Source: Lepidodermella squamata (lineage: Eukaryota; Animalia; Gastrotricha). Taken from it: a stretch of 64,000 nt of DNA. Below are positions 1-64,000 of the stretch, piece by piece (the first letter of the stretch is position 1; each line of letters starts with the position of its first letter). The position numbers were made by a program, and so were the translations under genes. The notes under the pieces were generated by a model. That model did not search any database and was not told the DNA's origin. It saw nothing but the letters and a program-made list of their open reading frames with translations. The stretch spans positions 372,001-436,000 of the forward strand of contig JBLDXI010000030.1 of assembly GCA_047495785.1 (NCBI GenBank). The letters run 5' to 3'.

Positions 1-633
1 TCAACTTCAAGTTCAACACCAAAGACGTCCACACGAACAACCCTTTTTCCAACTTCAACTTCAATTTCAGTTTCAACGAAGTATTACAAATTTGAATATT
101 GGGCGAACATGAGTTTGAAGATATATGGCGATAGAATCTTTATACCAGTCAAAAATTTGACCATTTTCTTCGAACCTTGGGATACAAGTCTAAGCATCTT
201 TGGCTCAGCCAATTTCACTGTTCTAGCGACCTACTTACTACCAGCTATCCAACAGCTAATGAATGAGTCGGTTCTTGCATTGAATTGTCGCATCGTTTCA
301 ATTGAAATCAGAAACTTTCGTAAGGGCAGTATTATAGCTGACTACATCGTTGTTCTGAGGAGTCTAACTCAACTTTCCGAGGAAGAAATAGCCGAAAAGG
401 TTGAATTTGCTAAGTTGCAGCTCCAATCAGCGGTGGATGCTAGGCTATCGAATGAACTTGAAGCATCCCGCTTGAGGGATTTCAAAATCCAGGAGCTAAT
501 TGGACCCGGCGGGCGTGCTGATAAGAAAGACGAAACTCCGAAAGCAAATAACCACGGAGTTCTAATTACTAACAATTATTTTGTGCTAGCATCTTTCTTT
601 GCTCTTTCGATGCTCTTCAAGCGGCAGAAATGA
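1..633 (+). CDS. 3' end of SEA-domain surface glycoprotein, paralog 1 (5' part lies before the window)
   Basis: Ser/Thr-rich codons from base 1. SEA-type PWD...S.NF..LA and FRKGSIIADYIVVLRSLTQL motifs, then a hydrophobic C-terminal tail. The same motifs recur in the downstream paralogs. Confidence 0.8.
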   Translation, partial: STSSSTPKTSTRTTLFPTSTSISVSTKYYKFEYWANMSLKIYGDRIFIPVKNLTIFFEPWDTSLSIFGSANFTVLATYLLPAIQQLMNESVLALNCRIVSIEIRNFRKGSIIADYIVVLRSLTQLSEEEIAEKVEFAKLQLQSAVDARLSNELEASRLRDFKIQELIGPGGRADKKDETPKANNHGVLITNNYFVLASFFALSMLFKRQK

Positions 634-916
634 ACGAAGTTTCATTCGACGAAATAAATTATGGATCTGAATGCGACCACAATGTTCCTTGTCTATTTTA
701 AGTTGAAGCTAGATTTTTTAATTGGTATCGAACTTTTTCCTTCGTTTTAAAATTTCAACCCTTGATTCAGAGCTGTTCACACGGAATCCCAAAGACTTTT
801 AACGAGAAACAAATTATAGACTTGTTATGCTGCTTTGTTGTCGGCGTAGGCTGGATTACCTTGAAAAATTGCATTGCGAGCTAGAATCTATTGATGGAAG
901 TATAGTTGAATTTCGT

Positions 917-3900
917 ATGGCTTATAAAATCTTCTCATTTGCTTTTACTTGGTTGTTAGCCAGCCTCGTCAAATGTGACATCCAATGCGTGATGAACAGA
1001 ACGGCTATTGCCGACGTCAATATGAAATACTTGGTGAATCACGTCGATGGCTGGCAGGACCTAACCGCATCTTCGCCGACAAATTACCCGGTTGGGACGG
1101 TAATCAAAGCTACATGCTCATCAGAACAAAGTGGTGAGCTTTCCATGATGTGTATGGGCGGAGGCAGCTGGTCGGAACAGCTAACAAACTGCGATAGCAT
1201 CAGTAATTCAATTCTCGAGATACAGATAAATCGAAATAAATTTGTTTTTTCCTCAAGGAACTACTTCATCCACGTGCCGATGGCCGGCCTCCGTCGATGG
1301 GGCATCCATATACGCCATTTCGTCGGATTTCCTAGAATCGTGGATAATAGCAACTAACTTAGATACAACGGACTTCAAGATGTACGATATGATAAAGCGA
1401 ATATGCCCTTCTGGATTATACCGAATTAGCACTTGTATCAACGGACAATTCCTACCGGACCCCTCCGGCTTCCAATGCGATCAAGTTACAGCTATCAGCC
1501 CGTCTAAGCTAGCAGCAAGCTGGCCACTAACTTCTGATACATTGTTATCTGAGATAACTGCATCGGGTATTACATTCGAAGGTTCAAGTGCTGTACCTTC
1601 ACAAGGCTACGGAAGGTTCGGAGAAAATGGATACCAAGTTGGCGGGAATGATGGGCTCAGCCTTATCAGCAGTACCAAGAGGCCATTGTATGGAGACAAT
1701 TGGACGATTTCAATACTCGCGCGCGGGGATTACATTGGAGAGCTCGTGATGCTTCATTTTTTATCGTATAACTACACGATCACTATTGGCAAAGGCAACG
1801 TTTCGGTAACTTTGAAAACCACTCACCAGTACCAGTTCCCGAACCCGAAATTTGGCAATGTTTCTGAATGGGTTCTCTATAAGGTTAGCTTATATCGCAC
1901 AATGCTAACATGCAGTGCAGCCGGTGGGTTGAGCGACATTGCTAGTAAAGGTACGTCATTGTTGGGCCCTTTGCCTTCGATTCCAAGCGAAGATCAGACA
2001 TTCACAATCGGCAGAAAGTAAGTCGACGAGAAATTCTGGTCATTTTTATTTTTTGCAACTATTTGCGAATTATTGCAGAAGTTCATTGCCAGGAACTGTT
2101 GCATGTCTGATGATGTTCAATGCCGGTTATTCCGACCAGAACACGGCCGACGTGCTCTATCAATACTGCTTATCAGGTTTCTTTAACTGATATTTTCTGG
2201 CATTTGATGTAAGGCTCAAAAGTTACTTAAGCATGATCAAAAATTTGAGAGTGAAGCTGTTTGTCGAAATAATGATGGATTCCCAGTGAAAATGAAGTGT
2301 AGATGGAGAATGACTGGTTGATTAGGAATTTTAGAAAAAGCTTGCTTTTATGAAGCTTTCTTTTTTCCCGAATTTTCGTTGACTTTATTTTATTTTTTTT
2401 TATTTTAGTTATAGCAGACAGCAGACTGAGTTAAGATGAATTTAGCGGGTTCCCTGTTCTAGTTTTCGATCACTGAGGCATTTGCCTAACACCGTCAATT
2501 TACTCTTTCCTCTTAGCGATATCAACGCCCTTAGCAAATCCAACCCCCTGCTCGACCTGTGGATGGACCTACGACAGAGGATTGTCCATCAACATAGCTA
2601 ATATACGTAATTCAGTGAAATAAATCCAAAAACGTTTTAATTCAATTTACCTGAAGATCAAGCTATTCTTCGAGGCTCTGCCGTGCTATGGGACAATGGA
2701 ATGTCTATTCGCTTGGCTACTTTTGGAACGCAAGGAGTCGTTTGGTCTCGAACGGTGATTACGAATCATTATCTCATGTATTATGCTCTCCTTACAATAC
2801 ATCTATGAAACAGCCGATTTCACCCAAAGCTGATTGGAGGATTGAGATATACATGGCTTTTGACTTGAACAATACGAGAATGAATATATTTCTCGCAGCA
2901 GCAAGTTGCCTCAACGTAGCACAGCGCAGGCCTGAAGTTGATGATGCGAATCTCGACGTCGATAATTTTTCTGGCCTGTATTTCCAGCGACCGGCGACTG
3001 GTCCATGTGGCGTTTACACCACTTCGACGCCAGTTAACATAAATTCGGCAAACAAGACTGGTAGGACTGAATGGACATGCTCCTGGCAGGGCTTGATCTT
3101 GGAGAAAAAAGGCTCGGTTTTAAAGGCTTACACTAGATCAAATGCACAAGCCAGTTATCTTCTCACCGCTGATGTCACTGCGTTGGATAACATCATCGAT
3201 GATCTATACTTCGGAATAGTTGCTGCCTACGACCCTCATCCTCCACCTTTCACAACCATGGTTTACCTGTACCAAGTAAAATTTTACACAACTAAAGTAT
3301 CATTTACAACTACAACTACGACTACATCACCAACGTCCGAAATGACTACAGCGAAATCTTCAGCTGAACAGTTTTACGAGCTCAGCATGAATTTAAAGGT
3401 TTACGGGGACGAAATTCTGATACCATCAAGCGGCGTCAAATTATCGACGAACCCATGGGATCCAAGCCTTGACCAGCCGGGTTCAGCGAATTTCAAAGCC
3501 CTGGCTGAATTCATGCTGCCAGTCATTTGGGATTTGGCTAATCAAACAGCTGCTATGATGAATAACACACAGGTAGTTGGGGTTAACATTACAGGTTTTC
3601 GAAAAGGCAGCATCATTGCGGATTACATTGTCGTGCTGCGAAGTTTAACGCAATTGACAGAGAGCGAAATAGCGTTGAAAGTATCTATCGCTGTTACGAA
3701 ACTGAAGGAAGTTGTGCTAAAAAAGCTGGCAAATGGCCTTGACGTTTCTCGCCTTGGGGAAGTATCTGTGGTCAAAGTAAATGTCCCCGTGACAGGGCAG
3801 GAACCGCGAATCATCGATTCAAAATCAGAACCAAAAAGCTCCAATGGATCAGTAAGAAAAGCGGCTAACTGTCTCATCTTCGCTTTTGTATGGACCTTTA

Positions 3901-3917
3901 TTGCTATTCTCGAGTAA
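917..3917 (+). CDS. Multi-exon SEA-domain mucin-like glycoprotein, paralog 2 (SP, sushi-like, ConA/LamG-like, S/T stalk, SEA, GPI-type tail)
   Basis: ATG at 917 with signal peptide MAYKIFSFAFTWLLASLVKC. Sushi-like C..CMGGGSW...C; first intron 1203-1257; LAASWPLT and WTIS motifs; poly-Thr stalk; FRKGSIIADY; hydrophobic C-terminus. Internal exon boundaries only partly resolved. Confidence 0.75.
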
Positions 3918-4235
3918 CTCGTGAGGAATGAAGCGTTAGCATTTTATTTGAAGGCCATTTTGCCTGGGCTTCTGTTTTCAGAATAAATGAAAATGTACTC
4001 CGTCTTTTTGCTGCTTCAATAGAAACTTCCAAGTTGGAAAACTCCAATTAATGCAAAAAAGTTGAGTATGAAGTAATGAAATTTGGATGCTAATTGGACA
4101 GTGGAAACGCTGCGAAGAAATAGGAAACTCCAATAGCAAATAATCAAGGGCTTCGAATGCTGAGATCTTTGTTTGCTCTTACAATGCTCTTCAAGCGACA
4201 TAAACGAATGAAACCTCATTCGAGTGAAATGAAAT

Positions 4236-7078
4236 ATGGCTTTCACAAAGTTTCTCGTGTTTAGCTTTGTTTATCTGAGCGTTCAAGCGGACGAAATCTG
4301 TATTTGGAATGCGACCACTGGCATCGGTGCATCCAGGAGCTTGACTTACGCCATAGCTTCTGAATCATTCAACGCCGGAGGTCAAGCCACCTTCCCTCTA
4401 GGAGCGCTGGTTATTGCATACTGCCTTAGTGATTTCAAGATAGTGACTGCTATCAAATGTATGGACGGCGGCTGGTGGACTAAATCTATCACGTCGTGTG
4501 AAAGTTTCAGTAAGTTACTTAATTAAGGTCCTAAAAACTCATGGAACTATCCCTTTCCCTGATGAAGGTTCAGCTTCTGAAATTAACAATCAAACCTGTT
4601 CGTGGCCAGTTACAACGTCATTTACGGGGCACAACTACCTAATTTCTTACGACGACGAAAAAACCTGGATTACCGAGGTCTCGTTAACGGCAAGAGTCCA
4701 CTCTTCGATTGTGAGAGATAACTGCCCATCAGGAGCTTATATTCAATCAACATGCTTGAACGGTCAATTCCTCCCTGACCCGTCTGGTTTCACGTGTGGA
4801 GAGCCAACCGCATCGCCGCCTTCTGGTCTCATTGCATTCTGGCCACTCACCACTGACACTCAATTTCGAGCCATCACGCCTGGAACTCCCGATATGGGTG
4901 CAAGGGGTACTGTCGCCTTGTCTAAGCCAGATCCTAATTACAATCAAACCGGTTACAACTTAGGCGGGGGTAGAGGGACATTGGTTAATATTTACGACCT
5001 ACCTCAACTGGCCGGCTCAAATTGGACCATATCAGTTCTGGCTCGTGGTACGTTTCGAGGCGTACTTGTTGAAGTTGATTACGGCCAAAAGAGTAACACG
5101 ATCACAATCACTAACGCTGGCGCCAAAGCAACCCTCCAGGAAACAACAAGCAATTTCAATTGTGCGGATTGCGGTGTCTATGACGGGTGGTTCCTTTACA
5201 TGATAGGCTATCAATCTGTTCCACAAACGATTTCGCTCGTTGTGAGCAGAGGAGGCACATCCACAATAACGGGCGTCTTCCAGCAGGGTCAAGCAGGAGA
5301 CGGAGTAGTGCCAGCCACCGGGGGAAAACTTCTTTTAGGCGACGTGTAAGTAGTGCAGAATTTCAATATCAATCAATAATTGAAACGACCAAGGTCATCT
5401 GATGCCGGTGAAATGGCCTGCCTAATGAAGTTTGATGCGTATTATTCAGACGCAAATTCAGCTGACATATTGTTCGGCCAATGCTTGAAAGGTTTCGTTT
5501 AATTATTCCATGAACTCAAATTAAATCAGTCTGCAAAACAGCTGTCTCGTCACCGACGTATGTAGCCAATTCCTGCACCACATGTGCCTGGTCCTATGAT
5601 GAAAACCTATCAATTAACATGGCGAATTTCCGTTTGTGATTTTCCCTCATAAAATCCATCCTAATTATAGAAATTTTCAGATAAAGTCTATCGAAGAGGG
5701 GCTGCTACAATCACCCAAAATGGAATGCTGATCCGTCTAGCAGCAATGGGCCAACAAGGCGTAATTTGGTCACCTGTGGTATGAACCTAATATCAAAGCC
5801 ATTATAGATAAGACATACTTTTATTTTCAGTCATTCAGTGCGGCGATAGACTTTCGCGTTGAGTTTCACATTGAAATACCGACAAGCAAGGTCGACCTTG
5901 AATTCTGGTTTGTCGCAAATCCAACCTCTCTCGATCTAGCAAGTGGATCTGACACAAGAGCAGCTTTCAATGTGCGGACGAACGTGTTTGCAGGCATGTT
6001 TGTCGGACGATCAAAAACTGGGGAGTTCCGCGTTGAATATTCCGCAACTCCTATGTCGACTAGCCAAACTACGACAGTGATAGATAACCTAGCATCTGAG
6101 TGCTTGCCCCATGCAATTATTCTAGAAAAAGTCGGCACCGCTTTGAACTTATTCTGCCAACGCGACAACGACGTGGCTTTCATTTTCACCGCTGCAATCG
6201 GGCCTTTCAATTTAATCGCACCAGATGAAATTGTTTTAGGGGTCTATGCTAAATTTGATTACGACACATCGCCTGGTCAGGTTACAGCGTATTTGTATCA
6301 AGTAAAGTTTTATACAAATGGGCCGATTACTACAACATCAACATCCAGCACTACAACCAACTCGGTTTCTTCACCGTCAACATCGTCGGTACCAACATCT
6401 TCATCTACATCTTCTTCAACAGCTGCATCGTCATCTACAGCTTCAACTTTGTCAACTTCAACGATAAGTTCGACGTCTTCTTCAAATCGGCCTGCTGGAT
6501 CTTTTGTTTACGAGTTGAGCATGAATTTAACTATAACTGGGGACACGATTGTCATACCCCAAAGTGGCGATAAAATCAACCTGACAGTCTATTCGAATCC
6601 TTGGGATGCCAGTCTCAACCAGCCAAACTCTCCAACATTCAAAGCTTTGGCTGACTTCATGATGCCACTACTCTGGCAGCTGTCCAACAATTCAGCTCTG
6701 GCCCTGAATTGCCAAGTCCTGTGGATAAACATTGCAAAGTTTCGAAAGGGGAGCATAATCTCGGACTACATCGTCGCGCTCCGAAGTTTGACTCAATTTA
6801 CCGAAAGCGAAATCGCGGATAAAGTTAGAATTGCAACCGAGCGTCTTAAAGCGACTTCTGACTTGAGGCTTGCGAATGGTCTCGACGCCTTGCGTTTGGC
6901 GGAAAATAAAATGAGAGGCGTGACCGGACCTTTGCTATCGAATAGCAATGTGGCAACACAAAACACGCCGACTGGACAAACAGAGGCATCGCAAAATAGC
7001 GCAGCTGTAGCAAAGACGAACACTTGTAAACTTCTCATCTCGCTTTACCTTATTTTTGTCAAATTAAATGATTTTTGA
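4236..7078 (+). CDS. SEA-domain mucin-like glycoprotein, paralog 3
   Basis: ORF pieces 4236-4526, 4498-5349 and 5972-7078 joined by short GT-AG introns. Same motif order: CMDGGWW, CPSG...CLNGQFLPDPSG, FWPLT, S/T tract, FRKGSIISDY. Confidence 0.75.
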
Positions 7079-7129
7079 ATTGAAACGTGGTTATTTTCCT
7101 AGCTTTTGTGCTTGCAGTTAGAAGCGGCT

Positions 7130-9255
7130 TTTCCTGCCCAGTTGGTTATTTTTTGCCTAGACGGAAAAAGTGATTCTGCCCGATGTTTCTGCCCGCTGTT
7201 TCTGCCCGCTCAAACGATTAGGGTGGATTTTTTATTTTCGAAAATCAATTGATGCTCTCGAAAATTCGGGAAAACCTCTCACCTGAAATAATGTTGCACA
7301 ACTTCAATTTCCGTTCCCAGTCCCTTTACTACAACCTTCAGACTCTGACCAAACGAGTGAACAAGTGAATAACCTTTATTAGAATGTTTAAACTTTAAAA
7401 CAAGTGTTTGGGCCGGATTAATTGTTAATAACGACGGAGCAATTCGAGAAATTGAAGATCGGCATGGGTTTAGCTTGCTTTACGGGTGGCTCATCGCGCG
7501 GGTCATTTTCGACGTTTCGAAGCAGCAGCGTTTGCGAGAAATGCGACTCGGCCACCACCAATCCTTCGGTTGGCTTGATCTCTTGTGCAGACACACCCGA
7601 AACTGCAGCTGATTGTCCATCACCGAAACCGACAGCCAGTTTGTCGCTGATACTTCGTCGTTCAGAGGTGTTGAGTTTGTGGTAACTGTTCAGAGAATCG
7701 ACCGATGCATGACCAGTAATCTGGATGATCTTTCGAGAATCGACACCGAGTTCAGAGAGGGTTGAGACGAGAAACTTTCGAGCCGAGTGGTTCGTGATTC
7801 GTTTGGTAATACCAGCACCGACAGCGGCGTCCTTGAGGAGCGATCCAAGGGGGTTCTTGCCCAAATTTTGGCATTTGTAGAAGAGGCCGTCGGGTCGAAA
7901 TCGGGTCAGGCAACCAACATACATTGGGTCACTCGGGCGCGAAAACTTTCCCGGTCGTTTTGCACAAAAAATAAGGAACAATCGAACCGGGCAGAAAAAG
8001 CCACCGTTCTCGTATGCTCGTGGTGCCAGTTTTGAGTGGGTTGATTCGCCATTCCTGGTTTTAGTCTGTCGCTCGTTGAATTCGAGATACCTGCGACCTC
8101 CAGATTCGGTTTTTAGCTGGACATCACCAAACCTGAAAACGGCCAATTTAACAATTTTTCAATGGCAATCCAACAACCTACTTCATTTGTAGATGTTCAT
8201 CACGGCCACGAAGACCGAAATACACGGTGAAAACCAGCCACAGCATCGTGATCAAACCGATTGGCGTGTCATCAGTCAGCGTTTTCGCCTCACGCATTTT
8301 ATCAACATCTTCTCGTTCTAGGCATTCAGATGCTCGGGCTTTATTTCCCTTTCCAGCACGCTTAGATTCGACAAACTTGGATTTCAGCATTTTCATGCTA
8401 TAGAAGAAATCGACTCTCGCCATGGTGAAGTTGATTTCGTTCTTCGTCACATCGCGGAGATGGCGAATGATGGAGGAATAAATGCCTCGAATCGTTGTCG
8501 GCTCCATCGCGCTACCATCAGTCTTCGTCAACTGCTTGAGAAAAAGAGCGACATAGAGATCCATATCCTTGACCGTAAGCTCAACTAATAGTTGCTCCGA
8601 AATGTGGAATCGCTGCTCGACAAATGCGACAAATCGGCTCCAGTGCTGCTTGGTTTTCTGAGCTGTGCCGTTTGCTTCAAAACCAGCCACGAAATTTTCG
8701 ACTTCTTGAATGAACTCCGACGTATCACCCTCTTCATCGGATTCTTCTTCTTCGATATCAGCATCAAGTTCTCGTTCGAGAAGTCGAATTGGATCGGATT
8801 CTTCGCGCTGTTTCACTTCCACGGAGCCGTCAGCGAGAGCACCGAGGCCCAGGTCGCCAATATCAAAAGTGATCTCCATTGAAAATTCGACGGAAATTCG
8901 CAATATTCAATTGATAATAAAACAAGGAAATGAACAACGAACAAAAAAAATTCAAAAAAAAAATTTGCTACAAATTTTAAGCTGGATTTCTTATTTTCGT
9001 TATTAACAACGGTCATCTTTCATACGCACTATACACCATCCCCCATTTTCACTCGTCCGAGTGTCGGATTAACGAAAATAACCAACTGGGAAGGAACAGG
9101 AACTCTTCCCTTGTGTCTCGGGCAAAACCTCGAATTCAGCCCTTGAAAATACCCTCGGGCTTCGCTTCGCTGCGCTCCGCTACGCCCTCGGGCATTTTCA
9201 GCGGGCAGAATTCTCGGTTCTGCCCTCAACACCGGGAAGAATTCCTTAATTTCCT
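7130..9255 (-). mobile_element. Crypton (tyrosine-recombinase DNA transposon)
   Basis: Contains a YR ORF. Bounded by a TTTCCT direct repeat (7130-7135, 9250-9255). Subterminal 22-bp inverted repeat (7131-7152 vs 9075-9096) and a large hairpin at 9099-9245. The paralogous empty site is at ~12265-12300. Confidence 0.8.
7418..8879 (-). CDS. Crypton tyrosine recombinase (DUF3504-like), 2 exons, ~470 aa
   Basis: Exons 8879-8182 and 8132-7418 with a 49-nt GT-AG intron (1413 nt, in frame). Catalytic residues present: GLRG, TKTRNG, NHSAR, TGH and SYH. Confidence 0.85.
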
Positions 9256-9574
9256 TTATTGATTAAAAGGAAGATTTTCATTACCGTCTGTTTCTCCAGA
9301 TCTAGGGAATTCACATTTATTTTCCATTACGTGCGAATAAAAGACCGTCTGAAAACTTCCATGCTGAGTTCTATTTGCTCATTTGCTTATAATCAAATGG
9401 CATCCGTTTTGGACTATGAATATAGTGCTATGTAGGTTTCTTTGATTGGTAAGTTTCCTCCACCCTGAGTTTTATTTGCTTATTTGTTTATTTGCTTATC
9501 AAGTGCGTATCATCCGTTATGGATTAGTTTAATAGTGCTATGAAATGGGTGTAGGGTGTAGCCATTTTTCGAAT

Positions 9575-10925
9575 ATGGGTTTCTTGAAAATGGTTCCGAG
9601 CAGCTTCCTCATGCTTGCAGTGGTACCTTATGCGCTGAGCTACGAGTCGTGCAAATGGACCGCCACGGCCGCAAATGAACTTAAGACGCAAAGTGGAGTT
9701 AATTACTTAGCTCCCCCGGCTGATTTCGACCCAACAAGTGACAAAATCTTCCAATTAGGTAACATCGTAAGTGCACAGTGCAGTTCAACCGGTGTGAATA
9801 CATCGACCAAGTGCCTGGACGGTGGTTGGTGGTCGAAACATGTCCCGGATTGCTCAGCGTTTGGTAAGTACTAGACAATGTTATCGGATTCAGTGTGCGA
9901 CTTTCAGGGGGGATGGGGAGAGGGGGGTCGTCCCCTAGCTCGGCCGGGCCAGACAAAAAAATGAGAATTTATCCCACATGTTCGTTAATTTTAAGAGGTA
10001 TTGGAGCGTGGAGCGTGTTTTAGTGGAAACTCTTCAACATTTTCTCACTTCAGTTTTAGTTGAAATGACTAGTCATTTAGGCAAAAACAGAAAAAAATTC
10101 CATTCCTGGCAGCTCCGGGATCCAAAGGTCGCACCCTGATCGGATAACATCAGACGAGATTTACGATATTGAATTTTAGCTACAAGTGGTAAACAGAGCA
10201 ATCAGACATGCGGCTGGCCTGAATCGCAGCTGCAGGGTCATGTGTACGTGCTAACGAGAGACCTCAACCACTACGTCGAAATCCACGTCAACGTCAACAT
10301 TCACGCTAACATCAAAATCAACATCAGCGCCTTTGTTTCCGATTAGCTCTGCTAAGACTTGGTTCAACTACGAGATTTACGCGACATTGAAGATAGAAGG
10401 CAACAACATTACAATACCTACGTCAAATGTGACAATCTTCACAGATCCGTGGGATCCTGCTTTGAATCAACAGCAGTCAAAAATGTTTATTGCCTTATCA
10501 AACTTCATGATGCCACTAATTTGGGATTTGGCTAACAGAACCGCTCGTAATTTGAATTGCGAGGTCCTTCGGGTTAATATTACCGGCTTTCGAAAGGGTA
10601 GTATCATTTCGGACTATATTGTGGCCCTGCGGAGTTTGACGCAACTGTCTGAGGACGAAATATTAGGGCCAAGGTGGAACAAGCACAGGTGGCACTGAAG
10701 ACTGCTGCAAATGCTAAACTCGCCAACGGCCTGGAAGCATACCGTCTGAGTGAAGTTTCTGTCCAGAAGATTGGCGGTCAGGTTTTGAAAACTCCTGGGG
10801 TCACATCAACTCGAACAATCCAATCGGATCAAGCTAATAACAATAGCAGTAACAATATCAACTTGAACAGCCTTCTGCTATTTGGAGTAATAGCCATTTC
10901 ATCCCGGGCTTACATAACAATATAG
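9575..10925 (+). pseudogene. Decayed SEA-glycoprotein paralog 4 (duplicate of paralog 5)
   Basis: Exon 1 is closely similar to 12528-12802. At ~10268 it jumps from the start of exon 2 to the S/T-SEA region (~1.8 kb missing relative to paralog 5). Frameshift near 10662 splits the SEA domain (ORFs 10333-10698 and 10674-10925). Confidence 0.75.
9891..10138. mobile_element. hAT-type MITE in intron 1 of paralog 4
   Basis: TIR CAGTGTGCGAC / GTCGCACCCTG. 8-bp TSD ATCGGATT/ATCGGATA. Absent from the equivalent intron of paralog 5 (aaaatcggattaaattagac, ~12815). Confidence 0.8.
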
Positions 10926-11060
10926 ACGCTAAACTTTAAGCTATAAGGCTAGGGTTATCACAAAAGATCTGACTTGAGCCTTGATAAATATGGGAGAAAT
11001 CTATAAATAAACGAAGTGCTGTATTCCGATGCAGTTCGGAGCTTGCATATCTATTCGAGT

Positions 11061-11714
11061 CGACATTTCAAACACGGAGTTATGTTTGGTGCTTTTCATT
11101 AACTTGACTCTCTTCGAATGTCTACGTGCTTCCATTCGGGCGATTTGAGTTCTCTATATGACGGATATTTACAGTAACATTGCCTTATAGCTTATAGACA
11201 CAGGAGTATATAATTAATTATTAATTGATAATACAAATTTTGGTATATTCATAGATTATTTGGGTTTCGTTTGTTGATAATTTGAGTAAAGGTGACTATT
11301 AACAATTCTGACGCTGTCTTTCAAGGCTTGAGATGCCATTTCGACGGCTTTGACACCGTTGATGCCTAAGTTCTGCAGCATTTTCATAGCTTCAGTAGTT
11401 AATGAACCCCGGGCATCTATGTAGAGACCATGCACTTCGATTGAGTCTAAATTGTAAGCCTCACGACTAATCGCAGCCTGGAAAAACAGTGTTAAGGTTA
11501 AGATGAGCAAATTCAAAGTATTTAGCCATAGTCAAACTAATTTTCGAGATGGGGCAAATGCCTTTGTCGCATTAACGATAGCCTAGTAACGGCGATTTGA
11601 GCTTTCAGCATATGACAATATAAGACTCAAATCGCCCGAATGGAAGCACGTAGACATTCGAAGAGAGTCAAATTAATGAAAAGTACCAAACATAACTCCG
11701 TGTTTGAAATGTCG
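11061..11714. repeat. ~90-bp inverted repeat pair (11061-11150 vs 11625-11714)
   Basis: cgacatttcaaacacggagttatg...cgatttgagt is the near-exact reverse complement of actcaaatcg...gtttgaaatgtcg. Confidence 0.85.
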
Positions 11715-12009
11715 CCTCGAATAGCGTTCACAATGTCCAAATATCGTCAAAGCGTCGCTTGCCAGAGCGAAATGCTTGTAATCATCGTCAATAGTTTCAA
11801 ACTGATCGCAGATATTCCCGCATGCTTGAACAAAATTTTGGTAATTCTCGACAGAATTTTGAGCAATTTTGTCCAACTTCGACTATTCAAATAGGCTCAA
11901 GTAGCCCCTATGCGACACCCGGGTCCAAATGAATTTTTTTTTTAATTTAAGCATGACAATTAATGGATTGAGCAAGATGTGATAAAAAATGTGCAAATGT
12001 GCTGATGAA

Positions 12010-12230
12010 GTTGCAACCGAGAGTCTCAAAGTGATTGCCCTCTTGAAACTTGCAAATGGTATTGACGCCTTGCAAGTGGCCGAAATAAAATGCGAGGCGT
12101 AAGCGGACCTTTGCTATCGAATAGCAAAACACCCCGACAAATAGAGACATCGCAAAGTAAAGCAGCTGTAGAAAAGACGAGCTTTTGTAAGCTCGTTATC
12201 TTACGTTACCTTTTTTGACAATTCCACTTG
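12010..12230 (+). pseudogene. Remnant copy of the 3' end of paralog 3 (start of a tandem segmental duplication)
   Basis: Aligns by eye with ~6830-7070 (ttgcaaccga...cggacctttgctatcgaatagcaa...gcagctgtag) with indels. The following intergenic DNA matches 9255-9575. Confidence 0.7.
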
Positions 12231-12527
12231 ATTCAAAACGTGATTTGTATCATGTTTGCTCGTTGTTAGAATTGGTTTTTTCCTTTCTTGATTAAAAAAG
12301 GATGCATTTCATTACCGTTTGTTTTCCCATCTCCAGGGAATTCAGAATTCACATTTATTTTCCATTACGCGAATTAAGGACCATCTGGAGACTTCCAAAT
12401 CTTGGTTTCCTCCATCTTGAGCTTTATTTGCTTATTATCAAGTACCATCCGTTTTGGAATAGCTGAATAGTGCTATGAAACTAGTGTAGCTGTGCAACGC
12501 TATTTTTCGAACATTGGTTTCTTGAAA

Positions 12528-15453
12528 ATGGTTCCGATCAGCTTCCTCTTGCTTGCAGTAGTACCTTATGCCCTGAGCTACGAGTCGTGCAAATGGAACG
12601 CCACGGTCGCAAATGAACTTAAGACGCAAAGTGTTGTTAGTTACTTAGCTCCCCCGGCTGGTTTCGACCCAACAAGTGACAAAACCTTCCAATTAGGCAA
12701 CATCGTTAGTGTGCAGTGCAGTTCGACCGGTGTGAATACAACGACCAAGTGCCTGGACGGTGGCTGGTGGTCGAAATATGTCACGGGTTGCTCGAATTTC
12801 AGTAAGTGAGGACAAAATCGGATTAAATTAGACGAGATTTACAATATTGAATCGTAGCTTTAACTAGTGAACAAAGCAACCAACGGTGCAATTGGCCTGA
12901 ATCGCAACTACCGGATCACATGTACGTGCTAACGAGAGATCTCAGACAGATTTGGGTGAATACTTCGACTACAACTGGCTTTTCCAATTCCGAGACCATA
13001 ATGCACGTCTGCCCGTCTGGGTCTTACATCGAAGCTACCTGCTTGAACTCTAATTTTTTGCCCAACCCCAGTGGTTATAAATGTGGGGACCCACCGTCGT
13101 CGGTTGTACCTCCGTCAAAGCTGGTGGGTTATTGGCCGTTAACCGCAGATACGAACTTCAGGTCACTATACCCAAGCATGCCAGATTTCGAGCAGATCAA
13201 CAGCGCTATCTCTCGCCCGGATGAGCCGATGAAAACGACAGGCGCCATGATCGGAAGTGCTCCGCTTGGGACGCTAAAAATCCCAGCCTTACCAATAAAA
13301 GGCCCCTTTTCTTCTTGGACAATATCGTTTTTCGCAACTGGAAATACAATAGGCGAGTTGATACGCATCAAACTCAGCCAAACCGAAGCGCATTTAATTG
13401 AAGTTGCCGCGGGAAAGTTGACTGTGACCCTGAGATCTCAAGGCGCTCACGTCATTTCTTTTACCCAATTCGGAACTGTCAAAGGCTATGTGTTGTACAT
13501 GATAGCTTACGACTCGATTTCACAACAGGTGTCCTGCGTTTCATCGGGCGCACTCAGTGCCGCAGTGAAACTCGGCCAGCTGTCAGATGGAACAATATCG
13601 GCTTCAACTGTCGGCCTTTCCGTTTCCGAGAAGTGAGATATTTCTTTCCTGCTGAATTTCGTCTATTAGCATCGATTTCAGGACAACGAGCGAAGGGACC
13701 TTCGCATGTCTGATGATTTTCCAAACTTATTATAGTGACCAGGACTCAGCAGATTTACTAATGCGTTACTGCGTGGGGGGTAAGATCTATTCATTCATTA
13801 CATATTATTCTTGTAAAAACTGCTGTCCCCAGTTATGACAGCTCCAGTTTATATGGCTGACAAATGCCCGAGCCGAAATTGGATTTACGACGAAGGCCTA
13901 TCAATCAATATCGCCAATTATCGTAACTTCAGTTTTACACTGGCTTCAACAACATCTAAGCCAGTTTTTTATTTGAAGATAAACAGTATTATCGAGGGGC
14001 TGCTGCTGAATTCGGTCGAAGTATTCGTTTGTCGGCTATGGGGCAGAAAGGCATTGTTTGGTGTTCATCGGTTTGTTTTTCGTTATTGCGGATAACTTCA
14101 AATTTAACATCTTTCAAACAGTCTTTCAGTGCTTCTCTGGATTTCTACATCGATTTCGACATGACGTTCGACTTTGAGAAAGCAAATCTCGAGTTTTGGT
14201 TCGTCGCAACTCCTACGTCTTTGGACCTAACAAAGGGCTCGATCGATAGCCGAGGAATAAATGTCAACAACGATCGATTTGTCGGAATGCTAGTAACTCG
14301 AGGTGCATCTATGTTGTATGAAGTATACGTTTCTAACACCACTGGACCTCTCTCGAACGCAATCCAGAAATATACGAATTTCCACTCCCCTCCGCCTGAT
14401 TCTGGAATTGTAATCTATAAATGCGGTGTTACCTTGATCATCGCCAGCAAGAGAAGTTCGGGCATTGAGGTATTGATCATTATTGACGTGCCGGAGTTCC
14501 ACGCAATAACAGATCCGATAACGTTTGGCCTTTTTGCGGATTATCCAATTCATGCGCCTCCAACCAAAACAATGGTCTATCTTCATCACGTCAAGTATTA
14601 CACAAATGGAGCCCTAACAACGAGCTCATCCTCAACTTCGACATCGGTATCAACAAGCACCTCAACAACAACATCAGCGTCAACATCCTCGAAGTCCACA
14701 GCAGCATCAGCATCGACCTCAACGCCAATGGCATCGGCTTCAGCTTTAGCATCATCGAAATCCCCCTCAACAGCAGCATCAGCCTTAACATCATCAAAAT
14801 CTTCATCAACCTCGGCATCAACACTAACATCAAAATCAACATCAGCCATAATAAGTCGTTCATCCGTACCGACAAGCTCCGCAAAACCTTGGCTCAACTA
14901 CGAGATATCAGCCTATTTGAAGATAGAAGGCAACAACATTACAATACCTGCATCCAATATGACAATCACCACAGATCCTTGGGACCAAGCCTTGAATCAA
15001 TCGCAGTCAAAAACGTTTATTGCCCTATCAAACTTCATGATGCCAGTAATTTGGGATTTGGCGAACTCGAGCGCTCGAAATTTGAATTGCGAGGTCATTT
15101 GGGTCAATATTACCAGCTTTCGAAAGGGTAGCATCATTTCTGACTATATTGTCGCCCTGCGGAGTTTGACGCAGCTGTCTGAGGAGGAAATCAAGGTCAA
15201 GGTGGAGAAGGCAATGGTGGCTTTAAAGACTGCTGCGAATGCTGTACTAGCCAATGGCTTGCAAGCATACCGCCTTAGCGAGGTTTCTATTCAGAAGATA
15301 GGTGGCCAGGTTTTGAAAGCTCCTGGAGTAACAACAACTCAAAAAATTCAATCGGATCAAGATAATAACAATGGCAATGACAATATAAGCTTTAGCGGCC
15401 TACTGCTATTTGGAATAATAATCATTTCATCCCAGACTTACATAACTATATAG
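12528..15453 (+). CDS. SEA-domain mucin-like glycoprotein, paralog 5
   Basis: Signal peptide MVPISFLLLAVVPYALS, CLDGGWW, GYWPLT, a long S/T/A stalk (~14620-14880), FRKGSIISDY and a hydrophobic tail. Confidence 0.75.
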
Positions 15454-16220
15454 ATCCTAAACTCTGACCTATTAAGCTAAGATTATCGCTTACAGGATTT
15501 ATCTTGTCACTTGATAAATGATAAATATAGTGAAAATCTGTCAATAAACATTGTGGTTTCGCACTACGGATCAAGAACTGTTCATAGTTGCGCCGGATCC
15601 GTCTTGTCTTCAATTTCGCCATTTCCCTTGTTGGCGCTTGGTCGTCCATGATGTCGCCCATTACCGGCGCTTTGTCAAAACTCAATCGAGTGGTTAACTG
15701 GTGACTTAATCGCATATGGGATGCTATAAGCACCACAGTCATGCCAATTCGCAAACAAGCTTATCGAGCAGGATCAGGAAGATTTCAGCTACACTAACTA
15801 CTAACTACCTCGGCGACATGGAGGCTGTTTGTCGATGAATGAGGTCAAAACAAAAATTGCAGCGTTTTGCACTCAAAAGCTAAGAACAACTCCCAGGCCA
15901 GCTGCCTAATCGCACTAGCAGTGGGCGACTTTACATTAATGCCTAATAATAATAATACTTAAATTATTTGCTATAGGATGTTCGAGAATAATATTAAAAA
16001 ATTATCATTATTATTATATTTACCACTGATGCTAACAAACAATTGCTTCGTATCGTCCCCTACAACCAAGCTAATTTCGGATAGAATGTATGCTCAGTTG
16101 TCGACGAGTTAAAAATAAAATGGTCCATAAACATCCTCAAGCTGCTCGATCATCCATAGTTTCATCCAGTCATTCATCCGCTTTTCGTTTTAATTAAAAT
16201 TGTCAATTAAAACCTTGGTT

Positions 16221-17746
16221 ATGGCTTTCAGACTGGCTGTTATCGCGGCGACATTAGGCATTGTCGTTAGTCGTAAGTTACCGTCTCTCTAATCCTTCCT
16301 AGGCTCATGTCGATTTCGCCTTTTCAGAAACAACTGTCAGTCCTGCGAAGACTGTCGAATGCTCGGCTGGAGTGAGCACGACCGACGCGTTCAATACCGA
16401 CGGCATGCTGTACGATCTCAACTATCGGTATGTCTACTGCCCCGACGGCAGCTACTTGACCTCGTGGAAGCTCAAATTCACTCCGAATGCGTCTGCTTCG
16501 TCTGCCCAGTATGAATACAAGTGCTGCAAGGCGCCGTCTGTCGGAAAGTGCAGACAGGTTACGAATGACCTGACGGATGGTAATGGCTTTGCTGCTGTCT
16601 CCCTCGAAAAACAGGATATCAAGTGCAACGCGAATGAGTTTCTGAAAGGCTTCCACCTGACCACATTGTGGAGTCAGATCAGATTCAACTACGCATGCTG
16701 CCAGGTTAGTATCGAGATCGTGTACCAAATTTACCTACGAGCTCGTAAGGTTCGACTGAAACAAGCGTATGGTGAGATCCCCCACTTTGGGGGAGGTTTC
16801 TGATGGCCAAGGCCTAAGAGTCCAGAAAACGTTCAGATTATCAGGCGCCATCTCACCATCTCACATGTTTATTTTTCATTTCCAGATTGAAGGCGAATTC
16901 GATGTTATTCCCAGGGCGCTAACAACCGATTACGACAAGGAAAGTAACAAAACGACGACCTTAGACCGCCACAATCTCGCCTGCGCGGACGGTGAGCTCA
17001 TGCAGAGGTGGCACCTGCAACGCGATGTAGACCAGGGTATGGTGCGCTTTGAATACACATGCGCTAAAATCAATCTGCGTGAGTTGCAATCCGCACAAGA
17101 CAGGTTTAAATTGAAAAATATTGCTTCCATGTAGCTCCGAAGTGGTACGAGAAGTGCTCTAATGCCACCCTGAAAACCAGACTGGCCGATGACCCTGATG
17201 GCAAAACGTACCAGCTCAATTTGCAGACCGTGCAATGTCCCGAGAGGAACTACATCACTTCCTTCGGACTGGCCAGGCCTAGCGCAACCACCGTCCAGTA
17301 CGCGTACACGTGTTGCGCTGCCCCCATGGTGCCGGTGTGCCGCGAAATCCAGAACGCTTGGACCCCTGGCTACTACGGCGACACCAACTTTCTGGACAGG
17401 CAAGCTGTCATATGCAAAGCTAACGAAGTCCTGAACCGATTTGTCCTAGTTACCGACCGTCTCACAATTGCCGAAGGTTCAATTACCTACTACTACACTT
17501 GCTGCTCGGTGCGAATTTCAGAATTCAAACTGCTACTGTTTTAATAAAATGTGTTTACAGGTCACAGGTAAGGTCACCACTACCAACCATGTGACTGATG
17601 AAATCGACCACAAGGGCAAAACGTTTGCTCTCGCCAACTACCGCCCGACCTGTCCCGACGGCAGGTTGCTGCAACAGTTCCAACTGAAGCGCGGTCCTGG
17701 CGGCAACCACCGATACGAGTACACCTGTGCTAAGGTCGAGGAGTGA
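16221..17746 (+). CDS. Secreted Cys-rich protein with 2x3 internal repeats (dermatopontin-like periodicity), 5 exons, ~393 aa
   Basis: Exons 16221-16272, 16328-16704, 16886-17078, 17135-17508 and 17561-17746; all introns GT-AG; total 1182 nt in frame. Signal peptide MAFRLAVIAATLGIVVS. Six repeats of L(D)R-x-x-V-x-C...L..F.L...Y.Y.C(C). Confidence 0.8.
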
Positions 17747-19248
17747 ATAGGACAAGAGGAGCAGCTTGCAGTTTAGTCGAGAAATTGATGGTAAATTATG
17801 GTTGAAGGGAATAAATCGTAATCATTCATTACTCGAGGCGGTTGATAGTCAGCAGATTAGTGATCAGCGTTGAATGAATAAAACGAGGCATAATGTGTGA
17901 ACATTTTGATTCAGGAAGTCCCCCCATCTCATGATTCCTAGTCACCCTCTTGTCTATCCTCTATTTATTCGTACAGTTCTGAGCTAGCTTTCGACGCACG
18001 GTTTCTAAGATTTTTCGACCTCCTGAAAACATACAAGGGATATTACGAAAAATTCCGGGCACTTGGTGCGTTAACAGAAACTTTGATCAACACTATGTCT
18101 AGCACCACCTGCGAGGAAATACTTCCAAACCATGTTACTAATCGCCTAGATAGCGCGGCGAATACCCAATAAGAGTGGGGTCATAAAATATAAAGTAACT
18201 CTACCTATTTATTGATTCTCATGATTCTGATAATTGATCCTCATTTATTCAAAATATCTGTGAACGATCTAGGCCTAGTTATTAAACATCCGAAAACTGG
18301 CCGAAAATTCTTCGTAAAAATAAAAAAATACCACTCAGGGTGTATCTCAGGGAGCTCGAACTGACTGGGTTTGGTGTAATCCTAAAATCCGAATCCCTTT
18401 AACGAATGAACGATATCCAATTGGAATAAATCTATGCCTCTGACTCAACGAGAATCTGAACTTTCGAAGAAGCTCAATAATTTTCACGTTAATGTGGAGC
18501 CAATTTTGTTGTTGTTTTGTATTATCAATATCAAAATGGACAAATGGAATTTGAACCGGACTGAATTTGACTCTGATTTTTCTGCCGGCTATGAGTGAGT
18601 GGATTGCCCGATTAACATTGTTGTAAGCAGACTTAAGCTCTTAAATTAATAAATAAATGCTTCCTTTATGTCGATTTTCCTTTTCCCTATCAGTTCCGCG
18701 GTCCTACTTCGCTCCATGAATGTGGTCTGTAATCGCAACACAAATTTCCAGCGAACTGGGTGAAATCTGATTTTATCAACCTTTTTCAACTTTATTGAAC
18801 TAAATGTAATTTTGGCTTACCTGATATGTTTTTGACAATTGATAAGCCCGAAGTTAAATAAAGAGCGGGAGTTCGAAGAACTCTGGGCTTTCTGCTTTTT
18901 GGGTTCTGTTTTATCTTGTTCTGGGCTTTTTATTTAATTTCCCTTGAAAATTTCCAGCGCGATTTATGCCAATTTTCCAATTCGCTGAATGAACGTGGCG
19001 ATCGGTTACTTCAGCCGGCCGGACATGCATTATTCAGCAGCCGGTTGTCACCAACAAACCATTAATCACATAGACACACTACGCGCATGCAAACACTACG
19101 CGCGTGCGTGGTGATATCACACATTGCCTATCACTCAATCGCTGCCGAGGGGGAGCAATTTCCCGTGGGGCTGGTGCGTCCATCCAGCCTATATCAATAT
19201 ACAACCGGGGGAACAATAATATTCGGTCAAACCTTATACAGAGATAAA

Positions 19249-19689
19249 ATGCTTATCGAAATTGTAGCAATTCTAACTTTGCTTAACTTTGCCTCAATTC
19301 AAGCGCTAGATCGATGCGTCTCTAAGTTGGACCACGGCGTTTGCAGGCAGAGTTTGACATCGGAAAATGGGCGATGTAGCCTTCAAGTTCAGCCTGACAT
19401 GAACGTTGTGCTCTACAACGCGTTCGGCAAGCAAATCTGGGCTACAAATACGGCTGAGCGACTTCAAATTCGCCATTCGTTGGTCATGCAGCCTGATGGA
19501 AATCTCGTGCTGTACAGGTCTTGCAAACCGAGAAAGGCGAAGTGTATCAGCCCGGTTTGGAGTTCTGGCACGGCTGGTTTCGGCGATGGGCCGTACACTT
19601 TGAAGGTTCAAAATGATTGCAATCTTGTCATCTACGACAGCAATTTGCTGCCGGTTTGGGCGACAAATACTCACGATAGGAACCGCTAG
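19249..19689 (+). CDS. Secreted bulb-type (GNA-like) mannose-binding lectin, intronless, 146 aa
   Basis: Signal peptide from ATG 19249. Three QxDxNxVxY motifs (QPDMNVVLY, QPDGNLVLY, QNDCNLVIY), each followed by W(A/S)(T/S)xT. AATAAA at ~19780. Confidence 0.9.
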   Translation: MLIEIVAILTLLNFASIQALDRCVSKLDHGVCRQSLTSENGRCSLQVQPDMNVVLYNAFGKQIWATNTAERLQIRHSLVMQPDGNLVLYRSCKPRKAKCISPVWSSGTAGFGDGPYTLKVQNDCNLVIYDSNLLPVWATNTHDRNR

Positions 19690-22081
19690 TTGGTTTCCTC
19701 ATGGTTTCACTTTTGAAAACTTGTATAATTTCGATTCTTTGAAAGAATTCTTATAATGCTGAGAACTTGGTGTTATTCAAATAAAGCTTCAACTATTGCA
19801 AGACGACTGTTCCCAAGCAATATCAGCTCAATAGTTTGCGGGCTCGGCAAAAGACAAGAAATAACACCGGGCTTTATTAAAAAATAGATAAATCAGTTTC
19901 GAGTAGAGGCATTAACGCAGCAGGCAATGTGTAGTATTCAGCTAAGATTGAACATCATTTCGTGATTTTTCCTATGAAAATGAAGCAATGCAAATAAAAA
20001 ACAAGCTGAATTCTTAGCTTACCGCTGATTGCACACTTTGTTTAGAGGAATTATTAGCGGTCGTTTTGTCCATTTTAGCCATTATTTTTTTCCATGCCTG
20101 TTAACATTTTGAACCATATTGCAAAAATTCAATGTATCGTTTTACACGCTTGGTAAGTGGTATGCTACCTTAACTTGGGTGCGAAGTACCCAAGTGCTAG
20201 CTCCATGCCTCCAGCTAAAACAGCCACAGGGGGACCGTTTGGTTTTTTCGGATGGGCCAAGATGGGGGATTCGGATAATAATAAAGCCCTGGATGCTTTG
20301 ATATTGCTCAGCTCCCCAAGAAATAAAAAGGCCTTTAATTAACCTCGAAACTTGAGAACTTGAGAAATAATGGGACATATAGTTAATAAAAACATTCACG
20401 TGAACATATCAAATCGCAGGGTCAGGACGGAAGTTTACCGGCATTCAATATCAGTTTCCTTTCAGTCCCTCCAGCTGAAATCGATCTGTTTTTATGAGAT
20501 GGGCCAAACTTGGTATGAGAAACAATTCCGTCGATTCGAAAGCTATCCCTGGGGAGAGAAATGTGGGATTTATTTACCCTAGAACCGCAAAATTTGCAAT
20601 TCGAGCCCGCTTGCCCGAAGGGGTGTAAAAGTCTCAGGCATTGCAAAAATAAGCATGACATGGATTACTTGGTATAACCACTATCGATTTGAAGTATATT
20701 TTAAACTTTCTTCACTGTTTCTAGGCAGGTTCGTGCTTGCTGCCCAGTCCCTCCCAAAACTGCTTAAATTCGGGTGGAATAGGGTGCTTAATCTTAAATT
20801 GCCAACGGATAATAAGTTTTGACCAACGGAATCAGTGGGACATACTGGAGTCATATATCAATATTTAAGCGTAATAAACTGATTAAGTAGATGCAAACAC
20901 TTCAAACTTACCCAATCCTTAGCATCAGAAGCTGCTGTCCTTTCGATATTTGTTAATTTAAGGCGGAAGGAAGCCACTCTAGCTTTCGATTCCTCGACGG
21001 GCGGCCATTTCGCTCCATTTATCGCGAGAACTACGTTTTTGACAACCAAACGTTGCTGCATTCTTAAAATTGCTTTATTCCGATAAAGAATAAAATACTA
21101 GAATTTGGCAGGACCACGGTCACTTTAAAATACCGACTGATAGCCGAAATTTAGCTAATTATTTTACGAGTGATAAGCAGAAAAACGTGAAAATATTTAG
21201 CCGACTCGAGGTGTTGATGTTGTGTTTTGATATTCGCAGGCCTTTTGCGTGTATTCAGCTGTTTTAACGAGCGCATACAGTAATATACTAATAATATATG
21301 CATAATTGATAGCTGTATATGGTAATCATAATAATAAAATTAACGCTATACCCGTATGTGTGTGTGTGTATCAGAATGTGTTTTTTTTAACTCGCTCAGA
21401 AATATATAGCCATTAAATGCATTTAGGCGTGATGCTGGCGCGTACCTGCAGTGCTCGTCGGTGCGATCAAAATTCAATTAATACAAAACACGGAGTGCGC
21501 GTATATATCTTTATGCAACGTTTTTTGCGGTGCTTCATGACAAAAACTGGCAAATAATGAATTTGTTCTCATTCACAACTATCATGGTACTATCAGGAAA
21601 AAGTAACCTTTCTTGAGCTTCTGTTTACGAACGGCGTCACAGAACCGCAAACAGCTGTTCGCCGGATTTGTTTTTCACAACTGTGGAACCCAAATTCGCT
21701 ATTTTGCCACAGTATTTTCAATTTTCATTAATTACTTGAAAAATATCGGGATTTCTACAATTCAAAATCTCACTAAGTTCTCTGCACGAACAATTTGCTG
21801 GCATTGAAGTCTTAAGGCTTGTTGAGGTCTATTACCAAAACCCCAGTATAAGACTATACGTTTATGCAATGAAATTGATTGATCACACGTTTTGATCACG
21901 TGTGCACGTGTGACCTTTGACCTGCAAAACAGGAGTATAATGCAGTCCTAATAATTCCCACGGTTCCGATAAGATGCGGGTAATTTATTTTTTTAAACCT
22001 CAATTAAGCTGGTAAATTGGCATATTCCTGATAATCTGAGGGTGCATACAATTTCGAGGCTCATTTCATTGTGACATCGTA

Positions 22082-22870
22082 CAGTGCTCATAAAAAGTCA
22101 TGTCAACTGAAGAAAAGAGGCACGCGCCGCCAAAATTTTCGAAAATTTTTTTTGCACGTGCCAGCGTGTTATTTACGCCCAATTCTCACTAAATTTCATC
22201 AAGTCAATAGTAAAAGACCTAAAAAGAGTAGATTGATAATGAGAGTAAAACATTGGTGATGAATCTCGCCAAATATTATACCAATCCACCTAATCCACCT
22301 AATCCGCCTAATCCGCCTAATCCGCCTAATCCGCCTAATCCGCCTAATCCACCTAATTCGCCTTTACTGAGAGCTTAGAATTATGGTTTTCAGCTTTGAG
22401 GAGCTAATTGTAGGTTTAAGGACGCCAAATCGCTGACTCAAGGAAAGATCAACAGTGAATAGACAGATAGTATTCGGCTAGAGTTTATTAGTTTGAATCT
22501 AAAATGTGATGACACTGGCCCTCACCAAAAAACTTTCCAAATGAGCTTTGAAGATGGCGAAGATTAAGAGATATTACAAAATTGGAATTAAAATATAGCG
22601 ACAAATGGAGCGATAATTCAATGTAAGGAGAGATAATCGGTAATCGTTCATAAAACAAAAAAATATAATTTTATCAAGCAAAAAAACTGCCTCTTAAATC
22701 AAAAATTTCCGTTACAGAGCATGTTTAAATGGATGAGATTGTGTTGTTTATGTGTTAGTTTTTCATTAAAGCCGGGGCCGTGTTTGAAGAACATGTGCAA
22801 AATGAATGAATTAATGGACTTGGCACGTGCCAGTGTTCAGCTACTATGACATGACTTTTTCATGGCTCTG
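22082..22870. mobile_element. Tc1/mariner-type non-autonomous element inserted ~30 bp downstream of the knottin copy 1 stop codon
   Basis: TA on both flanks. Imperfect TIR CAGTGCTCATAAAAAGTCATGTCA vs revcomp CAGAGCCATGAAAAAGTCATGTCA. Removal restores CGTATGAGTCA, the 3' motif of sister genes (e.g. ~50242). Confidence 0.7.
22285..22362. repeat. 9-bp minisatellite (CCRCCTAAT)x8
   Basis: Direct tandem repeat visible in the sequence, inside the Tc1-like element. Confidence 0.9.
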
Positions 22871-22902
22871 TATGAGTCAACTTTCTCATGTTTTATCTTG
22901 TG

Positions 22903-23292
22903 TTATTCGCATCTGCAGACGTTATGAAATCCAGACCATGAAGGAGCCCTGTGGCAGAACAATGAAATTTCAGTTGATTAATTCGAAGTAAAGCTTACAG
23001 GCCTGCACAGCAAGGAGTACCGCCGCGGCAGTCTTCGTACTTCCCAGCGCATGTTGGCTCCTGCTGATCTTGGGAGCAGAAGCATATGGCGCCCCATACA
23101 CGCGTATGTGCCGTGCTACAATTTTTCGAAGTTGCTAGAGGACATTTTGAAAGGGTGATCATCTTACAGGCCTGGGCAGCAGTCTTCATCAAGGCAGCTC
23201 TGGCCAACACCTGCACAATTTTGTGCGGTCCCCGAAGGAATGACTACAGAGATGACGGCAAAAACAGCCACGCAAACAAAGATACGGTTCAT
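22903..23292 (-). CDS. Secreted double-knottin-like peptide, copy 1 (3 exons, 95 aa)
   Basis: Exons 23292-23168, 23115-22999 and 22948-22903. Product: MNRIFVCVAVFAVISVVIPSGTAQNCAGVGQSCLDEDCCPGLTAHTRVWGAICFCSQDQQEPTCAGKYEDCRGGTPCCAGLAPSWSGFHNVCRCE. Confidence 0.9.
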
Positions 23293-23617
23293 TTCAGATA
23301 TTTTAGCGTAATTGCAATCAAATAATAATGTACTGAAGTAATTACTGGAATTTTGTGATGCAAAACTGGGCAATTTATATTGCAGAGGCTATGAGTTTCC
23401 GCTGGTCGTTCTCACGCCCAAGCCGCTTCCTTGCGCTGATAAGAGGCACGCTATGTCTCAAAAAGTAGGTCGGCTTGATTGCCACTCGGGAAAAATACTA
23501 CTCAGTTTTGATGTTTCACTGCATAATGCTATTCTGCCAGGTGCCAGGTGACACGGTAAGTGAGAGGTGTAAACACCGAGTGAATAATATCAGATTAAAC
23601 GTTTGAGGTCCTGTGGA

Positions 23618-23716
23618 CAGTGTGCAAAGTAGGATCCGGGAGCTGAGTTTCCAACTTCGAGGACTTTTCGAGAACCCAGCCGAAGCAGCCAAGGGTTCCC
23701 CTCTGTGATTTTTCCA
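23618..23716. mobile_element. Partial copy of the hAT-type MITE found at 36340
   Basis: cagtgtgcaaagtaggatccgggagctgag...gccgaag...aaggg matches the left part of 36340-36436. I could not find a right TIR. Confidence 0.55.
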
Positions 23717-24820
23717 AATGTGAATTCCCTCTGTGATGGCATGATTACGATCGGGGCGGAACCGCGCATCGAGGCCCAGTGCAAGATCCGAGAATTCGAC
23801 GAGACAGGCGGTGATGAAATGAGCGACAGAATCGACGGTAAATTCAGGTTTCGGGGCCATTATTGCCGAGGGAAGTTCAAATGATTTCTCTTTGGATTTT
23901 GTCATTTTCGAGCGTCTTGCTATCCTGCAGCAGGGTTCTGGGTTGTTGCTGCAACTCTTGCTTGTAAGTCTTTGGCCGTTATCTGAAAGTTGCCTACCGC
24001 CTGAAGATGCTTTGTGGTTGTCTTTGATCGAGCCCTGCAACATTCGAGCACATGGAAGGTTAGTTTGGAACGCTGAGGATCCAGTTAGGGCTGCATAGCG
24101 AAATCAGTAAACGAGCAAAAGCGAGCAAACGCAGCCTTTCTGCGAAATATACTTTACTAAAACTTCCTGGAATTAAGCAATCTTGAATGGCTCAGAATAC
24201 AGAAACACTTTTCTTGTACGAATGACTGTATGAATCGAGGTTCCGCAGGAACCGAAGATGATAGATTCACAATTTTCGCGACTTTAATGGTCAGTTGGAA
24301 GGAAGTTTGCGTGGAAGCGTTTAACTGGTCGAGTAAGCACGAGTTATTTGGAATAACAGGTTTTGATGAGAAAAGCCGACGTGCCGAAAGCCGAAATTCA
24401 GCCTAGTTAACTACTTCCGAAGCGGATTGGTCAGCAGTGATTTCAGCGGACAATTTATACCAGCTTTTGTGAAATTGAGTAAAGATTCGGATACAATTTG
24501 AGAAGCTAATAATTAGATACCCAGCTTTTTCAAGCTTCCGTTCGACATATTCACACGTGCAGATCCATAATAGAGCCGTACATTGAAACACCGCCTTCCA
24601 GATGCAATCAGCTGGATTCGCATAGATCTGCAAACATTCAATAAGCAGAGCCATATGTGGCAATTTATCGCAGCAAGAGCGGCGAACAGAAGTGTCAGAG
24701 CAAGAGCGGCCACTCGCTACGACGCTATTTCATAGTCCCACCTAGATTTTCCTAATTTTCCTATCCTAATTTGCTATCCTATCCTATCATAATGTCCTGA
24801 GTTTTCGCTAATACGAGTAC

Positions 24821-25199
24821 AGTAGTAAGAAATACCGATACTAGCCCGGGCAGCCGGCCAGGTGAATATGACCTGATAACTCGAATTAAATTAAATTGAA
24901 ATTCAAGTGACACCGCGTAAATGGGCGGGGGTCTTGTCCGTCTGGGTTTGGTGGGGTAGGGCCCGCACCACCGGGCGGACCGGGTAGTTCAAACCCCGCC
25001 CCTTTTCAAGCGATGATGAATCGATAATAACGGGAGTGGTTTCAATCTTTCTCTTCAAGCGAAATTCAGTTCCTAGTGTCTCATCACACGACTGGTTCAG
25101 CTGGCAGCGATGATCGATGACCTGAAAACTGAAATAGGGTGATTCAATTGACGCGGTGTTAATGCCTTGAAACAAAATGGCGTCCCGGGCGCTGTACAT
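24821..25199. repeat. Left TIR of the Polinton
   Basis: Reverse complement of 47199-47577, with only a few mismatches near the inner end. Confidence 0.95.
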
Positions 25200-25283
25200 G
25201 AACGAATAAATCTAACTTTATTCTCCCAGAGCAAAATTTCTCTCAAAGCGATATTGCTCTTGAACCGAAAGTGGGACGACATC

Positions 25284-25761
25284 TTATTTTATTGCAATAT
25301 ATAGAAGGGTCAAACAGAGTGATAGTGCAGGCTTGATCACACCGCTACGAGGGCCGCCGTTCTTTTTGCTTGCCCAAATAGGACCGCAGTCCAAAGTTTC
25401 GGTGTTGCAAAAGTCAGTACAACACTGGCAATAAGTTCCGGAACCATTCATTGTCAAATTAAGATAACTGACTCCCGAAGAGCAAGGCGGACTGTTCTTG
25501 TCAACGCAAGTGTATTGAACGAAGCCTGCGTTGCCTCCTTCGAACGAATAGGCCACTTTCTAATAACGGGAAGATGAAAAATTTCAAGCATGATGCAGCC
25601 ATACATACCACACATTGAATGCAGCCGGTGGATGATCCTATCCCTGCCTGCTGCGTTCCTGTTAATGTTGAGTAGTAGCTCCCCTTAAAGTTTTGGAATC
25701 CCTGATAGCAGTTCAAAGCATGAATGATGGGCAACTGAGTGAGAATAAGAAATAACAGCAT
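25284..25761 (-). CDS. Ly6/uPAR three-finger protein A, GPI-type tail (2 exons, 142 aa), inside the Polinton
   Basis: Exons 25761-25609 and 25559-25284 with a 49-nt GT-AG intron. Signal peptide, then ALNCY...CIQC...C...C...CQCCTDFCN, then a hydrophobic tail. Confidence 0.8.
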
Positions 25762-25928
25762 TTTTGCAGTTGAACGTAGACTGATAATAAACAGATGGCA
25801 TAATGCTGTGGCTTGATGCTTCGTTGCCTGGCTACAGTCTCCCAGTCGCTATGGGGAAAATCGATTTGCAGCTGCTCTCACCACGAACGCCGTCAGTGCG
25901 ATAGCTTGGTACATTTATTGTCGTTGAC

Positions 25929-26485
25929 ATGATCCTATCGATTCTATATTTTCTTACATCTCTCCATGCGGTCCTTTGTAAGTTATAAACATCATCAGTT
26001 TTACCGCTTACTTAATCAGTTGCATAGGTTTGTCATGCTACTCATATAGCAGTGTCAGTCCCGGGAGCACACTCGGAATAGCAAAAAGCGAGTGCGATGC
26101 TTGCTGGGCTTTTCAAACTGTCACGACCGACTGTGACACCACCTCTGCCACGAGAGTTGATCTTTTCATGCAATGTGCATGTCGAGCTGGATCCACTACC
26201 TGTACAGGTGTGAGACTCAAACAAGATCAATATTGTGGATTCCAAAACTTGACGACAAATACGTGCTGGGGAGCTGTGAAGGAATGTGTTTGTTGCTCAA
26301 ATTACTGCAATCATGAAAATTTCTGCATTCCACCAACCGATAAAAAGTTTTACCTTCTTACGACAGCACCTCCAAGCGATACTACGTCACAGTCAAGTGG
26401 ACGAAACACCTCTAACGCTTTAAACTTCAGATTCCTCACCGCAATAATTCCAGCTATAATCCTGATCTCGCTTCATTCAATTTAA
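25929..26485 (+). CDS. Ly6/uPAR three-finger protein B, GPI-type tail (2 exons, 168 aa), inside the Polinton
   Basis: Exon 25929-25977 (MILSILYFLTSLHAVL), 50-nt phase-1 intron (gtaagt...catag), exon 26028-26485: LSCY...CDAC...CVCCSNYCN, S/T linker, hydrophobic tail. Confidence 0.82.
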
Positions 26486-26559
26486 ATTACGCGAAACAAA
26501 TAATTTCCTGAATAAGTTTATTCTTGATGACAGTTTTGCGTCTCCATATATGCCTATTC

Positions 26560-26680
26560 ACAAAATTTGAAAAAATAAAAAAGTTGAGACGCGAGTTGGA
26601 ATCGAACCAGTTACTTTATTCATACAACAAATTTGAAAAAGTTAAAAAAACTTGTGACGCGAGATGGAGTCGAACCGCAT
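26560..26680 (-). repeat. Two tandem ~68-bp units resembling tRNA 3' halves (B box followed by oligo-T)
   Basis: Minus strand reads GGTTCGATTCCAACTCGCGTC..TTTTTT and GGTTCGACTCCATCTCGCGTC..TTTTTTT. Confidence 0.6.
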
Positions 26681-27102
26681 CCTTTATAAGCATTATAAGA
26701 AAGCGCATTTTTGTGTGTACACTGTGGCGTAGTGGATAAAGCGTCTGCCCTAGCAGACAGGCCGTACCTAGGCCTTAAACGGGGAGTGATGCCGCTAACG
26801 TGTTTGCCCAGGCGGTTAAACTGAGCAACGTCCTGGTACCGACGTAAAAAGGTCCCGTCCAAAGACGTAAAACTAAAACGACCTTGGTAGCGTCGAAAAA
26901 CCTATCACGACATTTGTGAGGTCGTTAAAACTTCTATGTTAGGGAGATGAGCAACCAGTTCTCCACTGCGGTGAAAACTGCATGTTTTAAACTGGAAGGA
27001 AAGTCGTAGAAGACCTTCAGGCATCACGGGGCGGAGACTTTTGCTTTCGCAATTTTTATTTACAGCATTATATAAAGTAATAACAAGTATATAGGTTGGG
27101 CC

Positions 27103-27185
27103 TCGTCCCGTAGCTCAGTGGTTCACGCACTGGGCTTTCCGTTTTGAGGGTCGGGTTCGAGTCCACACTGAAACAGAGAATTTTT
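27103..27185 (+). ncRNA. tRNA-like putative Pol III transcription unit (not a canonical tRNA)
   Basis: TATATAAAG ~30 bp upstream. A box TAGCTCAGTGG (27111-27121), B box GGTTCGAGTCC (27154-27164), TTTTT at 27181. The acceptor stem does not pair. Confidence 0.55.
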
Positions 27186-27278
27186 CTTTCTTTTCTTCTC
27201 TTTCTTCTTCTTTCTCTTTCTCTTTCTTCTTCTTCTTTCTCTTTCTCTTTCTTCTTCTTTCTCTTCTTTTCTTTCTTT
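27181..27278. repeat. ~100-bp pure polypyrimidine (CT/CTT) tract
   Basis: Only C and T on the + strand. Confidence 0.9.
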
Positions 27279-27281
27279 AGA

Positions 27282-27560
27282 TTAAAACTTTTGCTTTTTC
27301 ATTATCCAACTTCCACGATCCGTACTTTCAATAATATGACTGCTCAGAAGCGAATTAGATTGTCGAATTTCGCCCACTTCACGAGAATTCAAACAGTAAA
27401 AGTCATTTATAATATTCAGTAATATATTATTCTCCTCGGTGAAATCGAACACCCAGCCGTAGCAATTATCCATGTACATATCCAATTTCGATAAATAGAA
27501 CTGAAGGCTTTTGAGTTCCTGAGGGCTTTTGGGGTACTTGATCATTTGCTCCATTTTCAC
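27282..27560 (-). CDS. Small hypothetical Polinton protein
   Basis: 92-aa ORF directly downstream of, and co-oriented with, pPolB. No motif recognised. Confidence 0.4.
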   Translation of the reverse strand: MKMEQMIKYPKSPQELKSLQFYLSKLDMYMDNCYGWVFDFTEENNILLNIINDFYCLNSREVGEIRQSNSLLSSHIIESTDRGSWIMKKQKF

Positions 27561-27587
27561 CTTATCTTATAAGCCTCACTGCTTTAA

Positions 27588-30500
27588 CTAAAAGAGGGAA
27601 TCGCTACTTCTCATCAGCTGCATGAAATCAATCATGAAATGGCCGTGCGCGAAAGTGTTGATGCCATCATCACTGACCCATCGCTTATCATCATAGGGAC
27701 ACAGGGCAACCTTGGAACTTTGCATCGTAACTAAATTATGGGAGAATGATCGAATCTGATTGAAATTTATATTGACTACTTTCTTGTTCTTCACGCAATC
27801 CCTGTAATGGTCGAATGTCAGCTTCGACTTCACGCCCTGCCGCTTAACTCCCTTCGCCTTTTTTATTTCATCTTTTTCTGAGTACAAAATTGCATAGACC
27901 TTGGATCGTGCCCCGGCGAATTCTCGTATTACACGTCCCTTTGCTTCGTCTTTAAATACGCCGTTAGTTTTACAGTTGACAGTTGAGAATAGGAAGTGAT
28001 CTTTAGGATAATCAGAGAAATCGAATAGGTTTTCGATAGGTTTCATGTCTGTGTAAACGTCTTCAGTTGTGATATGGTAGCACAACGAATCTGTGTCTGT
28101 GAAAAGAAGCTTAGCTTTGTCGCCGTACTTTCGTTTGATGACATTGTAGTGGAAGTCGTACATATGCACCTTGGACAAATCCAAAATGGCTGCTCCAACG
28201 ATAATTGGTCGATCATAAAAGATCTCAGTTTTTGCCATTTCCACGCTGAACAGCTCGTCACTTATCTTCTTAGCGTCCTTGAATGTTGGTTTGTTTACTA
28301 GTTTCTGAAGCTTCTTAGGGCAAGTAACCAGTTTTAAGTCAATGCGATTCCGAACGTTCTCACAAGTTTTACCGAAAATGACGTTATTCATCAGTTTGAA
28401 AAACCCCTTCTCAAATTCGTTGCTAGCCTCTTTTCGCTTTCGAGTATTGAATGCGATATAGGGCTCGGCCCAATTGCTCTGTTTGAACTTCAAAGCTCGG
28501 TGCACCTTTTTCAGAACTAAACCATTATCAAGAGCTTGCTGTAGCGCGCGATAGTGCATGACGTAATGTTTCTTGTCGTTCAGATTTTGTGTTAGCTTTT
28601 TCACCTTCGCCGGCCGGTTTAGTCCTAATTGCTTATGCAGATCTTGCATGTGAGGGCTCGGTTCGCAAAGAATATGCTCTGGACAGAACGGATAGTCATT
28701 ATGTGAGTCATGAAGCCTTGCAGGATAGTCGATATCAACCTCCAGCATGTACCCGAATTCGTCTTTGGCCCCAAGTGACTTCACGAAATCTTTGGTGATT
28801 GCTTCAGGACCAATCCATTCGAAGTCTTTCTGCGGTAACCACTGGGTCATCGCGAAAGAATAAAGCGCGTTGGCGTCCCAATACATTATAAACGATTTCG
28901 GAGCATTTGCGTCATAGTCTGTCATCCCTTCGTTATTAGCCTTCGCGTACCTCCCAGGAATAACAGCTATACCGCCTCTTATGCCTTTTTCAACGAATTC
29001 AAGCATCTCCTTATTATCAAAGAGATCCAGTTCAACACGTGTGTATTTCAGCATCGCGTCCCAACTTAACCCAGGTGCACCTAAATAATGCGCCGGGTCC
29101 AGATCGTAATAGCTTATGCAGGTGTCTCGAAAACTGTCAAAACAATCTGCTAACAAGAGAACATCTGTTTTCAAATACAGGTCGTGGTAGTCTTTCAGAG
29201 TTTTGCAATTCAGTTTTGTCCAAACGGCTTGTGCGTGTTCATAATCCTCGTCAGATATAGAAGTTATTTCGATTTTGTTATCATCAAGCGAACAAGAATT
29301 TAGTCTGTTTGAGAAATGCGACTTATTCGGTAGCTGAGTTTCATTCAGTTTGTCGAGGCTATCTATATAATCGTACGGATAAACTCCCTTTCGAAGCAGC
29401 AGGGATCTTTGTTCAGTTGTGAACTTAGAAAGCTGTTCATCAAAATGAGCGAATCTCTTTCCCGATTTTTTCAGATTACTGACTATTTGGTCCAGGCTTT
29501 CACTCATAAACTGAAACGAATCGATAAATCGAAGTTTGCCTATACTAAAACTTAAATACTTTTCCGAGGAATTAGCTATGACGTCAATCGTCAACAGGTT
29601 TGGTCTTTTCTTTTTGTCTTCTTTTTTGAAATTTGCAATCTTTTCTCCATTGATTTCGTTTATCAAGTGCGAATCGTACCCACTCAGGTTATGAAAAACA
29701 ACCGGGATGAAAGAATGCTTGAGATTCAAATTCAGATTGCAGGCATTATGAGCAGCTCCTCTGAAACGGCCTGTAAGATGGTCATGATCGCGGACTTTAT
29801 CGTCGCCCAAGGCGCTTCGGCAAACATGGCAGTGCTGTGCATTATCATAACTTTGTTGCTCTGGTTGAGATAACACCATGTCTTTATTGGTTTCCTGGAT
29901 AAATTTCCTCAAACTGTATTGCTTTTTAATCAAGAATCTCAGGAACTGCTCCGCACAATTTGCCCCTTGAAACTGCCAATACTTCGAACGGATCTCAGGT
30001 ACCTTACTAGCCAGTAAACATCCGAAGGAATTCGCAACATGCTTCTGATAAATCAAGGACCTACCCTTTTGAACATCGGAATTCGTTAGCGTAGTCTCCG
30101 CATCACAATAGAAAACAAACGGTACTTCAAGCTGCTTGTAGTAATTTTTGAAAATAACTCGGCTACCTTTCGGAGGAAACTTCACTATGACGTTGCCATT
30201 TACTATGCAATTATGCTCTTTAAGCTTTATTTCGCTGTCGAATCCAGTCAGACACTGTAAGCACCAATGCTTTTTGTGCTGATCAGAACTAGGCAGCAAC
30301 CGGCTCAAATTTTTTATCCAGCTGAAGTGTGCTATCACCTTAGCACCGTCTCTGAGAGTAGTTCGCAGTAGGTTAACTTCTTGGGCGTACGGTTTCTTCG
30401 ACGCGTAGTATGAAATAAGGCGATGGCAACCATCTTTTTCTTTGTATTCAATCACGTTGATCTTTATCCTATTCTGATCTTCAAGATTTGAAATATCGTT

Positions 30501-31607
30501 CCACGAAATGGGAAACTTGATACCGTCATGTTTCAGTTCATTTTTAAATAACTTGTACTTGGATGTTTCCTGTGCATTTTTATCTACTGGATGCAAGCAA
30601 GCCAGCATGCTCCAGATTATGCATTCATCGTCGGTGTTTTTAACATTTATAACGGCCTTTTTATCAGCAATAAACTTCGGTGTTGGAATGTAAGATCCTG
30701 TCCCTAACGGGCAGTAGCTGAAAGCACAAACACGGAGTCGCGAAATGTTTTGAAAGATCCATCCGGAGCCGCGCTGCTCGTAATTCTCAATGGCACCACC
30801 AAGTTGAGAGAAGTGTTGGTCTACAACGCTCCCTATGTCATCATATTTCCTGATAACTGGGGCAGCCTTTACAGCGGAAGACCATTTATGTTCTGATTTA
30901 CTATTGTTGTCTTTTTTCCAATTCAAATCAGCGTTAAACACGATTTTGATGTTATCATTTTGCTCTAATTTTTCTTGCACGTAGTTAACAACTGATTCCC
31001 TAGCCTTTTCGGTAAATAGATGGAAATCACTTCCTGAATTATGAGCTTCAATGTCTAACCTATAAAGGATATTCTTGAAATGCTCGGGATTTTTCTGCTC
31101 ATTAAATTCCATGTAATTGTTATCCTCAAGAGAGTTAATCCGCTCGATATAATTGTAGCCTTCGGCAATCAACTTGTTGTACGTTGGTCCACCCCATTTG
31201 ATGAATTTCAAAGTCTTAGGATTTATGACATGATTTTCTTTCTGCCCTCTGAACACCATTTCACCAGCAGCATTCAAGAAATAGCCATCTTTACGCAGCC
31301 TCTGATAGTCCTGGCTGCCCCTTTTTATCTTTCTAACACCTCGTTTCATAAGCTGATTATTCGCTTCGTCATAGAAAAACTCCTTTTCAAGTTTTTTGAA
31401 GTTGGACGAACCGATAGAAATATATTTGTTTGTGATAGGATTTAATACTGTTTTCCGTTGGGTTCTCTCGTAAGGCATCCCACCCTTCGTCCAACGGTTA
31501 TCTTTTAATTCAAAACCCTTCCTCAATAGCGCATTGTATGCTCGGCCACCAACCTTAATACGACGACCGTTAGGTCCCATTACATTGGTTTCACTGTTGT
31601 CGGTCAT
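27588..31607 (-). CDS. polB: Protein-primed family B DNA polymerase (pPolB) with endonuclease VII-like insert, 1339 aa
   Basis: Exonuclease motifs (YCDAET, FHNLSGYDSHL, FIDSFQF). Polymerase motifs YWDANALYSFAM, KLMNNVIFGK and FTDTDS. Endo VII-like CHVC...RDHDHLTGRFRGAAHNACN. Confidence 0.97.
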   Translation of the reverse strand: MTDNSETNVMGPNGRRIKVGGRAYNALLRKGFELKDNRWTKGGMPYERTQRKTVLNPITNKYISIGSSNFKKLEKEFFYDEANNQLMKRGVRKIKRGSQDYQRLRKDGYFLNAAGEMVFRGQKENHVINPKTLKFIKWGGPTYNKLIAEGYNYIERINSLEDNNYMEFNEQKNPEHFKNILYRLDIEAHNSGSDFHLFTEKARESVVNYVQEKLEQNDNIKIVFNADLNWKKDNNSKSEHKWSSAVKAAPVIRKYDDIGSVVDQHFSQLGGAIENYEQRGSGWIFQNISRLRVCAFSYCPLGTGSYIPTPKFIADKKAVINVKNTDDECIIWSMLACLHPVDKNAQETSKYKLFKNELKHDGIKFPISWNDISNLEDQNRIKINVIEYKEKDGCHRLISYYASKKPYAQEVNLLRTTLRDGAKVIAHFSWIKNLSRLLPSSDQHKKHWCLQCLTGFDSEIKLKEHNCIVNGNVIVKFPPKGSRVIFKNYYKQLEVPFVFYCDAETTLTNSDVQKGRSLIYQKHVANSFGCLLASKVPEIRSKYWQFQGANCAEQFLRFLIKKQYSLRKFIQETNKDMVLSQPEQQSYDNAQHCHVCRSALGDDKVRDHDHLTGRFRGAAHNACNLNLNLKHSFIPVVFHNLSGYDSHLINEINGEKIANFKKEDKKKRPNLLTIDVIANSSEKYLSFSIGKLRFIDSFQFMSESLDQIVSNLKKSGKRFAHFDEQLSKFTTEQRSLLLRKGVYPYDYIDSLDKLNETQLPNKSHFSNRLNSCSLDDNKIEITSISDEDYEHAQAVWTKLNCKTLKDYHDLYLKTDVLLLADCFDSFRDTCISYYDLDPAHYLGAPGLSWDAMLKYTRVELDLFDNKEMLEFVEKGIRGGIAVIPGRYAKANNEGMTDYDANAPKSFIMYWDANALYSFAMTQWLPQKDFEWIGPEAITKDFVKSLGAKDEFGYMLEVDIDYPARLHDSHNDYPFCPEHILCEPSPHMQDLHKQLGLNRPAKVKKLTQNLNDKKHYVMHYRALQQALDNGLVLKKVHRALKFKQSNWAEPYIAFNTRKRKEASNEFEKGFFKLMNNVIFGKTCENVRNRIDLKLVTCPKKLQKLVNKPTFKDAKKISDELFSVEMAKTEIFYDRPIIVGAAILDLSKVHMYDFHYNVIKRKYGDKAKLLFTDTDSLCYHITTEDVYTDMKPIENLFDFSDYPKDHFLFSTVNCKTNGVFKDEAKGRVIREFAGARSKVYAILYSEKDEIKKAKGVKRQGVKSKLTFDHYRDCVKNKKVVNINFNQIRSFSHNLVTMQSSKVALCPYDDKRWVSDDGINTFAHGHFMIDFMQLMRSSDSLF

Positions 31608-31699
31608 GATTGTATATATTATACTAAGAAAATAATCTTTAAGTAATTTTCCGCAATTGAAGAAAATCTTATATAGTTTTTTTCTAATGATAATATATA

Positions 31700-31999
31700 A
31701 TGACTACAAACACGATTAAGCAAAGAGGTCGCCCGAAGAAATATCTGACTGAAGAAGAACGCGAGACAGGCTATCGTGATCAGCATCGTATAGCTTGCAA
31801 AAACTACTGGAAGAAAACTATGGAAGTTGTTAGAGCAAGTCGTGGACAGGGAAAATGTCATGAAGTAACTTCACAAATGGAAGGAGCGATCACAAGTGAC
31901 AGAATGTGTGAGCCTAAGCCTGAAAACCTTACGACGAAGGATATAGAGGAAATTATAAATCAAATGTTGGCAACAAAACTGCAAAAATTGCTCTCATAG
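31700..31999 (+). CDS. Small AT-hook/basic DNA-binding protein, divergent from pPolB
   Basis: KQRGRPKK AT-hook followed by YLTEEERE. Confidence 0.6.
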   Translation: MTTNTIKQRGRPKKYLTEEERETGYRDQHRIACKNYWKKTMEVVRASRGQGKCHEVTSQMEGAITSDRMCEPKPENLTTKDIEEIINQMLATKLQKLLS

Positions 32000-32024
32000 G
32001 CTTCACTGTGCGGTCATGATTGAA

Positions 32025-33446
32025 CTAATCCAACAAGTTATCAGCGGGCTCCCAAGTCGGCTTATCATATCCTGCCCATTTGACGTAAACCATTTCTTTG
32101 CCTTTAACTTTCTTCCTTCTCAAAATCTTTTCAACCCGGTAAAGGTTTTCTTGCTGTTGGGAAGATTTCTGCAATTCCTGTTCGTAAAAGCTACCTACTA
32201 CTGGTTCACCATCTAGAGCCTCGATTTTATAGGTTCTAGGAATGGTTTCGTTAACCTTGACGACTTTAAGAAGCTCTTCACTCCATGAAGGGTGGAAACC
32301 TTTTTCAAAGGTCTCTTTCAGTCGGCTGATCCTCACAATGTCACCAAGAGCGAACTTGGGCTTACGTAACTTTTTTTCATCTGATTCCGCGTACAAATTG
32401 TTGTGAACGATGTCTCTATTCTTTGGATCTATCGCCTGAGTTGGCGTCATTCGAATCGATCTGTGATTAGTAAGGTTGTACTCTCGAACTAGGTCATCTG
32501 ATATTGCAACCCAATTACGTGAGTTGTTAAGTGTAAAGCGTTTCCACATTCTAGTTTTAAGAGTCCTGTTAAACCTCTCGATCATAGGGTTATGAAAATT
32601 TTCATAGGTCGAGTACCGATTCACCTTATTTGCTTTCAACCATTTAGTGAAGATTGAATTATAAAATTCACTACCCTCATCGACCCAAATATTTTTAGGC
32701 TTTCGTCGGCTTGTCTTAATAACTGATGAGAAGGCATCGAAAACACTTTTTGCGTCTTTTGATTTCAGTGGGACGGCCCATGCATATCTGCTGAAGCAGC
32801 ATATCACGGTCAAAATGTACTTATAGCCATTATTGTCATCGGTCAAGTCGTTCATGAAGACTATGTCCATGCCCCATGTGTCGTCAACGTTATGCACATA
32901 AACGCGACGTCTTGGAAACCGCTTTCTTGCGGGTTTATGAAGCTCCTCAGCTAATGTTTCAAACTTCATTTTGCTAACTGTTTCTGATCGCGGCGGCTCT
33001 TGTTTTGTCTTTCGCTTCGGAATTTGTTGCGAGTAGCTAACAGGTCTCCTATCTCGAAGAGCCATGCCTTTCCCTTGCAGATGGTCAGCGATTCCACCTT
33101 CAACGAACGTTTTGTAGACAAATGCTGCCATAGCCCTCTCATAACCACTTTTCGATCGATCACTAGCAATCCTGAGTGCCTTGTCTGCAAGAATTCTATC
33201 GCTAACGGTGCGTTGCTCTCTGTCTTTGTAAAAGTGATAAGCAGCGTCATGTTCTCTGGCTGCCTCGTCCAACTCATTTATACCTCTGTAGCCCTGGCTC
33301 ATTCTTTGAACAAAATGTGTTCCTGGGCCAGCGTAGCTATATGACTGCTTATTGTTATAAGACCCTCCAGGAACGGTTTCTCCTTGAACGGGATAACTCG
33401 GTAAATGGAATTCCACCGGCAAATTGTTAATTATTCTGTCAAACAT
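32025..33446 (-). CDS. Parvovirus-type PLA2 domain fused to retroviral-like (rve) integrase with C-terminal chromodomain
   Basis: PLA2: YSYAGPGT and INELDEAAREHDAAY. Integrase: ELHKPARKRF, WGMD, WVDEGSEF, IERFNRTLK. Chromodomain: YRVEKIL...YVKWAGY...TWEP. Confidence 0.93.
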   Translation of the reverse strand: MFDRIINNLPVEFHLPSYPVQGETVPGGSYNNKQSYSYAGPGTHFVQRMSQGYRGINELDEAAREHDAAYHFYKDREQRTVSDRILADKALRIASDRSKSGYERAMAAFVYKTFVEGGIADHLQGKGMALRDRRPVSYSQQIPKRKTKQEPPRSETVSKMKFETLAEELHKPARKRFPRRRVYVHNVDDTWGMDIVFMNDLTDDNNGYKYILTVICCFSRYAWAVPLKSKDAKSVFDAFSSVIKTSRRKPKNIWVDEGSEFYNSIFTKWLKANKVNRYSTYENFHNPMIERFNRTLKTRMWKRFTLNNSRNWVAISDDLVREYNLTNHRSIRMTPTQAIDPKNRDIVHNNLYAESDEKKLRKPKFALGDIVRISRLKETFEKGFHPSWSEELLKVVKVNETIPRTYKIEALDGEPVVGSFYEQELQKSSQQQENLYRVEKILRRKKVKGKEMVYVKWAGYDKPTWEPADNLLD

Positions 33447-33482
33447 TATTCATTAGGACTTGAAATTCTAAATAAAGAGCAA

Positions 33483-34175
33483 ATGATCAATTGGGACAGC
33501 ATCGTTCAATCACAACGACAGGAGTACAAAAATGGATCTCCCTTTTTCCCTCAGCATCCTTCTCGATGTCTTATTATTGGACCGTCCGGGACCGGAAAGA
33601 CTTCAGATCTGCTGACAATACTGCATAACTCCTTTTTTCACAAGATCTACTTATATAGTAAAACTCTTGATGAGGACAAGTACGAGTACCTGATTAAGCT
33701 TCAGAAACAGAAGGAAGACATTCTTTCCAAGCAAGGAATTTCAGTAAACCTTGTTCACTCTTCCAATGACATTTCTGAAGTCATGCCTCTTGAAGGCCTA
33801 GATAAAAGTTACCAGCATGCTTATATATTCGACGATGTTTGTATGGAGCAAAAGAGGCTGCAAGAAACACATATCGGTGCAATGTGGATAAGATGCCGTA
33901 AGTACAACGCGTCAGCCTTTTATCTTTCGCAGTCATATTTTAAGATCCCAAAGGCAATTAGGGATAATGCCGATTTTGTTGTGCTGAAGAAGCTGGCTGA
34001 CAACAGGGAGCTGAGCATAATTCATCGAATATACGCCCCCTCAATTAAGACAACTGAATTTTTTGCCAAGTACAATGAAGCCGTTAGCCTTCCTCATGGT
34101 TCGTTTATCATTGACAGTCAAAGCAAGCCACAGTGTCTACGACTTAGAGCTAATTACGCTTCAATCTTCGCCTAA
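33483..34175 (+). CDS. A32/FtsK-like genome packaging ATPase
   Basis: Walker A GPSGTGKT, Walker B YIFDD, and RK...YLSQSYFKIPKAIRDN. The start may be 33405 or 33483. Confidence 0.93.
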   Translation: MINWDSIVQSQRQEYKNGSPFFPQHPSRCLIIGPSGTGKTSDLLTILHNSFFHKIYLYSKTLDEDKYEYLIKLQKQKEDILSKQGISVNLVHSSNDISEVMPLEGLDKSYQHAYIFDDVCMEQKRLQETHIGAMWIRCRKYNASAFYLSQSYFKIPKAIRDNADFVVLKKLADNRELSIIHRIYAPSIKTTEFFAKYNEAVSLPHGSFIIDSQSKPQCLRLRANYASIFA

Positions 34176-36042
34176 TCATTTTTAACTATTAAAAATTAGT
34201 TTAAATTATCTATCAAACAGTTTGAATTATCTTGGCTTTACTGATTACCTCCAGTATAAGATGAGTTCAACTGAGCGTTCAATAGGCGATCGTTAGGCGT
34301 TCAAGAAGCGATCATGTGGCTAACGAGGAGCGACCGCTGGGCGAAAAAGGAGCGATTTATTCTAGCCAGAGTGATATGCCGCTACGCGAATTAACAACTG
34401 ATGAACAAATTCGAATTCTTGAAGATTTAGATAAGCAGGAGAAGATGTACGACCGACACTTGGCCATGGTTAAAGGTGATGTCGATGGTTTTGCGCTAAA
34501 ACAGACCGATAGGCTGCATTCTGATATACGCCCATAAAAACTGTGCGGAGTATATGCGAGTATATGGTTATACACAGGGCTAATAGCATTTTGGTGCATG
34601 CACAAGAGAATGCACTCAGACGAGAGCGATCGATTCTTCCGCAGTAACATGGTATATTTGCGCATTTTGTTCTCTTGTTTTTTCATTTTTATCATCATTC
34701 TTTCTTAGATCTCCCGCATCATTTTTGCTGAAAGTAGGACATTGAAAGCATGTGCTTTAAATTACCCACGATTATAGTAATTCTGACCTGGTCTGTTCAT
34801 GGGACGGAGTAGGAATGATTTCCATAGTTGTCCATTTTAAATCGCAGCAAAATTTTCTTCTAGAATGATTAGAATCTCCGATAGATTGATAGAGGCTTCT
34901 TATCAGATTCTTTAGGAGTTTAGTGAAATCTGAGCTTACCACAAAGTTAAACTCCTGTTTTGAGGTTTCAGCAAAAATAGGGTAGAAAGGTTGTTTCGGC
35001 TGAGATTCCGAAAGTGGCTGCTGGCTACTCTGTTAGGAAAATATTCCATTATTTCGTTGTTGTGGCGTTTATCAAGCTGATAATGTGGTTTGGGCCCCTG
35101 GATAATTTGAAAATATCGCCCTTTTCCTCAAACAACTACCTCCAAAACACAACACAACTTCTGATCAAAGATAGAAAGCCAAGTTTGTCGGTTTGGGGCT
35201 CAAACTCCACCTAGAACTTGACAGCTACTTAGACGGAAACTATAGACTTATCGATCGTGCGTGAATCCTACAATCTACTAACGGTCGAAGGTCGAAGCCT
35301 TACGAACAATCGAAACAGTCTCTTAATTAGATCTAACCAGAAGTACTCTTCGTTGCCTTTTAAAATTTAGCATTTGGTATCAGACGCATGCCATCTTCAC
35401 AATGCTTAGGAGCCGACTATTCCCATGATTGCTTTGGCCGCTGAGTAGCCACATCTTTACCATATATTACCGGTGAATGGCGGCCCATTCCAGAAGGGAG
35501 GATTTGCTTGGCGGTTTCACGCTTCCTGTCAACCCTTCCTGTCAGCTTGATAAACGCCGCATTCAATGCATGGATGATTGACGTTGCGGTTATTGGGATT
35601 GAACACGGTGATTTTGAGATGCCTAGGCCGTTCGATCACATGCTACTCACGTGCTAGGGTCAGCTTTTATACGACTGGGATAACCCCATACCAAGTTTCT
35701 GCTGCAGTTAAAACTAACGCGATTTATTGGAATTTCTGGTTTATGTTTTGGCTGATAAATACCTTTCACAGCAATATACAAAGTGAAACTATCGCTTTGT
35801 TATTATATTTAAAACTCCCGATTACTGGCCACTTTAACTTCCATCTTTACTCAGTTGGGCAATCCTTCATCGGTAGCTGTAAATCTGAGGTCATACAGCC
35901 TTAGGTCAAGAACAGAACTTCTCAGATTGGCAATTCGGCTTTCGACAACTCCCTGTTTTCTATCCTTGACATTTTAATTTATGACGCTTGTCATTTAGGA
36001 CTAAAGCATTCAACGTTTCATTTTTAACAACGATTTGAGCTG

Positions 36043-38112
36043 ATGACTGATAACGACCATTGGCTGAAACAGTTTCCTCCGAGGATAGTGGATTCTAGAC
36101 ACCGCCCATCCAAACAAGCGATGGAAAGAAAACGCAAGCGCAACTCTGGGAAACCCTACCGTCAGTCAGATAAAGGGGTTAGCGCTAAGTTTAATTCCGG
36201 TCGTAAGCCTGTTTACTTCAAGTGTGGTTGCTGGCGTAAATGCTCCTTGAAATTCAATGAAAATTCAGTCAAACAATGCTTTAACACTTACTGGTCCCGA
36301 GCATCTATCGACGCTAGACGAGCATTCATCAACCGTTACCAGTGTGCGAAGTAGGATCCGGGAGCTGAGGTGTTTTCTACCTGTTTTCTAGGACCCCGCC
36401 GAAGAAACCAAAGGGTCCCCCCTGTGGTTTTTTCAGCCTTCCTCTGGTTGGAGTCCTGGAGCTGGGGTGTCGCGACACCCCAGCACCCCTGTACTTCGCA
36501 CCCTGACCGTTACGTCAGTTATAAACAGAAACGAGAGAATGGTCCTCGAAGATTTGATTATTACTTACCAGGCAACTACTTGGCAACCCCTTCGCCTTCA
36601 CAATCTAGGGACTCAATCGAAGTATGCAGGTCTTTCTTTCTGAAGGCGCTCGATGAAACTCGCGCTTTTATAAACACAACTGTTGAGAAAAAAGTCGAAG
36701 ACGGCTTCTACATCATACCAGATCAACGCGGTCGCCATAAGCCGCCGAATACCACCAGCGATAATTCTTACAAATTTGTTTATCAGCACATCACTTCTTT
36801 CGAGCGATTAGACAGTCATTATGCGAGAAGTCAAACTAGCAAGCAATATCTCGGGTCCGCGCTCAATCTGAAGGAAATGCAACGAATGTACTGCATAGCA
36901 CACCAAAACTGGGCTCTGCGTACTGATGAGAAACCCGTCAAATACGCTACTTACCGATCCATATTCAAGAGATCTTTTCCCAATCTCGCTTTCAGTCATC
37001 CGAAGAAGGACACCTGCAAGAAATGCACACGATTTGCGACTTTGCCGGATGAACTGTTCACCCATGAAGTGATCGTGGAGAAACGGAACCACGAATCCAA
37101 CAGAGACGCTGCAAGAGATGCCAAGAATGCTGACAAAATTCTAGCAAAACAGTCGAAAGGATTGATCTTGTGCATCCAGTTTGATATGCAGTCAATCCTC
37201 GAAAGCCCTTGCTGCTCGATAATGTACAAAAAAAAGTTCCACACCTCAAACCTGACTTTCTACGATACTTCATCAAAAGATGTCTACTGTTTCATGTGGG
37301 ATCAAACAGAAGGGGGTCGTGGGACGGATGAAGTTGGTTCATGTCTCTATAAATTCATCACTGAAATGATTCCTGACGAAGTTGAGCAGTTGATTCTATG
37401 GAGCGACAGCACTGGAAGCCAAAACAAATCTCAGTACATTGTCAACGCTTTATTCGCAGCCTTGTCCAATTCCAAAGGTAATCTCAAGGTCATCGATCAC
37501 AAGTTTTTCGAGCCGGGCCACTCGCAAATGGAATGTGATTCCGTGCATGCCACTATTGAAAGGGAAGCTAAGAAACGAGTCAACATCAGCTATTCAAAGG
37601 AATGGAGAGAAATCGTGGCCGCGTCGCGGAAGGCTCCGATTGATGCTGATCTGAGACTCGAAGTGTACGGCGAGGAAACACCAAACCGCTTGAAAGTGAA
37701 ACCATACAGCATAACTGAAATGCAATTTGCAAGCTTCTTCAGCTTTGACAAGTCACCAAAGTTCGCTCAGTATTTGCAAGACGAACAGAAAAATGATGTT
37801 AAATGGTCGGAGCCATGTTGGTTCAGATACGAGAAAGACTACCCTAATTATCTCCAAACCAAGAAAACTTTCGAGTTGGCTTTTCATACTTTCGTCGCCA
37901 AGCGCTACAACAAAGACGTCATTTTGTTTCCTTTCCAACTTGTTCAAAAATACGAAAAGCGATTGCCGATCGAATCCAGTCTTAAGAAGGATCTCATCGA
38001 AATGGTCAACAAAGGCACCATTCCAGAAGCTTATCGCTCAGTCATAATGGCTTACGAGGAAGACGCAGACAAACCTACTGCTTGCAGCATTGACGCTAAA
38101 CCTCCGCCGTGA
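36043..38112 (+). pseudogene. Sola-like transposase (~631 aa ancestral) interrupted by a MITE
   Basis: Motifs VCRSFFL, DQRGRH, SHYAR, KKDTCKKC, FDMQ, WSDSTGSQNK and GHSQMECDSVH. Removing the MITE gives ...RAFINRY|VSYKQK... in frame. Confidence 0.82.
36340..36505. mobile_element. 166-bp hAT-type MITE
   Basis: TIR CAGTGTGCGAAGTA / TACTTCGCACCCTG. Perfect 8-bp TSD ACCGTTAC (36332-36339, 36506-36513). Confidence 0.92.
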
Positions 38113-39401
38113 CATTACGCCCTCGAAACTTGGATGGATATGACTACTTGAAAGCGTTTCAAAATTATTAAAACAAGCTTATTGTTGCGAGTTTGAACTG
38201 TGTTTTACTCGAGCTGTCTAAGAACGATTCAGTCCATGAGTTTCTGAAACGTTTCCTCCATGATTATCTCGGAATTCCCAGCGCAGATACCTCAGAATGA
38301 CCGCAGTATCGAAGATATTTGTTGGTCATTATTTGTCCAGTACATATATTTTTTTCACACAGAATACAATGGGCTATATCTTACTACATGTGTGCGTAGT
38401 ACTATTTATAGTGCGTAGTACTCTGGATAGGAATTTTTTCATTGGCTTCTTATAGCGCAAAATCATCGATGTATATGCTTTAAAGTATAAGCATAGTGTA
38501 AATGTTGAACCCGATCCCCTTACAGCTTTGCATGAGACTTACAGGCAGATGCCAACTGTAGAGGCAATAAGATCCGTTGCCAAGGAGCTCAAACAAACAG
38601 CAAAGAGAAGCTTACCAACAGCTAATCACCCGCATCACCTAGAAGCGGTATTACCAAAGGCGGAACCGACAACTGAAGAGGCGAAGGAATCAGTGGAGGA
38701 CATAGTTTTGAAGAGACATAACTTCCCCACAGCTAAAGAAATTGAAGAGGCTGGGGCTGACCCCGCGCATATTATTGTATCTCTTTCGCACTATAATAAA
38801 AATGTGTTGGGCTCCCAACTAGCTCAGCTCACTAAAAAAGGATACAAAGACTCTCCACAGTATCAATCGATTCAAAATGATATACAGATTTTGAAAAACT
38901 TCAAGAACTCGTTGCTTGAGACATTTGAGAATCAAAGGGTGCTACTTGAGAAAACTGGTACAGGTATATCCAACAATTATTTGAAGATTGGTAGGTTTTA
39001 CGCCAGAAAAGACGACATAAAGCGAGGGGTTTTAAGGATTCGCAAGAAGAATAAAGGCAAAGTGCAAGGTTTAGCCGATATAGACATAAGTGATGGTGTC
39101 AAACAATTGCTCTTGAAAAGGTACAATCCGAAGGTGAACTTTTCCAAGCAAGACTATGATCAATACCAAAAAATTTGTGAACTGACTGGATATCGACCAA
39201 AACCCCATTCTAAAATCTGGAACAGAATTTATGTGACTGATGTTGTTGATGCCCAAAAGAGGCTCGTAAACGCGATTGGTGAAATCAGAGCGGGAAACAA
39301 TAACGCTGAAATATATAACGAAGTTGTTAGTATTGCAGATTTTCTTTTGAAGAACAATAGATTGACCAAAGCTGAATACGAAAATCTAATAACAATGGTA
39401 A

Positions 39402-40142
39402 ATGGGTGATCCAATATTTCTGCCTTTGGAATATTACTGCAATAACAGATCGGACGCCAGCAACATCATCGATCGTTACCTAAATGATAAGATCGATTTC
39501 ACAAAGCGCAGCATCGCCGTTTCATATATTCACTTTTACGATGTTTTTTATAATGTATCACAGGCTTCAGGTAATAGTAAGCTCAGATATAAAGATCCAG
39601 AAGATGCGACTTTTGAAATACGATTTCCTGATGGAACCTTCACTTTTCGTGATTATAACAATTATATTCACTTTGTTATGAAAGGAAACGGCCATTTCAA
39701 GACCATCGATGGCTCAGAAGTTTACGGCATAAGCTTATCTGTCAATACTGTTCTGAATAAACTGAGCTTTCGAATTCAACCAGGTTACGCTCTTCTGATC
39801 GAGCATGATGCTACGTCTGAATTTCTAGGTGTAGACAAAGGCGAATTCCGAGCAGATTTTAATGGGCAACATATTCCTAACATCACGATGTCAAATGACT
39901 CAATGTTTGTTCACTGTAACGTCGTCAATAATAGCCTAGTCCCGGAGGTTAGTGATGTCATCTTCACCTGTCCGATTAACAAAAATTTCGGTCAACACGT
40001 TAACATTGTTCCAAATGAGAAACGTTACTTGTCCTGTACGAATGCTAATACACAAAACATAAAAATAACGCTCACCACCCAGGCTGGTGCACCACTGGAG
40101 ATGACTGAAAGAAAATGGGGTATTGGTCTAGATATTCGCTAG
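39402..40142 (+). CDS. Minor capsid protein (penton-like)
   Basis: FYNVS...FPDGTF..DYN, FVHCNVVNNS...SDVIFT, and IKITLTTQ.G.PL match the pattern of Polinton pentons. Located next to the major capsid gene. Confidence 0.8.
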   Translation: MGDPIFLPLEYYCNNRSDASNIIDRYLNDKIDFTKRSIAVSYIHFYDVFYNVSQASGNSKLRYKDPEDATFEIRFPDGTFTFRDYNNYIHFVMKGNGHFKTIDGSEVYGISLSVNTVLNKLSFRIQPGYALLIEHDATSEFLGVDKGEFRADFNGQHIPNITMSNDSMFVHCNVVNNSLVPEVSDVIFTCPINKNFGQHVNIVPNEKRYLSCTNANTQNIKITLTTQAGAPLEMTERKWGIGLDIR

Positions 40143-40165
40143 CTTTTTCTAGTTACTTTGTTATA

Positions 40166-40465
40166 ATGAAAAATCGCAGAACTAAAGCATATGTCGTAGG
40201 ACGCGGTTACGTAGACATCGCAAGAAATATGCTCGACAAATTGACTGGTGTCTTACCGGTTCAGACTTTAGCCAAATCAGCTCTTTCAAAGGCAGCGGAA
40301 GTTGCCGGTGACAAAATAGGTGCATATGCCGCAAATAAACTTGCAGACAAAGTTATGCCGGCAAAGCCAGCTGAGCGCTCTATTCAGGCTATTGAGGAGC
40401 TTGAGAAGAAAATCAAAAGAGACATCGATAATTACACCGGAACAGGCTTTAAGCTGATACGCTAA
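40166..40465 (+). CDS. Small putative core/virion protein
   Basis: Ala/Lys-rich amphipathic ORF with VVGRG and YTGTG motifs, between penton and major capsid genes. Confidence 0.55.
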   Translation: MKNRRTKAYVVGRGYVDIARNMLDKLTGVLPVQTLAKSALSKAAEVAGDKIGAYAANKLADKVMPAKPAERSIQAIEELEKKIKRDIDNYTGTGFKLIR

Positions 40466-40484
40466 ATATCTAATGCATATATAA

Positions 40485-41858
40485 ATGCTTCAATCCGAAA
40501 TAGTGAACTGTCTCTTTGAGAGCCCGACCATAGATGATCGGCAGTTCGAAAGGAAAAGCTGGGCCGAGGTTTGTGCAACAAGCTTTATACAGGATCAGCC
40601 CTCTCAGCCTTCTCGCCTTATCTTTTCTACATATAACTTGCGTGAGTTGTTTATATTGCCGAGGGAAGCCTATATCCAGTTGACTGTTGAGTTCCGACGA
40701 AACGATAGTCAGGCTTTCAAAGCAACCGACAAGTACGCAATTAGGAACCATGTTATATCCATGTTTGAAACAGTTGAAGTGCAAGTAGGTGATAATGATA
40801 ACCAGGTAGAGCAAACACGTTATAACGAACACTGGAGCTCGTTGCTGGGCGTTATTCACTGGTCTGATGACTATGCGCGAAGTCTTGGGGAAGAATCACT
40901 TTTCGCCAGAGACTACCCAGCCCATGTCAATTATGATATGACTCCTGAAGTTACAGCAGAAAGTTTCGACCCTGCGAAGAACAGCTGCAACGAGGGACTA
41001 CTCTTGAGATCTTTGTATGTTAAGGATCATAAGATGGTTGTCACACTTTACTTAAGGGACATTCCTTTCTTCCAAAATTATTTTGGGATGTGGACCAAGG
41101 CGAGATTTCGTGTGATATTAACACCAAATTACACCAAACCCATAGTCGCAGCCATAGGGAAAAACGATGATTTGCCGGAAGGGATGCATTTCCAAATTTC
41201 GTCAGCTTATATGTTTATTCCGGAAGTCACATTGATGCCTGAAACTAGAGCACGCATTTTGAAAGCCTTCAATACGGGTCTCACGAAACTTTACAAATGG
41301 CAATCGCTAGAATGCTTTCAGAGCCCCCAGTTTGCTGTGAATAGTTCATCGGTACAATGGACAATCACATCTGAGATGAAAAAACCAAGCTGGCTGTATA
41401 TTGTATTCTTGCAAGACTTCTCAGACGCAGAGTATCAAACAAAACTGACACAAATTTACACTCAGTGGAATATATTCAGCTACTCTCTCATGATAAACAA
41501 TAAGGAGGCGTTTGCCGAGGCCAACATGAACTTTTCCCGCTTCAACGCTCACCGGCTCTATAACTATATTAAGGAAAACATGAACCATTTCAATGATCGT
41601 GAAAGCACGAACACTGGTAGTCAGCTTAGTTACCTTGATTTTTGTCGATTTTACCGTTTCCTGGCATTCAATCTGGAAAGTGTAGATGCCGGTGCTATAT
41701 ATAATTCACGCGGTGACCAAAGCGTGAGCGTCACATTCAAAGCTAGAATCAGCCCTGTCGATAAGCCATTAGTTATGTTTTGTTTTATTTTTAGAGAAAA
41801 AGAAATAGGCTTCAACTACAAAGACGACAAGCTCGAGATAAGCCTTAACATGCTCTGA
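40485..41858 (+). CDS. Major capsid protein (double jelly-roll/hexon-like), 457 aa
   Basis: Size, position and motif pattern (ILPREAYIQL, MFETVEV, IPEV, KPSWLYIVF, FLAFNL) typical of Maverick major capsids. Confidence 0.8.
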   Translation: MLQSEIVNCLFESPTIDDRQFERKSWAEVCATSFIQDQPSQPSRLIFSTYNLRELFILPREAYIQLTVEFRRNDSQAFKATDKYAIRNHVISMFETVEVQVGDNDNQVEQTRYNEHWSSLLGVIHWSDDYARSLGEESLFARDYPAHVNYDMTPEVTAESFDPAKNSCNEGLLLRSLYVKDHKMVVTLYLRDIPFFQNYFGMWTKARFRVILTPNYTKPIVAAIGKNDDLPEGMHFQISSAYMFIPEVTLMPETRARILKAFNTGLTKLYKWQSLECFQSPQFAVNSSSVQWTITSEMKKPSWLYIVFLQDFSDAEYQTKLTQIYTQWNIFSYSLMINNKEAFAEANMNFSRFNAHRLYNYIKENMNHFNDRESTNTGSQLSYLDFCRFYRFLAFNLESVDAGAIYNSRGDQSVSVTFKARISPVDKPLVMFCFIFREKEIGFNYKDDKLEISLNML

Positions 41859-41879
41859 ATTTTCTAACTTAGAATAATA

Positions 41880-42458
41880 ATGACTAAATACATTCCATTC
41901 GACATTAAACTAACAGAGACACAGAGAAGAGCATTTCAAAAACCAGGCCAAGTTGTATTGCGTTTCACAATTGATCAGCTTCTTGCAGATCCAAATGGTT
42001 CCAAGTTGTTGTTGACGCAAAGGCAGATAGATAAAGTAATGAAGAGCAAACAAAGGATGAAAGGGCTTGATATTAAACTGAGCAAAACTCAGCTCCGGAA
42101 GAATCAGTCTGGCGGGTTCCTGTTACCAGCGCTTGCCGCAGCTTCCAAATTTATAGCACCTGTAGCTGTTGCAGCGCTGAGCGGCCTTGCCAGTTCCCTC
42201 GCCAGTACAGCAGCTGACAAGATCGTAGGCAAAGGCGTGTCGCTGACAATACCAAAAGAGGATTTAAATGAACTGCAAAAGGCGGTTTCGCTTCTGGAAT
42301 CCCGACAAATTGTGCCTGCTGGCAGTAGTAAGGCAATTAAAAGCCATATAGAGCAACAGGGTGGAGCTTTTATCTTGCCGCTTGTATCAAGCTTACTGGG
42401 TGCATTCCTTCCGACCTTATTCGGAAAAGGGGTTTATATGCCGTGGGAAAAAAACTGA
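41880..42458 (+). CDS. Putative core/membrane-active virion protein with protease-cleavage motifs
   Basis: LLLTQRQI...IKLSKTQL, QSGGFLLPALAA, IVGKG, QQGGAFILPL and LFGKG; resembles the GGFL-type proteins of Mavericks and adenovirus pX. Confidence 0.65.
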   Translation: MTKYIPFDIKLTETQRRAFQKPGQVVLRFTIDQLLADPNGSKLLLTQRQIDKVMKSKQRMKGLDIKLSKTQLRKNQSGGFLLPALAAASKFIAPVAVAALSGLASSLASTAADKIVGKGVSLTIPKEDLNELQKAVSLLESRQIVPAGSSKAIKSHIEQQGGAFILPLVSSLLGAFLPTLFGKGVYMPWEKN

Positions 42459-42901
42459 CAAATACCGGGTTTTATCCCCTATCCAATCTTGAGATAACCG
42501 AAGCTTTGAAGAGGCTCCTCGGAAAAGACTTCAAGGGCTGTTATGCTCGGGATGACCTTCCTGATAAACTTGAACGAGGATATTACGTCATTAACCTGGA
42601 CGATAAAGTTAACCGCGGAAGTCATTGGGTCTCAATGGCTGTGAAGTCGACTGAAATAATCTACTTCGATAGCTTCGGGTTTATATGCCCTAATGAGATC
42701 ATTAAGCGTCGCGGCAAACGAGTTATTTGGTATTCCACACATGATATACAACATCCTGGCTCTGTTGCATGTGGCTTCTATGCCATTTACTTTCTAAGAG
42801 AATTAGGTAAAGGTAGGGATAAGTTAGCTATTTTGCTAGACTTCAATAACACCGGGTCACCGCACAATGATGACTTACTGAAAAATCTATTGTTAAGCTA
42901 G
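42443..42901 (+). CDS. Adenain-like cysteine protease
   Basis: INLD...GSHWV (His), YFDSFG (Asp), IQ...SVACGFY (Gln/Cys). Confidence 0.92.
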   Translation: MGKKLTNTGFYPLSNLEITEALKRLLGKDFKGCYARDDLPDKLERGYYVINLDDKVNRGSHWVSMAVKSTEIIYFDSFGFICPNEIIKRRGKRVIWYSTHDIQHPGSVACGFYAIYFLRELGKGRDKLAILLDFNNTGSPHNDDLLKNLLLS

Positions 42902-42903
42902 AT

Positions 42904-43083
42904 ATGTATTGCCTGCATTGTAGGAAAAACACTAAATCAGTGAATGAGCAGCAATTAGCCACTCGTAATAACCGAGCTCTCATGACAGGATCTTGTACAC
43001 TCTGCGGTATGACAAAGTATAAATTCATAAGAATGTTAAAGAGAAACGCCATCGTAGATAAAAAGGATGCAAGCGTCCGTTGA
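42904..43083 (+). CDS. Zinc-ribbon protein (DUF5679-like), 59 aa, absent from the ORF track
   Basis: Manual translation: MYCLHCRKNT...TRNNRALMTGSCTLCGMTKYKF... Confidence 0.7.
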   Translation: MYCLHCRKNTKSVNEQQLATRNNRALMTGSCTLCGMTKYKFIRMLKRNAIVDKKDASVR

Positions 43084-43573
43084 AGATGAATTGAAGAGAC
43101 TGATGGATAATTTTGAGAATTCTAAATCAGTGAGAAAGACATTTTCTACCATGCCTTACGTGTATTGCGATGCGTGTGCCACAGAACTTTTGCTTGACGA
43201 AAGGGCGAATTTCAACGTATGCCCAAACTGCGGTTTATGTTATCCATACTGTGAGCACTCCCCGCCATTCAAATTAGTACCTTACAAACGAAAATGGCAT
43301 TTAATGACTGTAATTAAAAAGCGCGGTATAGAAATGCTACCTCCTCAACTTGAGAGGCTGATGTCGAGCTTTATCAAGTTTGACTCGGGCTATGCAGAAC
43401 TCTTTCCCGATCAAAATATGATGCACCTTGACTTTGTTATCAAAGCTCTGGCTCAGGAACATGGATACGACCTTGTGGCACAGAGCGTACACGTGAAATC
43501 GGTTAACGATAAGACGCTGAGGCAATGGCGGAATAAGTATAATCTAGTCATCGCTCATTATGAGATCGAATGA
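43067..43573 (+). CDS. VLTF3-like (poxvirus late transcription factor 3) zinc-ribbon protein
   Basis: CDAC...VCPNCG followed by YKRKWH and a helical C-terminus. Confidence 0.55.
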   Translation: MQASVEDELKRLMDNFENSKSVRKTFSTMPYVYCDACATELLLDERANFNVCPNCGLCYPYCEHSPPFKLVPYKRKWHLMTVIKKRGIEMLPPQLERLMSSFIKFDSGYAELFPDQNMMHLDFVIKALAQEHGYDLVAQSVHVKSVNDKTLRQWRNKYNLVIAHYEIE

Positions 43574-44219
43574 AATATTCATTCCAAGTGAATGGTTTGA
43601 AAATACTCGACAGGCAGCAATTTATTTGAGGGCAGACGGCAGTACTCCATTCGCGGCAAACCTAAACGCGAATAGCTACTGCATCGAAAATTTGGGCGGC
43701 CCCGTTTTCGACAACGATGCTGTAAGCAAAAATTGGGTTGAGCGAAGTTGTTTAATGATTCAATCCGATCAGACTGTTGACTTTAAAAATGCTAGGCTCA
43801 CGAACATCCATCCACCAATAAATCCAAACGATGGCGCGATTCGGGCTTCCAGATTGATATGCTCTGGCAAGGTTTCTCTTGCGCGCGAGAATAAGCTAAG
43901 TTTTGATAACATGATTTCCGGAATGCCTGAAGTAAGCGATAGCTTAGTGTTTCGGGCAGACTTAACAGCCAGAGTGGAAATGTGGTTCCGGCTGGACGAC
44001 AACAGAGCCACATCCTTCACCCTTGATTTCTTCAAAAACAACGGTAACTTGTTCTCGAAATACTTCAACTATAACAATGTTAATTTGGAGAGCAGCAATG
44101 AATACTGTTCCTTTATAGAGCGATTCCGATTGAATGATAGCTTAACGGTTATTGCAGCAGCTGACGAAAGCATACAACTGTCATACATTTTGATTATTTC
44201 TAACCTAAAGAATACGTGA
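43560..44219 (+). CDS. Fibre-like protein
   Basis: YLRADGS...IENLGGP...DAVSKNWV plus a second LTNIHPP...DGA repeat (tail-fibre shaft-type motif), then a beta-rich C-terminal domain. Confidence 0.55.
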   Translation: MRSNEIFIPSEWFENTRQAAIYLRADGSTPFAANLNANSYCIENLGGPVFDNDAVSKNWVERSCLMIQSDQTVDFKNARLTNIHPPINPNDGAIRASRLICSGKVSLARENKLSFDNMISGMPEVSDSLVFRADLTARVEMWFRLDDNRATSFTLDFFKNNGNLFSKYFNYNNVNLESSNEYCSFIERFRLNDSLTVIAAADESIQLSYILIISNLKNT

Positions 44220-44233
44220 TAAATATATTCAGA

Positions 44234-44815
44234 ATGAATGACAACCAGCTAAAAACAGTAGATAGTATTTACCCCACTGCTCCTAGACTACAAATGTCTT
44301 CTACTCAAGAGTTCAGGCTTGCTGAGCTCCGGCGCCTAAATGATGTTTTCAACACAGAAATATCGAAAAGAAAGAAGCTTTATAATAGGTATTCCCGTTT
44401 TTCGTCAATTTGCAAAGCTACTATTCATGGAATAACGGGCGGCACAACATCGCTTGCTATTGGTGGAATCGCACTACTGTCACTTGGCCTCCCAACCGGT
44501 ATTATGTTGGAGATTACTGCAGCTTCGGGCGGCATGGTCATACTAGCTCTCAACCTGCTTGACTTAAAGTTCGAAAGGAAAGCCGAAAAACATGAAAGAA
44601 TCGCCACTCTTGCCATGTCGAAAGCCAACTCAATAGGCGACATGATCAAAACAGCCCTGGAAGATAACCACATCAGTGACACTGAGTATCAGGTTATTAT
44701 GAGAGAAAACGAGAAATTCCATGATATGAAAAAGTTGCTTCAGAAGAGTTTAAACTGTGACCGCACGCAGATATTTCTTGAGGAACTGAAAAAGCACGGT
44801 GTGAACGTCCCTTGA
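44234..44815 (+). CDS. Conserved-looking Maverick membrane-associated protein
   Basis: FRL...E...R, two Gly/Ala-rich hydrophobic segments, and KAEKH..IA.LA.SK.NSI...ALED..ISD.EY. Confidence 0.6.
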   Translation: MNDNQLKTVDSIYPTAPRLQMSSTQEFRLAELRRLNDVFNTEISKRKKLYNRYSRFSSICKATIHGITGGTTSLAIGGIALLSLGLPTGIMLEITAASGGMVILALNLLDLKFERKAEKHERIATLAMSKANSIGDMIKTALEDNHISDTEYQVIMRENEKFHDMKKLLQKSLNCDRTQIFLEELKKHGVNVP

Positions 44816-44816
44816 G

Positions 44817-45071
44817 CTAGCGAAAAGGCGAGTAAAATATCACACGTTTCTTTGGTGTTCTAACTACTTTAGCATGATTGCCTTTGATTTTCGAAGGCTT
44901 TTTAATTCTATCCCTATTCACAAAATACCCTAGCAACGCGGCGATTACACTCAATGCAACAAAAATGCGTTGAAGCTGGGTGTTCGTCCTTAAGCAGTCG
45001 ATCTGAAGTTCTCTAACAAGCACCTTAATATATGAGATTATTTCTTCTTGGGCACTCGAGTAAGTATTCAT
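44817..45071 (-). CDS. Small single-pass membrane protein
   Basis: IFVALSVIAALLGYFV followed by a basic tail. Part of a tightly packed minus-strand trio. Confidence 0.5.
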   Translation of the reverse strand: MNTYSSAQEEIISYIKVLVRELQIDCLRTNTQLQRIFVALSVIAALLGYFVNRDRIKKPSKIKGNHAKVVRTPKKRVIFYSPFR

Positions 45072-45089
45072 TAAGTATTAAAACGATTT

Positions 45090-45425
45090 TTATTTTTCTC
45101 GTCGCGCCCTCATTTCAGCTATGAATTTCTCTATATCTGACTTCCTTTTCTGTCGCCGTTCAGACAGCTCAGCTTTGCGCCTCTGGCTCTGTAACTTACG
45201 GTCGTTATCTTCTTTTTCCCTTGCAGTCAGCAAATCGCTGTATTTCTGTTCAATGACAGCCTTCTCGTTCTCCAAAGTCTTAATACGGGTATTTGAGGAC
45301 TGTCTCTTGAGCGAGGAATACTGATCGCTGATAATCTCAACTTCCTGCTTCAGTTTGTTGATATCTTCATCCTTCTCATCGACAATTTCATCGACCTCTG
45401 TGTATGAAAGAAATCCTTTCTCCAT
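45090..45425 (-). CDS. Coiled-coil protein
   Basis: E/K/R-rich 111-aa ORF abutting its neighbours. Confidence 0.5.
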   Translation of the reverse strand: MEKGFLSYTEVDEIVDEKDEDINKLKQEVEIISDQYSSLKRQSSNTRIKTLENEKAVIEQKYSDLLTAREKEDNDRKLQSQRRKAELSERRQKRKSDIEKFIAEMRARREK

Positions 45426-45432
45426 GCTTATA

Positions 45433-45690
45433 TTATTTACCGAGAAATCTTCTTCTTAGCAGGTAAGCTTTCTTGCCGCCGACATGGGTGACATCATTTG
45501 GAATCAGACTGACGTTGATGCCACCGCCCTTCAACGATGAGAACCGTTGTTGTTTGCCTAAATGATAGTAAATCGTGCCTCTGCTGAGTCCCACTTCAGC
45601 TGCGATTTCATCTACTGTCTTGGAGCTATTCTGATATTCATGGATTGCTTGGCTGATTTTGTCTGGATTTATTGCCTTGCGACGAAGCAT
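45433..45690 (-). CDS. Helix-turn-helix DNA-binding protein
   Basis: KTVDEIAAEVGLSRGTIYYHL. Confidence 0.7.
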   Translation of the reverse strand: MLRRKAINPDKISQAIHEYQNSSKTVDEIAAEVGLSRGTIYYHLGKQQRFSSLKGGGINVSLIPNDVTHVGGKKAYLLRRRFLGK

Positions 45691-46092
45691 CTTATATTTA
45701 TTTGAGAAATTTAAATATTTAAATATTTCAATGTTCCATAGTTCAAATGTTCAAACTAAATAAAGGATGTCATCAGCCAATTTATATATTAAAATATTTT
45801 AACATTTGTATGTTGAAATGCGGATTGTTACTTCTGCAATCGATTGGCTTCAACGCCCGATGGAGTCACGCACCAGTTCGTCTCTTTATGCGAGCCACGC
45901 GGAACTCAAAATGGCTTGTGTCATCTATTAGTAATAATAAGCATTACTGAAATATTAATTTAGAGAATGAAAAGGAGAAGCTGCAAGAGATGTTGCTTCC
46001 CTCAAGTAACTCGCTGATTTGCGTAAATGAACAATGAACTATTCTTAAATTGAGGTAAATTTAAAAGTCAAAATGGGATGCAGTCAACAATT

Positions 46093-46386
46093 TTAGTCCT
46101 CGTCACTTGATGGCACAATGTCGTCAAATACAGTTAGAAATTGCGTAAATGCTTTTCGGGTTTCTTCATCATCAAAGGGGTACCGTTTAACTGCAGTTTC
46201 GACGCGTCTTCGCTCGATGTCTTCGTATGCAGATCTGCGCTTCTTTATCCTGCAGAATCGAGATACTCTCGAATAGTGTGCCAAAGCATCTTCGATGCGC
46301 ATTCTCGGAAACAGACTTTCCATTGCACGAACTTCTCGGTTGGGTTCGTCCCTAGTAGGCCTGATACTTTTGACATAGGTGCTCAC
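46093..46386 (-). CDS. Hypothetical Polinton protein
   Basis: 97-aa ORF with a protein-like composition. No family recognised. Confidence 0.4.
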   Translation of the reverse strand: MSTYVKSIRPTRDEPNREVRAMESLFPRMRIEDALAHYSRVSRFCRIKKRRSAYEDIERRRVETAVKRYPFDDEETRKAFTQFLTVFDDIVPSSDED

Positions 46387-47198
46387 GTGGAAACAAAACG
46401 ATGACAGGATGGGACCATATAAGGTTCTGCGATGGTCCTGCCAGTCATCATCAAGATCAGGGGACGTTGTTAGGCAGTCCTGGTCATCGCTTACAGCTAT
46501 GCATAACGAAGTCGAGGTTCAATCACGTATTTATCATACAACAATTTCTTACCAGAGACACCTCCTGCAGGTAGCCAAACTTTAACTTCTGCAACATTAG
46601 TACCATCTCTGTCCGCCAGTGCTGAAATTCGCTGTTGCTTGTTCGGTCCTGTCCAGTGGTAAGCTAATCTACACTCCATGCTTTCAGATGATGGGCAAGA
46701 CTTTAGAAAAGTTACTACGCGTGCAAAATACAGGCGGCATACTGATAAGCACAGTTTGATCAATACACCTAGGGCGTCGTTGCCTTGGAAACTCCATTAA
46801 TATTTAAACTTTTATCAATACATTGGCTAATGGAAATTCAATTATGTTTCTGATTCATCGACACCCCATGATGAAAGCATTGCGCATTCATGTTGAAGGT
46901 ATTGAATTATTCATGAAAATAAGACGGTATTGTTCGAACAAAATCAATAGAAAGAACTATGCAGGTATGGAAACATATGTTGATTGACATTAAAGGATGC
47001 GGCTAGACATGCACTCAACTAATTCGTAAGCTAACCCTGTGTACGAACGATTCACAATACATTTGAACAGCTGTGTAATTAAAGATTGTTTAGGTCTGAA
47101 AGGAAAGAAATTAAAATAAAATCGCCTGTTCGGAGATGAAAATATGAGAAGATCCATAGATTGGTGCCTTTGGCGCGAACCCCAGGGCACCTCCCTCG

Positions 47199-47577
47199 AT
47201 GTTCAGCGCCTGGGACGCCATTTTGTTTCAAGGCATTTACACCGCGTCAATTGAATCACCCTATTTCAGTTTTCAGGTCATCGATCATCGCTGCCAGCTG
47301 AACCAGTCGTGTGATGAGACACTAGGAACTGAATTTCGCTTGAAGAGAAAGATTGAAACCACTCCCGTTATTATCGATTCATCATCGCTTGAAAAGGGGC
47401 GGGGTTTGAACTACCCGGTCCGCCCGGTGGTGCGGGCCCTACCCCACCAAACCCAGACGGACAAGACCCCCGCCCATTTACGCGGTGTCACTTGAATTTC
47501 AATTTAATTTAATTCGAGTTATCAGGTCATATTCACCTGGCCGGCTGCCCGGGCTAGTATCGGTATTTCTTACTACT
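47199..47577. repeat. Right TIR of the Polinton
   Basis: Reverse complement of 24821-25199. Confidence 0.95.
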
Positions 47578-48128
47578 GAGTACTACCATGCAAGCTCGAT
47601 TTTCGTACCATCTTTCGCACTGTTGTTTCATTCAATATTTTGCATTAATTTTCAATTGCGAACCCCGTAACTGGCCAAAAGATCGTTTGCGAATTTGAAT
47701 TGCGAGAAATAATTCATCTAAAACTTGAAAACTTTGCTCTGAAGGCGAGGAAAATTATGAAAATCTTCCTGATCATCAAACAAAACGCGGAAGATGAAAA
47801 AAAACGAAATTTCGATGAAAGTTTCGATGAAATTTGGTTTTTGATTTCATGAACTTTCAATTTCTTTTGATTCTATTTGTTCTAAGAACCTTCAAACTTA
47901 CATTGCAATAAATAGTGCCCCAGCTCATTTTTGGACCCCAGCCTTAATAAGCCCCCATTTTTTGGTTGCTTTGAAACATTAAGATACTCAGGATATTAAT
48001 TCGGCATATACGGTAGGTTTATTCTAGTGTAAATTCTGATCATACATGATGATAAGCTGATCATGCACATGCGCAACTAATTTCATTGTAGCAATGTATG
48101 AGTCATCGTTCTCATGTTTTATCGGATC

Positions 48129-48509
48129 TCATTCACAACTGCAGGTCGTACGAGGCTTCCTGGAAGATAACAATGAAATGTCAGTTGATTAGTGAGCTTA
48201 AAATTCGAGGTTGAACTTACAGGCCGGGACAGCAAAACGCAGAGCCGCTGCAATCTTCGTTCTTTTTTGCGCATGGTGTTGGTTCTACGCAGACGCATGT
48301 GGCGCCGAAATTGCGTTCCTTACGGATGCTGCAAATTGTACGAAAAACAAGTTTCCAGAAGACATTTTAAAAAAGTGATCTTACAGGCCGTCGCAGCAGT
48401 CTATCACGATGCAGCTTTGGCCCACACCAGAACAGTCTTGAGCGATCGACGAAGGAATGACGACAGAGATGACGGCAAAAACAACCAAACAAGTAAAGAC
48501 ACGGTTCAT
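48129..48509 (-). CDS. Double-knottin-like peptide, copy 2
   Basis: 3 exons. Product: MNRVFTCLVVFAVISVVIPSSIAQDCSGVGQSCIVIDCCDGLIRKERNFGATCVCVEPTPCAKKNEDCSGSAFCCPGLKPRTTCSCE. Confidence 0.88.
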
Positions 48510-50275
48510 TTCAGATATTTCAGCGAAATAACAATCAAATAATAACGCGTTGAAGTAATTGCTGGAATTTTGAGATGTAAAAGAGGGCTTTTTATACTGC
48601 CGAAACCATGCTTGCCGTTCACGCCCTCATGTCGCGTCCTTGTGCTGATAAGAGACACGTGATTTTTTAAAAATAATGCCAGATAGTCCGTGGTCTGTGG
48701 AACGAGCATAAGTAACTAGCATAGATTAAGGTTAAGATGTGAAACTCTCGATTGTCTAATAAGGTCAAAATCTCAAGTTCGCGTCACAAGTCTCAATTGA
48801 GTTCACGAGTTGATCGGAAAGTCTCGCCGGGACCATAAAAAACAATACGGATGGCGGCCTCTTTATTGCTTTGGGCAAAAGAAACAATGGATTTTCGGCA
48901 GTTGATTTTCAATTAATACAGGCATGAAGCGGCCTGTATTAAACTTTTTATTACTCATTCTTCTAGGCTCTTCTACGCGATGGGAGCGAATGTCGAACGG
49001 TCAACGGGAACTGGATCCAGCTGAGCCGCAGCTGAGCCAGCGAACCATATGATACGGCACCTCGATTCAAAGCGGTAGTTATGGTAACTACCAAGCCTAC
49101 CAATCGCGGACGAGATGAAAATCAGTGGTCCAATTGTTTCTATCAGCTCTCAGAGGGTTAATCGTGCATTTGGAGCCAAAAATGTATTGGACAATGCAAC
49201 TTCGAAGCTCCGGACCGCTCGGTTGCCACCCGGCCGCGAATGGTAATTTGTGAATAATGGCTTTATGATAGTACGAACAATTATACTGTAGAAATTCCAT
49301 AAAAAGTAGCCGATGTTCTGTCATGCTGTCATGTCATATCCAGGTCTGTTCAAGGCCTCTGAGCTTCGAACAGGCTTAAATTCCCAAGCTCCGCCTTCTG
49401 CACCCAACAAAGCGATATAAATAGCGACATCACTTCGACAAACAAAAACTGTGAAATAGGCTGGATAATGAAACCGAAAAAGGACACTATTATTAGCAAA
49501 TTAATCTGATAGGAAGGAAATCCGTGCCAGTACCCAATAGTTACGACGCACATTTTCAGGCCCGCCTCCGTTACGGCTCTGCGCGCGCTCCTATTGGTCA
49601 GCTCATTTTGATCTGAAATCAAAGCGCAATCTATGAATTTCACGTCGGCTTTTACATACAAAATGAAGTCAATTGAATTCTCTATCGATTGAATATAGAT
49701 TTGTTACGATTGAAATTTGAGAATTAAACATTTCAAGTGCACAAGTTTCACTCGCGTGCACTTGAGTGATGTGCAGTTACGACTCATCGCCATCCTGAAG
49801 ACTTGGGTTTGGTCCTAACAGAAATTGCACGCTTTACCGGACGATTTTACCGGGTCCCGATGTCTCCTAAATCAAATGAATGTCATAGCCGAATTGGAGG
49901 TCTCCGAAATAACTCAGACAGGTCGGTTTACTCAGATTGGGTGAACTCCTGGCGTCTCAAGTCGACCGACAAGAAACTACCGTACGTGGCTCGTCAAGCT
50001 TTTTAGCTTCATTGTCTTATCTGAATTACTCTATGATATGGGGGTTCGCGCAAGTTTCGTTTACTTTCAAGGTGTTGCCAATTCAGGTGGCTGTGCGAAT
50101 TCGATTGCTGTCTACTTACAGCTGTAACTCCTCAAGTGAACTGGCCAACAAAGGCATATCATTAATAAGCTGATAATGCACACATTTGTTTTAATAATAT
50201 TTGATTATATTTATGTGTCAGTTATAATATTAAAGTAGCACCGTATGAGTCAGCTTTCCCGTGTATTATCGTGTG

Positions 50276-50700
50276 TTATTCGCAGTGGCAGACGTTGTGG
50301 AATCCAGACCATTCGGGCACCCTGTGACAGAACAATGACATTTCACTTGAGTGGTTCAAAGATTCAAAACCGTGGTAAAACTTACAGGCCGGGACAGCAA
50401 GTGTTACCGGCGCGGCAATCGCCGCCCCTTGGTTGGCAGCTTGGCTGATTCGGGTCTGTCACGCAAGTGCAGATGGCGCCAAATTCACGTTCCTGCGGAA
50501 TGCTGTAGTATTCGTACGAAAAACAAGAAGTTTTCATATTAGCACATTTTGACATTTTGATCTTACAGGCCCGGGCAGCAACCAAACGTATCAATGCAGC
50601 TTTCGCCATATTCAGCACATTTGAGCGACTGAGCGATTCCCGAAGGAATGGCGACGGCGATGACGGCAAAAACAGCCAAGCAAGCAAAGACACGATTCAT
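50276..50700 (-). CDS. Double-knottin-like peptide, copy 3
   Basis: 3 exons. Mature region: QSLKCAEYGESCIDTFGCCPGLIPQEREFGAICTCVTDPNQPSCQPRGGDCRAGNTCCPGLVPEWSGFHNVCHCE. Confidence 0.88.
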
Positions 50701-53298
50701 TTTAGCTATTTTAGGGAAACAATGGAATGCGTTAAAGTTATTACTTTTGTGCTGTAAAACCGGGCATTTTATACTGCAGAAACCACGAGTAACTGCTGGC
50801 CAGCTTGATAAGAGAGTCCAGTGTGTCCAGAGAGCGATTATTAATGGGTCACTTTTTCCGTTGATTATTACAAAACATCGTTACAATCTTTTGAGTTCAG
50901 AATTTGATTGAATCATGGGATAATGCAGATGCTGCCGCCTGGGTACAATATTAGCGGAGAACTCCCATTACACGAACATTGATTAGATTAAAATGACCTA
51001 ATTCGGCTCCGTGACTTTGTCCAGCCCTATTATCTTGAACTACTGCTAATTACTGCCCGCCATTTATTGAAGAATTAATGCGGAAGGCTGGTAACTTCAT
51101 CAAGCTAGAGTTAACATTGTGTTCCCTACAAGGTTCATGGTGGGTTCACTAAACCTCAAAATATTAAGAAAACATCACCAAAACATACAGGGAAGACGTT
51201 TAACAGGCACTGGAACAGACCTCGCGCACGCGAGCTGGTCACAATTTGAAGCTCGCAATGTCATTTTCTATTATGCTGATTTCGTAGTACCTATAGAAAA
51301 GCTCTGCTTCTATTTTTTAGCATTGGCTCAACGGCGTGGATTTATCACCCTCAATGTCTAGCATCATTCCGTTTCGGATACAGCTGAGTTCGGCGAAGAA
51401 GAACAAGATGATTCGGACGTTCGATACGAAGAGATAGTTCTAGTTACTATCAATTCGCGGACGAGTCAAATCGTCGCAGAGGCCAAGCTGCATTTCGTTT
51501 ACTTCAGGTCGCGTCACTCGACGGAGTGTTAGTTCTAACAGGTATAAATGCCAAAATCCAACTTCTATAGCCCCACCATAGCGGTAATCAATGGCGATAT
51601 CGTGTCGAATAACTACTGTGAAGCTGACGAACATGAAGCTGAAAATGGCACTATGTTTTGCGAATTTTCCTGATAAGATAAAAAGCTGTATGCGGATTGT
51701 ACTCAAGGATTGTATCAGATGCAATTAATGCAGTGAAAATATCGCAAATTGCAAAGCTCTCGGCACCCAGCACCTAACATTCACCATTTGATTTTAGGTT
51801 TTAAACAAGAACACATAAATCTTTTTGCGGTTACTCAAGCGCTCATCCTGCCTATGTTTTGAAATTTTAAACTTAGGCGCGCACGCTCCATCGATCGGTT
51901 CTGTGACTCCGGCATTGAAAGCCAAAAAGCGTGTGGTTAACCTTTTAATTGTTCCACAATCCATCTCCGTTATAAAGGCTTGGATTATTCTATGACGCCA
52001 ACGAATGCCTGAGATATCCTGCAATGTTTTTACGGCCCCGATGTCTCCGGTTTCCAATGAATGCAGTAGCTGCTGAATTCCGAATTAACTCAATGAGTTC
52101 GCTAGACGCTAGACGGGGATCATTTAGATGTTTGGTTATCAAATTTTAATTGCTGCAATTCGATTGCTTATGTAAATTGTAATTCTTTCTTTATTTAATG
52201 AACTGGTCAATGAATTTACATCACTGGAAAGCTGATGATACATGATAATCAGAAGTAAAACTCTGATTTTAAGTCCTGCCTGGGGTTAACGAACTCAGAA
52301 TGAGAACGAAACCTGGAATCTCATTATTTCAATTTACTTCAAAAATGCCCAGCTCGTCCGATTTCGCAAACAATTTCATTTGAAATAACAGCTTAAAAAA
52401 TCAATCACCTTGGTCAAGATTGACCAGAATACTTCTGAATAAATCACCAGCAAATTCAGCCTAACATTCTCAAGACAATGCAGTGTTCAATTCAGAACTC
52501 ATGCTTCGCCTAAAATTCGTATAATTATTTAAATAATTTGAAATAATTAATATGAAGTTTGAAACAATTAAGATGAAATATGTATTTTTGATAATTTTTT
52601 CGCGGTTAACCTGACTTTTTCTTTTTTAAATTCATCGAATCAATGGCATTGAGCAATCACGGACCAATTTCAAGGAATAAGACGTGTGGTTTTGTCAAGA
52701 GGGAACGATTCGATAGGTGTTTTGATTGAATGGAATAAATTTGTATCTTCTCAGGCGTGATCTCATTTTCATTCGACTGGCCTATCAAGAACAGAGCTCA
52801 GAGCAAGGTAAAAAATCGGGCAGAAGCCCCCGCCGCCCCTCCTCGGGATGTTGCGATTTTCAAAGTCAAAATGGAATTATTAACAGTTGTGAAAAAACCC
52901 GGAAATTTGCCAGGGCGTTGAGCAATGAAATCGTAGAGTGGTGGCAGCCAGTTTCATGGTAGATCAGGCCTATAGACTATCGAAAATCGGCTAATATTCC
53001 AATGACTCAGGACAACTCGAACGATGAAATCGGTTTATTATGAGAACAACTCTATGTATCTAAATTCAATTATTAAATCTGAAAACAAGGACTTGATTCT
53101 TCGCTTGATTACACAACACAGCTGGGAAATTAAAAATGTACAACTAATTTATTAAGCAGGGTCCAAAATTACGGTCTACAAACGAGGGAGTTCTTATAAG
53201 GAGGGTGCCATAAACGAGGGAGCACTGTATGTTTGCAGCTTTTTTTACTGTTGCTATGAGTCAATTATCTCATGTTGTAACCTTTGTCATTCGAAATT

Positions 53299-53702
53299 TT
53301 ATTCGCATCTGCAGACATTATGGAACCCAGACCATGAAGGAGCCCTGTGATTGAACAATGAAATTTCAGTTGAGCGGTGAGTTTCAAAATCGAAGTTACT
53401 TACAGGCCTTCACAGCAAGGTGTACCGCCGCGGCAATCTTCGTACAGCCCTGCGCATGTTGGCTTATCGGCAATGGATTCCCTGCAGGTGCATTTGTAGA
53501 AGTAACCAATCACATGTGGGGTTCTATAATTTATAAGAAACAATTTTCCTGAGCAAATTCTGAAAATGTGGTCTTACAGGCCCGGGCAACAGTATTCCTC
53601 AAGGCAGCTTTCGCCAACACCCGCACAATCGTCAGCGATCCCAGAAGGCACGACTGCAGCGATGCAAGCGAAAATGGCCAAAATAGCGACAACAAGGTTC
53701 AT
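53299..53702 (-). CDS. Double-knottin-like peptide, copy 4
   Basis: 3 exons. Mature region: DDCAGVGESCLEEYCCPGLTPHVIGYFYKCTCRESIADKPTCAGLYEDCRGGTPCCEGLAPSWSGFHNVCRCE. Confidence 0.88.
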
Positions 53703-54448
53703 TTTGAATATTGGGATTAGTGTAATTATGACTGGTATTTCAAGCGATGTATTACTGCGAGCAATTTATATAGCCGACAGCATGTGGCATGAGTTACCGC
53801 TGTTAGTTCACACAATTTAGCGACCTTGTGCTGATAATAGACACTGTCAGAGTCTTAACTGTCAGGTCAACTTTATTCGCTAATTGCGGCAACAGTGATG
53901 GCAAATTGTGATATTTTCACCATTAAAGATTCACTAAATATTGTAACAACCAATTGTAGGGGCCACCAAAGGTGAAGATTGCCCGGGCGACGAAAATTCC
54001 CAACTTGAAAAATCCCGCACTGGTTCCCGCTTTCAGCTCTCCGGGCAAAAGGCTGCAAAAGGCTTTCCGGCTTTAAATTTATTTCCCAGTCAAATTACGC
54101 TACCACCGACAGCTCAATATTTCTAACAGGATGGTTAGAGGGCATCGGAGATGGCCAAACTAAACCCAATCCAAAACATTGTTAATTATTTTTACATGTT
54201 TTTAATGCAGACAACTTTGAGTTTTTTCAAAGTGAGATATCGTATAGTCGAAACTTAATCCCACGAAGTTGTCTTTATTGCCTTACTATGTTTTTTTCTC
54301 TTAAAAAAACCTTCATTTGTTGGGGAAGGTTCTTAGCATTGTGTTTAATCCATATTTTGCTGTCCGTAATCAGCACATAGCATCAAAAGCTCAAAAAAAC
54401 TCACAGCACAAAACAGACAGTTTCTACCTTACAAGATTGTAGCATAAG

Positions 54449-55918
54449 ATGAGGAACCTATTCCACCGGTTTTTGCTGAGCCTCCTCGGAATATTTATGC
54501 TCATATTCCTTATTGTTGCATTGCCAGTGGAGCAGGATAACAACGAGGTATCTAATTTTTCTAACTTTGGCGATCAGAGCGCTGAGATTCAAGTTTTATA
54601 GCTGTTCATGAGAGCTGTGAAAAGTGATGTAATTTCCGTGGCAGAACAGCTTCTCGCTAAGAACAAATCACTGGCTAATGCTCGACATACAGTCACGCCT
54701 GATTGCCCTTTTTTCGAAGAGCAATACGACAATGCTACGGCAATAGAAATCGCTGCTGCATACAACCGAAGCTACGAGTTGGTTAAACTGTTGCTTGGCT
54801 ATGGGGCTGAAGTGGATGCGAAAGATAACGGACGGGTCAGTGATCAGAGAACGGCCTTACACTGGGCGGCCTCTTGGGGGAGGCTAGATCTTGCCGAACT
54901 GCTCATCGAAAATAAAGCTAACATCAGTGAGAAGGACAAAAGAGGTGACGATGCCCTGTTACTAGCTGTTGAATCTCGACGTCTCAACCTGGTCAAGTAC
55001 CTTGTGTCGAAAGGGGCCGATATCAACACATCAGACAACAATAACTACGGCTTGGTGGATCGCGCAGCTGATAAATGCAGCTTGGAAATGCTACAGTATT
55101 TCATATCGCAAAACCTTTCAGCTGATGGTACGAGAGATAATGGGTCTGAAAGAACTTTGTGGCCCATCTGCAAATGCCTGTGGAATCTGAATTTCACTCA
55201 GCTTTTACTGTCGAATGGTGCTAGATTCCCGGTTCTTTGCCTCGATATACCTTTTTTGATCCACATGGCCATTAGCTACGAGACCCTCTATGAAGGATAC
55301 AAGTATATTTCTGTTGAAGCGTTTCGAACGTTGATCGACGTTGGCGCGGATGTTAATGCTGTTTCAGATGGCGTTTCTGTCTTACAGGCAGCTGTTGCTC
55401 GTACTAATAAAGACATCGTCGAGCTTTTGATTGAACGAGGCGCGAAAATGACTGCAGCCAAAAATGGCTATTCCCTATCGCTGATGGCAGCCTTGAGTAA
55501 TTATAACACAACCGCGACTCTCGAGATCTTGAATTGCTTGCTAGAAAATGGCGACGCGATCGATGGCATATTGAATGATAGCGAAACGTTCCTTTCGATG
55601 GTGCTCAAGTACAGATACGGCGTTATCCTGCCGTTTGTCGCATTTGCTGTTGAAAAGGGCAAGGCGGATGTTAACAAGACGGATTCAGATGGACGCAACG
55701 CTTTGCATCTGGCAGTTCTGATGACCGGGTGGACGATCAGTGATAAATTGGATACAGTCCAGTATTTAGTCTCCAAGGGAGTGAATCCCAATGCGAAGGA
55801 CAAACTCGGAAAAACAGCCCTGCAATACGCCCAAGCGATCGAATCTGCCACTGAACGTCAGGCTTTAATTAAAGTATTTAGATGTAGTCGTGTACTAAAC
55901 CAGAATACAATCTGTTGA
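54449..55918 (+). CDS. Ankyrin-repeat protein with N-terminal signal peptide/anchor (2 exons)
   Basis: Exon 54449-54547 (MRNLFHRFLLSLLGIFMLIFLIVALPVEQDNNE), 54-nt intron, exon from 54602 in frame. Repeats TALHWAA, DALLLAV...GADIN, NALHLAV and TALQYA. Confidence 0.85.
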
Positions 55919-56082
55919 GATCTCCGAAGGAATGATTGCATCGATGAAGGCAGTTCAGTGATACAAAAATTGATGTTAGAAACATTGAAGTTGGAAATGT
56001 TTCAGTTTACCTTGAAAGTCGCAAGGTCACTCGGATTCTTCATAATTTTGTGTAACTAACCTGGCGCAGTTTTTTATTCCAT

Positions 56083-57410
56083 CTAAGATAGGATCATAGA
56101 GAATATGACGACATCGGCTATAATAATGATAAGAGCAGTTGCTATAGTAACACAGATGTCAAAGAATCGAACGGTTGTCAATCTTAAACAACGAATTTCA
56201 ATGATTTTCTCAGGAATTTGCGCGTAGTAGCAAGCAATCAGCATGTAAACAGTCAGAGCCATTCCTACGATGTTCTTCAGCATAATTCCAACAGAAATGT
56301 ATATAATTTCAGCAGTAACGGGCAGCTGAGTGTGCAGCAAGCTTAGGGTCATAGAATTAGCCAAGACAACCGCCACGCTGAACGCAGACCGATCAGGCAT
56401 GTCGGGTGGCATGATTACGCTGAACAGCTGGGTGATTAACAGGCCGTCGGTAGGAAAAAACACATTGATAATGTAATAGTGGGGTTCTCGTTTGAAAACG
56501 AAGCTCATATAAACCATATTGATGGAGAATCCTTCATCTTGGGGCGATGATATCGTGCCAAAACGGTCATTAGCAGTTCGGACCCACATTATGTCCATTT
56601 CGGCCGGCGTATCGGTGTACTTAACATCAAAGTCAATGTTTGTGAATTCAGAAAAATCCATTGACGAGAATTTCATTGTGCAATTTAAAACATCAAAGGG
56701 GAATTTCGCAAACGAAGAATCGCACGCTGATGTGATTTTCCCAATAGCTACCAAATAGCCGTGAAGACGCAGATCGGCTAAGAGAATCACCCGCGCTGTC
56801 GTTGCCATCCTTAAATACAAGAGGAATGTATAAATTCAACAACAAATTATCTGAATTTTCCGGGGATGGTTTTAGTATTGGAGACCTCAGGGAGCTGTGC
56901 AATATTCGTGAATCAAAGTAACCTACCCTTCGAAAAGGCGGCTCCTGTCGAAGCCATTATGATGATAGATCTCGGGGTACCATACGTCAAGCGGTTCTAG
57001 AGGCCACGGGATATTGACAGATAAGGGATTTTTTTTACAGATCTTCCTCGAAGAAGAGTTCCTTAAGGATGAGCAATCGAACTGCTTTCCGCAATTGTAC
57101 AGCCAATCAAATCGAAATACTCCAGATATCGAAAGCCTTCCAACAGAAACATTAAGAGACCCTGTTAAAAATAGGGGTAATAAATTTACTTGGTGTCGAC
57201 CTCCTTGATGCAGGTTATACTTTCGATCAGAATGCGCCATGTAATGTTCAGCTTTTGACCGCAAGTCGCCATACTTTCCACAGGTAAATTCGATGCGCTG
57301 ACATCTGGATAAGCAGCGATAACGTCTTCCCGAATACGCCCAGTAATTGAGCTGTCACACGCTCCTCCGTGAAGGTACTTCGATATGAAAAATAACGCCA
57401 GAAATTTCAT
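56083..57410 (-). CDS. Divergent Cys-loop ligand-gated ion channel subunit (3 exons, ~385 aa)
   Basis: Exons 57410-57190, 57136-56927 and 56809-56083 (1158 nt, in frame). Signal peptide, VWYPEI loop A, Cys loop CDSSFAKFPFDVLNC, KREPHYY and four TM helices. Confidence 0.85.
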
Positions 57411-58722
57411 CGCTCTGGGAAAATGTTTTTATGTGAAATATTATGAAATTCTTCTGGTATCAGATCAATATATTGAAGTAGAAAAATCAATGTGTTACTG
57501 TTATCCTTTCAGCTTTTATTGGTGAAATACGTAATACGTTAGCCGGGGATTGCAAGCAATGACAATTTTCATTACCTTTTGCTTACCTACATCTCGGGTT
57601 AGTGATGCGCAATATTATCAATGTTCTGTCAGAATCATTGCATTGATTGTAGTGGCGAATATTTCCTCGCATATTGATCGCTTCGCAAGCCTCTTCGGAT
57701 AACAGATAACAGATAACAGCAACGCCGAAGTAATCTGAAAATTGAATGCGCTTTTTAATTAAAAATTTTCTATTTTATACTATCTTACAACTAACAATTC
57801 AAAATTCAGGTTAATAATAACTGGAAAGAATATGCAATCGATTTATTTTAAAAATAAATCCATATTTTTCCATCTAAAAATTGGGACAATATTCTTCGTG
57901 ATTAAACAACACAGAATCACAGCTGGGAAAGAATTTAAAATTGAATCGCGCAACTGATATTTTACTATGGGAAAATTGACAAAATAACTGGATATCTGGT
58001 TTGGGTTTGGGTTACAGAATTATTTCGTATTCGGTTCAAGGTTTGGTCCGAAACCCTTTCACTATTTTACAACACTGCGCATTTGTGCGGCGGCCTCAGA
58101 TCACAGCAAAGTACACCGTGGGTGGTCGGCGACTTGACATTGTAGCCTTTGGTCCTTGTATGGTTGCATTGTGAAGTATAGAGTATACTGAAGTGTTAAT
58201 AAAAATCATTCATTTGAAATGAAAATTTGAGATGGATCTGTGTGGCCTGTAAAATCGGGAATCGGGAATTTGAAATTAGGAATATACGACTCAAGCTGCA
58301 TATAGATACTAGTTCAAATATTCGAAAGAATAAAGAATTTGCAGCCGAAATCCGCGTCTGTGTTGTTAATAACGAAGTACTTGACAGCTGTTTTACCGGC
58401 ACGGCTGACGGCAGTTCGAGGATTGAAGAACGCTCATCGTCCCAAGCTTACGAGATAAAAAAACAATCGGCGAAAGTTGGGAAAAGAGGCGACCAGGAAC
58501 TCTCGCGATAAAAGGCTAAAACGGCTTCTGATTCAGCGAAAATAAATAAGTGCATCAAGGCATTAAATGCGCATTCACTAAAGTATGATTTAATTCAAAT
58601 TCATATACGAATTCAAATAGTGTGCCATAAGAACGATATGATGATACTCCGCCAATATTTTTGCGGCTTTACTGTATTTATGAGTCAACTTTCTCATGTT
58701 TCATCGTGTAGCATTCCGAATG

Positions 58723-59133
58723 TTATTCGCATCTGCAGACGTTATGGAACCCAGACCATGATGGAGCCCTGTGACAGAAGAATGCAATTTCAGATGAGTA
58801 TAATGAGCCTCGAATTCGAAGTTAAACTCACAGGCCGGCGCAGCAAGGTGTACCGCCGCGGCAATCTTCGTACTTCCCAGCGCAGTTTGGCTCATCCAGG
58901 TGACCTGCCATGCAGGTGCACTCGGTGCCGAATTCATTTTCTTGTCCAACGCTGTAATTTGTACGAAAAATAAGTTCCCGGAGCACATGTTCAAAAGGTT
59001 GATCTTACAGGCCGTCGCAGCAGTGCTCATAAAGGCAGCTTTCACCAGCACCAGCACAATCTTTTGCGATCCCCGAAGGAATGATTGCAGCGATGAGGGC
59101 AAAAATAGCCAAGCTAGCGATGACACGGTTCAT
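58723..59133 (-). CDS. Double-knottin-like peptide, copy 5
   Basis: 3 exons. Mature region: KDCAGAGESCLYEHCCDGLVGQENEFGTECTCMAGHLDEPNCAGKYEDCRGGTPCCAGLAPSWSGFHNVCRCE. Confidence 0.88.
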
Positions 59134-59641
59134 TTTGAATATTTTCGTAGAATGGAATATTATTGTGACAGTGAAGTTATTACTGGTACTTCCCGGTGTA
59201 TTTTCATCAGTTTATATACAGCCGACCTAATGAGAGCCCGCTGTTCGTTCACAAGATGGCGGTTAAAAAGTGTCGCGAATTTGATAAGATACACATGAAT
59301 TGCCACGAATGAACAAGTAGGTCAGTTTTTTTCACTAATTTTTCGCGGTCAAGAAAAAATGTTCCGTTCATTTATCTGATAAGTAAATTACTGAATACTT
59401 CCGATAGTTTTGTCCCTCAATCATGACTAGCACGGAATTGAGTGACTCTGGAAATATTCTAAAACGTACTAGAAAGAAAACGCTTGATAAGAGAAAAATG
59501 TAGTTTAATAGACGGGACTGGCTTGTTTTGATAAGCTGGAGTCTAGGCAAAATATAGGTTGTCATGTGCTTCAGTTGGGGGGTGGGGCACGCACGCCGAC
59601 CAGGAACAAAGTATGGTCAATTTTTTCAATCTCTTCATTTT

Positions 59642-59828
59642 CAGGGTGTGTTTTTTATTCACTTCGAATTTTCGGGTCGCCCACTTCTGAAGCTCATCTT
59701 CAATGATAGTTTGGAGCTGTGTAGAAGACTTCATTGCCCGAAAACCTCAAGTGTTTACGTACAAAATCTGTCATCCTGTGCCTACACCTGAGCTACCCGA
59801 AATTCCGGGGTGAATAAAAAACACACTG
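59642..59828. mobile_element. Probable MITE (~37-bp imperfect TIRs)
   Basis: CAGGGTGTGTTTTTTATTCACTTCGAATTTTCGGGT vs the reverse complement of ACCCGAAATTCCGGGGTGAATAAAAAACACACTG. TSD unclear. Confidence 0.55.
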
Positions 59829-60068
59829 TTCCAATTTTTCAAGTTTTTTGAACTTGGAGGAGGTTCGTCATTGTTTTCTTGACAGATTGGCCCCGAGTGG
59901 AACCAGCCACGTTTTGCCGAGTGAAGAAAGCAGCGATCGCAACCGTTGCCCGTTGCTTCGCCATTCAGCCAAGACTAACTGCATGAATAGCGGCGACCAA
60001 CTCGCTACTGTGAAAGCAGCCCCAGAGCAGACGATGCTGCGTGGATTGTTGGTCAACATCTAATCAAC

Positions 60069-61338
60069 TATTTATTTATTTATTTATTTCAAAGCTATGA
60101 CACCCAGAGAGGGCAGCTCGACAAAGTTAAGTTTGAAAGGAAACAGATAATTGCAGGACAGTTACAAAAGGATAGGACAATTGGAGATGACATAAATTTG
60201 AGTCAACGATAAGTAAAACGAAACAATATTACAACAACGGCAGCTCACCGTTTTTTTTTTACCGTGGATAAGGAAATATAAAAATAGAATATATAGAGCT
60301 TCATTTTAATTTCAATTTTGCAGCATTTTTTTCGTAGAAGTGCGAGTAGGTGGCTTCCCTGCAGGTCTGAGCTGTTTCAGATTGATGGACATTGACCGGG
60401 AGCTGGTTCCATAGATCAGGGCCTCGGTAGCTCATGCTCAGCATGCCGCGAACCTTTGAGTACGTTGGTTTAAACATCGGTTCAAAGTGGCGAGTTTCAT
60501 AGTTCGAGGGATCGTTCAGCTGGAACCATGACTGCATGACAGTGGGTGCTTGTTGGTGTAGACAGTTCCATAGAAAGGTAGCCAGATGAATAGCGTGCTT
60601 TTGATTTACGTCGACCCAGCCGAGGCGATGACGAAGAGGCGCTGCGTCGGCCAGAGGATGAGCGCCACAGATAATTCGGACAGCGCGGTCTTGAGTTGTC
60701 TGAAGCCGATCCAACGTAGTCGGCGCAGCTTGTCCAAGAGTCAAGTCGCCGTAGTTGAGATGACTGAACACGAGACCGTTGGCCATCATTACTGCTGTCT
60801 TTCGGTCGATGAACTTAGCTGCGAGTTTCAGGGCGAACAAACCTTTCCTTGCTTTGCTTTTTGCACCTTTGATGTGACGATTGAACGTGAGCTTGCAGTC
60901 GATTGTAAACCCAAGAGTTATCATGACGTTTGCAGGCCTAACAACAGTGTCGCCGATGGTGATCGAGAAATTCGGAGCATCAGGCTTAGCGCACTTCAGC
61001 AACATAAACTGTGACTTTTTGCCATTAACAGCCAACGAGTTGCCTTGAAGCCAGTGGCAAACTCGATTCATCTCAAGTTGCAAGACAGCGCGAAGTTCGT
61101 TCACATTCCTACTTGCAAAATAAATAGTAATATCGTCAGCATATTGTTTCAAGCCACATCGCTCTACAACCGTCGACAATTCATTCACATAAACGGTGAA
61201 CATTAGCGGTCCGAGAACGGACCCCTGAGGTACGCCCAGACCAACGCTCTCAAACGAAGACAATTCGTTATTGATCCTGGTTGCTTGACGGCGATCTGAG
61301 AGGTAGTTTCGAAGTAATAGAAGGGCATCAGGTGAATG
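60069..61338 (-). mobile_element. 5'-truncated non-LTR retrotransposon (CR1/L2 group); RT C-terminal half at 60301-61263
   Basis: YLSDRRQ, GVPQGSVLGPLMF, YADD, LGFTID.KL.F..HI motifs. (AAAT)n 3' tail at 60069-60089. Confidence 0.88.
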
Positions 61339-61499
61339 CTAATCTAATCTAATGGGTTGAGCTGGCTTGGAAATGAGACGGCGTCGAGCGGCTATGGGGG
61401 TTATCGAGCGGCTGAACAATTGATCTCGAATAACAATTGATTTCGATGGAATAAAATAAACGGCAGAACGCCTTTTCAAAAAAGTTCAACAAACAACCG

Positions 61500-61612
61500 A
61501 CAGCATTGTCGACAGCATGAGTTACCGCTGTTCGTTCGCACAATTTAGCGACCTCGTGCTGATAAGTGACACGTGACGCGTGTTGTCTCAAATTCCAGGT
61601 CCACTTTATTCA
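61500..61612 (-). promoter_or_regulatory. Orphan copy of the knottin upstream region (no adjacent coding exons)
   Basis: gcatgagttaccgctgtt.gttc.cacaatttagcgacct.gtgctgataa...caggtc.actttattc matches 53778-53878. Confidence 0.7.
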
Positions 61613-62862
61613 GTAACCGCGACTAAGAAAGAATATGCCTCTTGCTGATTTACATTCTTGCGCAGTGTCGCGAAGGGGGTATTGGCAACGAGCAAGTAAT
61701 TTTTTTTAATTTTTCAAATTATACATCAAAAACTTACTAAATTGAGTGTAGTCCATAATGGCAGATCGAATTGCCCTAATAATCTTCACTTGTGAAGTTC
61801 TTGGCCAGATTTCGCTAGGTTCTAACTAGGCTACTAGTTGTAGCCATTAATATTGGAATTTTCGTGGATAGAGACTTATTTGGCGTCTCGAGTCCTTGAT
61901 ATTTTTACAAATTTTTATTGATATTTTTGGCATAACAAATAATGCGTACTTTGTGGCTTTAAAAGCCTGATCACTGCAATGGCTAAAAAGTAACGGCTCC
62001 CGATTTTGCAAATCAATTTTTCGCTAGCCCCGTGTGCCCGAACTCCATGCACTAGGTTTATACAGTTCACATGACCCACGAATGACGGGGAACAATAGGA
62101 ACAACAGGGACATTAGGAACAAATAGGACCTATAGGAACAAATACATGGATGATATTTCGAAAGAGAATGAGAAGAATGAGAGTAAAGTGTAGGTCTAAA
62201 CTTGTATCGCCTTGAAAGTTTTGGAGTTCCCAGTCAAATGTCGAAGGCGGCTAGGCTTACAGTGGCAATTAAAAAAGAAAAAGGGGATATAATGTATGCT
62301 GGTAAACGTAGCATCTTAATTCGACTCTCAAATGGATAGACATAGCAACGTAGTTCTCCTCACTGAGGACTCATGGCAGCATTTACATGAGTGGGGTGCA
62401 AATTGCCACTTCCTAAACTATATATCCCAGAATCGGTGTTCTTCGGTGTTTGAAGACGTGAAAAGTGGGATTTGGTGGACATTTGAAAGAAATGCCGAGC
62501 AGAAAATTCAAAAAGGACGAAAACATCTTTGCTGTTAGAAAAACAATCACAAGGCAATTTAGCGTCTTGTTTGTCTCACTGTAGGCAGTTTAGCCTCGAT
62601 GATGCCCAATATATACAACGCCCAATAGTTGAAGGTCAAATTGCCTCAATTCCCCGGTTATGAGACGGTCGCGATATTTAATTACTATTATAAAAAATTC
62701 AAGAAAGCTCTCGCATGGATGGACGAACTCAAATATTGCGTGCAAAAAGCGATATTCTTCATGCTAGAAAGGTGATGATAAACCGTGAACGCATGTTGCA
62801 GCTTATTTTACTGTAGCTTTGAGTCAAATTTCTCATTTTTTATGTCGTATTTTATCGAAATG

Positions 62863-63271
62863 TTATTCGCATCTGCAGACATTGTGGAATCCAGACCATG
62901 CGGGATTTCTGTGACAAAACAACAAAATTTCAGTTGAGCTGTGAGCAGTAAATTCAAAGTGAAACTAACAGGCCGGCACAGCATGGTGTACCGTCGCTGC
63001 AATCTTCGTACTTCCCGGCGCATTTCGGATCAGCAACAGCAACTTGTGCTATGCAGATGCACCTAGTGCCAAAGTTGTTCACATGCGGCGTGCTGTAATT
63101 TGATGAAAATAAGTTTGCAGAGTACATTTTGGAAAGGTGTCCTTACAGGCCCGTGCAACAGTCTTCATGAAGGCAGCTTCCGTTCAAACCAGCACAATCT
63201 TTTGCGATCCCTGAAGGGATGACTGCAGCGACGAGGGCTAAGACAGCCAAGCAAGCAATGATGCGGTTCAT
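62863..63271 (-). CDS. Double-knottin-like peptide, copy 6
   Basis: 3 exons. Mature region: KDCAGLNGSCLHEDCCTGLTPHVNNFGTRCICIAQVAVADPKCAGKYEDCSDGTPCCAGLNPAWSGFHNVCRCE. Confidence 0.88.
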
Positions 63272-64000
63272 TTTTAATATTTAGGTAGAAATCAGTAATC
63301 TTAAATGCGGGTTGTTATGATTATAACTTTATGTTACAATTCCGGGCAATTTATACAGCGCAGTATGAGAGTCCGCTGTTCGCTCTCACACAAGATACAC
63401 GTGATGTGTTAAGTGCTAAAAAAGAACAATTAGGTCAGCTTTTTAGCTGATTTCGGTGATGAAATAATGTCCCCTATATAGATATCTGATAAGTAAATTC
63501 CTGCATACTTTTGATATTCCCGCTTTGGGTATAGTTAAACCATTTCCTTATTCCCCCGAATCCAGTGACAATGGAAACATTCGAAAACGGACAAAAAAGA
63601 AAATTCGTGATAAGAGAATCGTGTAATTTAAAAGACGGGGCTGGCGGCGGGCTTGCTTTGATAAGCTGGTGTCTTGGCAAATCAGTATATACTGGACATA
63701 GACGAGGAAATATGTCAACGTGAGGTTTTTCACTGTATAGACGACTCGGAGTCCAATTTTTGCTTATACCGTCTATACCGATTTAGTTTTGCCTTGTAAT
63801 AATGAACCCACAACCCCTGCCTTATGAACGGGACCCGGCCTTTATTTCGGCCCTGCTCTATATTTATGGAAATTAACTTTGAGCAACCGTATGCAACGGT
63901 TTTCAAAGCAAAATTACTAGAAATTGCCCTCTTTCACATCTTTTTAAGCTTCGATAGAATGTGAGGTGAAGTGGATTAAACTGCTCATTCGCAGGAGTTT

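Follow-up and report, generated by a model that had tools for sequence, protein, structure and literature searches.

The window (the whole 64-kb stretch of DNA that was analysed) contains a Polinton/Maverick of 22.76 kb (24821–47577). [quoted passage not shown] The start codons of A (25761, − strand) and B (25929, + strand) are separated by 167 bp. An initial annotation had placed a pair of Ly6 genes inside the element, head-to-head across about 167 bp, and the pair is indeed found in the TIR-proximal accessory region, with the same distance between the two ATG codons.

A repeat search detects inverted repeat arms at 24820–25199 and 47199–47578 that are 99% complementary. The TIRs are 379 nt long, and the left and right arms mismatch at 3 of 379 positions. 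The element starts with AGTAGT, ends with ACTACT, and is flanked on both sides by an identical 6-bp TSD, in agreement with the earlier description of intact TIRs and an intact GAGTAC duplication. The Polinton is apparently intact and recently integrated, in an animal genome.

Each gene of the pair needs one GT-AG intron of about 50 nt to be removed, which joins the first exon, bearing the signal peptide, to the remainder. Both intron models are the best frame-compatible GT-AG pairs and coincide with the introns of 49–50 nt proposed initially. For the splice junction of gene A, several frame-compatible alternatives lie within a few bases; for gene B, there is one, and it is weaker. An AATAAA follows the stop codon of A by 61 nt and that of B by 88 nt. 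The AATAAA of gene A is only 18 nt from the inner edge of the TIR, and the sequence is unbroken from the TIR into gene A.

Table 1 Features of the Polinton/Maverick and its gene pair, in window positions
Feature	Position	Strand	Remarks
Left TSD, GAGTAC	24815–24820	.	Same hexamer at 47578–47583
Left TIR, 379 nt, AGTAGT start	24821–25199	+	3 mismatches versus right TIR
Gene A exon 2: rest of Cys-rich domain, C-x-CC-x3-CN, two N-glycosylation sequons, hydrophobic C-terminal tail, stop	25284–25559	−	
Gene A intron, 49 nt, GTATGT...TTAG, phase 0	25560–25608	−	
Gene A exon 1: ATG, signal-peptide-like N-terminus, L-x-C-Y start, C-x2-C pair	25609–25761	−	
Intergenic region, 167 bp, presumed shared promoter region	25762–25928	.	
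Gene B exon 1: ATG, signal-peptide-like segment, 16 codons + 1 nt	25929–25977	+	
Gene B intron, 50 nt, GTAAGT...ATAG, phase 1	25978–26027	+	
Gene B exon 2: L-x-C-Y start, 14-Cys domain ending C-x-CC-x3-CN, Ser/Thr/Pro-rich stalk, hydrophobic C-terminal tail, stop	26028–26485	+	
Spacer between cargo and polymerase: AATAAA at 26574, tRNA-like 3′ fragments, (TTCTTC)n microsatellite, 92-aa ORF (27282–27560, −)	26486–27587	.	
ORF of 1339 aa, uninterrupted, taken as protein-primed family-B DNA polymerase	27588–31607	−	Motifs in translation
Integrase ORF, 473 aa: PLA2-like domain, rve core, chromodomain	32025–33446	−	Pfam
A32/FtsK-type packaging ATPase, 256 aa	33405–34175	+	Pfam, PHROGs
Uninterrupted ORF block, 580/293/246/116/457/192 aa, candidate virion genes	36370–42458	+	Without recognisable families
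Adenain-like cysteine protease ORF, 152 aa	42443–42901	+	Borderline Pfam match
Three further ORFs, 168/219/199 aa; zinc-ribbon-like motif in the 168-aa ORF	43067–44815	+	
Right accessory region, small ORFs of 84/111/85/97 aa	44816–47198	−	
Right TIR, ACTACT end	47199–47577	−	Pairs with left TIR
Right TSD, GAGTAC	47578–47583	.	Flank reading

The core ORFs of the Polinton are all uninterrupted and intronless. The translation of the 1339-aa ORF, by reading, contains exonuclease motifs and polymerase motifs of types A, B, and C. It has no polymerase match in Pfam, PHROGs, or the PDB, and its sole Pfam/PHROGs match is an endonuclease-VII-like insert. The integrase ORF matches rve (E 1.4e-12) and Chromo (E 3.9e-8) in Pfam, and its N-terminus is the PLA2-like domain. 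The packaging ATPase matches Pox_A32 in Pfam (E 9.6e-9) and the terminase large subunit in PHROGs (E 1.2e-9). The protease ORF matches Peptidase_C5 with an E-value of 2.7e-4 and a score of 21.1 bits, just under the cut-off of 21.3. The block of candidate virion ORFs may include the capsid genes; the ORFs of 580, 457, 293, and 246 aa, which are the candidates, have no match in Pfam, PHROGs, or the PDB. No herpesvirus-like fusogen is recognised in the element.

Six paralogous host genes for knottin-like secreted peptides flank the element and share 12 introns of 50–64 nt. The introns of A and B (49–50 nt) are therefore host-like in size, as had been noted. The flanking tandem genes are Cys-rich but belong to this different, knottin-like family. 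Searches with each exon by tblastn, together with a motif scan, reveal neither a paralogue of host origin nor a donor gene anywhere in the window, which includes 41 kb of flanks. The GC content is 0.431 for the cargo, 0.416 for the core, and 0.431 for the host flank, with no contrast in GC or GC3 between the cargo and either the core or the host. The segment 25200–26520 is not bracketed by direct or inverted repeats longer than expected by chance. The tRNA-like fragments of the spacer were not confirmed as tRNA genes by ARAGORN, by Rfam (at the gathering threshold and at E ≤ 1), or by folding.

Proteins encoded by the gene pair

The products of A and B are proteins of about 140–165 residues, with a sequon-bearing, disulfide-rich ectodomain and a hydrophobic C-terminal tail. 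The N-terminal 16 residues have a mean Kyte-Doolittle value of 2.11 in A and 1.99 in B and are followed by L-x-C-Y. In both proteins, the first Cys is at predicted mature position 3, after a Leu, and the motif C-x-CC-x3-CN is present. The signal peptide, LxCY, and CCxxxCN reported earlier for both genes are all confirmed, the signal peptides being judged by rule. The C-terminal 20 residues have a mean Kyte-Doolittle value of 1.47 in A and 1.62 in B. The hydrophobic tail extends to the final residue or the one beside it, and small residues (G, S, N, A) lie 8–12 positions upstream. This arrangement bears out the hydrophobic part of the GPI-type tail assigned initially, and the GPI signal itself stays putative.

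The mature ectodomains contain even numbers of Cys residues, 10 in A and 14 in B. A 10-Cys skeleton is common to both, and B has four additional Cys residues. BLASTP aligns A with B over the C-terminal motif block (E 6e-4) and gives no alignment of the N-terminal halves. Compared over both halves, the proteins are 37–38% identical, with aligned Cys residues and an invariant N-L-T sequon. Judged by these sequence features, A and B are paralogues.

The Cys-rich segments differ from random sequence. Across all six reading frames of the window, CC-x3-5-CN occurs only four times, and two of the four occurrences are in these ORFs. None of 2000 shuffles of 25200–26520 yields two Cys-rich segments, and a motif-bearing segment appears in 0.05% of the shuffles. 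By chance, a stretch of 100 residues would contain 14 or more Cys with a probability of about 2e-6.

Relation to the Ly6/uPAR family

CCXXXCN and L/VXC have been described as hallmarks of LY6 proteins (PMC6893729); a second account gives them too, but with four X before CN (PMC4839075). The CC-x3-CN of A and B matches the former version. In the L/V-x-C-x-x-C pattern, the second Cys is absent from both proteins, and the next Cys follows after 18 residues in B and 28 residues in A. Ly6 domains have eight to ten Cys, and the canonical positions are 3, 6, 13, 19, 26, 39, 45, 63, 64, and 69 (PMC4839075). Within the first ~35 mature residues, A and B have three Cys versus five in the canonical pattern. 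The C-terminal half resembles C-x5-C-x17-CC-x4-C, with one Cys ahead of CC and one after CN. From the mature Leu to CN, counted over the separate exons, A spans about 88 residues and B about 94, the latter slightly above the range of about 60–90.

A typical LU gene has the signal peptide in the first exon and the mature region in two more exons (PMC4839075). The intron of gene B is at the signal-peptide boundary only, and the intron of gene A is inside the domain only, after about 35 mature residues. These positions may correspond to the two canonical LU intron positions.

The initial annotation had called the products Ly6/three-finger proteins and had proposed a Pfam UPAR_LY6 search and structure prediction as checks. 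The motifs speak for the assignment; matches to the Pfam clan, the PDB, or large databases do not accompany them. In the Pfam search, which was made by exon, with gene A as two pieces and with HMMER filters that may drop weak matches, clan CL0117 (uPAR_Ly6_toxin) is matched neither by whole exons at E ≤ 1 nor by trimmed pieces at E ≤ 10. PDB sequence searches, run for each protein and also for a two-sequence profile, return no relative, only a chance match to a fish-egg lectin (E 0.13). Three word-index protein searches, including one of 5.8 billion clusters, find no homologue, and HMMER, run exhaustively against 1.84 billion representatives, finds none for the Cys domain. Two HMMER matches were rejected as repeat proteins aligned to the Ser/Thr stalk rather than to the Cys domain.

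Because there are no homologues for an alignment, AlphaFold2 was run on the single sequence. The mean confidence (pLDDT) is 41.7 for exon 2 of gene B and 46.6 for the trimmed domain; both models are of low confidence and uninformative on the fold. A Foldseek search of the PDB with the low-confidence gene B model gives nothing below E = 1, a result that carries no meaning. With the homology tests blank and the fold predictions uninformative, it is therefore the motifs that carry the assignment to Ly6.

Comparison with known elements and alternative explanations

Nematode Mavericks carry intron-bearing cargo beside the left TIR (Widen et al., bioRxiv 10.1101/2022.07.12.499685). The present element has the same layout, with a few kilobases of intron-bearing genes by the left TIR and an intronless core that includes integrase, ATPase, and, as candidates, polymerase and protease. 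The nematode cargo consists of WASP proteases and KRMA kinases (with ubiquitin-like N-termini), whereas the cargo here is a divergently oriented pair of secreted Cys-rich proteins. In addition, the nematode cargo lies between TIR and integrase and is high in GC, whereas A and B lie between TIR and polymerase and do not contrast with the core (0.431 versus 0.416). The herpesvirus-like fusogen of the nematode elements is not recognised here. The nematode cargo is also characterised by poor conservation among sister elements and by its occurrence in distant species.

In vertebrate Mavericks, accessory regions flank the core, and the size is 12.7–24.6 kb (PMC8097293). The present element resembles them in its 6-bp TSD, TIRs of a few hundred nucleotides, (AGT)2//(ACT)2 termini, size within this range, intronless core ORFs, and flanking accessory ORFs. 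It differs in the order and orientation of the core genes, polymerase and integrase being encoded on the strand opposite to the remainder, and in its spliced accessory genes, which are not described in PMC8097293. Host introns of ~50–60 nt also make a vertebrate host unlikely. Adintoviruses have membrane-active accessory genes, namely PLA2X, gasdermin-like, and cupiennin-like genes (PMC8502044). As in that case, A and B encode small proteins of a Polinton-class element with a likeness to membrane-active or venom proteins of animals, and a PLA2-like domain is present here, too. However, the adintovirus genes are intronless and belong to the virion module, whereas the cargo here is spliced and the PLA2-like domain is N-terminal in the integrase ORF. 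A Ly6-like gene has no occurrence in PMC8502044, and our literature search found no link between Polintons, Mavericks, or adintoviruses and Ly6/three-finger proteins.

A and B share with CD59 and LY6E (PMC4839075, PMC6893729) the signal peptide, Leu-x-Cys, the terminal CCXXXCN, a domain of about 90 residues, an even number of Cys, and a putative GPI-type tail, and they may share with LU genes an intron at the signal-peptide boundary (B) or within the domain (A). They are unlike the family in the missing second Cys of LxCxxC, the C-terminal shift of the Cys residues, the extra Cys after CN, and the lack of a profile, sequence, or fold match. ORF15 of herpesvirus saimiri is a virus-encoded CD59 homologue (PMC7912105, PMC6893729). 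If the Ly6 reading holds, A and B would, like ORF15, be surface-protein genes on a viral or virus-like carrier, ORF15 having been taken from the host repertoire. ORF15 shows recognisable homology to host CD59, and its product blocks the complement membrane attack complex, whereas the searches return no host counterpart of A and B; moreover, A and B are carried by a Polinton and form two diverged copies.

We favour, with moderate confidence, the explanation that A and B are paralogous accessory or cargo genes of the Polinton and encode putative surface proteins of a divergent Ly6/uPAR three-finger type with GPI tails. The blank homology tests and uninformative fold predictions, the missing second Cys of LxCxxC, and the three rather than five N-terminal Cys residues speak against it, as do the N-terminal halves that BLASTP does not align and a composition that does not set the cargo apart. 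The same blank homology tests and the departure from the canonical Cys distribution would suit genes that are real but neither Ly6 nor captured from a host, that is, lineage-specific Polinton accessory genes with another disulfide-rich fold and convergent motifs. The lack of a host paralogue within 41 kb of flanks, the indistinguishable composition of cargo and core genes, and the diverse unassigned accessory genes known in adintoviruses and Mavericks (PMC8502044, PMC8097293) also fit such an origin. However, the signal peptide, Leu-x-Cys at positions 1–3, the terminal CCXXXCN, and the GPI-like tail within about 90 residues make a fairly specific Ly6 signature, and, given the intronless core, introns of host size would be unusual in genes native to the element. 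We consider this origin possible but doubtful. The capture from a host that had been proposed initially gains nothing from the searches, which show no host homologue in the window or in any database.

That the ORFs are chance reading frames, or decaying and unexpressed remnants, is improbable. The lack of a homologue anywhere searched and the ambiguity of the exact splice junction of gene A would be in line with it, but the shuffles, the even Cys counts, and the Cys skeleton and sequon kept between otherwise diverged paralogues argue for functional genes. Consensus splice donors exactly at the sites required by the frame, poly(A) signals after both genes, and the youth of the element, in which the recognised ORFs are uninterrupted, argue in the same direction. 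It is still less probable, and in our view very unlikely, that the pair is foreign to the Polinton, either as a nested insertion or as an assembly artefact. The 1.1-kb spacer to the right of B, with its tRNA-like fragments and microsatellite, could be insertion debris. However, bracketing repeats are missing around 25200–26520, the sequence runs without a break from the TIR into gene A with its poly(A) signal close by, there is no compositional step, and the TIR-proximal location is a known position of cargo and accessory genes.

Possible function and significance

In the preferred explanation, the host nuclear machinery would transcribe A and B from the shared intergenic region. The hydrophobic tail would serve as a GPI-attachment signal, and the Cys domain would be a divergent three-finger domain of the Ly6/uPAR type. 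Where the element is expressed, the proteins may then work at the external side of the cell membrane and, should particles be enveloped, perhaps also on these. Like known LU proteins, they may bind a receptor or ligand at the host surface, and such binding could limit further entry or damp a host response. Superinfection exclusion, immune evasion, channel modulation, and a role of the element as a gene vehicle, all suggested initially, are conceivable functions. The host-like introns argue that A and B either evolved in a nuclear chromosomal setting or went through one. A bolder version, which we regard as rather unlikely, is that the element is a currently or recently active invertebrate Maverick with a true Ly6-type, GPI-anchored pair as a conserved module, which it would use at the cell surface to counter host recognition or further infection, or would carry from species to species.

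If the Ly6 reading is true, the pair would be the second, independent case of an LU protein in a virus-type element, after the CD59 homologue of herpesvirus saimiri, and LU-domain genes would be known for the first time from a virus-like transposon. The pair also illustrates the limits of homology tools, in that 1.84 billion representative proteins include no detectable relative of either gene, although both are clearly non-random. Intron-bearing, TIR-proximal Maverick cargo is already known in nematodes, and the secreted Cys-rich pair is another case. Such cargo has been proposed as the means by which Mavericks transfer host genes among distant species; the cases shown so far are two families of intracellular enzymes in nematodes. 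A secreted, membrane-anchored pair would extend this cargo to cell-surface recognition molecules.

Anatomy and gene content of the Polinton

The element is bounded by an inverted repeat pair of 380 nt (99% complementary) and is flanked immediately on either side, read against the flanks, by the hexamer GAGTAC. The element proper is 22,757 bp, beginning with AGTAGT and ending with ACTACT. Its 6-bp duplication, its terminal inverted repeats (TIRs), a few hundred bases long, and its (AGT)2//(ACT)2 termini are the marks of intact Mavericks (PMC8097293). Three of 379 positions differ between the TIRs, indicating that the insertion is young. The TIRs and the target-site duplication look intact, as the initial annotation states. 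Each TIR also contains a 98-aa ORF without a Pfam match, which starts exactly at the inner edge and runs outward. The three mismatches all change the encoded residues, evidence against coding constraint.

The core consists of polymerase-like, integrase, ATPase and protease-like ORFs and their neighbours. No Pfam, PHROGs or PDB model identifies the 1339-aa ORF as a polymerase. The one part of this ORF that is recognised is an insert at residues ~576–627, endonuclease-VII-like (Pfam E 6e-4, PHROGs E 7e-5). The integrase ORF starts with a PLA2-like domain of parvovirus type (significant, E 3.6e-9), in one uninterrupted frame with the rve core and the chromodomain. Adintovirus PLA2X is described as a separate virion gene. 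A block of long ORFs without family assignment probably includes capsid genes. The recognised genes are free of stops, frameshifts, insertions and deletions. In the right accessory region lie four small ORFs (one transmembrane-like, one coiled-coil-like and one with a helix-turn-helix-like stretch), none of which has a family match.

Coordinates of features in the window
Feature	Position	Strand	Remark
Long ORF series	109-15453	+	Sub-threshold SEA-domain matches, Ser/Thr-rich repeats
Duplications in this series	9561-9860 / 12499-12798; 10339-10638 / 14869-15168
Crypton-like element	7418-8903	-	Two adjoining ORFs, Phage_integrase and DUF3504 matches
MITE-like inverted repeats	11051-11157 / 11618-11724		107 nt, 94%, 460 nt apart
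Array copies 1–6	22880-23300, 48105-48520, 50250-50715, 53262-53715, 58686-59145, 62826-63285	-
GAGTAC	24815-24820, 47578-47583
Inverted repeat arms	24820-25199, 47199-47578
Element proper	24821-47577
98-aa TIR ORF	24903-25199	-
98-aa TIR ORF	47199-47495	+
Gene A	start 25761, exon 2 end 25284	-	Best intron 25608-25560
Gene B	start 25929	+	Intron 25978-26027
14-nt inverted match	25688-25701 / 26237-26250		Gene A exon 1 / gene B exon 2
tRNA-like stretches	within 26590-26700	-
tRNA-like stretches	27098-27172	+
1339-aa ORF	27588-31607	-	Uninterrupted; family-B polymerase motifs by eye in translation
Integrase ORF, 473 aa	32025-33446	-	PLA2-like, rve and chromo domains
A32-type packaging ATPase ORF	inside element		Long, uninterrupted
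Adenain-like protease ORF	inside element		Borderline match
Four right accessory ORFs	44817-46386	-
Ankyrin-repeat ORF	54608-55918	+	436 aa
Cys-loop ligand-gated ion-channel ORF	56083-56820	-	Ligand-binding domain, 30.2 bits, above Pfam threshold

The cargo genes are paralogous, require splicing and encode secretory-type products

The cargo beside the left TIR consists of gene A and gene B, the divergent starts of which are 167 bp apart. The first frame of gene A hits a stop unless an intron of ~49 nt is taken out (best model GTATGT...TTAG, phase 0). The main ORF of gene B (151 codons) has no ATG near its beginning, and its intron (GTAAGT...ATAG, phase 1) alone supplies a start and a hydrophobic leader. 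Enumeration of all frame-compatible GT-AG pairs gives several alternatives within a few bases for gene A and one, weaker, for gene B. Therefore, an intron is needed in both genes, with ends that are firm for gene B and approximate for gene A. AATAAA lies 61 nt (gene A) and 88 nt (gene B) downstream of the stops.

The products were read and searched exon by exon. In both, a hydrophobic leader of 16 residues precedes L-x-C-Y, placing the first cysteine at predicted mature position 3. Further along, both carry a C-x2-C pair and an F-x-Q-x-x-C...C-x-G-V block; the N-L-T sequon is invariant, one extra cysteine stands after C-x-CC-x3-CN-x-E, and small residues precede the hydrophobic C-terminal tail. 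The common skeleton comprises 10 cysteines and gene B has 4 more, so cysteine numbers are even in both ectodomains. The paralogy is significant over the C-terminal block (BLASTP E 6e-4); the N-terminal halves give no significant BLASTP alignment, but still align with cysteines in register. In addition, 14 nt of gene A match gene B exactly in inverted orientation; the two stretches share a reading frame (G-F-Q-N) but not a place in the cysteine skeleton. By chance, 3 kb should hold about 0.03 such matches, and gene conversion or chance is a possible origin.

Three lookalikes of the tRNA T-arm/acceptor end, two of them followed by T-runs, are not confirmed as tRNA genes by ARAGORN, Rfam (gathering threshold and E<=1) or folding. 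Remnants of tRNA-derived repeats are a possible explanation.

Relation to the Ly6 family

LU (Ly6/uPAR three-finger) domains have ~60–90 residues and 8–10 cysteines in set spacing, opening with L/V-x-C-x-x-C and closing with CC-x3/4-CN; the proteins usually carry a GPI anchor, and the gene has three exons (PMC4839075, PMC6893729, PMC13719153). The pair resembles the family in its leader, Leu-x-Cys start, CCXXXCN and approximate domain size; it also has a hydrophobic tail, which may be a GPI signal. It lacks the family's second N-terminal cysteine, and its cysteine spacing is shifted towards the C-terminal half.

The UPAR_LY6 Pfam check proposed in the initial annotation is negative: no model of clan CL0117 (uPAR_Ly6_toxin) matches the cargo exons even at E<=10. 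PDB sequences and three word-index protein searches give no match either, and an exhaustive HMMER search across 1.84 billion representatives yields only two matches, both spurious and to the stalk. Single-sequence AlphaFold models have too low a confidence to be informative (pLDDT 41.7 and 46.6), and Foldseek finds no match with them. Because the motifs agree in part and all homology tests are blank, we do not assign the pair to the Ly6 family. Judged by the motifs, the chances that the pair adopts a three-finger fold are about even.

Origin and possible role of the cargo

The element flanks are animal DNA. The insertion point lies between copies 1 and 2 of a tandem array of six paralogous three-exon genes, one left and five right of the element, the products of which have a leader and two knottin/ICK-like units (C-x6-C-x5-CC...C-x-C; weak Toxin_9 Pfam match, E 0.06). 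The 12 introns common to the paralogues are 50–64 nt, with GT[AGT]AG donors. At 49 and 50 nt, the introns of the cargo are therefore host-like in size, as first proposed. They make DNA-level capture a reasonable proposal. The array itself is unrelated to the cargo, no other candidate donor gene was found, and GC and GC3 do not separate cargo from core or host.

The flanks also contain four SEA-domain ORFs, a reverse-transcriptase fragment, the Crypton-like tyrosine-recombinase element, the MITE-like repeats and the long ORF series, probably a cluster of mucin-like host genes. The Cys-loop and ankyrin ORFs lie 7–9 kb right of the element; their closeness to the putative Ly6-like pair is probably a coincidence.

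Of the four CC-x3-5-CN motifs in the six-frame translation of the 64-kb window, two are in the pair. Two Cys-rich segments appear in 0 of 2000 shuffles of 25200-26520, a motif-bearing segment in 0.05%, and at least 14 cysteines per 100 residues has P ~2e-6. The pair are real genes, or were until very recently, and non-functional ORFs are improbable. A nested insertion or misassembly is more improbable still. Element-native accessory genes outside the LU family, weighed with the blank homology searches on one side and the host-like introns on the other, are an unlikely reading that still deserves consideration.

Nematode Mavericks carry intron-bearing cargo acquired from hosts in a 2–5 kb region adjoining the left TIR (Widen et al., bioRxiv 10.1101/2022.07.12.499685), and the core of vertebrate Mavericks is flanked by accessory regions (PMC8097293). 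This kind of cargo is therefore already known, and the novelty lies in what is carried, a divergent pair encoding secreted Cys-rich proteins. Our literature search found no paper tying Polintons to Ly6 proteins. Among virus-borne LU genes, the CD59 homologue of herpesvirus saimiri is functionally the closest precedent. Genes A and B would have a bidirectional promoter in common, and their products would be GPI-anchored and bind a host receptor or ligand, acting at the cell surface. Their most plausible roles would be to exclude superinfection and to damp recognition by the host.
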